Origin: Elsinoe ampelina
Lineage: Eukaryota
Direction: 5' to 3'
DNA length: 64,000 bases
NCBI GenBank assembly: GCA_010093995.1
Contig: ML992503.1
Coordinates: forward strand, 180,984-244,983
Made by a program: the position numbers and the translations under genes. How positions within the stretch are numbered: position 1 is the stretch's first letter; the number at the start of each line of letters is the position of its first letter. This document shows, piece after piece, positions 1 to 64,000 of this stretch. The notes under the pieces were generated by a model. That model made no database searches and had not been told where the DNA came from. It saw only the letters and a list, made by a program, of their open reading frames with translations.

Positions 1-2
1 CT

Positions 3-1550
3 CGCAGAAAAGTCAACGAGGAGCAGGATAAGCAGCGGGAGGAGGAGATCAGGAAAAGGCTACGAGTGGAGGTGGAAGAGGAGCTCAAGGCAGCACGAAA
101 CAACGAGGTGGTAACGGAGGAGCGCTATCCGGCACGACAATTGACAAGTGAAGAGCTGAATGCTGTGACTGGCAGTGACGATTTCTTGGACTTTGTAGAG
201 AGGAGCAGCAAAGTCATCGAGCGGGCACTGGGAGAAGATTATGATCTGCTCGCAGACTATACGACAGGTATCGGCGCAGGTGAAGAGGACGACGAAGGCG
301 GGACAACAAAAGGTAGACGAGGCAGAAGAATCAAAGAGGTAGTGCAGTTCCAGGACGAGAAGTGGACGAAACGGAGGATGCTGAGTGACCTTGACTTCTC
401 TTCCAAATACCCAGAATTACTCCTGGCAAGCTACACGAAAGCGGCAAACTCGGTACAAGCAGCGCCTGGTCTTGCTCTGATCTGGAACTCACACATGCCG
501 GATAGACCGGAATACTCTTTCACGGCAACGAGTGATTTGCTCTGCGCCAGATTCTCACCATATCACCCTAACGTCATTCTCGGCGGTACCTACTCGGGTC
601 AAGTCTGCATGTGGGACACCAGGCAGAGATCGCAGGATGGTGCACCAGTGCAGAGAACGCCACTTGCAGGAGAGAGAGGTGGACATGCGCATCCGATCTA
701 TAGCATCTCAGTAGTTGGCACAAAGAATGCCAGCAACATCATCAGTGTCAGCACAGACGGCACCACATGTGCTTGGAGCTTTGACATGCTATCGAAACCA
801 CAAGAGCGTCTGGAACTTGTGTCGCCCCCTGGACGAAGTAGGACCGAGGACATTGCGCCTACCTGTATCAGCTTTCCACGGTCCGATCCCACGTATTTTC
901 TTGCTGGCACAGAAGATGGCAGTGTGGTGCCCGTCCACAGGTACGACCGAGCTGGAGCCAAGGCGGGGATCGATCAAAGAATCGTATATAGAGGGCACAC
1001 AGCACCGGTGACGGGACTGCACTTCCATCCTTCTCGCGGCAAAATTGATCTCGGAGATTTGGCGTTGACTTCAGGTCTCGACTGGAGTGTCAAGCTCTGG
1101 CGAGTCCGACCGCACAGCAGTGCCTTGTCAACAGCCAACACTGCGACCAGTGGCTTGCAGGTGGAACGGCCATTGCTGGACATTATGCGAGAAGATGTCG
1201 TCTACGATGTCAAGTGGTCACCCACCAAACCTGGCGTCTTCGGATGTGTCGATGGAGCAGGTCGACTCGAGGTGTTTGACATTAACGTTGACGTGGAGAT
1301 TCCAGTAGCAAGGGCGGAACCTAGTCACGCTGCAGGGGACGTGTTTGGGGTCAAGAGCTTAAACAAGCTAGCATGGGAGCACAATGAGGGGCGCAAGGTG
1401 GCGGTAGGAGGACTGGATGGGATAGTGACCGTCTTTGAGGTCGGAACTGAATTGGGAGGAATTGATACCCTGGGAAAGACAGAGGACTGGATGAGTGTGA
1501 AGAAGCTGGCGGCCAAGCTTGACCGTGTTCGACAGGCAGACGGCAAGTAG
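3..1550 (+). CDS. nudI: Cytoplasmic dynein intermediate chain (WD40), 5'-partial; starts upstream of the window
   Basis: Frame is open from base 3. Motifs FLDFVERSSKVIERAL, DYDLLADY, SDLDFSSKYPELLLASY, GGTYSGQVCMWD and DWSVKLW are typical of fungal dynein intermediate chains (Pac11/NudI). Confidence 0.93.
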   Translation, partial: RRKVNEEQDKQREEEIRKRLRVEVEEELKAARNNEVVTEERYPARQLTSEELNAVTGSDDFLDFVERSSKVIERALGEDYDLLADYTTGIGAGEEDDEGGTTKGRRGRRIKEVVQFQDEKWTKRRMLSDLDFSSKYPELLLASYTKAANSVQAAPGLALIWNSHMPDRPEYSFTATSDLLCARFSPYHPNVILGGTYSGQVCMWDTRQRSQDGAPVQRTPLAGERGGHAHPIYSISVVGTKNASNIISVSTDGTTCAWSFDMLSKPQERLELVSPPGRSRTEDIAPTCISFPRSDPTYFLAGTEDGSVVPVHRYDRAGAKAGIDQRIVYRGHTAPVTGLHFHPSRGKIDLGDLALTSGLDWSVKLWRVRPHSSALSTANTATSGLQVERPLLDIMREDVVYDVKWSPTKPGVFGCVDGAGRLEVFDINVDVEIPVARAEPSHAAGDVFGVKSLNKLAWEHNEGRKVAVGGLDGIVTVFEVGTELGGIDTLGKTEDWMSVKKLAAKLDRVRQADGK

Positions 1551-2181
1551 AAGAGGTCAATCGGCTTCTGACATGGAATGTGATGTGAACCCCTGCAAGC
1601 GTCCAGACAACGGCATGGTGTGATCTCATGCTGTCGGCCCGTCAAGGTCGCTGGGGAAGATGGCTGAGAAGGAAAACTACGTCAGAATTGCTTTTTTGGT
1701 CGCCCTGGCCCGAACGGCTGGATTCTTCTGTAGAGGCGAGCGAGCATTCCACAAATCACGTTCCGTTGCACAGTAGTCTCTGCGGGACGGGAGAGCTAGC
1801 CGTGAGCGGACGCATCCACGCATGTCACTGGTTCCGTCCCGTCTGCAGCTCGACTCCATTTTTTGCTGGAAGCTGCTGCAGCTTGAAGATCATCGACCTC
1901 GTAGCCTGTCCAACCTCCAAACCTTTTCTTCAACCTGTCTCCCCTTCAACGCATCTGCACCTCTTCTCCACCCAGACATTGTTTTCGCGGACAGAAACAC
2001 ACCACCACCTCTCCTTGACCAGCGCACCAGTCGCCATTAATATCCCCGACCACGCAATCGCATCCGTTGCGCGTTCGTACACAAACAGAAACCGTTGAGC
2101 TCCAAGATCTCCTGGAAATATCTTCAAAACACTCCTTTGCGCAACTCAACATCACTCCAATCCATACCAGCTACAGACAAG

Positions 2182-3006
2182 ATGCGATTCCTCCATTTTC
2201 TCTCGGTCAGCGCGATTGCTCTTGCGAGCTTCGCCGCCGCGCAGTCCGCTGTCCTTGGCTTCTCTGAAGTGCCGACCTCTGTTCGCGCCGGCCAGCCAGC
2301 CACCATCAGATACACCGCCGAAGATCTCTCAGAACCGGTCACCATTACTCTGCGCAAGGGCGATGCAAATGACCTCGAAACCATTCAGACCTTGACCTGT
2401 AAGTCACCGATCAAGATGTGCCCAAGTGGCAAGAAACTCGTGTACTGATCGGACATAGCCGACGCCACTGGCGGCAACTACACATGGATCCCAGCCAACT
2501 CATTCGAGAATGCCGACGATTACGCACTTCAGATTCAGCAAGGCCGCGAGATCAACTATTCTGGTGCCATCCGTCTGTCTGGCGCTGATGCGGCCGCTGT
2601 CTCTGCCGCGCAAGCTGCCAGCGCCTCGCTCTCCTCGGTCGGCGCAGCCATCACATCTTCCTTCGCCCAGCAGTCGTCCATCTCGAGCATTCAGTCAGTC
2701 ATTGCGAGCTACAATTCGTCATTGCAGAACTTGACCGCTCCCGTCACAAGACCAGCCAACACTAATGCTCAACCTTCTGGTACTGGCAGCACTGGCATTC
2801 CCAGAAACCAGACTTTGGTGACGCCGACCCTTACCAGCACACAGATCAACACTGCCAGTGGTAGTGCTGGCTCCGGACAGGGAAGCTCGACTGGCGCCGC
2901 TCCTGCCGCCAGCTCCAGCGGTGCGGCTGCTCACGCTATTGACGCTGTCAGCAAGTCCAGCCCTCTCGCGCTCGTGTTCGCCGTGGTGGTTGGCCTGTTC
3001 CTTTAG
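2182..3006 (+). CDS. GPI-anchored Ser/Thr/Ala-rich cell-wall protein with a Kre9/Knh1-like N-terminal domain; exons 2182-2398 and 2459-3006
   Basis: Signal peptide MRFLHFLSVSAIALASFAAA. GTAAGT...CTGAT...TAG intron at 2399-2458 joins to GGNYTWIP...DYALQIQQG...INYSG. S/T/A-rich stalk and hydrophobic C-terminus LALVFAVVVGLFL. Confidence 0.85.
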
Positions 3007-4647
3007 GGAATATCCATTGATTTGAGAAGGTCCCTTCGTTCCGAATCGTTTTCACAGGAAAGGAAGGAGTAATGTAATGATACACGATACGAAGAAGGAG
3101 CTTTCTATTCGATTGAGACAAGGACTGCTTGTAATTGTAGCTGCATAGCGCCACAGGCTCGAGCAAAGAAGATGCATTTGACATTATACTCTGTATTTGA
3201 CGTTCAATCCTTACATCAAATCATGGTGCTCGCAATCTATCTGAATTTGTCACCACTACCCAAGATGCAAAAGTGGATCTTTGTGCAAGGCCCGCCTCGA
3301 CCTGCTGCCTCGAAGTCTTCTGCAGAGTACACGAGGGGACTTCTCTAGGGAACACATCCGAACACGAGCTGACACTCACACCATATTTCGGTTGTTTGAG
3401 CAAAACCGTCCAGGACATCATGCAAGCCTCGAGAGCGTCGCAAGCAAGCTTCCGAAGACGTCTGGGCAACAGCAAAAAATTCCATTGCCATGCAGCACTC
3501 GGACCTGGGTTCACAGCGACCCGGACAGAAAAAGGACAAGGCTGGAAAGGAATAATGGGAGACTGCCGAGGCCAGCCACCCTTACCACCTTTGCTAGAGC
3601 CATCAGTGACGGCAAAACTCCTGGGGATGGCACAATAATTTGACGCATTCGAAAGGCAAATATGGATGTGACAGAGCCATTACAGTACAGTAATTGGAGA
3701 TCGACAGGACGGTGCCAGGACGAATCAACACTCGGACTGTGGGAGGAAAAAAAAGGCCAGTGCATTACGCGGCCCACCTTTTCCCATCATCCCTCGATCG
3801 AGGATGGGAGCTCCTTCTTGCAAGGTCTCGGTCTCTTGCGCGATTTGCTCCATGCGGCTCACTCCTCACACTGCTTTTCTTGCTCTCCCCCTGTCAGCCA
3901 GCCTGTCTGTCCTCCGTGGGGTAAGGTCCTGTCTCCGGCCTTCCCTGCATGCTGCGGCCTCGTGTGAGACCAGAGTGTGGAGACTGGCAGATCTAACATG
4001 CTCGACCAGTAACTTCGATCACACTGATCCACCTCTTGACATCCATGGCAACCAGTTATACAGATTGAAATGTGTGTCAAATAGACCAACTTCCACTCGT
4101 TGGCGGCTTCCCCCGGACCGTCTCAAGGACCTGAAATCAGCCCGCCGCCACCAAATATGCGCTTTTGGGGCCCATCTCCAAATCTGGTCTCTGTACGAAA
4201 GTAGTCTCTTCAGGTAGCCGCTAAGCCCTCCTGCCGACCAATCCAAGCTCGTCTCGCCCTGTCGCCGAACCGGATCCTAATGAGATGGTACCTCTAATGC
4301 TCCTTGGCCGCCTGCTGCTAGTCAGAGCGAGGGCAAGATTGCCCTGCCAGCAAATTGCATATATAATCACCCTCGTCTGCGCTTCCTCATCAGAAACCGT
4401 TCCTTTGCATCATTTTGTTTGTGAGAGGCTCAGACTTTCTCTTACCCGACTACTGTTTAGATTAACCGTCCAACCGACCATCTGACTTACCCCTTTGCTC
4501 AAAAGCTACACACATTCCACTCACTTGTTATTCCTTCAAAGCTCCTTCGTATTCAAAGAGTCTGTCGTTGACAACCTACATCCTTGTACATTTTTTTTTA
4601 TTGATACACTAGAGACCCACAAATCTCACACCCGGACAACCGACATC

Positions 4648-5364
4648 ATGAAGTTCTCCACATCCATCCTTGCCATCCTCGCGGCTCCTCTTTTGGCTTT
4701 TGCCCAGGACCGTCCTAACCCATTCAACATCCCCACCACTGGCTTGTCCGCGTCTGCTGGTCAGACCGTCACTCTATCCTGGAACCCGACCACTCAGGGC
4801 ACTGTCTCTCTCCAATTGAGGCAGGGTGCCAGCAGCGCTCTCACCGAGGGCGAGCCCATCGCTCGTAAGCTACAAGCCATTAGCTGCAGATCGAGCTTCC
4901 ACTGACACTCCCTCGCAGAGAGCATCCCCAACTCTGGTTCCTACACCTGGACCGTCCCAACCTCGATCGTTCGCGGGAGCGACTACGCCATCGAGATCAT
5001 CTCCGACTCCAACCCCAGCCAGGTCAACTACACTCCCCAATTCGTCATTGAGAGCAGCAACACTGTCGCAACCACTCGTGCTTCGTCCGCCTCTGCCTCT
5101 GCCTCTGCCACCCGCGCATCCACCGGAACCTCGGCCTCTGGCACCACTTCTGCTTCCGGCACCACCTCCGCCTCTGGAACCACCGGCTCCACCACTGGCA
5201 CTGCTTCCACCTCCGGCACCTCCTCCCGCAGCACCGCCTCCACCTCCGGCGCTGGCTTCCAGAGCTCCTCCTCTGCCTCCGGCCAGTCGACTGGCGGTGC
5301 TCCCCGCGCCACCGCCGCCGCCGGCATGATGGGCCTGATCGCCCTCGGCGCCATGGCTCTGTAA
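4648..5364 (+). CDS. Second Kre9/Knh1-like GPI-anchored Ser/Thr-rich protein; exons 4648-4864 and 4919-5364
   Basis: Signal peptide MKFSTSILAILAAPLLAFA. GTAAGC...CTGAC...CAG intron at 4865-4918 gives SIPNSGSYTWTVP...DYAIEI...VNYTPQF. S/T/G-rich stalk and hydrophobic tail AAAGMMGLIALGAMAL. Confidence 0.88.
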
Positions 5365-6385
5365 ACGCTCTCCCTCGGCCTTATTTCATGATGATGTTGA
5401 AAAAGACATGATTTTTTCGCCAAAAAGTACGCACTTGAAAAGAGAAGGATCTGGCGAATAGGATATGTCGTGGTGGAGATTTGGACAATGGCAACACGAG
5501 ATGAGATGTGTCTCTTTGTATGTCTTTTTCCTCTTTGATATCACGCGTCTTGTCGTTTATCCTGGAGAGAAAACATGGAGACGTCGAGTTGTTTTTCGAG
5601 CTTCGCATACCCTGTTGTCTTAATTGGAAGAATCATTAATACCATCATCGTTTGTTGATTATTTACTGCTGTGTATGGCGGGATTGTGATGGTGTGGCCG
5701 GCGAACACGTCGGGGTGATGTTCGAATGTCCATGTGTGGCATAGTTGGGACTGGCAGGTCGGGTTTCCTTTGTTCTCTTATTGACGCGTCTCGATAGTCG
5801 GAGAGGATATCAGTTGGCATACGGGTTTGTGGCTCCTTGAAGCATCGACCCATGACAGAGGTCAGAAATGCTAACCAGGTCGTTGACCTACCAGCAGGAG
5901 TCGAGGGATCCGACAGTCACGTGTCCAGCTTCTACCCTGCAACGCGAATTGGTCAAGCGCACATGCAATTACGATAGTCACTTCATCTTCACTAATTCAC
6001 GTCACCTCTTCTTCACATCTCTTTCACTTACCAACAACGACCAGCCGTTATAGCAGCATGCCGTCTCGAGTCTAGAAGCCTTCGCCACCAGAACTCGACG
6101 AGAGAAGACGGCGGCTGGTAGTTACAACCACGGCAGTCCTACCAGGAGCAGCACGAAAGTTTCTTCGCAGCGTCCTCAATTCAGCGCAAACGAGTCACGA
6201 CCAGCAACAGTGTCACCAGCAGCTTTCACGACCACGACAGTCCTATCAGAATAGCACGTAAGCTTCCCCGAGGCCTCCTTAACCAAGTCCTGGACGTCCG
6301 ACCTGGTAGTTTCACCACCAGCATTCACGGCCACCCTCGCACAGGCTCAACAACATGTTAAACACTCACACTCTTTAACATCGAC

Positions 6386-8844
6386 ATGCCTCCTCGAATC
6401 AACCCCTTTGGGGCTATCGGAGAGCCGCCAATCTCGCGCAGCAATCAGGATGAGAGTCCTCCGACTGCCCGTCCGGTAGTGCGAATGCCGTTCCCTGCGG
6501 CCCACCTCGGTCAATGGCCTCCAAGCGCATTGGTATACGCTCGCATGATGGCGGAGAGGAACGAGCAGGAGCAGGTGACTTTCACGAACCCCTTTTCGAG
6601 TCCACAAGAGCACACCGAATCGATGGCTCGCCAGGACTCTTCAATCTCGCCCAAAGCGGTACCTGATAGCCGCAGCTCTTCCCCTGAGCTTAGTTCAGAC
6701 GACGAGGATCCTCTACCCGCACATCATGGTTCTTCGAAAAAGTTCATCCCTCGTTATCTGCGCAGGAGTCTTACCAAGACCAAGAACAAACCAGTCGTCG
6801 AGAATGAGGGCGAAGACACTGCCAACGATGCAAGCGCTCCAGAAGTCGAAGAAACTACCAGTCGCCGCCTCGACGCCGAGTCACGTCCAAGGTCAGGTAC
6901 CTACACCGGTCCACTTTACGATGAGACTCCTGGTGTGTTCCGCATCATTCCCGGATCACAGACTGAAGGCAACCTTGTTCATCCTGGATACAACCAAATG
7001 AGTGATGCGCTCGAGTTTGTGGATCCCAGGCAGTTCCACGACTTCGCGGCGGTACACGTCCTTCCTCCGAACGTGGATGGCTACTTCATCTGTGCCCCCC
7101 AAAGACCTTCCACTCTTCTGCTGCACCAGTCGCCTCCACCGAGTCAAGAAGTCATCACGCCGTCCGGGAACAATGAGCTGCCGATTTCTCCGTCCATATA
7201 CTGGGCCGAAGTTGAGCAGCGCTATCCAGCAGGTGACCCGATCATGCAAACCTTGCCCTACGAGCACCTTTTCAACACTTTCAACAGGTTGGTGCAGATC
7301 AAAGGTTGGCGATGGAGGAGCGATCGTACGCGTGACGAGTTCTTCCTATGTGCCCAGGCTGAGTATGCTCGTCTGCTGATGCACAACCCCAATCTTTTGC
7401 TGCCTGGCACCACCTACCCTCCTCGTACGACTGAACAATACCACTACCGCATTCGCAAGATTTGTGAAATCGTCTACAATGAGAGGCGTATGCAGGAACT
7501 AAGTCATCTCACCGACTTCAGTCAAATCGAGAATTGTCGAAGGGTAAGTGCTTCATCCATATTTCAAAGCTTGACTGATAGTAGTGGTAGTTTCTCAGCC
7601 AAGTGAACATCAATGTCTTTGATCTCATGTCTGCCCTGGCCAACGGTGTCAAGCCCAAGAACTACAGCACCGCCGAGTGGGCACGAACCCATCAGATCTG
7701 GAACCATACCCGGTTCCGACATGACTACCTTCAAGGGATGCCGTATGACAATATCGTCGCAATCCTAGCCAAGCAGAGAGGCCCAAGACACCCCAGACGT
7801 TACATGGTACTACCCGCAGCTGTGGATGCTCCTCTTTCGGCTGCCACCACCCCACCAGCTCACCCTCCTAGTCAGCCTGATAAATACCACATCAGCAAGG
7901 GCAGTATCCAGCTACGGAATCTGTCTGGGTCAAGCCAATCACGAAGCGGTGCTCCTGGTCTTGAGAACACAACCACAACTCTCGCAGCACCGAACGCAAC
8001 AGCCGGCACAGAGCCTGTCGCAAGAATGAACCCGGGAGATACCGCCAGAGCACAGCCCGCAGCGGCTTTGACGGCTCCTTCAGCACTGAACCCCACTGCT
8101 GCTCCCTACTTCTCCCCCGCCCATCACCCGAGTCACAATCCTATACAAACCACCGCCCCTGAGCCAGCTCATGACACAACCTCCACTCCCGCTCGAGGAC
8201 TAGCAAGTGGACCAACAGGTAGACCTACCCAGGCTCCAGTGTCTGATCAAGCTAGTACGCCGGCTCGTGGATCAGCTCAGGGATCAGCTCCGGGGTCAGC
8301 TCGTGGATCTGGACGCGGGACAGGCCGTGTGTCAGGACGCCCGACAGCCTATATGCCTCCTCACGGCTCAGTGACTACACCAACTCGTGGTCCACCTCAC
8401 ATCCCAGCTCGCAGTCCACCTCACGTGCCAGCTCACGATCCCACGCACAACCCACTCCCTCGCCCTATTGCTCGCCCTGCTCCAGCACCAGCTCTCAACG
8501 CACCTCAAGGCCCAAAGAATCAGCCACACCATCGTGCCCCGTTCGGCTCGAAGAAAGGGAAGAAGATCCAGATTCTCCGCCGAGGACGTGATCCTGTCTT
8601 GCCACCCGATATCACAGAGGTGAACTTTCCTGCGCTTCCAAGCAAGTTGGAGACGAAGCCGGTAGCAGGCGAGGACTCAGGAGGAGGAGAGGAAGAAGAG
8701 CAGAGACTCGAGTATACCATCAAGCAGAGTGGGAAGAAGAAGAGGCAGAGCAAGGAGGGTGATGGAGAGACGAAGAACGGGGAAGGGAATGGAGATGGCC
8801 GGGCGGCATACAAGGGAAAGGGCAAGGGGAGGGCATTCGGGTGA
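6386..8844 (+). CDS. Hypothetical protein (~800 aa) with Pro-rich disordered flanks and a central globular region; exons 6386-7543 and 7591-8844
   Basis: Two long ORFs are joined in frame by a GTAAGT...CTGAT...TAG intron at 7544-7590, giving ENCRR/FLSQVNINVFDL. Confidence 0.75.
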
Positions 8845-9195
8845 TGCAGGACTGAGATACTGGGGGACGGTCAAAGAAGTCGTGGAATAAACGTGCCCAC
8901 TCTGGACAGCAGAAGCAGCGAGTCAGAAGGGGATTGCAAGGTCCCCTTGGGAGATTGAAGCTCTGATCCCAGGCCAAGAAGCTTCAGGTAGACAGCCATA
9001 CAGTGGCAGAATTGAGAGCAGACATAGACCAATGGGCTTGATGTGACGATGTCTCCGTTTCTGGCAGCACGAATAACTCCCTATCAGCATTCGCTGTACC
9101 ATGCAAAGGCTCACCCGAAACTCGCAAAAGGGTATCCCGAGCCATTTCTCACGACGTCTTCTCCAACGAATCCGAACAATCTCCATCCCTTCCAA

Positions 9196-10267
9196 TCAAA
9201 GCTCATCCAGCACACCCCTCCACCGCCTCCCCCTTTCCTCCTCCCTCTTCCTCTCATCCTCTCCCAGGCCAATCCTAATCCCCATCTCCCCCTTGTCCCC
9301 TCCCCCCTTCCCCCTCTCCCACCCACTTCCCCAATCATCCACCCCCTCAAACCCGCCCGGCACCCCTCTCCACGCCAATCCCCCAACAAGAACCACCAAC
9401 AACCCCNNNNNNNNNNNNNNNNNNNNNNNNNNNNNNNNNNNNNNNNNNNNNNNNNNNNNNNNNNNNNNNCTCCACCCTCTCCCTCAACCCGACCAACCTC
9501 TCCTCCACCCTCCTCCCCCTCCCCCTCGCCTCCTCCAACCTCCCTACCAAACCCCGCACCTCCCTCTCCCGTCCCCCGAACCCATCCCACGAAGCCACGG
9601 CCTCTTCACTCGCGTCCTCCATCTCCCCTGCCTTGGCCACGAATTCAGCCCTGCCCGTCTCCATCGTGGAATGAAGTTGGCGCAGGCGGGAGACGAGATC
9701 CTGGAGAGCGGAGGCCCGGGTCAGGAGGGCGTAGTAGACTTCGTCCAGGCGGCGGGTGGAGGCGTGGGCTTTGGCGTTGAGGGAGGCGAGGGAGGCGGCG
9801 GTTGCTGATGAGGCTTGGGAGAGGAGGAGGGTGGATTGGGAGAGGGTGGAGGGGGTGATGGGGAGGGAGGACGGGGGGAGGAGGGAGATGTTGGGTGGGT
9901 AAGGGGAGAGGCGGTCGTGGAGGGGAGCTGGGACGGAGGTGGAAGGGCGGGAGATGGAGGGGCGGCGGGAGGGGAGGGGGGAGGAGGTTTTGGCCGAGGA
10001 GGAGGGGCCGTCGTGGAGGTGGGTGTGGGGTTTGCGGAAGGGGAGGGAGGGGAGGGGGAGAGAGGGTGGTGCGGTGGGCGAGGCGAGAGGTTTGCTTACG
10101 CTGTGGTTGCTGCGGGTGTGGCGGTGGAAGGGGAGGCGGGGGAGGGTGACGGTGTGAGAGCGCTTCTTGCGATGGGTCGGGTTGGGAGGATCCTGAGAGA
10201 GGTCGGTCGGAGGTGTGGTTGCGGAGTGGAAGGTGGAGGCCTTTTCCATTTTGGCGATTGGTTGCAT
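9196..10267 (-). CDS. Conserved fungal coiled-coil protein with a C-terminal TM helix and terminal DEL; spans an assembly gap
   Basis: Coiled-coil segment TRRLDEVYYALL...RLVGLRERVE runs into the N gap. Beyond the gap a different frame gives LLVVLVGGLAWRG...WRGVLDEL*. Confidence 0.7.
9407..9469. other. Assembly gap (63 N)
   Basis: Run of N inside a very C-rich tract. Confidence 0.99.
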
Positions 10268-10534
10268 AATGCCAGGCCAGAGGGAGGACGTGTCGGCGGA
10301 AATCCAATGTTGAGGTGATCCCGACGTGGCTCAAGACGAATTCATGGCGGGATGATATTGGCAATTTCCTGGATGAGGAAGAAGTTCAAGACATTGGGAG
10401 GAAGGTGAAGTCGCTGCCAAGCATATCGCAACTTTTACATGTGAAGAGCAAATTCATTCCATGGGTATCATAACGCTATCTAACGCCGCCATATGCCTTT
10501 TGTGAGAGTCTGTACCTCTATATCGTTGGATGGA

Positions 10535-10976
10535 TCATGATTTCAGCATTTTGTTCCTCTTCTCTCTGCGTTTTAGTCGCTCAACACGCTTCCTGTGCAT
10601 CTTTTCCGCCATTTTCTCATACCGTTCTCGCTCCTCCTTGGCCGCTCTTTTGTCCTTGATCGCTTGTATCTTCCTCTGTGACATGTCAGCATTCTATGCT
10701 ATCTAATAGAGCAGCCAACGGACCTTTCGCTCTGCCTCTTTCTCCTCTTTCAATTCCTTCTCGTGTGCCTTGGCAAGGGCTTGCTCTTTTTCCTTTGCTG
10801 CCCGCTTTTCGTATGAGGTCTGCCCGGCTGTCGGTCTAAAGGCCTTCTTTGTGTCGTGCCAGTTCTTGCCTGAATACATCATGAGCATACCGTACTTCCA
10901 AGCTCAGAAAGTTCAACTGACCATTCTTCCGCATCGAATGGACTGGAGCCGTCGCCAGAGTTTCGATTTCGGCCAT
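10535..10976 (-). CDS. CGR1: rRNA-processing protein Cgr1/CgrA; exons 10976-10922, 10869-10724 and 10675-10535
   Basis: Spliced product contains [27 protein letters not shown]...[28 protein letters not shown]. Two GT-AG introns of 52 and 48 nt. Confidence 0.95.
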
Positions 10977-11433
10977 GTCGAGTCGGAGCGATTGTGAGGC
11001 GTCAAAAGACCTTCCCAAAAGAGCTGCTTTTACAATGGCGAAGTGACTACAAGATCGGCTGACGTCGGCGTATACGACCACAAGAGACGTGGTGGGAAGA
11101 TCAATTGACCCACCTCGAAAAATCAAATCTTATCAGATGGTGTGACCCAATCGTTTGTCGTGGTGGGGTGAGAATTGTGGAATTTTCACCGCCCAAAACA
11201 CGCAAAAGCGTCACAAGCCAATGTCCCTCGGTGCTGCATAAACTTCCACTCTCGCTTCCACCCTCTCGCGGCATTTTTACACTATATCCCTCATCTGATG
11301 GACTACGGGTGAAGCGACTGTATATCCTTCACAGTCGCTGGCAATCTCCGCTCCATTACATCAACCTCAATCGCTCTCTGGACCGATTCACACCCCGCGG
11401 CTTCCAGTCATTGGTTCCTCGATCTGCAAGCAG

Positions 11434-12490
11434 ATGGACGTTCGCGATGTCACCTACCTCCAGGGAACCTCGATCTTGCCATCTGAAACCTTACCAAAGA
11501 TACCAGAGAAGGTTGTAGAGACACAAAGTCAAGGTACGACTGCCCTCAAGGACATTGCGTTCGGAAGTGCTGCCGGCATTGCTGGAAAATATGTTGAATA
11601 CCCCTTCGACACCGTGAAGGTACGACTACAGTCACAACCGGATCATCTGCCTCTGAGATACAATGGGCCACTGGACTGCTTCGCCCAATCGCTCCGGCAG
11701 GATGGCTTTCTGGGAATGTACCGAGGCATCAGCGCTCCCCTCGTTGGCGCCGCAGCAGAGAATGCTAGCCTGTTCTTCAGCGTAAGTGCTCCGTGGTATC
11801 GTCTGTACGGCATGTCTGACCAGCCGGTAGTACCGCGTGTTCCAGAACATCTTTACATCTACCATCTACACCGACGGCGCTCCTTTGTCTCTACCAGCAC
11901 TAGGGACATGCGGTGCCTTGTCCGGCGCATTCACATCACTTGTGCTGACACCCATCGAACTCGTCAAATGCCAGATGCAGGTCCCAGTGCACCCTGGCAG
12001 CACTGTCCGACCGATCATACCATCCGTCATCGCATCAGTCTGGAGACATCAAGGCATTGCAGGGTTCTGGCGAGGTCAGATGGGCACATTGTTCCGTGAA
12101 ACAGGAGGATCAGCAGCGTGGTTTGGAAGCTACGAAAGTGTCTCTGCATACTTCAGGTCACAACGGACAAAGGCATTGGGTGCAGGCCAGGTCACGGCCG
12201 ATGGAGAGAAATTCGACCTGCCCATTCACCAGCAAATGCTTGCCGGTGCTGCAGCAGGCATGAGCTACAACTTTGCCTTTTACCCGGCAGACACAATCAA
12301 GTCGAGGTTGCAAACCGAGGAGGTTGTCACATCCGGCGCGCAAAAGACCTTCTGGACTACAGGCAAGGAGATATGGCGACAGCATGGGCTGAAGGGCTTG
12401 TATAGAGGCTGCGGTATCACCGTCGCGAGGAGTGCTCCAAGCAGCGCACTCATATTCACAATCTACGAAGCATTGAAGAACAGGTTTTGA
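11434..12490 (+). CDS. ORT1: Mitochondrial carrier, ornithine-transporter type (Ort1/AmcA/ARG-13); intron 11782-11830
   Basis: Three Px(D/E)xxKx(R/Q) signatures ([30 protein letters not shown]), plus [11 protein letters not shown] and ARSAPSSA motifs. Confidence 0.88.
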
Positions 12491-12915
12491 TCCGACCGTG
12501 GTGGCAGAGACGTTTCTTGGAAGGTTTCAGCATAGCGGACCATGCACAGCGAGGCGTCACGATAGACGAAGATATGATTATAGACGACAGGTACAGATAT
12601 TGTATTGTTTTAACTTCACATGCCATTCGTGAAACATTCATACGTTATTGTGCTTTGGTCATGCAAGCACTTATCTCTCATTTTGCATGCTCGCATGATC
12701 GCTTGAACTCAATCTCTGATGTCCAGATCAGGCACATCAATCAGACGCGTCAGACAGCGACACCATTGCCCAAATGTGCCTAGCTCACAATCCCAGCAGA
12801 TCTTCAAACCTCCCTGTGCCGATCTGTAAGATTACGTCGTTCTTTGCCAGGGAGAAGCCCAAGGTAGATCTCTCGCAGTAGGCTGCAGTGCAGAGGTATA
12901 GGAGCATCATCCACC

Positions 12916-13383
12916 ATGTCGCGGCTAGTAGTCCGCAGCACTGCTGCCGTCGCCATCCTTCTGCTTCTATCGATCGGCATCTCCTCAAAGAGATCAGCCA
13001 TCTCGCTTCTCTGGCGAAAGGCACTCTACTCAAACCCTCATCTTATGCCACCCTATCGAGCCCCCTTCACAGGTTGCGACTGGCCGGGCGTAGTTCAAGG
13101 AAGTTATGCGGTCTTTCTCCACCACGGTTGCACGCTCGAGAAGCATAAAGAACAAGTTGGGCGACAAGCAAATCTAGAGTCGAGGATCACACGTGTCGTT
13201 CCAGAGACAAGTTACCACGGCCTTTACTACTTCGCCGAACAAGTAGACGATGTAGAGATAGATGCTATTCGAAGCGATATCGCGGTTGACATGATAGAAT
13301 GCGATCGTACGGTCGAAGTAGATATCGGGACGAAAGTTGACGTTGATCAACCTGCAGAACGACATTGGGGAGAGGCTAGGTGA
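12916..13383 (+). CDS. Small secreted or membrane-anchored protein with a peptidase-inhibitor I9 (subtilisin propeptide)-like domain
   Basis: Hydrophobic N-terminus. VVQGSYAVFL...YYFAEQVDDVEIDAIRSDIAVDMIECD resembles the I9 pattern. No protease domain follows. Confidence 0.6.
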   Translation: MSRLVVRSTAAVAILLLLSIGISSKRSAISLLWRKALYSNPHLMPPYRAPFTGCDWPGVVQGSYAVFLHHGCTLEKHKEQVGRQANLESRITRVVPETSYHGLYYFAEQVDDVEIDAIRSDIAVDMIECDRTVEVDIGTKVDVDQPAERHWGEAR

Positions 13384-13831
13384 GGCAGTCAATTCCAGCT
13401 CTTTGCATGTATTTAGTAAAGTGCCATAGCCTTCGACAGATGCTTATTGCAGATTCGGGTATGAAACCAAAATATTGTGGCATACGTCACGAGAGTGGGG
13501 CAATGTTGAATGTGAGATCTACATCCACATCTGGAGTTCCTTTTGCTTTTCCAACGTGGCTTCTGACGTTCACCTCTGCCGCCCGACGTGATTTGAAACT
13601 AGTCGGTGATGATGGAGATATGACGGACACTCGACCCTGGACGAATTATGATATGTGCTGCTGTGCCAACGGGATAAGTATTTGTGCTGGTGCTATCCAT
13701 TTTCTCGAGGTCTCTAATGGCTAATGCTACACATTCGTGGTACTTTCAATTCCAATTGCATTCTCACGCATTTTACAAAGCATCTTGCTAGACTAATCGC
13801 GAGACCTTTCTCAACCTCCAAACTAGCAGCA

Positions 13832-14897
13832 ATGCCGCCCAAGGGCAAATACACAGACCCAAAGCTCCGCGATGAAGTCAAAGAAGAGCTGCACAACTCT
13901 GACAAGGGTGGCGCGCCAGGTCAATGGTCCGCGCGGAAAGCTCAGATGATGGCCAGCGAGTACAAGAAGCGAGGTGGGAGTGTGAGTTACCCACCCCTTG
14001 CTCGTGCGTCTGTGCACTGACACTCGAGGACAGTACACAACCGACAAGGAGACCGGTCAGGACGAATCAGGCAAGAATCTCGAGAAGTGGGGAAAAGAAG
14101 ACTGGCAGACCAAGGAAGGTTCTGGCTCGGCCAAGAAGGACGACGGTACCGAGAAGCGCTACCTCCCGAAGAAAGCATGGGAGAACATGACCGACGCCGA
14201 GAAGGAAGCCACCGAGAAAGCAAAGCAGAAGGGCAGCAAGCAAGGCAAGCAGCACGTCGCCAACACCAGCCGAGCAAAGGAGGAGCGGAAGAAGGCCGGC
14301 GGGAACGCCAAGCAGGATGAAGACGAGGAGAAGGACGAGGAGAAAGACCAGAACGCAGACGAGGGCAAGAACAAAGGTAACCAAGGCAAGAAACGTAAAG
14401 CCCAGCCCACAAGCGACAAGAAAGACGACGCCTCCCCCGAGCCCGAGACCAAGACCCGCCGCACCACCCGCTCCAGCACAAAACAACAGTCCTCGTCCAC
14501 CCAAGACCAATCCTCCACCTCCGAATCCAAGTCCAACACCGACAAGAAGAACGGCGACAAGACCGACAAGAACAGCAGCGGCAAAACCGACGAGAAATCC
14601 CCCAAAGAATCCCACGCCGTAAACGGCAAATCAACCTACGGCTCTAAACACCAATCCCCCACCGCGCCCGGCACCGCGGGCTCCTCCTCCCGTCTCCCCT
14701 CCAAAGGCCAAAAAGTGACCTGGAAAGCCATGCCCGGGTGGGTCGAAGGGGAGGTCATCGAGGTTGTCACGGCGAAGAAGAAGGTCGAGGGGAAGGAGGT
14801 TAAGGGGAGTGAGTCGGATCCGAGGGTTGTGTTGCGCAGCCATGGGCCGAGTGGGAAGGTGGCGGTGCATAAGGCTGAGGCGGTGTTTTGGGATTGA
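13832..14897 (+). CDS. DUF5872-like N-terminal domain, charged linker and C-terminal Hva1/Tudor-like domain; intron 13982-14033
   Basis: KYTDPKLRDEVKEE...GGAPGQWSARKAQMMASEYKKRGG-SY, WGKEDWQTKEG, RYLPKKAWE. C-terminal GQKVTWK...GEVIEV...DPRVVLRS...KVAVHKAEA. Confidence 0.82.
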
Positions 14898-15520
14898 GGC
14901 ATGGATAGAAGGGGGCAGGATGGGTGGGGGATGTGGGAGGGGGAGGAGTGGGTGTAGTTTGGAAATGCGAGGAGTGCTGGAGGGTGGTGATATGAATGGC
15001 AATTCTGCATGTCTGAACACGCAGATTGGCTCCAGTAGGGTCTTGGTTATGGGATCGACCACAGACCATCCAGGCGACCGTTAGACACGTTGTGTGTCTC
15101 AACGGCCGCACGTGGGCTGGCAACGGTTCTAGTTCTGGCTGACCAAAAGTGGTGAAACAGTGACTGGACTAGACCCCTCGTCAATCAGTTCAAGCACAGC
15201 ACTCCACGGGCAAGGCACATGATCTTCTAATAATTGACAGTCCATTTCGATACCTATCAAGTGACTGACATCCCTCCTCTTTCTAAATTGTGTGTCCGGC
15301 GCCGAATCCATGCTCCCGTTCGCAGTAAATTTCAGACCCTATTCAGTTCCCCCGAAGGTCGACCTTGTAATTGTGATTAAGAAGAAAGACGCACCACACT
15401 GCTAATCCACCGACCGTCACTCCCCGCGCAGTCTCTTAGCGAGCAATCGCCTCATGGAGAGGGCTTGGAGGTTCCAGCACCGGGGATGTCATCATCAGAA
15501 GTTCTTTCTCCAAATGTCGA

Positions 15521-16396
15521 TTAAACCTTGGTGTAACCGTTGGAGCCGGTGATGACCTTTGCGAAATCGTTCTGCCACTCGCCGGCGTTGACGGCCCAAG
15601 CAGGTGTGAGGATGTAGTCCCACATGGCGCACCTGATGGATGTGATGGCGGTCGGGTTGGGGCATGCGGCGGCAGGCGCGACGGATGGAGTGCGCTCGTA
15701 GTAGATGTTGAAGGACTTGCAGCCAGGACTGTTGTTGCAGATGGCGGCACAGGCTGTGACGTTGTAGCTGGGCAATGACTGGGCGCCGACGTAGTATGGT
15801 GCGCCGGCAGAGGCGAAAAACCCTTGCCACAACCACCTGTATCCGGTAGGAGCGGTACCGCCAACGGAAGCAGCAGTGAAAGTGCTGTCGGCCATGTAGT
15901 TGGTCAGGATGGCCTTGGTAGTGTTGTAGTTCTGGCTGGGGCTGTAATTGTAGAACTTGGGCATCGCAGCGCAGTCGGCGATGTTCTGACGCTTAGCATT
16001 GGTCTTCTTCTTGTTGGCAGCAGCAGTGGTCTTTGGCTTGCCATTCTTCTTTGTGGCCGCCGCCTTCTTCTTGGTGGTGGTGGTAGTGGTAGTCGTCTTT
16101 GCCTTCTTGGTCTTCTTAGTGGCAGCTGCCTTCTTGCTGGTCGGGGAAGGGGATCCAGTGACGGCAGGCTCCGCGGTCACCTGCAAGGTGGAGGTCGCGG
16201 GAGGAGTGGTTGCCGCGGGAGCAGGGGACTTCTTCTCGAATTCGGACACAGCAGAGGACAGGGCAGACTCGCTATTGGCATAAGTTGCAGGACCGTCAGT
16301 TGGGGCGGGAGCCTCGGTGGTAACAGCGTCGCTGCTGATGGCAGCTGCAGACACGCTGATGGCGAGGGCCGGCAGAGCAAGGAGTGAGAAGCGCAT
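15521..16396 (-). CDS. Secreted protein with a Lys/Thr-rich pro-region, Kex2-type KR site and Cys-containing PAN/Apple-like C-terminal domain
   Basis: Signal peptide MRFSLLALPALAISVSA, AKR/Q site, and YNVTACAAICN...GCKSFNIYYERTPS...CPNP...CAMW...NAGEW...VITGSNGY. Confidence 0.8.
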   Translation of the reverse strand: MRFSLLALPALAISVSAAAISSDAVTTEAPAPTDGPATYANSESALSSAVSEFEKKSPAPAATTPPATSTLQVTAEPAVTGSPSPTSKKAAATKKTKKAKTTTTTTTTKKKAAATKKNGKPKTTAAANKKKTNAKRQNIADCAAMPKFYNYSPSQNYNTTKAILTNYMADSTFTAASVGGTAPTGYRWLWQGFFASAGAPYYVGAQSLPSYNVTACAAICNNSPGCKSFNIYYERTPSVAPAAACPNPTAITSIRCAMWDYILTPAWAVNAGEWQNDFAKVITGSNGYTKV

Positions 16397-17498
16397 GTTG
16401 GCTTAGTGATTGTTGAACGATTGTCAGGTGATATAAATAAATGAATGTACTATGGAACGAGGTCCAAGATGTGATGCGAGATACCAAAGCGAGTGTTGGA
16501 TGCTGGACCGACAGGAAGGTGGACAACACTGATCTTCAAATAGCTTCTCCTCAGCCTGTGTTTCAAGACAATCGATACTTTGCTGGCATCTTTTCTTCTA
16601 GAAGCGTTGAAGCCGTAGGCGTTTAAGCGGATATTGGATATAACGGCTCGAGTCGTGGCCGGATGCGAAACGGCTGTACTCACTGTTCAATGGAAGAAAT
16701 GCCGTGCGTCTGCACCAAGCATGTGGGTAGTCGAGGCAGCGTCGGCTGTGAATGGAGATATCGGTAGGCATCGGTGACTGATCAAGCCAAATCATCCTTA
16801 CAAGCATTGATGATATGGAGCAGTTGAAGAGCATTCGCTCCGCATTACAGTAGAATCTGGTCCGCCGGGAGATCAGCTTACCCAGCACCATATAGCCCAG
16901 TGGACGAACGTCATTCATGTTGCACGCATGGCCAATCATGTAGGTAGTCGTTGCGAAGGATGAGATATATCTGGATCAAAAGCCGTTGTGCCTAGAGAGC
17001 GGTTGGCAAGAGCTGAAACTCGACGAATGATAGGTCAGCTGACCGTTGACAGGTACCACCAGAGCAAGCATTATCGATAGATCCAGAAACTCCACAGACC
17101 TCAGTGGCTTGGTCCGTCTTCCGATTTCAGAGCATAATTCTTCCGTACCTGACTACCGTTTGTAGCCTTGCGGCATGATGAATGTTACGCTGCCGTCTTC
17201 TGTGACAGACATCGTTGGCACGACCGGTGAATTATTAACCTTTTGTTACCCATCCTGGCTATGCTGAACTCGAAAAATCGTCAGCAGAATCTGTTGTTTG
17301 AGATACCAGCGGTGGGACCGGTCACAATCATTCCTTTGTCTATCCTTGTCGGGCTGAGGGGACATTCGAGACGTGAGAAGGCGGATGACAGATCGCAGCA
17401 GGATGATTGACGGTCTGTTCGATCTGTAGACTCGTTGATCCTCACGGCGCCGGCCCTAAGATCCGTTGAGGAGGTATCCATCCCAGCTCCCGGACCCG

Positions 17499-19256
17499 TC
17501 AGATGTCGTGTACATTCAGCTCGCTCTCCCATGGATCACCATCCACGTAACAGCCTTTCAGCCATCTTTCCTTCCCAACATCGCCGGGACTGAAAGCTGT
17601 TCTTGCATGCAACATCCGTCTATTGTCGAATATGACGCACTCTCCCGGAGCCATCTTCCTCTCATAGACATTATCCGGATGCTCCGTTCTTTGCTTGAAC
17701 TGATTGGCGATGGTGTGCCATTTCATCAATTGATCTGAATGTCCAAAAAGCTGTCGGAAGGAGTTCGGCCCTTGGAAAGGTGGCGACCAATTCACGTGCT
17801 CGAGAAAAGGCGTCACTGGGAGTTTAGTGCCTTGGAAGCGGGATGCAGGTACAGCTAGACCTATGAGTGGGCGATTCTGCGAGTACTTTTTGCCATTCCT
17901 GTCATAATGGAAGACGGTGTGATGATTATGCAATTCCGTCAGAGAACAGGTGCCAGTCTGATACAACTCCTCGATGGCTTGGTACGCGTCGGAGAATAGT
18001 GACGCTCCTCCTTCAGCGGAAGATCTCAAGCAATGCAGAAATTGCAATTTCGGTGGTTCCGCCATGTACAGAAGATCCATGTGAAATCCCAGGTGTCGTG
18101 CGGTATAGGCTACATTCTCTGCCTTGGGAACACTCTTGACGTCCCAGGTCATGCCATAGAAAGAGTTTCGGAGAGGACCAATTTTTTCAGCTATGTTGAC
18201 AACAGAATCTTCCGACTCTGGTACATTGGTGACGAATGCCAGTCCGTTGTCTCGTACAGCTCTGAGGACTTGCTTGTAGGTGACGATATCATTGAGGTAT
18301 GCTTCAAAATCGACGACGACTAATTCTTTCTCGATTTTGGCCTTGTTGCAACTTGCTAGCGTTCGAGTGCGACGATCAGTCTTCATGAATAGATGGTAAT
18401 ACAGATCGGCATCATTCAGCTTCGTAATATGGTCCACAGGGAAGCCAGGTACGTCGTTCTCCCACGTAAAGGCAAATCCTTCATCCTTGCCCAAGTTCTG
18501 TCGCTCGGCAATTGAGATGTTCGCGGGTATGTCGACAGTCCAGAAGTTCTTCTGCCCCGAAGATGGGTCAACGCAGAGTTCGCAAGAGCACATATCGCGG
18601 AGCTGTATTGGATCGATCAAGCCTCTTTCTATGCCCGGCTGCAAATACGGCGGTGAATTGGTTGCGGCACTGAGCGGTCCACCAGCGGCAGCGAACTTGG
18701 GCAATTGAGGAAACCGTGCTTTTTTGAAGCGTGGTGGCACGCCTTCTGGAGCTTGTTCTCTTTCAACTTTGACACTTCTCCAGGCGTCACGATCGGTATC
18801 ATTACGAAGCTGCGTCTTCGAAAGACCTTCTAAATTTGGCCATCTCTCCAGTAGCGGATTAGCACCTCCATTTGCAGTGTCCGGGCGGGCCTTAAAGGCT
18901 CCCGTGATATGTTCACCTGGTGTGTCCGCATCCCTGATGTTCTTGGGCAGCCGAAAAGATCGTTTGCGTTTCGTATCTGGATGTCGACCACGGCCGTTGG
19001 ATGTAGCTTCCTGCCTTCCGTGCTGAGAATCCTCCGGACCATGCAATGTCCCTTCTGAGTTCCTGAAGAAGTCATTCAGAGACACTCCATGACCTTGAGG
19101 CCCAACAATTCCAGCATCAAGATCTTCTGTGCTATCGGCTTGAGCCTGTGAATACTCTCGTAATGCTAGTCGACCGCCATTGCTGAATAGCCATGGTCGC
19201 TGTGAAGACCTGCTTATCACACGGCCTACGACTGGTAGTCTGCAAGCAGGGAACAT
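17499..19256 (-). CDS. AIM17: Mitochondrial gamma-butyrobetaine-dioxygenase-like Fe(II)/2-oxoglutarate oxygenase (TauD/TfdA family, Aim17-like)
   Basis: Arg-rich presequence, LRDMCSCELCVDPSSGQK Zn motif, HxD in GFHMDLLY, FDNRRMLHAR and ERWLKGCYVD. Confidence 0.85.
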   Translation of the reverse strand: MFPACRLPVVGRVISRSSQRPWLFSNGGRLALREYSQAQADSTEDLDAGIVGPQGHGVSLNDFFRNSEGTLHGPEDSQHGRQEATSNGRGRHPDTKRKRSFRLPKNIRDADTPGEHITGAFKARPDTANGGANPLLERWPNLEGLSKTQLRNDTDRDAWRSVKVEREQAPEGVPPRFKKARFPQLPKFAAAGGPLSAATNSPPYLQPGIERGLIDPIQLRDMCSCELCVDPSSGQKNFWTVDIPANISIAERQNLGKDEGFAFTWENDVPGFPVDHITKLNDADLYYHLFMKTDRRTRTLASCNKAKIEKELVVVDFEAYLNDIVTYKQVLRAVRDNGLAFVTNVPESEDSVVNIAEKIGPLRNSFYGMTWDVKSVPKAENVAYTARHLGFHMDLLYMAEPPKLQFLHCLRSSAEGGASLFSDAYQAIEELYQTGTCSLTELHNHHTVFHYDRNGKKYSQNRPLIGLAVPASRFQGTKLPVTPFLEHVNWSPPFQGPNSFRQLFGHSDQLMKWHTIANQFKQRTEHPDNVYERKMAPGECVIFDNRRMLHARTAFSPGDVGKERWLKGCYVDGDPWESELNVHDI

Positions 19257-19501
19257 TGTTTGTGGCGAAATCTCGGTGAATGAGAAAGAGGTCGTCGTGC
19301 AGCATAAATTCGAGGACGGAGACCTCGGCTATCAAACCTCCACTTGTGCGGCCAATCACGACTGGCCTTCATCGACGACAATTTGCAAGCTACGTGCTAC
19401 ACGCCATTCTCCAAGTCAACAGCATTATTCGCGAGTGATTGAATTGATTCGTAATTGAGGGTAAACAATACAGTGGACCCGCAAGGTTGAACGGCAGATG
19501 G

Positions 19502-20520
19502 ATGCCTCATAAAGCTGAAGCCCTCCGCGATGAAGGCAATCGGACTCAAGTCGTACTCGCAGGAGCGGTAGCTGGTCTGGTCTCTCGGTATCTCAAGTCA
19601 ATGTCAACCGCGTAGTCTCCGTCCTAACATGTTCGAGCTTCGTCATTGCACCTCTAGATGTAATCAAGATCCGCCTACAGCTCCAATCACACTCCCTCTC
19701 CGATCCACTCTCGTTACCGCAAGGCTCGTTGCGCGGACCAGTGTACAAGGGCACACTTCAGACATTGAAGACCATTTTGGTCGAGGAAGGAATTTCAGGA
19801 CTGTGGAAGGGCAATGTACCCGCAGAGGCTTTGTACTTGACCTACGGAAGCATTCAGTTCCTATCATACCGAAGCACAACGCAAGCATTGTCACAGCTGC
19901 CTCAGGAATGGCAGTTGCCAGGATCGGCGACAAGCTTTGTGTCAGGGGCAGTAGCTGGGACCATGGCGACCACTGTCACATACCCGCTGGATCTCCTACG
20001 GACACGGTTTGCAGCACAAGGGAAAGAGAAGGTATACAACAGCTTGGCAGCCAGCGTCAGGGACATCACAAAGCATGAAGGGCTTCCTGGCTTCTTTCGC
20101 GGCCTGAGCGCCGGCATTGGGCAGATTGTCCCATACATGGGCATGTTTTTTGCGCTTTACGAGAACCTCAAACCAAGACTGGCTGGGGTACAACTCCCGC
20201 TCGAAAATTTAGGATCAGGAGAAGCACTCGCTGGTGTTATTGCTAGCGTTATGAGCAAGACTGCGGTCTTTCCGCTTGACACAGTCCGCAAAAGATTGCA
20301 AGTCCAAGGTCCGACAAGAGGCAGGTATGTGCACAGGAACATTCCAGAGTACAAAGGCGTGGTCGCCACGATACGCGCCATCCTGGTCAGAGAGGGTATC
20401 AGAAGTCTCTACAGAGGGTTGCCGGTCAGCCTCATCAAAGCCGCACCCAGCAGTGCAGTCACAATATGGACCTACGAGAGGACCATGAGCTTCCTACAGA
20501 GCATGGAAGTGGCTGCGTGA
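19502..20520 (+). CDS. TPC1: Mitochondrial thiamine pyrophosphate carrier; exons 19502-19587 and 19638-20520
   Basis: Spliced [54 protein letters not shown] and [14 protein letters not shown]. Confidence 0.92.
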
Positions 20521-20616
20521 GCCACAATAGTGTAATATAAGATGTACCATCACTTCATTCGCATTTTCGCTTCTATGCAATCGTGTCTATCGTCAATCAC
20601 CAGTAATACCCTGCAC

Positions 20617-21321
20617 TCAAGGCCCGCCCGACCCTTTCTTCTTCTTATCCTCCACCAACTCTATATTATCCTCAGGAACATCCGGATGCGCCTCCAACAA
20701 CCAATCAAACACATCATCACTCAAATCACCCTGTATCGTAATCTCCTCCCCACCCGACGCCGTCTTCGTCACCGACGCACCAGTCGCGAACTTCTTCCCC
20801 ATCTCCTTGCTCACCTTCTTCAGCTCCAACCCATGCTCTTCCAATCCACTCACAGTCGTTACATACTTTCGCTTATTCCGTTCCACGCGCTTGATGATGA
20901 CTTTGGCGTCCGCAAGACGTTCAGCTTCCCGTGCTTCGGCCGCTTCGGCTTTGGCGGCTTTCTTTTGCGCGTCTTTCTCTGCTCGCTTTTGGGCGTCGAC
21001 GGACAGCGCGGAGAGGTTCGAGGCGATGGTGTCGGCCGAGTAGAGCTTGGAGTGTAGGCTTGGGTCCTTGGATTTGAGCCAGTCTTCGCATTTTTTGGTG
21101 GTGCCGCCAAATTCGCAGTACTGGGGACATGGTCAGTCCTGGTCAGACGAGGTCTGTAGTGAGGATCAGTATGTACCTCTGGAGGTAGTGTGCAGACTGT
21201 GTATCGTTAGCGGAAATGCGGTCAGGTGCTGGGAGAGGGATCACATGCCTCCGCAGTATGTCACTTGCTTCGGCGGCGACAGTGATTGACTGCCAGCAGC
21301 AGCAGACTCTACTTCGGCCAT
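20617..21321 (-). CDS. TMA22: Translation machinery-associated protein 22 (DENR, SUI1 domain); exons 21321-21249, 21196-21177 and 21120-20617
   Basis: Spliced VTYCG/VCTLPPE/YCEFGGTTKKCEDWL...VERNKRKYVT...GKKFATGASVTK...EEITIQGD. Confidence 0.93.
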
Positions 21322-21548
21322 GTTCAGGAATTGTAACGAAAGACAAGTGTGGTTGTTATTCGCAGTCTCTGCAACTTCCGCGGATATTGAAGGAGGGGCA
21401 TGGCGGGGTCAATCGCATCCAGTGGCCGAGCGGCCCGCAAACCGACACTTTGGTTCACCACAGTCCCACCTCACATATCACGACGAGCATGTCCACATGG
21501 TTGATGAGAATGTCAATATTTTGAAAGATCCATGTGGGATTGTACGTC

Positions 21549-22962
21549 CTACGTTCGCTGCCGAAAAGCCACCTCTTTCGGAAGTCTAAAGCTCGCACAA
21601 AAATCCCTCTTGTTCGTACTGACATCTCGAACATCCCAGATGACGGTCTCAGGGGTTTCTGGTGTGATTGTGTGGCCGATCAAATTCGAGATCCTTTCGC
21701 AAATTCGCTTCCTCTCTTCCACATTGTCGTCGCTCTTGGTATCAAAGCAGTAGCAATGTACCATAGGCATTGGCGCGTCCTGGGGAAGGAGAGCTTTGGT
21801 CTCCTCGTCGTACAAGCCAACAAAGTCGGGTAAGAAATCCATAGCTGAAGCGGGCAAGTTCATCACGAAATGTGAAAAGAACTTTGGTTGCACCAGAGTC
21901 TTGTCTGCAATCTTCGATATGGGAGCCTTCGGTCCCTTCTTTTGCTCCACAGCTCCTGCCTTAATCGTCACCGAATGGTCGGTCCTGGCCAGTTCCGCAG
22001 CCGCTCTTCTTATGAACTCATGACCATTCTCGTTGAATGGCTGTACAAAATCCTGTACTTTATTGAGCTTGACGCCGGCCTTCAAGTACTTATAGCTCTC
22101 CGGATTAAGGTCGTTGGCCCATGTGAAGACTCGCTTTTTGCCTGCAGGGAGGGCAAAAGGACCGATGCCAGCCATCACATCGCAGACAGCCTCGCCTTCT
22201 TTGAACAAGCCTACCAGACGTTCGTGCTCGGTGTTGAGCCTCGAATTCCAGTAGACTTTGGAGTAATCGAATCGAAAAATGCATGATTGTTCCTTCATCT
22301 CTGCATTCATGTCGTGCTCGCCAGCAAGCAGCTCGTATTTGAATGTTCGGTATTCATTCTCTTCTCCCACGTCGTCGGTCTTGTTGATCACTGTTCGAAT
22401 TCCGGTATTCTTGTCCAGGATCAGTTCTCCGATCAACTTCTTGTATGGTAGCCATTGATCTCGAAGGTTCAAATGAGCGATGTGTCCGACTATTTGAAAC
22501 CCGGACGGGATCTCTTCTTTTCCATCTTTGGGTAGAATGGCTTGAGATATATCTTGATATGTCCAGTAATTGTAGTCAAGATGCAGGTCATATGGTATCA
22601 ACTTGATGAGATCATCCTTCTCGAGTTGACCGACGAGTGGAGTCCACGGCCACTCTTGACCTACCTTTTGTGAGAACCACATTACTTACCGTGCAAGCGA
22701 GACAAGTACCTTCGTCATTGATCTGTGGTCGGAGTAAAATGCATCTCTTCCCTGCCGCTTCTGCAGAAGGATCTGGTCGGACGTTTTGACAACGTGATAG
22801 ACTCAGGCTATCCTTGCTCCGGTCGAGCTGCGCACGGATGTTTGAGATTTGTGAGTTGTTCAATATCCTTGCGGCGGACAGAGGGATCTTTTTCGAGAAG
22901 AATGCCCGATCAAGAGTTTTCATCGCCAGATTGACAGGCGGTCGGAACATGTCTTCGGCCAT
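21549..22962 (-). CDS. TRM5: tRNA (guanine37-N1)-methyltransferase; intron 22709-22661
   Basis: FRPPVNLAMKTLDRAFF, GHIAHLNLR, FDYSKVYWNSRLNTEHERL, DVMAGIGPFALPA, ANDLNP and HFVMNLP. Confidence 0.95.
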
Positions 22963-23322
22963 CAATGCATGTCAGATATGTCGCCATGAAATGATACAAA
23001 TTCCAGAGATGGCTGGTAATATTTCCGTCGAGCCAGAAATAGTGTTACACAACGTAGTGGTGTAGAGACGAAAAGACTTCCGCGGCGAAAATGCGAGCTC
23101 ACATGGGCCACTTCTTGCCAAGCCCCGACGTCAACAAAGGCTTGTGCCAAACGACGACACAACCTGAGAAGACAACAGCATTTTGCCGATAGCGCCACTC
23201 ATTCTTACAGTTTTCCAATCGTGGGCGAGGTTTCTCGGACGATCGCTTGCAAGTTCCGACGTCTCAGTCCCGATGCGACGACACAGGAAAATCAGCCTGA
23301 TTGATCGGTGAGACTACCAACA

Positions 23323-26300
23323 ATGGCCGCAAATGGTGGTGGAGGCGGTGGAGGAGGGGGCGGAGGCAACATCAAGGTCGTGGTGAGAGTGAGGCCTTTC
23401 AACAGTCGAGGTTGGTAATAGCAGGAGCTGGATGTACACCTGGCTGATGGCGTGCAGAACTGGACAGAAAGTCGAAATGTATCGTCGAGATGAAGGGTAA
23501 CCAGACGGTCCTCACTCCGACAGCACCAACAGATCCAAAGTCGAAGACCAATAAAGCTGTGCTTGAAGGGATCAAGACATTCGCTTTCGATAAGAGCTAC
23601 TGGTCCTTCAATCGCAGCGATCAACATTTCGCTGGTCAGGACGATGTATTTGCAGATCTCGGTCGACCTCTTCTCGACAATGCGTTCCAAGGTTACAACA
23701 ATTGTATCTTTGCATATGGACAGACAGGATCCGGAAAGTCATACTCGATGATGGGGTACGGCGCAGAAGAGGGAGTTATACCGAAGATTTGTCGAGATAT
23801 GTTCGAAAGGATTGGACAAATACAGCAGGATCCCAACTTGACATGCACCGTGGAAGTGTCATATCTGGAGATTTACAATGAGAGGGTGCGTGACTTGCTC
23901 AATCCTAGCACAAAGGGCAACCTCAAGGTCAGGGAGCACCCGTCCACCGGACCATACGTCGAAGATCTGGCAAAATTGGTGGTCAGGTCCTTTACGGAAA
24001 TCGAGAACCTCATGGACGAAGGCAACAAGGCTCGTACTGTTGCAGCAACGAACATGAATGAGACTTCTAGCCGATCACATGCAGTCTTCACCCTCACCCT
24101 GACCCAACGCCGACACGATGTCGAAACCAACATGGACAGCGAGAAGGTTGCCAAGATCAGCCTGGTAGATCTTGCTGGATCCGAGCGCGCGACATCGACT
24201 GGAGCGACAGGGGCACGACTGAAGGAAGGCGCTGAAATCAACAGATCACTTTCAACACTCGGTAGAGTAATAGCAGCACTGGCAGACTTGTCGACAGGCA
24301 AAAAAAAGGCTGGATCGATGGTACCTTACCGAGACTCGGTCTTGACATGGCTGCTCAAGGACTCGCTGGGAGGTAACAGCTTGACTGCCATGATTGCTGC
24401 TATATCTCCTGCAGATATAAACTTCGAAGAGACTCTCTCGACCTTGCGGTACGCAGATTCTGCCAAACGCATAAAGAATCATGCTGTGGTCAACGAAGAC
24501 CCAAATGCAAGGATGATTCGAGAGCTCAAGGAAGAATTGGCACAGCTCCGTTCCAAGCTAGGAGGTGGAGGTGGCGGCGAGGGCGGTATTGCTCAAGAGC
24601 AGTACCCAGCCGGTACTCCACTCGATCAGCAATTCGTTTCCATCACTCAAGCAGATGGGTCGATCAAGAAGGTCTCCAAAGCAGACATTGCGGAACAACT
24701 CAGTCAATCAGAAAAGCTGTATCAAGATCTCAATCAGACATGGGAGCAGAAACTGCAGAAGACTGAGCAAGTCCACAAGGAGCGAGAAGCTGCTCTGGAA
24801 GAGCTTGGTATCAGTATCGAGAAGGGCTTTGTCGGTCTATCGACACCAAAGCGAATGCCTCATCTGGTGAATCTGAGCGATGATCCACTCCTTGCAGAAT
24901 GCTTGGTATACAACCTCAAGCCTGGAGCAACCACAGTCGGCAATGTCGATACTGCACAGTCCGCGGACATTCGCTTGAATGGGTCCAAGATACTACACGA
25001 TCATTGCACATTCGAGAACGTGGACGGTGTGGTCACTGTTGTGCCAAAAGATAACGCTGCCGTCATGGTCAATGGTATTAGAATCGAACAGCCGAAGCGA
25101 CTGCGGAGTGGCTACCGAGTCATTCTGGGCGACTTTCACATCTTTCGTTTCAATCATCCTCAGGAAGCTCGAGCCGAAAGAGCCGAGGAAGGCAGCCGAT
25201 TGAAACACTCATTCGCAGCGGATGATGTAGACTCGCCCTCGGCACGACCGGGCCACGATCGCACTTTAAGCAGCATTAGTAGAGCAGACTCCGAGATCGA
25301 GAGAGATCGCTCGTCGAATGTGTCACCCATACCGTTCCGGGGCAATTCGCGGGAATCCGATTGGAGCTTCGCCAGGAAAGAGGCTATCTCCGCGGTATTG
25401 GGGTCTGATCACAAGATGTCCACACTGACTGACGATGAACTGGACGCTTTATTCGAGGACTTGCAGCGAGTACGAGCCGTACGACGAGGTAGACCCGAGG
25501 GTCGCCTTTTCGAAGGTGTCGCAGACGATGAGACCGACTCCGTGAACTCTTACCCTACCCGTGACAAGTACCTGTCGAGTGGGACAGACAATTTCTCGAT
25601 GGACACAGCACTCACAATGCCCTCAACTCCACGGCAGATCGAAGACGATGACAAGCTCCAATCAGTTCGAGAGGAGCTGCAAGACCACCTGGAATTCCAG
25701 AAGGACCTTTCCAAGACAGATTCGAAGCAGACCAACGAGCCGAACGTCGAGCTCGAGCAAGTCAGAGCTGAGAAGCTGCAGATGGAGGAAAGCTTGAAGG
25801 CGATGAGAGAAGAGATGGAGAAGCAGCTTCAAGCACAAAAAGAGGAGCATCAGAAGCAGATCGCCAAATACACACAAGAAGTGTCTGCAAGGTCGAATCG
25901 CCCTTTGGGTCTCAGCGAAGAACAGCTTCTGGTCATCAAGGAGCTTTGTCAAAGATGGCGGCATCGACGCTACGTGGCGATGGCTGCTGCTGTTCTACAA
26001 AACGCTGTCGAGCTCAAAGAAGCACAGATCATGAGCCATAAGATGGATAAGAATGTGGTCTTCCAGTTTGCGGTCGCTGACTCTGGTCATTCATTCGGAT
26101 CAACCTACGATCTTGTGCTGAATGATGTTTCATCAGATGACGACCTTCACCTGTCCAATTCTCTGAAGCCAGCCGCAGTAGTCAGAGTGATTGATTTTCG
26201 ACACACCATCGCTCATCTCTGGTCTTTGGAGAAGCTGCATGCCAGAGTCAAGTCGATGCGGCAGATGTATCAATACTTGGACAAGCCCGAATATTTGCAG

Positions 26301-28292
26301 CATTTCAAGCTCGACAACCCCTTCTCGGAGCCCTGTCTTCCCGAGTACACTCGCATTGGAGATGCCGATATACCTCTCGCCGCAGTCTTTGAGTGCAAGG
26401 TCCAGGATTTCACCCTGGATGTCTACTCGCCATTCACTTTCACCGTCATTGGCATCATCAGGTTGTCCTTGGAACCGTCATCTGCCGAAGCGCCATCGTC
26501 GACCCTCAAGTTCAACGTCGTCATGCACGATTTCGTGGGGTTCCCCGAGCGCGAGGGCACAAATGTCCATGCGCAACTCTTCTTCCCTGGGATCTCGTCG
26601 GAGGAGGAGGGAGCTACAACAACACAAATGGTAGCTGGATTTGACGAAGGAGCTGTCAGATTTGAGAGTGTGCATAGCATGAGCATCTCAACGGACAGCT
26701 CTCCAGAGTCCACTCTGCGCATATCACTCTTCGCAAAAGTCACGACTATGCATCTTGACAAGCTGCTCAGCTGGGATGACATGCGTGATGCTGGTCAGAC
26801 ACCAGTACGGAAAAGGAAGAAGGCCAGGCTCGGCGAACACGAGTTTCACAACGAGGAGTGTCACGATATGTTTGCTCGAGTCCTGATCCAAGAGATCGGT
26901 GAGGACGGCAACTACCAGCCGGTAGATGTGGTACAGAACAACCCCCTTGATCCTGGTGCTTACCAGCTTCATCAAGGACTGCAACGCCGGATTGTCATCG
27001 AAATGACCAGTACAGCCGGAGCGACAGTCCCGTGGACGGACGTGGTGGGTGCCAGAGTAGGAAAGCTCCAGCTTGCAGATGCTGGTGGGAAGGTGACCGA
27101 CATGAATGACAAGCAAGCAACTGTAACTCTCACTTTCGTGGAGCCGCCCGTCGTTCGCACACATAGAAACTATGCGACGACCATGAAGCTGGTTGCACAG
27201 TGGGACTCTGGTGCTCACGCTTCGCTCCTACTCAATCGACCCACGGCTGAAGGGTTGAGGGTGAAGATGACGTTGACTTGGGAGATGCAGTCGGTCAAGC
27301 TAGAGAAGTCTCTCCCGCTCTCGATGGAGCTTTCAGTGCAGATGCGATCTCGATCGTATATACGCCAGCAGTCAATGCTGTCATCCCTCTGGTCATCAGA
27401 AAGGGTTGTCCGCTCGACTACTGGTGTGTACGCCCTTTCGGTGAAGCCAGCTGCTTCACGAAAAGCTGAGGATCTCTGGCGACTAAGCACACAGGATACG
27501 TACGTCAAGGGGGAAGAAGCGCTGGAGTCATGGGCGCCTCGAGGTGTTTCGCTGATCCGAGACTACCTCGACATGCACAAGAGGCGAGAGCGTGCTGCAG
27601 CAGTCGACCCATACCGCCGAGTCCACGAACGAGAAGCCTTCTTCGACGACGGACCTTCTAGTCGTGTGACGAACGGAGACAACAGTGGCTACACAGAAGA
27701 GCAGCAATCCCTGCTCAACCGGACTTTGACCCTTTGGCGCTCGTACCCCGATCCAACCCTCCGCATGCTCTCCAGCGCCAACACCGAATCACCCAGCACC
27801 AACGCACCACCCAAACGCGCCCAACCCGACGGCACCTACACACCGCCCCAGCACCTCCTCGCCACCGCCCGCCAAATTCCCAAAAACCCCACCCTCCTCA
27901 AAGCGGGCCACCTCCTGATCCCATCCGCGGACTCTTCGCGTTGGGAGCGACGCTTCGTCGAACTCCGCGTCCCCTACCTGCACGTCTTCTCCACAGCAAC
28001 CATGGACCAAATCTCCGCCATCAACCTGACCAACAGCCGCGTCGACGCCGACCCGACGGTGGCGCGCATGCTGAGCGAGGGAAGTCGGACGGCGGTGTTC
28101 GCGGTGTATGGCCGGACTAAGAGCTGGTTATTCGGTGCGCGGGATGCGAGGGAGAGGAGTGATTGGATTTGGGCGGTGGATAGGTGTTATTTTGAGGAGA
28201 GGGGAGGGGAAGGGGAAAGTGCGAGGGGGAGCGCGAGGGGGAGTGGGTATACGACGGAGGAGGAGAGTGAGGGAGAGTATTATGGGAGGTGA
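23323..28292 (+). CDS. uncA: Kinesin-3 (Unc104/KIF1A; UncA) with motor, FHA, stalk and C-terminal PH domains; intron 23411-23457
   Basis: NIKVVVRVRPFNSRE, GQTGSGKS, NETSSRSHA, LVDLAGSER, PHLVNLSDDPLLAECLVY plus FHA, and PH-type WERRFVELRVPYLHV. Confidence 0.96.
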
Positions 28293-28572
28293 GATGGGAT
28301 GAGCAAAGGCAAGGTGAGAGAATGAGGGGAAAAGAGCGTGGATGTTGCATGCGCTGTGTATGTGTTTTGAGATACCCATTTGCGTGTAGATTGATGTATT
28401 GGATTGGTTGTATGCATGTCATACCTCGTCGTTCTATAGTTCGTCTTATGTATAGATGTGTTTGATCATGCGTGCATACTGGTGATCCCCATCACCGAAA
28501 AATGGGCTGCGATCGGCGGTGAGGTCGGCACGAGGTTTAGTAAGCCTCGGCAGTCATGTGAACGAGAGGGGA

Positions 28573-28831
28573 TGTTGACTTGTGTAGGGGAGGAAAAAGG
28601 ATTAATTACTGCCTAAACCACCAAAATGAGGTAGATTGTAACTATATAAATACTTAACCTAGTGTACTAAAAGATAGCTAAATTAAAAGAACTTCTTAAT
28701 AGTAGTAGATTAAGACAATAATTATCTAATTTAATTATAGATTAGTAAAATAGTAAGATAGTATTTAGTTTAACCTTAGGATGTACTAACTTAGGGTCTT
28801 CTTAGCGCTCTAGCTTATACCTTAGTTAATA
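28573..28831 (-). repeat. 3' LTR of copia A (~259 bp)
   Basis: Ends TGTTGACT...AGTTAATA (RIPed AGTCAACA), followed by TACCCCTTT (polypurine tract on the minus strand). The partner LTR is not in the window. Confidence 0.7.
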
Positions 28832-30985
28832 TACCCCTTTACTAAATAGCTATAACTCTATAATAGCTAGTTAGTAGACTACTAACTCGAGGGATAGCTA
28901 TTATAAGAAGGCCTTATACCTCCTAGGTAGCAATAATTTAGTAAATCTATTAGCTAGTATATCTACTAATAGTATCTATATAACTAAGATAGAACTAGAT
29001 AGATCTCTAGCTTAATTAATCTCTTGTTTTAGCTAATAATAATAAATATTAATATAGTAAAGATATATATTTAGCTTCTTAATTAGAGTAGTAATAAGAC
29101 TAATAGTTTACTAATTGTTACACTAAATACTAACATATTTAAGAGGATAAATAGAGGCTATTAGCCTCCTCTACTACATAGCTTACTTAGTAGTCTTTAT
29201 AAGAGTAAGTAGCTTAGCCTCTATAGTTAATATTATAACTATTAGTTACTTTATAGCCTTCTAGTTAATTAATCCTTAAAACATCTTAAAGAGATAGTCT
29301 TAAAAGCTCTTCCTTATTAGGTAGCTACTAAAGCTAGTATCTAATAAAGCTTAAAAGATTAGTAGTAGCATTAAGCTATTAAAGGTAAGAGCTAAATTCT
29401 TAGTTTTATAGAGATATTAAATTACTCTATTTACTATCCTCTAGTAAGTTAGTAATAGATTTATTAGATGCTCTAACAATCTAGAAGTAGCAAAGGCTAT
29501 ATTAGGCCTTATAATAACTACTATAAAGTTAATAGATTCAACCTTTTACTAATATAGGTAGATCTCTTATAGTAATACTTAGCCTTTATAAGGTTAAAGT
29601 ATCTTAATTAGTAGTAGTATTAACACTAGCCTTGTTAGTTCTATAATAAACTTGCTATATATCTATTATATATACTAGGCTTAGCTAAGCTAGAGTCTCT
29701 TTATTAGTCTATCTCTTATAACTTAGATAGCTAGAAACTAGCTTAGATCTCTAAGCACCTTTATCTTATATTTAGTATAGAGAGCTATAATAATAGTATT
29801 AGCTTTCTCTTTATGCTTCTTAAGGTATATAATAGTAATATTATTTACAAAGAAGAAGATTATTATATTAGAGATTAGCTAGAGGTAAGAAGCCTTAGGG
29901 GCCTAAGTAAAACTAATACTCTTTAGAGTAGTAGTAAATTTAGCATACTAGAGAGCTAGAGCTTATTTAAGACTATATAAGGCCTTATTAAGTAAGAGAA
30001 TTATATCTAATAGAGTAATACTAGAATAGTCCTTTATAAGATCCTCTATAACTAGCTTAAATCTAGTAGGGATAGTATAGTAAGTAGTCTTATTAATAGG
30101 ACTATTAATATAAGTATTAATAATATCTATCTAGATAGCCTCTATATCTTTATAAGTAAGTAATACTATAAGCATTCTAAAGATCTTAGCTGCTAGAGTT
30201 GCTATATAAGTCTTAGATTCTAGTAATTAGAAATTATCTCTTATATAGACTTTTACTTTATACTTTATAACCTCTTCTTTATTATTAACTTTATAGGTAA
30301 ATATCTATATTAAAGAGATAGGCTTACTAGTAGCTTAAGCTACTAGTATAATAGTCTATATATGTTTTAAGTATAAAGTAAGTAATTTAACCTTTATAGC
30401 CTCTTAAAATTGCTTCTTATAAGAATAAGCCTTAAGTTCTCTAATATTAGCTAGTAGTAGTAGAAGATTGTCTCTTAATTCTAGCTTAGGCTAAGTTAGT
30501 GTTATTAATAGATAAGTATTAAAGGCTTAGTAATATCTAGGAGCTTTATTAGTTTATATAAGAGTAGTAATATATACTTACCTTCTTAGTTTTCTTATTC
30601 TTCTTATTATAAGAATATATTTAGAAAGAAAATTAGCTAACCTTATAGTAATTCTTTAAGGGGGTTACTTAGGCTAAGCTTTAACTACCTCTTTAGTCTA
30701 AACTTCTATCTTATCTCCTTTAGCTTTATCTCCTCCTAGTAGTAGAGGAGATAGCTATACTACTATAGATAGTAGTAAGGCTAGAGCATTAAAGAACTAT
30801 TTATTTAGTAAAGATTCCTAGATCTAAGCTAAGTTTAGATCTAGAATAGCCTTATCTAATTAGTCTAATAGAGGTAGTAACTAATCTAGTATAATAGGGT
30901 AACTCTTATCTAGCTACTAAGATAGGCTTAGCCCTTAATCTAGATTACTCTAACTTAGAGTCTAAGATAGTATCTAGTTCGGCTA

Positions 30986-31046
30986 CTAAACTAGATTCTA
31001 AACTAGATTCTAAACTAGATTCTAAACTAGATTTTAAACTAGATTT
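30986..31046. repeat. 12-bp tandem repeat (CTAAACTAGATT) x5 in the copia A IN-RT linker
   Basis: CTAGATT recurs at 30991, 31003, 31015, 31027 and 31039. Confidence 0.9.
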
Positions 31047-34000
31047 AGTTTAGTTATTCCCTCTGCTTTATATATCTCTTTAGATTTATTAATCTTCTAT
31101 AGGAGCCTTAGTAGATTAAGTAATCTAATTAGTTTTAGCTAAGGTTATTTCTCTAGCTTATAGAACTAAGTTTTATTAAATCTAATATCTCTTATTCTAA
31201 TAACCTTCTTAGAAAATAATATAAAAATCCTAAAGATGTTAGTTAAGTTATAGCTAACTAGATAGCTAATATAAGCTCTTAGTATAAGCTTATTACTACT
31301 TATAATAAGCTTATCTAAAGTATAAGCTTTATATCTAAGTAGCCTAAGATAAGTAACTAATAGAGAGTATCTATAAACTAGCTTAAAAGAAGTCTTCTAG
31401 TCTAGCTTCTTAAGAGGTCTTCTATTAATTAGATAGGCTACTAATCTATATAGTTTAGAGTGTAATTCCCTTAGTAAATTAGTAAAGATAGTAATTGCCC
31501 TTACTCTCCTTAATAGTATAGCTCCTATCCTTTTATTATAACTATTCTAAGCTTAAGTATAGGGAGTAGATAGCTTATAATAGATTTCTTTACTATCTAG
31601 AAAGATAGTAAATTTAAGGCTAAAGGCTCTCTTATTATTACTCCTAAGGAATCTAATTTTAAAGCTAAGATTGCTTTTAATATAAGTAATTATCTTAATA
31701 TAGATTTTATTAATCTTATATCTATAAGCATAGGTAGTAACTAGTTAATAGTTAGTAGTTCTATAAGTAAAGTAGCTTATATATCTTGCCTTATTATAGC
31801 TAGTAAATCTATTAATAATAATATTAAAGGTAGTTCTCTTAAATAGCTTTAATATAGCAAGTTTAGTATTAAGGCTCCTTAATATAATCTACTAAGTATT
31901 TAATAGCTTACAAGTCTAATATAGAGACCTAAGATGAATTAGTTAAGCTAAACTAGGCTTAGTTAGAGTTAGTTTACTACTAACTATAGTAGTTAAAAGG
32001 TAATTAACAGACTCTAAGCTTAGATAGCCTATAACTTTATACTAAGATTAATTAGTCCTTATAGTAACTATAGTAAATGCTAATAGTAGACAATTATTAT
32101 TATTCCTTAATACTATAGTAGTAATATTAGAAACTTTAGAGTTATTCTTAAGAATATATTAGTTATGCTTTAGTATAACTAAGAAGAGCACTTTTCCTTT
32201 ATAGCTAATCTCTATAGTTTAAGTGTTCTAGTAGACTCTACTATTAATAAACCTTCTAAGGCTAACTAGATTAGTTATAATTAATAGTATATAGGCTACC
32301 TTTATAAGATAGATAGTTATAGGCTTTCCTTTATAAAGAGCTATAATATTAATAGTTCTTTAACTCTTAATACTAAGTAAGGTATTACTATAGAATAGCT
32401 TCTTATAAGGTTCTATAATTCTAGTAACCTTATATCTATCCTTTATAGTGTAATTATAGATAGAGTAGTTATAGAGTTAGAAATAACTTACCTAGAGTAG
32501 AGTTAGGTAGACTCTACTTAGTACGCTAGGTAGAGTAGAGTTAGAGTATATTAGGGTAGAGTAGAGTTAGGGGTAGATAGTAGATTATTAGGAAGCCTCT
32601 TAACTCTATCTACTACTAACTTACCTCTATAATCGTTAGGTCTTATATAAGTAGCTATTACTTAGCCTAAATTTTGCTATTATATATATAATTTGTAATC
32701 TATTTAGAATAGAAATAGTACTAATTATAGTCTCTAATTATAGTATTTTATACGTTTAATTGTTGTATTTTAATATTATTCTATATCCTTCTAGATAATC
32801 TTATACGCTTTACTAGAGGCTTATAGTTATTATTATTACTATCTTTCTCGTAGTTACTTATATTAAATATACTCTCTTAAGTAGGTAGGTTAAACAAGTT
32901 ATTTACCTTATCTAGTGCCTTATCTATATAGCTACTATCGATAGGATTACTACTTAACAGAGATAGTCTAGTTATAAGCTTTATAATTATAAGCTACTAG
33001 ATTGTTTATATAGAGAGTTAGTATCTTTAATTACTAATAATATTCTTTACTATATTAAACACGCGTTTAATACTAACGCTAGTAATGTAAGATAGATACG
33101 AACTAGATTTAGTTAGGATATAGTTTAGATTAGTTATATAATCTTAGCATTATAGCCCGGGCTTCTAGCTACTTCGCTCTCGATATTACGCGTGCTTTAT
33201 ATACTAGCTTTTCTTCTTCTTCTTCTAAGTCTTAATATTTTAATAAATAGACGTAATTAACCCCCTTATCTTACTAGTTGTAATTACTATATCGAGACTT
33301 CTAACGACCGTAACTAAGCGATAGAGTTATTAAATTATCTAGTTATTCTACTACTTATACAACTACTAACTATTACTTATAAAGAATTAAAGAATTAAAG
33401 AAGAAGCTATTATAACTATAGTTCCTACGTACACTATAATAGATCCTCGCTGCTACTATATAGGTTAATACTATAAACCTTAAAGATATAAGAAGAAGGT
33501 AATAAGTCGAGTTATAGACAACTCTTAAAGGAAGTAGGCTACTAGCTAAAAATTTTTAATATTCTCTTTATCACGCGTTAACTTTTTATACTATTTTATT
33601 TATAACTAACTATACTAAGTATAGCTTACTTTAACTACGGCGAAGATAATTGCTATATAAGCAAGATTCCTCTACCCTCTACTAATAACAACAACGAACT
33701 AGTCTAGTCGGCCTATTATAACCTTATTCGCCTTAGCGACACTAACCTTAAGAAGAGGCTATAAGAGACGGACGGGATAACTACTCTACGTAAGGCCTTT
33801 ACCTTTATTAAGTCTACCTATAACAAATAAGTTACTATACGTAACTTAGTATATACCGACACTTTTAACCTACGTAACTAGTTAGATAACGCTCTAATAG
33901 AACTAGATACTACTAATAGTACTACCGACAATCTTACTATCTAAACTATATACTACCTTATAGACATTAGCAAACTTAAGGCTAAACTAGCCTAGCTAAG

Positions 34001-37000
34001 AGCTAAGATAGGACGCGCTATACTAGCTCCCTTTGTATATAATACTACGTTGTCCGAAAAGATACTAGACTCCGCTATCTTCTCTAGTAGCACTCTAGAA
34101 CAGTTCGAGGTTTTTAAGCACTAGATAAAGAACAAGATATACGCTAATACTAACTATTTCTCTACCGAGGTAACCTAGTTTACTTATCTCTACTTACGCC
34201 TTTCTAGCGAAGTATATACTCTTATTATAGACTCCGCTAGTAATAATACTCTCGATGTTAAAGCTGCCCTTAGTATCTTAGCCTAGCGCTTTAAAGACTC
34301 TAACTATAAGGCTACTACGCGCACCTAGTTCGCTAGCCTCTTCTAGCGTAATGCCTCTTTTAACTCCTTTATTAGCGAATTTAATAAGTACGCCCTTCGC
34401 GCTAAGATCGCTAAGGATAAATAGCTCTACTAGTTACGTTAGAAGATATCTAATAAACTACGTATCGCTCTTATTAACTTTAACACTAATAACCTCTCTA
34501 CTTTTATCGTAAAGGCCTACGCTACTAACTATAATATCTAATAGAGTAACCTTATTACTAAGCGTACTTAGGCCTTACGCTCTAGCCTAGCTATAAGCTA
34601 CGCCGCTATAGTACTAATCTATGTGTCTTATTCTACTTCCGCGCCTACTGCCTTAGCTACCTTCTACTCTATTACTAGAGGAGCCCTATAGCTCTTCTAT
34701 CCGGCTTTAACACTTACCTATTACGTATGTAGTAAGCCTAGCTATATCTCTACTAAGTGTATAGCTAGCGCCTTAGAGAAGGCTACTTACGCTACTACAC
34801 GTCCTATACGTATTAGCGCCGTAGAAGAGATATAATAGCTCTAGAATTACTTAGCTAAATTAAGCAACTAAGTCGATACTAGTTTAGCTTACGAACTAGA
34901 TCTAGTTTAGTTTTAGTTCGACCCCGAAATGAATTACAAGTCTACCGACCTATCCGGCTAGAGAAACGAGTAGCTAGAGGACGAGTTCTATTCTCTAGTA
35001 GAACAAGAGTAATTCGAGATAGATCCGGAGGTATATAGTTATTAAATAGCGTTATTAGCTACTATATCCTCGCTATTATAACTCCTATTACTATTTATAA
35101 CCTCTATAACTGCTCTTACACTATTACACTTTAAGCCTTTATTAATACTAGCGCGCTTATCGGCGCTATAGTTAACTATAACGTTCTTAACAAGCTAAAG
35201 AGTTTTAGCTGTCTAGTGGCACTAGCTAGCTCTATTTAGCTTTAGGCTTATAACGGTGTTCCGATAGAATAAGTTACTTATAGCGTCCCTCTTACTACTA
35301 CTGTTTCTAGTAAGCTAAATAACCTTACTACCTTCTATATTATAGATATTAGCCGATTTAATATTATTCTTAGCCTCGGATAGCTTAAGGCTAATAGGGC
35401 TACTATCGACTATAAGCATAGCTAAGTTATATATAAAGAAGAGTTTTTACCGACAGTCGTTAAGTAGAAGCTACTATAGCTAATTAAAAGACTAGAATCT
35501 AGATCTAAGCTTGGCTTAGATCTAGGAATCTAGCTCGGTAAAGCCACTACTCTAGTTTAGAACTAGTTTAGTTCTAATCTAACTCGTAAACTAGGTTCTA
35601 GCTTAGCTACCGAGATAGAATAAACTAGACTATATCGACTACTAGCTCTTAGGTTAAACTTTAAGCTAAATTAGGGAGAGTTTAAGCTAATCTCTTATAG
35701 CACTTAGCTAATATATAAGTTCTTCTACGTACTTACCTACGTAAGTAACACTAAGTAAGAAGAGCTAACTATCGCTTTTATTAGCGCTACTATCTTTATA
35801 TTAGTAGCTAAATACTAAGAGAATAAGGTATTTATAATCTTAGTAAAGGATATTAAGGACTACTACTAGATAACTTCTAAGCTAGAACTAGACCCTATAG
35901 TAGTTCTCCTAGAAGAGCTATAGGAGTTTACTAATGTCTTCTCTAAAGAGTAATCTAACACGCTCCCTCTATATCGGCCGGATTTTAACAATCGGATTAT
36001 ACTTAAGAATAGAGCTAAACTACTACGTACTAAACCCCTTTACTGCCTATTACTAGAGAAGCTCGACATAGTAAAGCTATTTATCTATAAGCACCTTAAT
36101 AAAAGCTTTATTATACTAAGCTTAGCTAGCTATTCCTTGCCTATTCTTTTTGTTTATAAGCTTAGCGGCGGACTTCGCCTTTACGTCGATTACTATAGCC
36201 TTAATAAGGTAACTAAGTAAGATGTCTATCCTCTACCTCTTATTAAAGAAACACTTATACGCGTAAGTAAAGCTAAATAGTTTAGTAAGATTAACATTTA
36301 TTAAGCCTTTTACTACCTCTATAACTCTATCGATAGTAAAGACCTTACTATATTCTCTATACGCATAGGTAACTTTAAGTAGTTAGTAATGCTATTTAGC
36401 CTTACTAACGCTTCTATAGTATAGTAGAGGTTTATAAATTATAACTTTGTCGATATGCTCGAGCACTTCGTATTAATCTATCTTAATAATATTCTTATCT
36501 ATACCGACGGCACTTGCTAAGAGCACACTAAGTATATTAAGCTAGTGCTCTAACGTCTCTATAATTTAGGCCTAAACACTAACATTAAGAAGAGTAAGTT
36601 CTACCTAACAGAAGTAAAGTATCTTAGTATTATTATTAGTCGAGATAGAGTTAAGATAGATCTAAAGAAGGTCGAAGCTATACAAGTCTAGAAATAACTA
36701 GCCTCTAGTAACACTACTTAGGTAAGAAGCTTTATTAGTTTCTATAGCTACTATCGCTACTTTATTAAGGGATTTAGTACTATCGCTAAGCTATTAAATA
36801 ACCTACTTAAGAAGGACGCTACGCCGTAGAATAATAAGTACACTACTACGTTTAACTATATAAAGTATACTATTATAAGTGTCTCTATCTTAGCGTACTT
36901 CGATTACTCGAAGTAAGTAGTTGTTAAGACTAACACCTCCGACACTACTACTGCTAGGATCCTATTATAATATAATAATTCTAACATTCTCTAGCCCGTT

Positions 37001-37244
37001 ACCTTCTTTAGTAAATCTATAAGCAAAGCCGAACGTAACTACGTAATCTATAACAAGGAGCTATTAGTAATCGTCTAAGCCTTTAAGGAATAGGCCTTTA
37101 AGCTTATAAGTACTTAATCCGATAAGGCTATTTACGTCCTTACTAACTACTAATCCTTAATACATTTTATAAAGACTTAGAAGCTATTACGCCGCTAAGC
37201 GCGCTAGGCTCTCTACCTTACGTAGTTTAACTTTAAAATTATAT

Positions 37245-40200
37245 TATTACGAACTAGTAGGACAAGCTAGAGCGTAGAGATGTTAGGACTAATTAAACTA
37301 CTAAGGTTATTATACGACCTAGCCCGACGTTTACCTAGTTCTCTATCTTCTCTAGTAGCTCTACCCTAGAGACTATAGAGCGTATAGGTTACTAGCGGAC
37401 GTATACTCTATCTTCTCTAGCGGCTCTACTACGGAGTATATAGAGTATATAGGGTATATAGTAAAGAACACATATATATAGGAATAGTCCTTACCTTATA
37501 TAAGTACTATAGTTAACCTTGTCTAGATAGCGAACACTAGTATTACTAAGGCTAGCCTTTGTAATACTATCTAATTGTACTTTATTATCTATAAGACATA
37601 CCTTCTCTAACTCTTACCTTAGTGCTATACTACTATAGAAGTAGAACTACCTTGTTCTTAGCTTAGCTTAGACTACTAATGTAGGCTATATTTAGACAGT
37701 TCGTAACATTTTAACTACCCTTACTATAGTATAGTACGCTACGAGGTTAATAAGTAACTCTCGCTCTAAGTTACTATTAGTATCTTTAATTACTAGTAAG
37801 CTAGGAAAGCTTACTATTAACGACATGTCTACTACTAGTTTAACCTTAGGCGAACATAGAAGGTCTCTTAGTATAGGGAAAGGATAGAGTAAGCCTAAGT
37901 TAGAAGTGGAACTCTTCTATAGGAACCGCGCCTACTTAAGGCGCTTCCTTATTTAACTTAAAGCCTTCTTTGCCCTAGAGAGGGACAAGTACACTAATAA
38001 CGTAGTAAAGGTCCTCTATGCTAGGATACACCTTAAAGGCGCTACCTTTAGGTAGTTTAAGCCTTATATAAGTAGCTACCTAGATAGATAACTAGGCCTA
38101 GATATAAAGGCTATCTTTAAGAGCTTTAGCATCTTCTAGGCAAAGATTAAGTAAGTCTTTAACGTATCTAATAAGGAACATATTACTGCGATAAAGATCT
38201 AACAACTATAACAATATAGGTCTATAGCCTAGTACTACTTCTAGTTCTAATAACTCGTAATGCACCTAGACTAGGATAATAGTACTAAACATTTAGTATT
38301 CTACTAAGGACTAAGCGACTTAGTTAAGGACTAAATAATACTCGAGCTGCCTAATAGCCTCTAAGAACTAGTAGATACTATAATTACTATTAATAACTAA
38401 CTTTATAAACGACATATAGAACGTTATAGAGGATATAAGGTAAACACTAGATATATACGTTCCTCTCGAAACTATAGAGACTCTATAGAACTTAACGCTA
38501 TATACAAAGGTTGCCCCTTATAGGTATAAGGCTAAAGTCGTAGAGGAAAGTTCCTTAGTAGAAAAGAGAGAGAGAAGTATAGACGAGACAACTTATATTT
38601 TAAGTATAAAAGACCTAGGCATCGAGCTAGAGACTACTAACAAGGGGTACTAGCTAATAAATTATATATGATAATTGCTAGGCTAGTAGAGAAAAAGGCT
38701 AACACTACTATAGAAGACCTAACGACCTTTAGCGTAGGTAAGGAAACATAGAAGAAGTCTATAACGACTCGAGAGATAATAGAATCCTCTCCGGATATTA
38801 CGCTTAATATCTCTACGACTAATAGCGAATAATAAAGCTAATACGCGACGCTATTATAGATAGTATATTACGATAACTCTTGTTATATTTACTTATTAGA
38901 TAAGTAAGGATCTAGTTAGTTTCTATATAAGCTATCTAAGCGTAGATAACTAACAAAATAGCTAGACTAGAAACCTAACCTAGAAGGGCTCTCTATAATT
39001 AGTAGTAACATTAACTAACCTTAGAAGGTAGTTAGCGACAATTACTAATATACAATTATCGAGACGAAGTATTAGGACATAAGTACTATATAACAATATA
39101 GTAGCCTTACCTTTAGCTCTTATAGCGAACTATAAGGAAAGGTATATTATATGTCGCTTTAGAAATGTACAAATCTAGATTGTAAATAGTACTATACTAT
39201 TTACTTATACGATATACTTAGAGAAGAGGCTATTAGTCTTAAATACACTACGGACTTCTTAGTAATCGAAATAGGTAGTACTATTCTCTATAGCTAAGTA
39301 CAGGAATATACTCGGTGTAGCCTTACTAACTATAACTATACTAGAGGTAGTAGTAACGAAGAGAAATATAACGAAGAATATACTAAACAACTATAATGTA
39401 ACAATATAGATAAAGACTTATCTAATAACAAAGACAATAACGTACTACTACTAGGCGAACAACTTAAGGCATACCTTATAGGGATATAGAGAAACTATAT
39501 AATAATATATATCTACTACTAGAATAGAACACGACAAGACAAATCTACTTAACCTATATTTGTCTTTAACGCTAATATCTAGCTACACCTAGAGGGGATA
39601 GTTATACTAGTATAGGTATATAACACTACTTAGTATAACTAGTAGAGAATTATTAGACTTTATAGTCATTAAGAAACGTAAGCACTAGAAGTTTACCTTA
39701 CTATATTAAACAACGACAAAATATAACTTGCCTAATAGATATAGTACTAATAGTAGATACGCGTAGAAAGGGATTAGCTACTTATCTAAGGAGCTACAAT
39801 GACAAAAAACTAGCTAGTTATTGCCTAATAAGGCAAGATAATAACACTAGCTAAAGCCTTAATATAATAAAGATCTATATATTAAATTACTTTATACTAG
39901 AAGCTTAGATACAAGGAAATAAGGTAAGAGCAATAATAGATTTAGGAGCTAACTATAGCTATATCTCTATAACAGTTACTAAATAGCTTAAACCTTATTA
40001 ATATTAGAAGGAGTTACCTTACCTACTTACTATAGCGGATAGAACTCTTATAGGGAAGGACGAGAAAGTTACTTAGGAACTATAAAATGTTATAATTAAA
40101 ATCGAGACACATATAGAAAAACGATCGATTAATATAGTTAATATATAGTACAACATAGTACTTAGTATAGACTAGCTTTAATAACACAATCTAGACGTAG

Positions 40201-43200
40201 ACTAGATTAAAGAAACACTCGAATTTCCTAAGTATAATTATAGAACGTAGAGAGTATAATTAGCTCTATAGATACTAACTATAAGGACAGTATAGGTACG
40301 ACTAATAGTTAGGGCTATCGCTAGCGTAAGTAATTAAGCACTTCTACCGGAATATAAAGACTTTAAGGACTTATTTATAGAAAGAGAAGGTATTATAGCC
40401 TTACTCTAATATAAACTATAGAATTACGAAATACCTTTTAAAGAAGGTAAATCCCTAATACACTATTAAGGTCTAATACTACTATCGAAATAAGAGAAGA
40501 ACGTCCTTAAGAACTATATCGACAAGTACTTACTTAAAGGATTTATACGACTATTAAAATCACCTATTACACACGGAGTGCTTTTCGTATCTAAGAAGAA
40601 TAGGACGTTACAAATATGCATTAATTACTAGAAACTTAATATACTTACCTAGAAGAATTACTATTCTCTACCTAGAATTAACAAACTCTAAGACTAACTA
40701 CTTAGAGCTAAATAGTTTACTGTAATTAATATTAGAGATGCCTATTATTAAGTATAAATAAAGGAGGGTAAGGAGTAGAAAACGGCTTTTAAGACATAAT
40801 AGAGTCTATATAAATACCTTGTTATACTCTTTAGGTTAACTAACACTCCTATAACCTTCTAAGAGTTAATTAATAACACTCTATAAGAATACCTTAACAA
40901 CTTTGTCTTAGTATATCTAGATAATATTATTATCTTCTTAAAGATGTATAATAAACATATAGGACATGTTTATAAAGTACTACAAAAACTAAAAGAGAAA
41001 GACTTACTAGTAAAACTCTCTAAGTGTAAGTTCTATAAGCATAAGATACAATTTCTAGGCTATGTTATATCTACTAATAGCATCGGACCTAATCTAAAGA
41101 AGATTAAGTTAGTAAACGACTAGCCGGAACCTATAATAGTTAAGGAGATTTAAGCGCTACTAGAGTTCTTTAACTACTACTATAAGTTTATTAAGGGATT
41201 CTCCGAAGTAGCTATACTAATATCTAACCTTACAAAAAAGAAAACTAGCTTTATCTTTAACAAAAAATGTAAGTAGGCCTTTAAGGAGCTAAAGCTTAGA
41301 CTTATAATAGTACCTGTCCTAGCACTCTTTAACCTAGACTAATAAGCACTACTAGAAATAGATACCTTGGACTTTGTAATAGAAGTGTATCTAGTGTAGA
41401 AAGACATATAGGGACGACGCTACTTAATTATATACTACTTACGAAAAATGACTAGGCTTAAACTTAACTATAACATATATAACAAAGAATTACTTATAAT
41501 TATAGAAGTATTCCGCGAATAGTATATATATCTAGAAGAAACAACCTTACCTATATAAGTCTATACCGACTATAAGAACCTATTATATTAGACAATAACT
41601 AAGGTTCTTAATAGACAATAGGTTTAATAGTTAGAAACACTTACGAGCTATAACTTTTAGATCTACTATGTTAAGGGATTAGAGAATAGTAGAGTAGACG
41701 CTCTTAGCTAATAACTAGACTACTTAAAGAATATAACAATAATAGAGGCCTCTATACTAAAGTAGCAAGACAGCGCTTTAGTCTATAAGCACCTAAAGGT
41801 AGAGTAATTATATAGCCTTACCTAGAAGCTTACGTAAGAACAGAAAAAAGAAGTTATTTAAATATACTATAATAACTTAACTACGGGACATAGCGGGATT
41901 AATAAGACTATTAAACTTATTACACGAAACTACCTATAGAAAGAACTCTAAAACGATATTAAGACGTACGTCGCTATATGCGATATATGCTATAAGTCTA
42001 AGTACTTACGACATAAGCTATATAGCCTACTATAACTCTTACTACTACTAGATAAGCTATAGTAATCAGTTATAATAGACTTTATAGGACCTCTACTACT
42101 ATTAGAAGAACCTCTTATAGGTGTAAAGTATAATAGCATTTTAGTCCTAGTAGATAGATTTATAAAGTATTACTACTTTATACTATATAAGATAATAGTA
42201 ACTACCGAGGATATAGCCTTTATCTTTCTTCGAATAATTGTTTTATAATATAGAGTACTACGAGACCTAATAACTAATAGGGATAAGCTATTTATATTAC
42301 AATTCTAGTAATTATTTGTAGATCTACTAGAAGTTAAATATAAGCTATTGACCTTCTTTTATCTATAAACGGATAGACAAACCGAATAGGCAAATTAAGT
42401 ACTAGAGTAGTACCTATAATGCTACCTAAACTACAAGTAAGACTTATAGGCGACACTATTACTACTTACGGAGCTTACTATTAATAATAGAAAGTCTGCA
42501 AATAGAGTTTTACTATTCTATATAAACTATAGAATATACCTAGATCTATACTACGACATACTTAGAATTAAGCTAGTATCTAAGGACACTAATATACTAG
42601 TTACTAACATTAAGAAACTATATAACTAGCTATACTATAATATAGCATTTATATTATAAAGAATAGTAGAATTTACTAACTAGAAGAGAATTGTAAGACT
42701 AATTCTAAAGGAGAGAGAGAAAGTTTACCTTCTTAGTAAAAACATTAAAACGAAATAACTAAGTAAGAAACTTAACTATACTAAACTAGAACTCTTTAGG
42801 ATCCTAGAAAAGAAAAACAAGAACGTATATAAACTAGAACTACCGAGACATATAAGGATCTATCTAGTCTTTTATATATTACTACTAGAGAAAGTACTAT
42901 AGAACGCTATACCTAGACCTATCGAACTAGACGAAGAAATATAGGAGCTATAGTATAAGATCGAAAGGATTTTACATTATAAACTTATAAAAGGAAAACG
43001 CTACTATCTTATTTACTAGAAGGAATATTAGTATAGCGAAGTAACATAGGAACTAGAGAAATACCTTACCTTATAAGTAATCCTAGATTACTAAATCAAA
43101 AACCTATCCTAAGTAAACTAACTAGGTAGGCCCGACGCTACTACTACTAAATAAAAACGAGAACGCCCTAGAAAGACTACTTAGCCGATAGAAGTACTCT

Positions 43201-44267
43201 AATTATTGCCGAATAGAGAACCCTAGTCGGAGTTAGGCATAAATAATCGCTAGTCCTATAGTAGAATAGGATCTACCGACGATAGTATTTCCTTCTACTT
43301 TAAGACTTAAATATAAGTCTCCTTTAAAGAGATTACTTCCTCTACCTTGTCCTCTAACTTTTATATCTCTTTACGTAGGTAAAGCTTATTACCTATAGCT
43401 CTTTAATAAGCCTCTTTTGCCTTTTTATAAGCTTCTTTAGCTTCCTTTCTAGTAGCCTTAGCTATAACTAATTCCTTTCGTAAACGAATATACTTAGACT
43501 AGAGACGCTACTATTCCGATTTTGTTATCTAAATATTATAACTAGAGTAGTTACTTACGACATACTAGCTATAGATACCCGACCGAATATAGACCTTATA
43601 GTCTAGCCCCTTCGATTTGCAACGAGAATAAGCCTATAGCATATTAGTTCTAAATAGTTTAATAAACTTCGAGAGATTCTTTTATATAGATATACTAGAT
43701 TTACTATGCCTTCGACAACTAGGAGGTATATTTAGTACATAGCGCGTAAAGATAGAAAAGAATACTTACTCGTTAGAATAACTTAATTAAAGAAGAAGAG
43801 TAATGTTATAAACTAGTAGGACAAGCTAGAGCGTAGAGACGTTAGGACTAATTAAACTACTAAGGTTATTACGTAACTTAGCCCGATATTTACCTAGTAC
43901 TCTATCTTCTCTAGTAGCTCTACCTTAGAGACTATAGAGTATATAGGTTACTAGCGGACGTGTACTTTATCTTCTCTAGTAGCTCTACTATAGAGTACGT
44001 AGAGCATATAAGGTATATAGTAAAGAACACATGTATATAGGAATAGTTCTTACCTTATGTAAGTACTATAGTTAACCTCGTCTAGATAGCGAACACTAGT
44101 ATTACTAAGGCTAGCCTTTATAATACTATCTAATTGTACTTTATTATCTATAAGATATACCTTCTTTAACTCTTACCTTAGTACTATACTACTATAGAAG
44201 TAGAACTACCTTGTTCTTAGCTTAGCTTAGACTACTAATGTAGGCTATGTTTAGACATTTCGTGACA
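37245..44267 (+). mobile_element. Gypsy C (Ty3/gypsy chromovirus, RIPed), full length 7,023 bp; 464-bp LTRs at 37245-37708 and 43804-44267; TSD TATAT
   Basis: LTR ends TGTTA(C)(G)AA...TTCGT(A/G)ACA. Removing the element restores the gypsy B frame FKIIYRP. Protease A(M)ID(S)GA near 39,940; RT VYLD(D)II near 40,915; chromodomain Y(E)IERIL...(W)K(G)Y...T(W)E(P)E near 42,955-43,060. Confidence 0.95.
43181..43729 (-). pseudogene. RIPed antisense accessory ORF in gypsy C (Cys6 Zn-binding-like motif plus coiled coil, ~183 codons)
   Basis: A single frame reads A(C)SRCKSKGLD(C)KV(H)IRSGI(C)(G)(Q)(C)...S(C)(D)I.ITKSE(W).RL...RLRKEL...ARKEAKEA. All internal stops are TAA/TAG, consistent with RIP. Confidence 0.7.
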
Positions 44268-47200
44268 TATATATAGGCCTAGCGCTACTAATAGCAAGGC
44301 CGACGCACTTATAAGGAGAAATAGAGACGTACTACGTTCGAAGGAAGACCCTAATCTACGCTAGACGCTATTACTATATAAAGTGCTAGATTAGCGTATT
44401 ATTAACGAACTAAATCTAGGTCGTATCTAAGCTAGATTATCGATCTAGGCTAAACTAAGATCTAGTTTAGCACCTATTTCGCTGCCTATTTCGGCTCGCG
44501 AGCTAGGCACCTATATAGCACCTATCTCCGCTATAGAAGAGCCTTTACTCCTTTTCGACAAAGTAGCTAAAGCTAACTTATAAGACTCTAACTTTAAGAC
44601 AGTTCGTAGCGTCTACTATATAATAGAAGCCTTTCTAAAGAGGAAATAGTTACTATCGACTAATATTATAATTAAGAAGGGGATACTATACGCTACTAGC
44701 TAATTAATCGTGCCTTTCTCTATAGCTGTAAAAGTCATCTAAGAAGTCTATATATTAAGGAATTACACACACGGAGGGGCTACTAAGATAGCTACTATAA
44801 TTAAGTCTACTTTCTATATCCCCGAGTACGATTCTAACGTTAAGAGGTTCGTCGCTAACTATTATAACTATAAGCGCTTAAAGGCTCGCTATAGCTTACT
44901 AGCTAGCCTTCTATCGCTATTACCTATTCCGGTTAGGCCCTAGTAATATATCACTATAGACTTCGTTACTAGCCTACCTCTAGTAGATAGCTATAACGTA
45001 GTACTATATGTTATTAATCGCTTATCTAAGGAACGACACTTAATCTCTTACTTCTAGGGAGAAGAAGGAACCTCTACATTTAAGATAGCTAAGCTATTAT
45101 TCTTCTATATATAGAAACTACATAGCCTACTAGATAGTATTACTTTAGATTATAGCCCTTAGTTCGTTAGCGACGTATAGAAGAGACTCTACTAAATCCT
45201 AAAGATTACTACTAAACTATCTACTATAGGGCATCTATAGATAGATAGCTAATTAGAGGTTATAAATCGTAAGTTTAAGTAAGTTATCTATTTATACGCT
45301 ACATGCTTTAGTAATTAGACCCTTATTCTACTAGTTACAAAGTTCTCCGCTAACGTTAACTTATTAGAGAGCACTAAGCTATCACTATTCGAGGTTACTA
45401 GAGGATATAAGCTAAGGCTAAGCTTCTAACTCTCTTCCGACGTACTATTAACAAGAGCTAAGCTAAATAAGATCGACATCTACGCACTTACTAAACAACT
45501 AAAAGAAGCGCTAGTTATTACTAAAGCTAACCTTGCTATTACCTAATCGCGTATAGTAGAACAAGCTAATAAGCACCGCTAGCTAATAGAGTTCGAGGTA
45601 AGCGATTTAGTATAGTTATTAACAAAGAACCTCCGGCTATATAGTAATCTAAAGCTACTACTAAAACATATTAGTCTATATAAGATCCTCGAGAAGTAGT
45701 TACCGTTAGTATATAAGCTAGATCTACTAGCTACGCTATAACGAATCTACTTTGTGTTTTACGCTAATCTACTTACTAAGTATCTAAATAACTCTCTACT
45801 AGGCTAAGCCTTTAAGGAACTACCTCCGATAGAAGTCGATAGTAAAGAGAAATACAAGGTAGACAACGTAGTTAATATACATATACTACGCGGTAAACTA
45901 GTTACTTATATAAGCTAGAAGAGCTATCCGGAGGATCTTACCTAGTGGCTAATTAACAATCTTAAAGGAGTAGCTAACGTGCTACGTAACTATCTAGACT
46001 CTTACACGGATAAGCTAAGGCTAAAATAGATTAATAAATAATGTATAATAGCGTTTAAGAGTAAACGCGCTTAAGAGAGGAAGTAGTAATACGAGATAGA
46101 TACGAACTAGATTTAGTTAGGATATAGTTTAGATTAGTTATGTAATCTTAGTATCGTAGTCTAGGCTTTCGGCTGCTTCGCCCTCGATATTACGCGTGCT
46201 TTATATACTAGCTTTTCTTCTTCTTCTTCTAAGTCTCGATATTTTAACAAATAGACATAATTAACCCCCTTGTCTTACTAGTCGTAATTAGCTAGTAATT
46301 AGTATAGTAAGGACATCTCGAGCGACTTTAGTAAGCTATAGAAAGTCTTTCTTGTTGTTCTTCTACTAATTAAGCACTTTAAATCCTAGTATACTCTAGA
46401 CTAGAAGGATATTAAGGTAGTTCTTACTCTTTTAATAAGTAGTTTAAGAACTCTCCTATTAATTCTAGATTACCAAGCTAATATTAGACTAGAAGCTAAA
46501 GCTTGTCTAGGGAGAGGTAAGCTATATAGGTAACTAAGGTTAATAGAACTAATTATCTTTATCTTTAAGTAGAGTTATAATACTTAGAGTCTTAGGTAGA
46601 CTATCTAGGAAAGGTAGTTTACTATTATAGCAACTAAGGTAGTTAAGAAATTACTTACGATACTTAGCCTTATTAGATTTCTCTTAGGTGTTATTCTATA
46701 ATATAATTAGCTTACTATAAGAATATATTTATAAGCTATAAACCTTATAGAGAGTTAGCTTTTACATAGGGTCTAAGACTATACTATAATTAAAGAGGTA
46801 CTCTCTCTTATTGTTAGTGTAATTATAGTACTTTAACAATTTATCTCGACTATACTCTACTATAAGTCTAACTACTTTAGACTAAGGCTTATTATTATCC
46901 CTCTCCTTGTCTATAGCGCTATTCTCTATCTTATTAAGGAAGTTAAATAGACAATTATACATTAACTAGATATATATAATTAGTAGGTAGCTAATAGTAC
47001 TTAACTAAGTAGTTACTACCTTAAAGTTCTTAAGTATCTTTATTACTAGCTTAAGGTGTAACTACTCTATACTATTAAGCTAAAGACGTTTAAGATCCTT
47101 ATAATCTAGATTACTAGTATTAGTGCTAACTAAGTTAGGTCCTATACTAGTAGAACTCTTTATCGTAATTTTCTATTTAAGCTATTTATCGATAAATAGT

Positions 47201-49134
47201 CTAAGCTTAAGACTATACTTATATATATTAAAGATTAAGTTCTACTATGTCTTAACGTCTTAAATAATAGCCTTACGCTCTCGAGGTATTAGAGCTTATT
47301 AAAGAGTTATAAACCTCTTAAAGCGTTAAGGTAATTAATTAATAGTAATATAAGTTATATAGAGCTAGGAATTAATTAGACTATAATTAAAAACTATAAT
47401 TAAAATACTAACTTTATAAAGTAAGTTTAGCACTAAAAGTTTAATAGAAATCTTTCTTAAGTACTGCCTTTTAAGCCTAGTAGCTTATTTATTCTCCTTA
47501 GTAGTCTTAAGGTCGAGGTACTTAATAATGTTCTATATAATAAGATTAATAATATATATAAGGCATAGAATAGTGTTTTCTTATATACTCTATATAATAC
47601 TTACTTACCTAAGAAGCCTTTATACTATCTTATATAATATATAGTTATTACTTATATTATTAGTAGTAATAGTAAGGAGTCTATCCTAGAGATTATAGTG
47701 CCGGAGTATCTATATAAGTTTAGTAGCTATATTATAGCCTATATATTAACTCTAAAGTAGTACTATATTTAATAATTGTTCCTAGAGCTACTATTAGGTA
47801 TTAATATAATAAGCTTTAATTATAATAAAGCCTAAATAATTGTTTATAGACTAGCTATTAAGGGCAATTAAGACCTTTATTGTCTTATTAAGATCTTATA
47901 ATAATATTTAATAGAGGTTTTTAAATTTGTTATTAAAGAGAGTAGCGAAGTAAGTATAGCTTAGTATAAATACTCCTAGGTATAGGAACTATATAAACTA
48001 TTAGAAGGATAGTTACTTAATAGTATAAAATAACTAATTATAGTCTACTACTATTCGAATAAGCTCTAAGTAGAATTAAGTAATTAAATATAAAAGAACA
48101 TTCTTCTAATTAATTACTAGACAACTTCGAAGCTATATAAGTACTTAGTCTACTAGATTATAGGCTAATTTCGTAACCTTAGTATAGGTCTTTATATCTC
48201 TATAATTGCTTATTACATTTATACCTTACTTTAATAGTAATAGGTAAGTAAGTATATTACTATACTATAAGTAGTAAATAAATAGACGTCTATTAGATAC
48301 TTATATAGCTTCTCTAAAGTGTGCCTATACTAATCTAGTTCTTAGTATTAAGTTCTAGTTTAGTAGGCTATACTCCTTAGAGAAGCTATAGCAAGATACC
48401 TATAGTGTTAAGTTCTACTACTATAGAAAGCTTTAAAGATCTACTTATTCCTTAGTAAGTATCGAAGGATTAAGCGTTAGACACTTAATAAGGTACCGTA
48501 GTATAGGCTAACTACCTCTATTATATTGTTATATAGTAAAGTAATAACTAGCTAGATCTTAGAGAATAGAGACTACTATAATTAGTAGAGTTAATAGAAA
48601 ATATAATTATAGATTAATTAGATTATTAAAATTCGCTATAGTAGAGTATAAAGGTTATATAACTTATATTATTAAATAGAAGTAGTATAGGTATTTATAA
48701 TAATACTATAACTTTTTAGCTAAATAAATTTAAAATGTTTAGATAAGTAATATATTTAAGTTTAGACTATTAGAAAGTCTTCTCTATAATTACTTTACGT
48801 AAGGCATTTAAAAACGCGCTAGTAGCTCTTAAGTAATTATAAATATTAATTACTAATAGAGTAGTTATAGAGTAGAGTAGAGTTAGGATTTTCTCTAGGT
48901 AACCTACCTCTACTCTAACTTACCTCTAGGCTTAGCTAACTCCCGCTAGAGTAGGTAGAGTTAGAGTTAGCTAAGCTAAGAGGTAGGTTAGGGTAGAGTT
49001 ATAAATTTTGTACTCTATAGGTTATTAGTAATACATAAAATAACAAAGTATAATTACTAATAATAGATTCTAATTACAAACTATATTCTCTAATACTACT
49101 ACTTATAGAATTATACTTTTAATCCCTATTATAT

Positions 49135-52100
49135 CTAGGCATTAGACATCTCCTTATTCTTAACCTTAGTAGTATTCTTATCCTCTATATTCTTATCCTT
49201 ATTCTTATTCTTATTATTATTATTACTATTAGTCTTAAGCTTAGAGTACTCTATAACCTTATTATTCTTATTCTTACTATCTAACTTATCTTTAACTTTT
49301 GTTAAGAATATAGCTCTCTCTAGATAGTTAGGCTAGGAAGTCACATAACCTATAGTTATATAATGCTAAGGCCTAGGGATTCATAAGCTGTTCTTTCTTC
49401 TAGTGGATAGACTCTTTAATTAATTAACTCGTCTATCACCTAACTAGTGTACGGATTAGTTCTATACAATACTTTACCCCTAAATGTGCCTTCTACTTAA
49501 TAGGTTATAAGCCCGGAGCTTATAGCACAAGTATAGAATTGTATATATAGCAGTTAGCCTACTACTTAAACAAAACAGAAGCGGAATTATAATATCCCTA
49601 CCGCCTTATAGTCAACTATCTAGATACCTTTAGTAAGCCTAGTAGACTGTACTATAAGTCGTAAAAGATTATACTACTTAGGACAACAAGCAGGAATAGT
49701 ACTTCTATTTAGTACAGGTTTAACTCCTGTAATTGTTCCACTATAGCTGCTGTTTATTAGCTAGATTAACTAAACATATTTAATTTATTAACTTTCTCTA
49801 AGGCCTAGCTAGCCTTATAGACAACTATTAACTAAAGGTTATTAACTGAACTTAACCTTTATCTATTTATTCGATTCTCTTCTCCTTAGAGAACTTAATT
49901 CCTAACTATAGAAGATTAGTCCTTATCTTTAAGAAGACTAGTTATTAAGCTTAATAGACTTAACTAGAGAGAATAGTTCTACTAGATAGAAATATACCTT
50001 ATAAGTAAGAATACCTTCTAGACTATTCATAGTTAGACTACCCCTTTAGTAACACTATTATCCAATAACACCTCTAGCTCCTTTTTAGTCCTACCTATTA
50101 AGTTAAAGGACTAGCAAAAGGCCAATGTAACTACTAAGTACTAGGTTGTCTAGTATATCTTATAAGATAACAAAGAGTTACTATATAAGGAAGAGCTTAC
50201 ATTAGAGTATTAGAGATTACTTAAGTCTAAGTACAAAACAAACCTTAAGGTAAGCGTAAGAGAGCTAGTTATCTAATTTATGAACTATAAGATAGATAAG
50301 CAGAATACTATTAATAAAGCTTAGTCCTACCTTACTAGCCTAGGAAGACAGATTACTATTGTCTACCTAGACAAGGGTTATTAGAGGGTAGTAGAGAGAT
50401 TATAGTAGCTTCTCTCTTCTCTTCCTAACGACTATAGGTTTACAAGGCAAGTAATTAAAGCAAGGGGATTAACTAACATAGATAAGGTCCTTCTTATTCT
50501 TAAGGAGGAAGAGAGACACCTTAGTAAGCATAAGATTGCTATGTTTACTAGGGGGAGACTAAATCAAGGACCTAGTAGAAGTATAAGCTACACATACATC
50601 CTCTGCTTATAGGCTAGTTATACTATAACTAGATGCCCTTAACTTTAAAGAGCATAGAGGCATGTTTAGCCTTCCTATAGGATTACTAAGAGCCTACTAA
50701 GGAGGAGAAGATCTCTATTAGCTTCTAATGATCTAATCACCCTTGTTAGGCATCTTACTAAGAAGGTTAATAGACTAGAAGCAGCATCTAAGTCAAAGAA
50801 AGGCAAAGCCTTTACTACTACTAAAGGCCGGTCCGAACCTTCCTCTCTAATCTTAACTCTACTACCTAAAGTTCTATCTAGTAAAGAGGAACTTAAGACT
50901 ACAGGCTCTATATTAGAGGTACAAGGTAAGCTTCTACATCATTAGTAGATGCTTAACTCTAGAGCATCTAACTATATAATAGACAAGCTAACTCTCTTTA
51001 GGGGCCTATTAAGCAAGATACATACTCGATAGATCTAGGTTAGGGGGGGTTACCTTTAGTTATAGTTAATAGAAACTGTAGTTATTAGGACTAAGAAGGG
51101 AGATAAGATAAAGGTATAAGCTCTTTATATACCTAATCTTAGTGTTAATTTAGTCTTCTATTGTAAGCTATGTACAGATTTAGGAGTTTCTAGAGTTCTT
51201 AATTCAAATTCTTTTCTTGTTCTTAATTTATAAAAGCAGCTACTACTTAAAGCTAGAATTCGAAGGGGGGTATATATTATCTAATCCCTCTTTAAGTAGT
51301 TAGCTAATCAAAAGCTATATTCTAGATCTAAGCCCGGCTTAATTCTAGATCTAGCTAATTAGGACATAGTATTCCTTGCTACTTAGCTAGTAATTATATT
51401 ACACACTAAGTATGCATATCTAACCTAGAATAAGTAATATAAGGATCTTATTGATTTAAGACCTAATAACTCTAACATAGAGTACTAACTCTAGCATAGG
51501 AGATTTGCTTACCTTAGAGTTAAGAAGCTTAGGGATCTTTATAAGGTTATAACCCTTAAGAAGCTTATTAATTTAAACTATAATTTGTTAATCCTATGTA
51601 AGGTCTATTCCTTAACAAAGATAAGGAATAGAAGAGGCAAAACTTTATAGAGAAGACTAGAGGTTCTTTAGCTTGTTTATACTAACATCTATAGCCTAAT
51701 TAAAGCAAGTAGGGAAGGATTTAGATACTTTCTAGAGCTTATAGATAGCTATTTAAGGATAACATAGATTATACTACTTAAGATAAGAGATAAAGCCCTA
51801 TAGAGGCTTATTAAGTAGAAGCTAAGGGTTAAGAAGGAAAGTAATGCCAAAGTCAAGGTCACTAGATTAGACAATGCTAGTAAGCTTAACAAGATCCTAA
51901 AGTAGTAGGAGCGCTAAGAAGGCATCTATTATATAACTACTAAGCTATATAATTTAATCTAGAATAGACTAGTAGAGAAAGGCATCTAAACCTTAGAGAA
52001 TGGCATAAGAGCAATGCTTAAGGACTTAAAGATGCTAAATAAGTTCTAGCCTAAAGCAGTTTAGGTAGATACATATCTAAGGAACAGGACAGTAACTAGA

Positions 52101-55100
52101 CCTATGATTAATAATAAGCAAGTTACACTAATTAAGGCCTATATAGGCATTAAGCTATTAGTTAATTACATTAGAGTCTAGAGCTACAAGGTATATACCT
52201 ATATAAACCTAAAGTCCCTTCCTATACATAGAAGAAAAGATAAGCTTATAGATAGAGGGAGAGTAGGAGTATTTCTTAGCTATATAGATAGAACTAATAG
52301 AATGTACAAGATATAGGCACCTAACAGGAAGGCAGTAATTATATTACTAAATGTTAAGTTCTCTAAATTTAAGAAAGGTAGGAATGTTAATCTTAGTATT
52401 AAGATTAGCACTACGAGCAATTAAGCACTAGTTAGGAGACTAATTAGTAGACTAACCTAGATCCGAGCCTAGCTTAATCCTAAGGTAGACTAATTAGATT
52501 AGCCTATTTAGTAAGAAGCGCCTATAGAGAGAATCTTCTTATATATTAAGATCCTAAGGGTTAACTCTATTAACCTTGTAGAATTCTAACGTAGAGAAGA
52601 GCTAATAGTTCAATCTATATTACCTAATTATACAGGTTAATCACTTAAGAGATTAAGAGATAAAGAATCTAATAATAAAGAGCCTAAGGTAAAGCATTAT
52701 AGAGCATTTATTGCTAAGTGTATTAATTAGTAAGATAAGGTTAATAAGATTACTATAATAGCCTCTGTTAAGTAATATGTCCTAATTCCAAGAGACTACT
52801 ATAAGGCTGTTACTAATCTAGTTTAGGAAAGCAAGTAGCAGAAAGCAATTAATATAGAGCTTAATACTCTAGGATTAAATAACACATAGGAAGAGGTTGT
52901 CCCTCTAAAAGGATTAAACTTAGTAACATCTAAGTAAGTCTTTAATGTTAAGTATAACATAGATAGCTCTATTAAGAAGTTTAAGGCTAGACTTATTACT
53001 AGAGGCTTCTTATAGAAGTATAGTATTAACTATAAAGACACATTTACACTAACAGTTAGAGTAGATACACTAAGACTGTTCTTTGCTATCGTGTATATAC
53101 TTGACCTTAAATGTCATTAGGTAGATGTTAATAATGCCTTTATAGAATTATTCCTTAGGGAAGTGATTTACATAAGGCTACTACCTAGACTTAAGGTCTA
53201 ACCTAGTATTGCCTTCTATATTCTTAGGAGCTTATATAGACTTAAGTAAGCTACTAGAGATTAGAATTAGCACTATATCTCTAAGCTTTTAAAGTTAGGC
53301 TTTACTTAGAGCAAAGTAGACCCTTGTCTTCTTATGCACTATAATAAGAAGATTATTCTCTTGGTTTATGTTAATAATATACCATTTGTAGCATAAAGCA
53401 AAGAGAACATCTAGTAGTTTAAGTAAGAGCTTAGTAAAATCTTTAAGATTAAGAATCTTAGTAAGGTTAGTAAAGTTCTTAGGGTTAAGGTCACAAGGGA
53501 CAGACAATAAGGAACTTTAAGGCTTAACTAGACCTACTATATAGATGATGTGTTATAGAGGCTTAATATGACCTCTAACAAGGCTACTCTAACAAAGCAG
53601 CTAATAGACAATAAGCTCCCTTAGAGAGCTTAGACTAAAGATATAAGGTTTAGTAGAACTAAGTACTTACATACTATTAGAAGCTAGATGTACCTTAGTA
53701 CCCTAATAAGACTAGACACTGCCTTTGCCTTAGGAAGGCTTAGTTAGTTTATAGCAGATCTAATAGACAGCTATACTATTAAGATAAAGAGGATATTAAG
53801 ATATATTAGATTAACTAAAGATCTTAGTATAGTGTTTAGAAGGAATAGTAATAAGACTCTTAAGGAATATTCTAATTTAGATTATACCTTAGATAAGACA
53901 GACAGAGTCTCTATTCTTAGATATGTCTTTATACTTACAGGTGGTCCTATTAGCTAGATAAGTAGGAAGTAGAAGTCTGTTTCAATCTCTACTATAGAGG
54001 CTAAATATATAGTAATATACTCTTATATAAAGAGATTACAGTTCCTATCTTAGTTACTAAGAGATATAGGCTGTTATAAGATAGTTAGTTAGTCACCTTA
54101 GAAACTAACTATAAAGGAGTCTTAGAAAGCAATAATAAGATTACCCTTTACTACTAAGATTAATAGTAATAATTAAGTAGCTCTTTTACTTGTAAAGGAG
54201 CTATATACTTATAAAAGGGCAAAGCACATTAATATTGCTTACTACTACCTTAGGAGGCTATAGAGAGACTAGAGGATATAGGTTAAGTTTGTAAGGATAG
54301 TAGACATAGTTACTAATAGATTAACTAAGCTGTTACAAGGCTAGAACTTTATAAGATTTATAAAGCAACTTAGCTTGTCATTAATCTAATAGCTCACCTA
54401 TAGGAGCTAAGTAGGAGTGTTAAGAATATAGCTCTCTCTAGATAGTTAGGCTAGAAAGTTACATGACCTATAGTTATATAATGCTAAGGCCTAGGGATTT
54501 ATAAGCTATTCTTTCTTCTAGTAGATAGACTCTTTAATTAATTAACTTGTCTATCACCTAACTAGTGTACGGATTAGTTCCATACAATACTCTACCCCTA
54601 AACGTGCCTTCTACTTAACAACTTTAACACCTAGATAATAATCCTTATTACTACTAGCTTCCTTATCTAATATTCTTTTAATCTTATTTTTATCCTTCTT
54701 AACCTTCTTCTTATACTTATTATTATTATCTCCTTTATAGTATAGTCTAGTACTATAGAGTTTAAGCTTAGAGATGTATTTATACTTAGGAGATAGAGGA
54801 ACGACTAGCCTGTATAATTGTTAGAATATACTATAATTAAAGACTATAATAAACTTACTACTAGTTAGGATTCTATAACACTACTAATTCTATAGGAGGG
54901 AGCTCTTTAAGCTACTTAAAAAAAATCTTATATGTCTACTTATTGTTAGTGTTATTAGTAATAAGGCTTATATAGCTATCCTAGTAAATTTTATACTATA
55001 GCTTCTCGATAATACTACTAGTACTATAGATATATATATAGGCTTATATTAGCTATTGTTTACCTTACTAATTTACTACTATATTATCTTAGATACGCTT

Positions 55101-55729
55101 AATAATCTTATTATACTCTTGCTTTTGTAGAGTCTTTCTAATACTAGTCTATTTCTTATAGGTCTATATAAATATAAATTTAAGTTACTCGCCTATAACG
55201 ATTAGTACTGCTATAATAGTATACTATAATAATAGACTTACTACTCCTCTATTTATTAAAGTGTTTCTCCTCTATATCTTTAATAGTATTATTAATTCTA
55301 ATATTCTACTCTTTAGTAGAGAGCTAATCCTACCTATTCTCTTTCTTAATCTTATTACGTAAAGTACTAATAGCTTTATAATCTACTACTTAAGTAGTAT
55401 AGAGGGCTTACTTCTTATATATACGCTAAGAAGTACAATCTCTCTACTTAATAGTATAAGCACTTTAACTTAGAGGTCTAGAGTGTCTAGCGATAAATCT
55501 AGTCTTATAGCTCCTTCTAGTTTAACTAGCGCTATACTAAGAGATCTAGTATTTAATTTCCTACTACTTAGAATTAAACCCCTAGTATTATTAGTAACTA
55601 TATATAATAAGAAACTATAATTAATACTTCTAATAATTCTCTTAGAATATTCTCCCTAGAGTCTTCTTCTTACTTAATTACTACCTACTCTTTCTACTCT
55701 ATCTTAATGTCTTCTATAGGTATAGACAT
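49135..55729 (-). pseudogene. RIPed multi-intron cargo gene of hAT-2 with a long Asp/Glu-rich C-terminus; split by copia D
   Basis: ATG at 55729. GTAAGT...CTAAT/CTAAC...AG introns near 55240-55195 and 54860-54810. The frame continues across the copia D TSD into AAT/AAG/GAT runs (RIPed GAT/GAG) and ends EMS(D)A* at 49135. Confidence 0.62.
49300..54620 (+). mobile_element. Copia D (Ty1/copia, RIPed), full length 5,321 bp; 203-bp LTRs at 49300-49502 and 54418-54620; TSD ACTTT
   Basis: Matching LTRs TGTTAAG...CTTAACA and TSD. PBS-like GGTTATAAGCCC; protease (W)ML(D)S(G)AS near 50,950; L(W)HRRFA(H)L near 51,490; RT RSLY(G)LK(Q)A and LLVYV(DD)I near 53,230-53,400. Confidence 0.95.
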
Positions 55730-56070
55730 TTAATTAAAGGTAATAAAAAGAGTATTTATAGTATATAAATTGTATATAAGGTAAGTAAAAGAGGTAAAGG
55801 TATAAAGGGAAAGTTAGAGTTAGAAATTTATAATTTATAAATGTATAAAATAATAAAAGAGAAGGCTAGGGTAAAGAATAAGAAAGCTATTGTTATATAA
55901 GTTATTTACTATTATCTTATTATTCTCTATTATTAATAGTAAATAGTACATCTAATAATAGGTTTTATATTTCTTACTCTAGCCTCTCCTTTTTACTATT
56001 TTATATATACTAAAATTTTACATACGAACTTTAACTTCTTAGCTATATATAAACAACCTCTTACTTTACT

Positions 56071-56597
56071 ATAGCATGCAAAAAAGGTTATCCTTAAGCT
56101 ACTACTAGTCCTAGAGAAAGAGGTTATAAAGAGAAGTAACCTACTATAAAGAAGACGCTATAATTCTAGACTAAGCCTAGAAAGAAGTAGAGATTTAAGC
56201 CCGGCAGTATTTATTACAGTTTCTAATTATAGAGCAGAACTAATAGAAGGTAGCTATCGCTCTCTATAAGATTTGTTACTACTAGAAGAATGTTTAATTA
56301 TTATTCCGTAAACTTCCCTTTTCTTGCCTTATCTATAAGATATTCTAAGATATATAGCTTACTCTTAAGGTCGATCGCTAGACAGCTAATATACTTAGAG
56401 CTCTCTAAGAATTAGTAGAGGCATTTATTATTAGATATATAGAAGGTATATACCTATTAAATATGTGTTAAAACCTTAATTAACACCTATTTATAGATAT
56501 AAACCTTAATGCTATCTATACTAAGTATATTACTATTAATTATAAGGACTCTAGCTTTACTAAGCGCTACTATTAGAAGTTTATAGTTAGTAGTTAG
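56071..56597 (+). pseudogene. RIP-inactivated histone H3 variant gene inside hAT-2; exons 56071-56206, 56254-56445 and 56497 to ~56597 (end uncertain)
   Basis: Literal spliced translation is RFKPG/TIALYKICYY*KNV*LLFRKLPFSCLIYKIF*D...R*TANILRAL*ELVEAFIIRYIE/DINLNAIYTKYITINYKD. Reversing only C>T and G>A changes gives RFKPGTVALREIR.YQK...RKLPFSRLVREI.QD...ALQE.AEAF...EDTNL.AIHAKR.TI..KD. Two GT-AG introns of 47 and 51 nt. Confidence 0.9.
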
Positions 56598-56999
56598 TTA
56601 AGGATTAGAGTTTTAGGTAGTAGCTTATACTAGAGAAATAGTATAGGTAGAGTAATAAATTTCTTTACTATAATAATATAATATAATAATACCTTAATTC
56701 TTCCTTAATATTAGTAATTAATGTTTATAATTACTTAGAGGCTACTAGCGTATTTTTAAATGCCTTATATAAAGTAATTATAGAGAAGACTTTCTAATAG
56801 TCTTAACTTAAATATATTACTTATCTAAACATTTTAAATTTGTTTAGCTAAAAAATTGTAGTATTATTATAAACACCTATACTACTTCTATTTAATAATA
56901 TAAGTTATATAACCTCTATACTCTACTATAGCAGATTCTAATAATCTAATCGATCTATAATTATATCTTCTATTAACTCTACTAATTATAGTAGTCTCT

Positions 57000-59610
57000 G
57001 TCCCCTAAGATCTAGCTAGTTATTGCTTTACTATATAACAACGTAATAGAGGTAGTTAGCCTATACTATAGTACCTTATTAAGTGTCTAACGCTTAATCC
57101 TTCGATACTTACTAAGGAATAAGTAGATCTTTAAAGCTTTCTATAGTAGTAGAACTTAACACTATAGGTATCTTGCTATAGCTTCTCTAAGGAGTATAGC
57201 CTACTAAACTAGAACTTAACACTAAGAACTAGATTAGTATAGGCATACTTTAGAGAAGCTATATAGGTATCTAATAGATGTTTATTTATTTACTACTTAT
57301 AGTATAGTAATATACTTACTTACCTATCGCTATTAAAGTAAGGTATAAATATAATAAGCAATTATAGAGATATAAAGACCTATACTAAGGTTACAAAATC
57401 GGTCTATAATCTAGTAGACTAAGTACTTATATAGCTTCGAAGTTGTCTAGTAATTAATTAAAAGAATATTCCTTTATATTTAATTACTTAATTCTACTTA
57501 GAGCTTGTTTAAATAGTAGTAGACTATAATTAGTTATTTTATTCTATCGAGCGACTATCCTTTTAATAGTTTATATAGTTCCTATACCTAGGAGTATTTA
57601 TACTAAGCTATACTTACTTCGCTACTCTCTTTAATAACGAATTTAAAAACCTCTATTAAACGTTATTATAAGATCTTAATAAGACAATAAAGGTCTTAAT
57701 TACTCTTAATAGCTAGTCTATAAATAATTATTTAAGCTTTATTATAATTAAAGCCCATTACATTAATAACTAATAGTAGCTCTAGAAACAATTATTAGAT
57801 ATAGTACTACTTCGGGGTTAATATATAAGCTATAATATAGCTACTAAACTCGTACGGACACTCCGGTACTATAATCTCTAGGATAGACTCCTTACTATTA
57901 CTACTAATAATACAAGTAACAACTATATATTACGTAAGATAGTATAAAGACTTCTTAGGTAGGTAAGTATTATATAGAGTATATAAGAAAATACTATTCT
58001 ATACCTTATATATATTATTAATCTTGTTATATAGGACATTATTAAGTACCTCGACCTTAAGACTACTAAGGAGAATAAATAAGCTACTAGGCTTAAAAGG
58101 CAGTACTTAAGAAAGATCTCTACTAAACTTTTAGTACTAAACTTGCTTTATAAGGTTAGTATTTTAATTATAGTTTTTAATTATAGTCTAATTAATTCCT
58201 AGCTCTATGTAACTTATATTACTATTAATTAATTACCTTAACGCTTTAAGAGGTTTATAACTCTTTAATAAGCTCTAATACCTCGAGAGCGTAAGGCTAT
58301 TATTTAAGACGTTAAGACATAGTAGAACTTAATCTTTAATATATATAAGTATAGTCTTAAGCTTAGACTATTTATCGATAAATAGCTTAAATAGAAGATT
58401 ATAATAAAGAGTTCTACTAGTATAAGACCTAACTTAGTTAGCACTAATACTAGTAATCTAGATTATAAGGATCTTAAACATCTTTAGCTTAATAGTATAG
58501 AGTAGTTATACCTTAAGCTAGTAATAAAGATACTTAAGAACTTTAAGGTAGTAACTACTTAGTTAAGTACTATTAGCTGCCTACTAATTATATATATCTA
58601 GTTAATGTATAATTATCTATTTAACTTCCTCGATAAGATAGAGAATAGCGCTATAGACAAGGAGAGGAATAATAATAAGCCTTAGCCTAAAGTAGTTAGA
58701 CTTATAGCAGAGTATAGTCGAGATAAATTGTTAAAGTACTATAATTATACTAACAATAAGAGAGAGTACCTCTTTAATTATAGTATAGTCTTAGACTCTA
58801 TATAAAAGCTAACTCCCTACGAGGTTTATAGCTTATAAATATATTCTTATAGTAAGCTAATTATATTATAGAATAATACCTAGGAGAAATCTAATAAGGC
58901 TAAGTATCGTAAGTAATTTCTTAACTACCTTAGTTGCTATAATAGTAAACTACCTTCCCTAGATAGTCTACCTAAGACCCTAAGTATTATAACTCTACTT
59001 AAAGATAAAGATAATTAGTTCTATTGACCTTAGTTACTTATATAGCTTACCTCTCCCTAGACAAGCTTTAGCTTCTAGTCTAACGTTAGCTTAGTAATCT
59101 AGGATTAATAAGAGAGTTCTTAAACTACTTATTAGAAGAGTAAGAACTACCTTAATATTCTTCTAGTCCGGAGTATACTAGGATTTAAAGTACTTAATTA
59201 GTAGAAGAATAACGAGAAAGACTTTCTATAGCTTACTAAAGTCGCTCGAGATGTCCTTACTATACTAATTACTAGCGTTAGTATCGAATGTATATTTAAT
59301 ATAGTAAAGAACATTATTAGTAATTAAAGACACTAACTCTCTATATAAACAATCTAGTAGCTTATAATTATAAAGCTTACAACTAGACTATCTCTATTAA
59401 GTAGTAATCCTATCGATAGTAGCTATATAGATAAGGCACTAGATAAGGTAGATAACTTATTTAACTTACCTACTTAAGAGAGTATATTTAATATAAGTAA
59501 CTACGAGAAAGATAGTAATAATAACAACTATAAGTCTCTAGTAAAGCGTATAAGATTATCTAGAAGAACATAGAATAACATTAAAATACAACGATTAAAC
59601 GTATAGAATA
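57000..59610 (+). pseudogene. RIPed hAT transposase (BED finger, DDE core, hAT dimerisation domain); ends approximate
   Basis: V(W)AYF...Y(C)L(Q)(C) BED finger near 57,235-57,310; DRLL(A)IT(AD)N(A)SN near 57,885; I(P)(C)L(AH)IINL near 57,995; (D)VKT(RW)N(S) near 58,310; F(PQ)L(A)KVARDVL...(V)E(RV)FN near 59,225-59,300. Confidence 0.9.
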
Positions 59611-59672
59611 CTATAATTAGAAACTATAATTAGTGCTATTTCTATCCTAAATAGATTGCAAATTATATATAT

Positions 59673-62600
59673 TGTTAAGCAGAAGGCACGTTTAGGGGTG
59701 GAATATTGTATAGAACTAATCGTACACTAGTTAGGTAATAGACGAGTTAATTAATTTAAAGGAGTCTATCTACTAGAAGAAAGAACAGCTATAAATCCCT
59801 AGGCCTTAGTATTATATAACTTAAAGTTATATAACTTTATAGCCTAATTATCTAGAGAGGGCTATATTCTTAACACTCCTACTTAGCTCCTATAGATAAG
59901 CTATTAGGTTAATAATAAGCTAAGTTACTTTATAAACCTTGTAAAGATCTAACCTTGTAATAGCTTAGTTAACCTATTAGCTACTATGTCTACTGTCCTT
60001 ACAAACTCTACTTAAATCCTCTAGTCCCTCTATAGCCTCCTAATATAGTAGTAAGCGACATTAATATACTTTGCCCTTTTATAAGTGTATAGCTCTTTTA
60101 TAAGTGAAAGAGCTACTTAGTTATTACTATTAATCCTAGTAGTAAAGGGTAATCTTATTATTGCTTTCTAAAATTCCTTTATAGTTAGCCTCTATAGTAA
60201 TTGCCTAACTATCTTATAACAGCCTATGTCTCTTAGTAACTAAGACAGGAACTGTAATCTCTTTATATAAGAGTATATTACTATGTATTTAGCCCCTATA
60301 GTAGAGGTTAAAACAGACTTCTACTTCCTACTTATCTAGCTAATAGAACTACCTACAAGTATAAAGACATATCTAAGGATAGAGACTCTATCTAACTTGT
60401 CTAAGGCATAGTCTAAATTAGAGTATCCCTTAAGGGTCTTATTTCTATTCCTTCTAAATATAATACTAAGATCTTTAGTTAATCTAATAGATCTTAACAT
60501 CTTCTTTATCTTAATAGTATAACTGTCTATTAGATCTGCTATGAACTAACTTAGCCTTCCTAAGGCAAAGGCAGTATCTAGCCTTGTTAGAGTGCTAAGG
60601 TATATCTAGCTTCTAATAGTATATAAGTACTTAGTTCTACTAAACCTTATATTATCTTCCTAAGCTCTTTAAGGGAGTTTATTATCTATTAGCTGCTTTA
60701 TTAGAGTAACCTTGTTAGAGGTTATATTAAGCCTCTATAGCATATTATCTACATAGTAGGTTTAATTAAGTCTTAAGGTGCTTTATTATCTGTCCCTTAT
60801 AACCTTAACCCTAAGAACTTTATTAACCTTACTAAGATCTTTAATCTTAAAGATCTTACTAAGTTCTTGCTTAAACTACTAGATATTCTTCTTGCTTTAT
60901 GCTGTAAATAGTATATTATTAATATAAACTAAGAGAATAATTCTCTTATTATAGTATATAAGAAGATAAGGGTCTACTTTGCTCTAAGTAAAGCCTAGCT
61001 TTAGGAGCTTAGAGATATAGTGCTAGTTCTAGTCTCTAGTAGCTTACTTAAGTCTATATAAGCTCCTTAGAATCCGGAAGGCAAATCTAGGACTAACCTT
61101 TAGTCTAGGTAGTAGCCTTATATAAATCCTTTTATAAAGAAAGAACTCTATAAAGGCGTTATTAATATCTACCTAGTAACACTTAAGGTTATATATACAA
61201 ACAATAGCAAAGAACAGCCTAAGTATGTCTACTCTAACTATTAGTATAAATATGTCTTCGTAGTTAATACTATACTTCTATAAGAAGCCTCTAGTAACTA
61301 GTCTAGCCTTAAACTTTTTAATAGAGCTATCTATATTGTACTTAACATTAAAGACCTATTTAGATGTTACTAAGTTAGATCCCTTTAGAGGAATAACCTT
61401 TTCCTATGTATTGTTTAAGTATAGAGTATTAAGCTCTATATTAATTGCTTTCTACTATTTACTTCCCTATACTAGATTAGTAATAGCCTTATAGTAGTCC
61501 CTTAGGATTAAGACATATTGCTTAATAGAGGCTATTATAGCAATCTTATTAACCTTATCTTGCTAATTAATGCACTTAGCAATAAAAGCTCTATAGTGCT
61601 TAGCTTTAGGGCCTTTATTATTAGAGTTATTATCTCTTAATCTCTTAAGTAATTAACTTATATAGTTAGTTAGTAAAGATTAAACTATTAGCTTTTCTCT
61701 ACGTTAGAAATCTACAAGGTTAATAGAGTTAACCCTTAGGATTTTAATATATAAGAAGATTCTCCCTATAGGTGCTTTATTCTAAATAGGCTAATTTAGT
61801 TAGTCTATCCTAGATCTAACCTTAGTTTGAATCTAAGTTAGTCTACTAACTAGTCTCCTAACTAGTGCTTAATTGCTTATAGTATTAATCCTAATACTAA
61901 GATTAATATTACTACCTTTCTTAAACTTAGAGAATTTAACATTTAGTAATACAATTACTATCTTTCTATTAGGTGCCTATATCTTGTATATCCTATTAGA
62001 TCTATCTATATAGCTAAGGAATACTCCTACTCTTCCTCTGTCTATAAGCTTGTCTTTTCTTCTATATATAGAAAGGGACTTTAGGTTTATATAGGTGTAT
62101 ACCTTATAGCTCTAGACCCTAATATAATTAACTAATAGCTTAATGCCTGTATAGGCCTTAATAGGTGTAACTTGCTTATTATTAATTATAGGTCCAGTTA
62201 CTGTCCTGTTCCTTAGATATGCATCTACCTAAACTGCTTTAGGCTAGAACTTATTTAGCATCTTTAAGTCCTTAAGTATTGCTCTTATACTATTCTTTAA
62301 GGTTTAGATACCTTTCTCTACTAGTCTATTCTAAATTGAATTATATAGCTTAGTAGTTATATAATAGATGCCTTCTTAGCGCTCTTACTACTTTAGGATC
62401 TTATTAAGTTTACTAGCATTGTCTAATCTAGTAACCTTAACCTTAGTATTACTCTCCTTCTTAACCCTTAGCTTCTACTTAATAAGCCTTTATAGGGCTT
62501 TATCTCTTGTCTTAAGTGGTATAATCTATATTATCCTTAAGTAGCTATCTATAAGCTTAAGGAAGTATCTAAATCCTTCCCTACTTACTTTAATAGGACT

Positions 62601-64000
62601 ATAGATATCTATATAGATAAGCTAAAGAACCTTAAGTCTTCTTTGTAAGGTTTTGCCTCTTCTATTCCTTATCTTTATAAGGGAATAAACCTTATATAGA
62701 ACAGATAGATTATAGTTTAGGTTAATAGGTTTCTTAAGAGTTATAACTTTATAAAGATCCCTAAGCTTCTTAATCCTAAGGTAAGTAAATCTCCTATACT
62801 AGAGCTAATACTCTATCTTAGAGTTATTAGGTCCTAAGTTAATAAGATTCTCTTATTACTTATCCTAGGTTAGATATACATACTTAGTCTATAATATAAT
62901 TATAGGCTAGGTAGTAAGGAATACTAAATCCTAATTAGCTAGATCTAGAATTAAGCTAGGCTTAGATCTAGAATGTAGCTTTTAATTAGCTAATTACTTA
63001 AAGAGGGATTAGATAATATATACCTCCCCTCGAATTCTAGCTTTAAGTAGTAGTTACTTCTACTAATTAAGGACAAGAAAAGAATTTAAATTAAGAACTC
63101 TAGAAACGCCTAAATCTACGCATAGGTTACAATAGGAGACTAAATTAATACTAAGATTAGGTATATAAAGAGCTTATATCTTTATCTTATCTCCCTTCTT
63201 AGTCTTAATAATTGTAGTTTCTATTAACTATAACTAAAGGTAACTCTCCCTAACCTAGATCTATTAAGTGCGAATCTTGCTTAATAGGCCCCTAAAGAGA
63301 GTTAGCTTGTCTATTATATAGTTAGATGCTCTAGAGTTAAGTATCTACTAATAATATAGAAGCTTACCTTAAACCTCTAATGTAAAACCTATAGTTTTAA
63401 GCTCTTTATCCCTAGATAGAACTTCTAGTAGTAGAGATAGAGATGTTAATAATAAACCTCTCTTAGTAGCTAGATAGGCTTTGCCTCTCCTTCTTGATTT
63501 AGCTACTTTAAGAGAGTCTATTCTCTTAGTAAGCTATCTTATAAGTTTAAGTAGTTCCTAGCGCTTAGGTAACTATCTCCTTATAGAGCTACTCCTTTTA
63601 GTAACTCTATAGGATAGCTAGATATACTTCTTAGCTTATTAGAGATAAGGACACCTTAACATAGAGTGTCTAGGTTCCTTATATAAGATATATATATAGT
63701 TTAAGCTCCTACTAGTTCCCTATTATAGTCTACCTCTTATAAACATAGTAGATTCCCCTTCTCCCTTCTATACTTTCTTTTCTTTAAGAATGTTATAGAT
63801 CTTATCTATACTAAGGTGTAGTTAAGCATCTAAGGTATCTCTTATAGTTAACTATAAAGCTAGAAGAGCACTAAGTAGTCTCTAAATTCTTGTTATTAGT
63901 AAGGAGTATTACTTAATCTTTAAAGATCTATTAATTCTCCTTCCTAACATAGTTAGGTATAACTAGGTATCTAAGATAGTTATATTATTACCTATAGTAT
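59673..64000 (-). mobile_element. Copia E (copia D family, opposite orientation, RIPed); 3' LTR at 59673-59875; 5' end outside the window
   Basis: The LTR and pol are reverse-complement homologues of copia D. Similarity falls off in gag beyond about 63,450. Confidence 0.92.

What the first reader, a model, noticed from the sequence alone, without database searches (positions are those of the whole stretch)
49135..55729. A second cargo gene, divergent from the H3 variant, has a long acidic tail: a possible histone-chaperone partner
Seen in sequence: a minus-strand multi-intron gene starts about 340 bp from the H3 start, head to head. It ends in roughly 80 codons that deRIP to mostly Asp/Glu, and it reads in frame across the copia D insertion. 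I recognise no domain in it. Established knowledge: acidic tails are typical of histone chaperones such as Nap1, Asf1 and nucleoplasmin, and histone genes are often divergently paired. Inference: the ~5.7-kb element is a three-gene system of transposase, H3 variant and acidic partner.
Basis: partly seen in the sequence, partly recalled or inferred. Interest (0 to 1): 0.78.

Follow-up and report, generated by a model that had tools for sequence, protein, structure and literature searches.

The report
RIP-killed partner gene of transposon histone
The second gene is real but dead: it is a mutation-riddled copy of the already published "central ORF of unknown function" that travels with a histone H3-like gene inside a hAT transposon of plant-pathogenic fungi, and its tail was indeed acidic before the mutations.

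Summary
After copia D is removed (49300-54625, with one copy of its 5-bp target duplication), a minus-strand four-exon model runs 55729 to 49135. Its three short introns restore one reading frame of 375 codons. It starts 342 bp from the H3-like gene, head to head. It reads in frame across the copia site and ends in a 90-residue K/N/D/E tail.

The window is heavily RIP-mutated, and the model carries 32 TAG/TAA stops, so this copy is a pseudogene.

The element is not new. Manning 2013 (PMC3538342) described a ~5.6-kb hAT element in Pyrenophora tritici-repentis. [quoted passage not shown] Its unmutated consensus is in a supplement of Dhillon 2019 (PMC6710886). Read by eye, it shows the same divergent pair, the same intron positions and a strongly acidic tail.

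No domain or homologue was found by Pfam, PDB or the large protein searches. A control showed that the large protein searches are insensitive on RIP-mutated translations.

The histone-chaperone idea remains untested. Verdict: a degraded new member of a known element.

The parts
48857..48873 (+). 17-bp terminal inverted repeat TAGAGTAGTTATAGAGT of the hAT copy that holds the gene
   Evidence: The only other exact copy in the window is at 32461, the far end of the neighbouring copy (2 exact among 12 matches at up to 3 mismatches; 1.5 expected). It sits exactly where homology between the two transposase arms stops.
48874..49134 (.). Subterminal region with GAGTAGAGTTAG-type repeats and a palindrome (48905-49001)
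49135..49299 (-). End of exon 4: last 54 codons of the K/N-rich (formerly acidic) tail plus the stop codon (49137-49135)
49300..54625 (+). copia D LTR retrotransposon with one copy of its ACTTT target duplication, inserted in exon 4
   Evidence: Absent from organism B, although B covers both flanks (table 2).
54626..54809 (-). Start of exon 4, including YYKGDNNNKYKKKV (54742-54701)
   Evidence: Matches the Ptr consensus read.
54810..54858 (-). Intron 3 (GTAAGTTTATTATAG...TTATACAG)
   Evidence: Across the exon 3/intron 3 boundary (last 8 exon bases plus the first 14 intron bases), 16 of 22 bases are identical to the Ptr consensus and 5 more are RIP-type changes (by eye).
54859..55192 (-). Exon 3, ending KELPPIELVVL*NPN**
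55193..55241 (-). Intron 2
55242..55581 (-). Exon 2 (contains S*SAYTIK*RDC and ENR*D*LSTK)
55582..55627 (-). Intron 1
55628..55729 (-). Exon 1 from the ATG at 55729
55730..56070 (.). Shared divergent upstream region with a palindrome at 55811-56037
56071..56564 (+). H3-like gene (H3L homologue), RIP-mutated, with introns
   Evidence: Pfam Histone E 0.0019, below the family cutoff. PDB histone H3 E 3.6e-10.
56709..59672 (+). hAT transposase region, cut at 59672 by a second, inverted copia
   Evidence: Pfam Dimer_Tnp_hAT E 4.7e-10 at about 59181-59375. Inverted repeat with 46291-48858, 95%.

Best explanation
The locus is a RIP-inactivated copy of the accessory gene of a known H3-carrying hAT transposon family.

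The gene has four exons on the minus strand (55729 to 49135, with copia D nested in exon 4). It is transcribed divergently from the element's H3-like gene. It is the homologue of the 'central ORF of unknown function' in the ~5.6-kb Pyrenophora tritici-repentis element.

Before RIP it encoded a protein of roughly 330-375 residues: a helical, partly basic body and a long Asp/Glu-rich C-terminal tail. RIP turned GAx codons into AAx, giving today's K/N tail, and created 32 stop codons. A copia then landed in the tail. In this genome the gene does nothing.

What the intact protein does in active relatives is not known. The conserved head-to-head pairing with the H3-like gene, seen in two element lineages, suggests the two are used together. 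This step is inferred.
For: 1. RIP. The block has TpA/ApT 1.7-2.0 and (CpA+TpG)/(ApC+GpT) 0.13-0.26. Differences between duplicate copies are mostly transitions: 125 against 3 transversions in the hAT arms, and 344 against 74 in the copia copies.

2. Element. There is a 17-bp TIR at 48857 and 32461, a hAT dimerisation domain and an H3-like gene. The estimated length is about 5.7 kb.

3. Published counterpart. [quoted passage not shown]

4. Ptr consensus, read by eye in the supplement of PMC6710886. It holds a minus-strand gene with three short introns, head to head with H3L, ending in a long acidic tail. Collinear matches to the window model:
- Tail: 14 positions = 5 identical + 8 RIP-compatible (D>N, S>N, E>K, C>Y) + 1 mismatch.
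- SGSARAIAQRER against S*SAYTIK*RDC: 5 identical + 4 RIP-compatible + 3 mismatches.
- EELTPDEMKVVTDNDWQ against KELPPIELVVL*NPN**: 5 identical + 5 RIP-compatible + 7 mismatches, with W and Q at the stops.
- All three intron 5' ends resemble the Ptr ones.

5. The three introns restore a single frame.

6. The family is multi-copy in two organism labels.
Against: - The homology to the Ptr gene was judged by eye. The supplement sequence could not be given to any alignment tool, so there is no score or E-value, and the tail is low-complexity.
- Every computed search on the gene was blank: Pfam on all six frames; PDB for two of the three minus frames; the 5.8-billion-protein word search for two frames; the full HMMER search for one frame.
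- The spliced frame (32 stops) has more stops than one of its off-phases (24).
- The order of genes differs from Ptr. Here the H3-like gene lies between this gene and the transposase. In Ptr this gene is the central one.
- No function is shown.
Confidence: 0.8

Rival explanations
1. The intact protein is a histone chaperone-like partner that binds the element's H3-like protein through its acidic tail.
For: The pre-RIP tail was acidic. The head-to-head pairing with the H3-like gene is kept in both the window element and the Ptr element, although the pair sits differently relative to the transposase.
Against: No similarity to any chaperone family in Pfam or PDB, though sensitivity is low on this copy. 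Acidic tails occur in many nuclear proteins. Manning 2013 gives no function.
Confidence: 0.15
2. The intact protein is a transposition accessory factor, for example a DNA-binding helper like the second ORF of PIF/Harbinger elements. It would not be cargo at all, and the H3-like gene would be the only captured host gene.
For: The gene is kept with the transposase in two lineages. In Ptr a short form fuses its N-terminus in frame to the transposase C-terminus and appears to be expressed. Read by eye, the Ptr protein has tryptophans spaced 13-17 residues apart (EKEW...AEW...RKW), which loosely recalls Myb/SANT-like repeats. That family resemblance is recalled, not tested.
Against: No Pfam DNA-binding domain was found in the window frames. 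hAT elements normally need only the transposase (established knowledge).
Confidence: 0.25
3. The element borders differ from the reader's. The gene pair belongs to the left transposase copy (32461-48856, minus strand), giving the Ptr gene order. The TIR-like stretch at 48857-49134 would then be a fragment or a rearrangement, and the right transposase arm a separate truncated copy.
For: Going left from the gene's stop one meets a minus-strand transposase, exactly the Ptr order. The summed length 32461-33086 + 46291-48856 + 2.5 kb is also about 5.7 kb.
Against: An exact 17-bp TIR sits precisely at the break in homology. No inverted TIR lies near 56708.
Confidence: 0.3
4. There is no gene. The open K/N frame is a purine-rich microsatellite kept open by RIP, and the by-eye matches are chance.
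For: An imperfect (AATAAG)n repeat lies at 49153-49237. Antisense and off frames are also open in this DNA. All computed homology searches were blank.
Against: The matches to the Ptr gene are collinear across four exons and three introns. The introns restore one frame, stops fall at Q and W positions, and the length is similar: about 1.27 kb here against roughly 1.24 kb in Ptr.
Confidence: 0.1

Closest known systems
~5.6-kb H3L-carrying hAT 'transduplication' element of Pyrenophora tritici-repentis (Manning et al. 2013, PMC3538342); consensus 'Ptr_cons' in the supplement of PMC6710886
   Same: - Length of about 5.6-5.7 kb.
- A hAT transposase with a dimerisation domain.
- An H3-like gene with an intron after ..K(P/A)GS and the RKLPFS motif.
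- A divergent multi-intron ORF with an acidic tail.
- Similar intron 5' ends.
- A transposase C-terminal motif (DLFELPA.. against NLFNLPT..), by eye.
   Different: - The window copy is destroyed by RIP and carries nested copia insertions.
- The TIR sequence differs (TAGAGTAG.. against TACGCTGG..).
- The gene pair is inverted relative to the transposase, if the borders are as read here.
- Ptr copies are nearly identical and expressed.
H3-carrying hAT family of Mycosphaerellaceae (Dhillon et al. 2019, PMC6710886)
   Same: A hAT element carrying an H3-like sequence, confined to AT-rich RIP-mutated blocks and present in hundreds of dead copies. Its TIR starts TAGAG in Cercospora zeae-maydis.
   Different: - Those elements are about 9.5 kb and carry 1-2 intron-less H3 retrocopies.
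- 'No other domains' are reported for them.
- None of the 6 window-derived motifs tried matched their termini or H3 regions; the one hit was a 10-mer elsewhere inside the Czm consensus.
- The paper states they are not similar to the Ptr element.
Histone chaperones with acidic tails (Nap1, Asf1, nucleoplasmin)
   Same: Only the acidic C-terminal tail.
   Different: No sequence match in Pfam or PDB. By eye, the body of the Ptr protein looks helical and basic rather than like those folds (recalled, not tested).

Membership tests
hAT superfamily element | Transposase with the hAT C-terminal dimerisation domain | tested here: met
   PF05699 E 4.7e-10, 39.6 bits against a cutoff of 21.4.
hAT superfamily element | Short TIRs and an 8-bp target duplication | tested here: inconclusive
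   A 17-bp terminal sequence occurs at one end of each of two copies. No copy has both ends in the window, so the inverted partner and the TSD could not be checked.
Ptr-type H3L hAT element (Manning 2013) | H3-like gene between the TIRs | tested here: met
   PDB H3 E 3.6e-10. Motifs shared with Ptr H3L by eye.
Ptr-type H3L hAT element (Manning 2013) | Third ORF ('central ORF') homologous to the Ptr one | tested here: inconclusive
   Collinear by-eye matches in four exons and three introns. No computed alignment was possible.
Ptr-type H3L hAT element (Manning 2013) | Gene order transposase - central ORF - H3L | tested here: not met
   With borders at 48857 the order is ORF - H3L - transposase. 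It is met only under the alternative border reading.
Histone chaperone (Nap1 / Asf1 / nucleoplasmin) | Family domain detectable by profile or sequence | tested here: not met
   No Pfam family at E up to 1 in any frame other than Histone. The best PDB hit had E 0.84 to an unrelated protein. Sensitivity is low on RIP-mutated sequence.
Histone chaperone (Nap1 / Asf1 / nucleoplasmin) | Binds H3-H4 | not testable with these tools
   The window copy is a pseudogene with 32 stops, and the intact Ptr protein is not a session sequence.

The most novel reading that the evidence does not exclude
The acidic-tailed ORF and the H3-like gene form a conserved transposon-borne histone and dedicated-partner module. 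It is kept as a head-to-head pair while its position in the element changes. Active elements would use it to build variant nucleosomes on, or shield, their own DNA.
Probability: 0.12. Interest if true: 0.7.

Novelty: new member of a known kind. Interest (0 to 1): 0.3.

Why it matters
The result links a RIP-destroyed repeat in this genome to the Pyrenophora H3L hAT element. It shows that the ORF/H3-like pair is an old, conserved part of that family rather than a one-off capture. It also gives a concrete hypothesis, an acidic partner of a transposon-borne H3, that can be tested on the intact Pyrenophora genes. For this genome itself the locus is inert repeat debris.

Tried and rejected
- Whole genome: not held. 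Earlier notes of the scan: none.
- Stop density and GC by codon phase did not identify the coding frames. They favoured frames that turned out wrong for exons 1-2.
- Protein searches with stop codons read as Q/W were all blank:
  - one minus-strand frame, 54909-55733 (full HMMER over 1.84 billion representatives, 0 hits at E up to 0.001);
  - a second minus-strand frame, 54901-55650.
- Control: the equally RIP-mutated transposase, which has a clear Pfam domain, also found nothing. These blanks therefore say little.
- PDB searches of two of the three minus-strand frames: nothing meaningful.
- H4-like reading of the divergent gene: considered by eye and dropped.
- Sequencing runs: no RNA holder listed. 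The one presumed RNA run laid gave no cover. No contig bridging the empty copia site was listed.
- Exact window motifs were not found at the termini or H3 regions of the Mycosphaerellaceae consensus sequences. One 10-mer matched elsewhere inside the Czm consensus.
- The intron motif TTATYAYAG is not enriched window-wide: 11 matches against 7.1 expected. Three of the 11 lie in the predicted introns on the right strand.
- Complex prediction and structure prediction were not used, because the only session sequence is a pseudogene.
- PDF supplements of Manning 2013 (Figure 5 details, Tables S5/S9) could not be seen.

Full report
**Setting**

Bases 28.5-64 kb of the window are an AT-rich block (GC 0.25-0.35) with strong RIP signatures. 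TpA/ApT is 1.7-2.0 and (CpA+TpG)/(ApC+GpT) is 0.13-0.26, against 0.54 and 1.29 in the GC-rich part. The block is a pile of nested transposons. No whole genome is held, and the scan had no earlier notes.

**Anatomy**

- **copia D** occupies 49300-54620. Its 201-bp LTRs are 95% alike, and it is flanked by the 5-bp duplication ACTTT.
- **Two hAT transposase regions** form an inverted repeat: 46291-48858 and 56709-59276, 95% complementary. The right one carries a Pfam hAT dimerisation domain, E 4.7e-10.
- **The left copy** is split by a 13-kb nested LTR element. That element's 207-bp LTRs lie at 33080-33286 and 46084-46290. The copy ends at 32461 with TAGAGTAGTTATAGAGT.
- **The same 17-mer** occurs, in the same orientation, only at 48857, exactly where arm homology stops.
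- **My reading:** 48857 is the left terminus of the right-hand copy. That copy runs through 2.5 kb of DNA unique in the window, then the transposase, and is cut at 59672 by a second copia.
- **Alternative border reading:** listed among the rivals.

**The gene**

- With copia D removed, a stop-free 118-codon minus-strand frame crosses the junction and ends at 49135.
- Its last 90 residues are K27, N19, D8, E4. Of the 46 K/N codons, 35 follow a T, the RIP context for GAx to AAx. In this window G-to-A changes also occur after A and G.
- Part of the tail is an imperfect hexamer repeat.
- Upstream, stop density misled me.
- A coherent model came only from the comparison below. The exons are 55729-55628, 55581-55242, 55192-54859, and 54809-54626 joined to 49299-49135. 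The introns are 46, 49 and 49 nt.
- Spliced, this gives 1125 nt in one frame, with 32 internal TAG/TAA codons in 374. This copy is a pseudogene.

**The neighbour**

- The plus-strand gene at 56071-56564 is a genuine H3 relative. PDB histone H3 scores E 3.6e-10. Pfam Histone scores E 0.0019, below the family cutoff.
- Its start codon is now ATA, 342 bp from the ATG at 55729.

**What is known**

- A full-text search led to Manning et al. 2013 (PMC3538342; passages read). [quoted passage not shown] It also has a 2.3-kb form in which the central ORF's N-terminus is fused to the transposase C-terminus.
- Dhillon et al. 2019 (PMC6710886; Results read, and passages from the Discussion) describe RIP-killed H3-carrying hAT elements in Mycosphaerellaceae. 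They report no other domains in them.
- A second search for later work on the Ptr element found only these papers and one that mentions the terms in passing.

**Comparison with the Ptr consensus**

The text supplement of PMC6710886 holds the unmutated Ptr consensus. I could not give it to any tool, so I read it by eye.

- **Ptr gene order:** TIR, transposase (minus strand), central ORF (minus strand, three short introns), then H3L (plus strand) head to head with the central ORF, then TIR.
- **Ptr tail:** the central ORF ends in about 85 residues rich in Asp/Glu.
- **Collinear matches to the window model**:

| Ptr consensus | Window | Identical | RIP-compatible | Mismatch |
|---|---|---|---|---|
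| ..IKLE..EQDEW.. | ..IKIE*KE*.. | not counted | not counted | not counted |
| SGSARAIAQRER | S*SAYTIK*RDC | 5 | 4 | 3 |
| EKEWDILSEK | ENR*D*LSTK | 5 | 1 | 4 |
| AEWLE | SE*LK | not counted | not counted | not counted |
| EELTPDEMKVVTDNDWQ | KELPPIELVVL*NPN** | 5 | 5 | 7 |
| YVKGDDSDECEEEV (tail) | YYKGDNNNKYKKKV | 5 | 8 | 1 |

- **Stops and tail:** window stops fall at Ptr Q and W positions. The tail match shows that the window's N and K were D and E there.
- **Introns:** all three intron 5' ends are similar. At the exon 3/intron 3 boundary, 16 of 22 bases are identical and 5 more are RIP-type changes.
- **Length:** the gene spans are alike, about 1.27 kb here against roughly 1.24 kb in Ptr.
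- **Other genes:** the H3-like genes share RKLPFS.., the intron after K(P/A)GS and KDS..(K/R)RY. The transposase C-termini also look alike.

**Conclusion on identity**

I conclude that the 'second cargo gene' is the RIP-killed homologue of the Ptr central ORF. The basis is visual, not statistical.

**Differences from Ptr**

- The terminal sequences differ.
- With my borders, the ORF/H3L pair is inverted relative to the transposase.

**Computed searches for function**

- Pfam on six frames found only Histone and the hAT domain.
- PDB searches gave nothing.
- The word-indexed and full HMMER protein searches gave nothing.
- The RIP-mutated transposase control also gave nothing, so these blanks are weak.

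**Population data**

- Contigs of public runs show the family is multi-copy in two organism labels. Differences among copies are transition-dominated.
- copia D is absent from the second organism, although both flanks are covered.

**Mechanism**

- **Shown:** a dead accessory gene of a known transposon family, acidic-tailed before RIP.
- **Inferred:** the conserved divergent pairing suggests joint use with H3L.
- **Open:** whether the intact protein is a histone-binding partner (about 0.15), a transposition accessory factor (about 0.25) or something else. This must be tested on the intact Pyrenophora gene.

**Verdict**

The kind of element is already published. Interest is modest.

Noticed in passing
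window 33087-46290: A 13-kb LTR element with 207-bp LTRs (33080-33286 / 46084-46290, 90%) is nested in the left hAT copy. It holds a further LTR pair at 37242-37541 / 43801-44100.
   Followed up: partly
window 59673-64000: A second, inverted copy of the copia element (89% to copia D over 3650 nt) interrupts the right hAT copy at 59672 and runs off the window.
   Followed up: partly
window 55811-56037: An imperfect palindrome of about 230 bp (71%) fills much of the region between the two divergent start codons. Its role is unknown.
   Followed up: no
window 54844-54852, 55224-55232 (minus), 56211-56219 (plus): Each predicted intron 2 and 3 of the ORF, and the first intron of the H3-like gene, holds TTATTA(T/C)AG. 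In the Ptr consensus every intron of both genes carries TTATCACAG, often twice (by eye). The motif is not enriched window-wide. A shared intron motif in two unrelated genes of one transposon is odd.
   Followed up: partly
window 54572-56039 vs 56040-59700: Summed contig depth over the ORF region is several times that over the H3-like gene and much of the transposase, in both organisms (table 2). This may reflect short non-autonomous derivatives like the 2.3-kb Ptr form, but such depth is not a copy number.
   Followed up: no
PMC6710886 supplement 2, Czm_cons: By eye, the Cercospora zeae-maydis element consensus holds an acidic stretch (..GEDESKDESEDDKG..) a few hundred bases upstream of its H3-like sequence. 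It also holds a stretch resembling an SNF2-type helicase motif (..GGILIDKIDLGKT..). The paper reports no other domains.
   Followed up: no

Follow-up and report, generated by a model that had tools for sequence, protein, structure and literature searches.

The 64-kb window, by which we mean the whole stretch of DNA analysed here, very probably contains a fossil copy of a hAT-superfamily transposon, estimated at about 5.7 kb, whose cargo, an entire gene for a histone H3 variant, sits between the left end and the transposase. The initial annotation had proposed a three-exon H3-like frame lying between a hAT terminus and a hAT transposase and disabled by RIP, and the terminus, the gene model and the hAT dimerisation domain (PF05699) agree in supporting that description. 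The association of hAT elements with H3-like genes is itself already published, in two reports (Manning 2013, G3, PMC3538342; Dhillon 2019, Mob DNA, PMC6710886). New here are a Dothideomycete host nearest Myriangiales, the retention of introns and the CenH3-like mosaic character of the histone.

A histone H3 homologue in a RIP-damaged frame

The gene model is summarised below.

56071-56576, plus strand: H3-like gene, three exons, 135 codons, two clean phase-1 introns
56071-56206, plus strand: exon 1, basic N-terminal tail up to RFKPG
56207-56253, plus strand: intron 1, 47 nt, GT...ACTAAT...TAG, phase 1
56254-56445, plus strand: exon 2, alpha-N through alpha-2, loop 1 as in H3 plus three residues
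56446-56496, plus strand: intron 2, 51 nt, GT...TTAAC...TAG, phase 1, splitting G/AT (Asp)
56497-56576, plus strand: exon 3, begins DINLNAIYTKYITINYKD, TAG stop at 56574-56576

A single spliced frame holds all four of the H3 motif groups that had been noticed by eye, namely RFKPGTIAL, RKLPF, AL*ELVEAF and EDINLNAIYTKYITINYKD. Of the span originally assigned to the gene, the start at 56071 stands, but the end at 56597 lies 21 nt past the TAG stop. The 3' splice site of intron 1 (TAG at 56251-56253) was recognised via a matching protein, P0026, and excision of the intron joins GGC A/CT ATC to read G-T-I in the H3 register. The two introns fall at codons 46 and 106. Intron 1 is spanned without gaps by a 236-nt contig from another copy of the family, while in one of the organisms sampled (organism B) the interior of intron 2 is replaced in an indel-type manner and the exons still align, with loose contig ends at 56472 and 56491. 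Since the gene keeps its introns, two of phase 1 with lengths of 47 and 51 nt, simple retroposition is disfavoured, as had been argued at the outset.

The frame is a real histone H3 homologue. Against a home-made local profile built from 21 canonical H3 and 25 fungal CenH3 sequences, the frame scored 80.1 bits (E 1e-23) when spliced, as against 45.5 bits without splicing, while not one of the remaining 1278 six-frame pieces from the window exceeded 6 bits. Exon 2 alone, with stops entered as X, hit 171 different sequences in PDB at E<=1 by phmmer; among the 60 of these 171 that were listed, all were histone H3 or H3/CENP-A chimeras, with a best E of 7.2e-6. The Pfam Histone model (PF00125) gave 15 bits on exon 2 alone (E 0.029), under its cut-off of 26.4 bits, and neither exon 1 nor exon 3, each searched alone, matched a Pfam family. 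A word-index search with exon 2 returned one candidate and no scored match, because RIP leaves too few exact words. If C>T/G>A changes alone are allowed, 64 of the 92 histone-fold positions in the alignment can be reconciled with canonical H3, versus a mean of 16.7 and a maximum of 27 in 500 shuffled controls.

No intact open reading frame is left. The 135 codons contain 11 internal TAA/TAG stops, and the start codon is today ATA, which RIP makes from ATG. All 11 stops are RIP-derivable from Q, R or W codons, in agreement with the original attribution of the stops to RIP. The accompanying statement that most departures from the H3 motifs have the same cause proved too strong: RIP explains 27 of 55 departures from canonical H3, or about half. 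Dinucleotide ratios of the H3-like segment were 1.75 for TpA/ApT and 0.33 for (CpA+TpG)/(ApC+GpT), and the corresponding values in the gene-rich half of the window were 0.54 and 1.29. For genome annotation, the case shows that ORF callers can miss an entire three-exon gene when RIP has acted on it.

Architecture and copy number of the hAT element

Two hAT copies, A and B, and two retrotransposons inserted in copy A, Xa and Xb, make up the surrounding region.

48858-48873, plus strand: copy A left terminal motif (TIR) AGAGTAGTTATAGAGT, 16 nt, starting at most 1 nt from the A/B homology break
48873-48917, unstranded: copy A left-end subterminal repeats, TAGAGTAGAGTTAGG type, after the terminal motif
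48858-49299, plus strand: copy A left arm, part 1, contiguous with 54626 in other genomic copies
49300-54620, unstranded: Xa, LTR retrotransposon inserted in copy A and foreign to the hAT, LTRs at about 49300-49502 and about 54418-54620
54626-56070, unstranded: copy A left arm, part 2, no recognisable domain
56710-59672, plus strand: copy A hAT transposase region, a single frame (55002+3n) full of RIP stops
59181-59375, plus strand: hAT dimerisation domain PF05699, C-terminal, 33.3 and 35.2 bits (cut-off 21.4)
59673-63748, unstranded: Xb, second, inverted Xa-type retrotransposon, inserted in the right part of copy A
46291-48857, minus strand: copy B main body, corresponding to A 56710-59276, cut at 48857/48858 by A's left end
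32462-33086, minus strand: 3' portion of copy B including its right terminus, with 33086-32682 equivalent to A 59268-59672 and the terminal motif at 32462-32477

The transposase lies downstream of the H3-like gene on the same strand. Its read-through frames yielded neither a DDE/RNase-H core nor a BED zinc finger in Pfam searches, both of which RIP damage may hide, and the 845-residue read-through had no match in PDB. Copy B is 95% identical to copy A over 2568 nt of the transposase region, with a truncated PF05699 (18.7 bits). Transitions make up 125 of 128 differences between the copies; for the 3' portion the count is 24 of 24.

The exact 16-nt terminal motif occurs in the window only at 48858(+) and 32462(+). 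The two sites stand in inverted relation, as they should if a plus-strand copy has its left end at one and a minus-strand copy its right end at the other, and they provide the short TIRs of a hAT element, though the ends belong to two copies (A's left at 48858, B's right at 32462). With at most two mismatches, 0.32 occurrences of the motif are expected and three were reached in 0 of 100 shuffles. A third site, carrying two mismatches, lies at 35101-35116. Partly similar AT-rich sequence precedes the motif at both exact sites and at 35101-35116, so the true terminus could be displaced outward by a few bases. Repeats of the TAGAGTAGAGTTAGG type are confined to the two ends, with all five window matches at <=2 mismatches falling within 32493-32571 or 48873-48917 (0.72 expected; five reached in 0 of 100 shuffles). 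The 8-mers adjoining the two termini, TTACTAAT and TTATAGAT, each one side of a putative 8-bp target duplication, would fit the hAT target preference nTnnnnAn; each copy's partner end lies outside the window, A's on the right and B's on the left, and thus neither copy shows both termini.

Between the left terminus and the H3-like gene sits Xa, whose LTR ends read TGTTAAG...CTTAACA and which is flanked by a perfect 5-bp target duplication (ACTTT at 49295-49299 and 54621-54625). In sequencing run X2 (one of the four introduced below), four contigs have a loose end at 54629 that reads like 49273-49299, two transitions apart. These contigs join 49299 straight to 54626, which indicates that other copies are contiguous without Xa. 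With Xa taken out, the H3-like gene has the left terminus (48858) on one side and the transposase (56710-59672) on the other. Xb displaces copy A's right end out of the window; 50539-54621 of Xa matches 63748-59672 of Xb at 86.6% over 4.1 kb. This 4.1-kb inverted repeat was also considered as a pair of giant TIRs and rejected, its arms being two LTR-retrotransposon copies, one with its own 5-bp target duplication. Nested insertions of this kind can push the real end of a transposon away by over 5 kb.

The left arm, 1.9 kb long, matched no Pfam family in 12 read-through frames, an Orf78 hit at E 0.078 being taken as noise. A K/N-rich stop-free run on its minus strand extends from 54820 to 54626 and resumes at 49299-49138; at 119 codons it is the longest in the AT-rich half of the window, with the runner-up at 91 codons and the 99th percentile at 43. 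An imperfect palindrome at 55811-56037 lies directly upstream of the H3-like start.

Copy number of the family was assessed with contigs of four public runs from two organisms, aligned to the window stretch at >=80% likeness. Numbers of matched contigs were 1091, 935, 3505 and 2067 per run. The whole 54626-59672 stretch, H3 part included, was covered in 30 of 30 bins in all four runs; depth differences between bins were not taken as copy numbers. Since all bins are covered in both organisms, the H3-bearing segment is a multi-copy family. Several contigs fall on H3-like positions, for example 9 (X1) and 12 (X2) at 56459 and 20 (X3) at 56546, and the 236-nt contig mentioned above, from another copy, aligns on 56193-56428 with 26 differences and no gaps. 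Among the contigs listed, which measure at most 428 nt, none links the H3-like gene to the transposase.

These data bear on whether the histone gene is cargo at all. It might instead be a decayed host paralogue, or a piece of some other repeat, that happens to adjoin the hAT in a RIP-degraded transposon graveyard. The region is indeed a mosaic of nested insertions, the H3-like gene is visible in only one of the two hAT copies, homology between B and A begins at 56710, 134 nt past the H3-like stop, and the window offers no second H3-like/hAT junction. A RIP-tolerant local alignment of A's upstream sequence against B's upstream and far regions gave low-complexity matches only. However, the left terminal motif and subterminal repeats are found further out, at 48858, and the A/B homology break coincides with A's terminus, just as an insertion of A into B would produce. 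The multi-copy state of 54626-59672, H3-like part included, in 4/4 runs and the same association in published precedents also speak against a chance neighbour, and we regard this alternative as very improbable. As cargo, the histone gene would have been amplified alongside the element as it moved by cut-and-paste, a case of transduplication (cf. Manning 2013; Dhillon 2019). The amplified repeats would then have been struck by RIP, destroying both transposase and histone gene, and the two LTR retrotransposons would have inserted in copy A later.

Nature and origin of the histone

Judged by its residues, the histone is no plain copy of canonical H3 but a mosaic variant in which some features resemble CenH3. 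Hallmarks of CenH3 are a longer loop 1, Trp at the F84 site of H3, loss of Q68, EAF for EAY and a non-canonical basic tail. Of these, the present frame has the longer loop and the tail in common with fungal CenH3 (Cse4/cse-4/hH3v) and may share the other three. Its loop 1 has three extra residues, opposite a gap in all 21 canonical sequences. Position 88, the F84 site, is a TAG that RIP can derive from TGG and not from a Phe codon, the Trp there being deduced and not observed. Position 69, replacing Q68, is Ser; the Phe at position 103 (EAF) has no RIP route from Tyr; and the N-terminal tail, while basic, does not align with ARTKQTARKS.

Each of these five traits counts against the capture, at the DNA level, of a host canonical H3 gene with its introns, which later diverged and was scrambled by RIP. 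The canonical consensus is nevertheless compatible at 63 of 91 positions, the S91 and G106 columns fit canonical H3 only, and the 135 codons equal the length of H3. A host H3 was also inferred as the source in Mycosphaerellaceae (Dhillon 2019, PMC6710886). A further point against this origin is that the H3 of Pseudocercospora fijiensis apparently has no intron near codon 106. Taken together, capture from canonical H3 strikes us as doubtful.

A cargo that stems from, or groups with, either centromeric H3 itself (CenH3/hH3v/Cse4) or some variant lineage resembling it would account for the longer loop, the Trp deduced at position 88, the Phe at 103 and the Ser in place of Q68. The best single-domain matches of the H3-like protein among 1.84 billion representatives were P0021 and P0022, and the relatives of P0021 are overwhelmingly fungal CSE4/hH3v. 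The nearest Atlas cluster of P0026 is 'CSE4' at 0.92, which serves as a lead only. Intron positions point the same way. P0026 reads through an intron at the intron 1 site, and read-through at the intron 2 site is found in P0021, P0022, P0024, P0025 and P0026; P0036 also shows same-site read-through. These unannotated environmental H3 variants form a group with introns at the same sites as the hAT-borne gene. On the other hand, overall RIP compatibility is no better with CenH3 (66/94) than with the canonical consensus (63/91), and the histone does not appear to be closer to CenH3 as a whole. The discriminating columns are split, with two CenH3-only, two canonical-only (S91 and G106 above), three fitting neither and one fitting both. 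CenH3 is also a fast-evolving protein, and RIP makes every T and A ambiguous. Unlike fungal CenH3 genes, moreover, the present one lies inside a transposon and is multi-copy. We therefore hold a centromeric origin only tentatively, as a possibility short of probable.

The contig of P0026, 15.6 kb long, was not among 78 metagenome H3 loci, a scan dominated by canonical H3 genes at 43-46% identity. With 69 of these loci having a single full-length intronless match and 8 having multiple matches, they are mostly intronless and consequently provide no fungal intron map. A literature search for fungal H3 intron positions turned up H4 work only.

Comparison with published elements and possible role

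The first known system is the hAT-borne H3-like (H3L) gene of Pyrenophora tritici-repentis (Ptr), to which the initial annotation had correctly pointed (Manning 2013, PMC3538342). As described there, the Ptr element is likewise a hAT with a dimerisation domain and an H3-like gene between its TIRs, it measures 5.6 kb as compared with the 5.7 kb or so estimated here, it is multi-copy as is the present one, and a figure legend mentions introns in ESTs. The Ptr copies, however, are nearly identical, intact and transcribed, whereas the present copy is RIP-destroyed. A 'central ORF' between the genes is also reported for Ptr, and gene order may differ from that of the present element. The tail of Ptr H3L is said to be canonical-like, in contrast to the unalignable tail found here, although the elements were compared by description only.

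The second system comprises the hAT-borne H3-like copies of P. fijiensis and five other Mycosphaerellaceae, hundreds of them RIP-inactivated (Dhillon 2019, PMC6710886). A hAT likewise amplified an H3-like sequence there, all copies are RIP-inactivated with a CpA>TpA bias, they occur only in AT-rich blocks as in the present case, and both elements have short TIRs, of 18-20 bp in P. fijiensis. That element, however, is larger (9.5 kb) and holds one or two H3-like copies, and DUF659 is reported for it with no dimer_Tnp_hAT found, whereas the present element has PF05699. Its cargo is intronless and was read as a captured transcript, while the gene described here has two introns; this comparison too is by description only. 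The present host, nearest Myriangiales, falls outside the 21 genomes of that study, and a third Dothideomycete lineage thus joins the two with known hAT-borne H3. The retained introns and the partly centromeric look make the one-off capture of a housekeeping transcript less convincing. Whether the pairing of hAT and H3 reflects recurrent capture or an old partnership becomes a question testable with whole genomes.

Copy A is today a fossil with no present function. The proposal of a 'transposon-encoded chromatin module', being a claim about function, is not supported by a copy with 11 stops, a lost start codon and an element broken by two retrotransposon insertions. That the histone once had a role for the element, as opposed to being a passive passenger, is conceivable, with the balance tilted against it. 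We consider it improbable that the gene is a dedicated element gene of a separate H3 variant lineage, marked by conserved introns and by traits recalling CenH3 (a long loop 1, Trp84, no Gln68, a non-canonical tail), which would travel with hATs across Dothideomycetes, would be found un-RIPped in the contigs behind P0026, P0036 and P0021 and would not stem from serial accidental captures of host H3. Were this so, a living histone would form nucleosomes of a special kind at the element or in its surroundings, and these could shield the element from H3K9/K27-based silencing or steer it toward centromeric or heterochromatic DNA.

Plant Pack-MULEs and similar elements, cited in Manning 2013 (PMC3538342), likewise hold host-type genes between DNA-transposon ends and multiply them along with the element. 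Their cargo consists mostly of gene fragments and chimeras, in contrast to the whole, intron-bearing, full-length gene found here, and the present carrier is a hAT and not Mutator-like.

A degraded histone H3-like gene with two introns

The window divides into a gene-rich half (1–28 kb, GC ~0.52) and an AT-rich half (28.5–64 kb, GC 0.25–0.39), and the latter bears the signature of repeat-induced point mutation (RIP). TpA/ApT reaches 1.92 in the AT-rich half and 1.75 in the H3-like segment versus 0.54 in the gene-rich half; the corresponding values of (CpA+TpG)/(ApC+GpT) are 0.26, 0.33 and 1.29. The initial annotation had described this segment as a three-exon histone H3 variant gene, carried by a hAT transposon and hidden by RIP. 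Exon boundaries were resolved with P0026, a public protein found by similarity search, as guide:

56071–56206, plus strand: exon 1
56254–56445, plus strand: exon 2
56497–56576, plus strand: exon 3

Both introns (47 nt and 51 nt) are in phase 1, start with GT, contain a CTAAC-like branch site (ACTAAT and TTAAC, respectively) and end with TAG. The spliced frame spans 135 codons, opens with ATA, a RIP product of ATG, and is interrupted by 11 internal TAA/TAG stops. Every H3 motif listed in the initial annotation was found in this frame, and the attribution of the stops to RIP held for 11/11, each being reachable by C>T/G>A from a codon for Q, R or W. The further claim that RIP explains most departures from H3 was too strong: the frame is identical to canonical H3 at 37 of 92 positions and RIP-compatible at 64/92 (500 shuffles: mean 16.7, maximum 27), a compatibility that accounts for roughly half of the 55 departures.

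With its stops read as X, exon 2 by itself matched 171 sequences in PDB; among the 60 matches listed, all were H3 or H3/CENP-A chimeras (best E 7.2e-6). The Pfam Histone model gave 15 bits on this exon, under its cut-off of 26.4. With a local profile built from 21 canonical H3 and 25 fungal CenH3 sequences, the spliced frame scored 80.1 bits versus 45.5 bits unspliced, and none of the other 1278 six-frame pieces of the window exceeded 6 bits. The observation itself is confirmed. Its reading as a "transposon-encoded chromatin module" is partly right: the hAT element does carry a cargo gene, but a role in chromatin would be hypothetical, and the present copy is dead.

Two hAT copies and their insertions

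A degraded transposase lies 3' of the H3-like gene, on the same strand and in a single reading frame (55002+3n). It retains a hAT dimerisation domain at 59181–59375 (33.3 and 35.2 bits, cut-off 21.4); neither further transposase domains in Pfam nor relatives in PDB were detected for this frame. The gene and the transposase belong to copy A, which is accompanied by a second copy, B, and by several insertions:

46291–48857, inverted: main body of hAT copy B
32682–33086: continuation of copy B
33087–46290: 13.2-kb insertion splitting copy B
49300–54620: LTR retrotransposon Xa, with LTRs of 203 bp (TGTTAAG...CTTAACA); its 5-bp target duplication, ACTTT, is perfect
59673 to at least 63748, opposite orientation to Xa: LTR retrotransposon Xb

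Copy B is 95% identical to copy A over 2568 nt, with transitions making up 125 of the 128 differences. A third hAT copy was ruled out, because the fragment at 32682–33086 continues copy B across the insertion, which is flanked by a 9-bp duplication of hAT sequence, GCTAGTAAT. The insertion has direct terminal repeats of ~200 bp that are 90% alike and lack TG...CA ends, which together with the 9-bp duplication is an unusual combination for an LTR element. The insertion is in turn a mosaic and contains direct repeats at 37252–37709 and 43811–44268.

The segment 54622–59671 is flanked by a 4.1-kb inverted repeat. We rejected these arms as giant TIRs, as they are the two retrotransposons, 86.6% identical over 4.1 kb and both inserted in copy A. 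Homology between copies A and B ends at 59672 because Xb is inserted there. In X2, one of the public sequencing runs analyzed, the loose ends of 4 contigs at 54629 resemble window positions 49273–49299, two transitions apart, and Xa is therefore private to copy A. With Xa taken out, copy A extends left to 48858.

The motif AGAGTAGTTATAGAGT at 48858 starts at most 1 nt from the point where copy B sequence stops. This 16-nt motif has one other exact occurrence in the window, at the distal end of copy B (32462), where it is oriented as the other terminus of an inverted copy should be; allowing up to 2 mismatches, 0.32 matches are expected by chance. Repeats of TAGAGTAGAGTTAGG come after the motif at both ends, where 5/5 window matches to the repeat are found. 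A third match to the terminal motif, AGAGCAGTTATAGAGG (35101–35116, minus strand, 2 mismatches), is less RIP-affected and has partly similar sequence on either side. It lacks the subterminal repeats, and may mark the terminus of a related element or have arisen by chance. On the simplest interpretation, copy A inserted itself into copy B and the H3-like gene is internal to A, at 2.3–2.8 kb from the left terminus of A and with 134 nt separating it from the B-shared region downstream. The full element would measure ~5.7 kb, adding 220 nt of B past 59672, with its two ends taken from different copies.

Some minor features were observed around the gene. A 27-nt stretch inside intron 1 (56206–56232) is 85% like a motif of the hAT subterminal regions recurring at 32717, 49053 and 58160 (repeat family D9), a likeness that may simply reflect RIP-driven low complexity. 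Immediately upstream of the start codon lies an imperfect palindrome (55811–56037; arms of ~110 nt, 71–75% complementary), which may be what is left of a bidirectional promoter, or else a small foldback insertion. Once Xa is removed, the left arm contains a K/N-rich run of 119 stop-free codons on the minus strand (54820–54626 joined to 49299–49138); no other stop-free run in the AT-rich half is as long (second longest 91; 99th percentile 43). RIP acting on an acidic E/D tract would give such a run, which matched no Pfam family. One possibility is a decayed second cargo gene, transcribed away from the H3-like gene on the other side of the palindrome; a by-product of purine-rich composition is equally possible.

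Relatives of the H3-like gene and published precedents

When exon 2 was searched with HMMER against 1.84 billion representatives, 20 proteins matched at E<=0.001. Proteins matched over two or three stretches are tandem canonical H3 models, and the best single-stretch matches include P0021 and P0022, with a long loop 1 and KLPF(A/S)RL. Among 782 candidate relatives of P0021, 764 fell at E<=1e-5, mostly fungal proteins named CSE4, cse-4 or hH3v by their sources; a smaller group comprises environmental contigs together with Scytalidium and Xylogone, with models running through unspliced introns. Read-through occurs after RFKPG(S) and after FE(S) in P0026 and P0036, and after FE(G/S) in P0021, P0022, P0024 and P0025, sites that match the two introns of the window in position and phase. 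These six deposited proteins consequently contain junk insertions, one or two short introns having been translated. Sharing IPKLPF, KDMQLV and the long loop 1, this group from environmental contigs appears to form a lineage of H3 variants of its own.

Discriminating columns point both ways. Two fit CenH3 only (a TAG at 88, derivable from Trp but not from Phe, and Phe at 103), two can be reconciled with canonical H3 alone (Ser is compatible at position 91 and Gly at position 106), three agree with neither (among them Gln 68, here Ser) and one fits both. Loop 1 exceeds that of 21/21 canonical sequences by 3 residues, and the N-terminal tail is basic without aligning to the canonical tail. A long loop 1, Trp in place of Phe, the Phe of EAF, loss of Gln 68 and a non-canonical tail are hallmarks of CenH3. 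Overall compatibility is 63/91 for canonical H3 and 66/94 for CenH3. We conclude that the gene is a mosaic H3 variant, whose origin one RIP-damaged copy cannot settle.

H3-like cargo in hAT elements is already known. In Pyrenophora tritici-repentis, a hAT element occurring in two forms of 5.6 and 2.3 kb carries an intact, transcribed H3-like gene, with 26 copies (Manning et al. 2013, PMC3538342). In Pseudocercospora fijiensis, 784 RIP-inactivated H3-like copies belong to a hAT family of 9.5 kb, with similar events in five other Mycosphaerellaceae (Dhillon et al. 2019, PMC6710886). The P. fijiensis cargo is described there as intronless, in contrast to the two introns found here, and that paper contains 0 occurrences of the words centromere or CenH3. 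A full-text literature search returned no further report of hAT-borne H3 and no CenH3-like transposon histone in fungi. The new details are the lineage (a Dothideomycete nearest Myriangiales), the retained introns and the CenH3-like mosaic.

Other copies in public sequencing runs

Four runs from two coded organisms were aligned to 54626–59672 at >=80% likeness, yielding 1091, 935, 3505 and 2067 matching contigs. All 30 bins of the segment were covered in 4/4 runs, with depth over bins not equated with copy number. Contig differences were mostly transitions (437 versus 91 transversions in run X1). A 236-nt contig from another copy, aligned on 56193–56428, spans intron 1 with 26 differences and 0 gaps. 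Among the contigs listed, each of at most 428 nt, none bridged the H3-like gene and the transposase. The contigs of organism B still align over the exons, but inside intron 2 they carry slightly different sequence in place of that of the window (loose ends at 56472 and 56491), a behaviour fitting an intron.

The host was placed as a Dothideomycete nearest Myriangiales by means of an open reading frame in the gene-rich half, for a TauD/TfdA-type dioxygenase (PF02668; 17499–19325, minus strand). Its nearest named relatives are from Elsinoe fawcettii (58%), Sphaceloma murrayae (47%) and Myriangium duriaei (47%), with ~42–43% to Cercospora and Aureobasidium.
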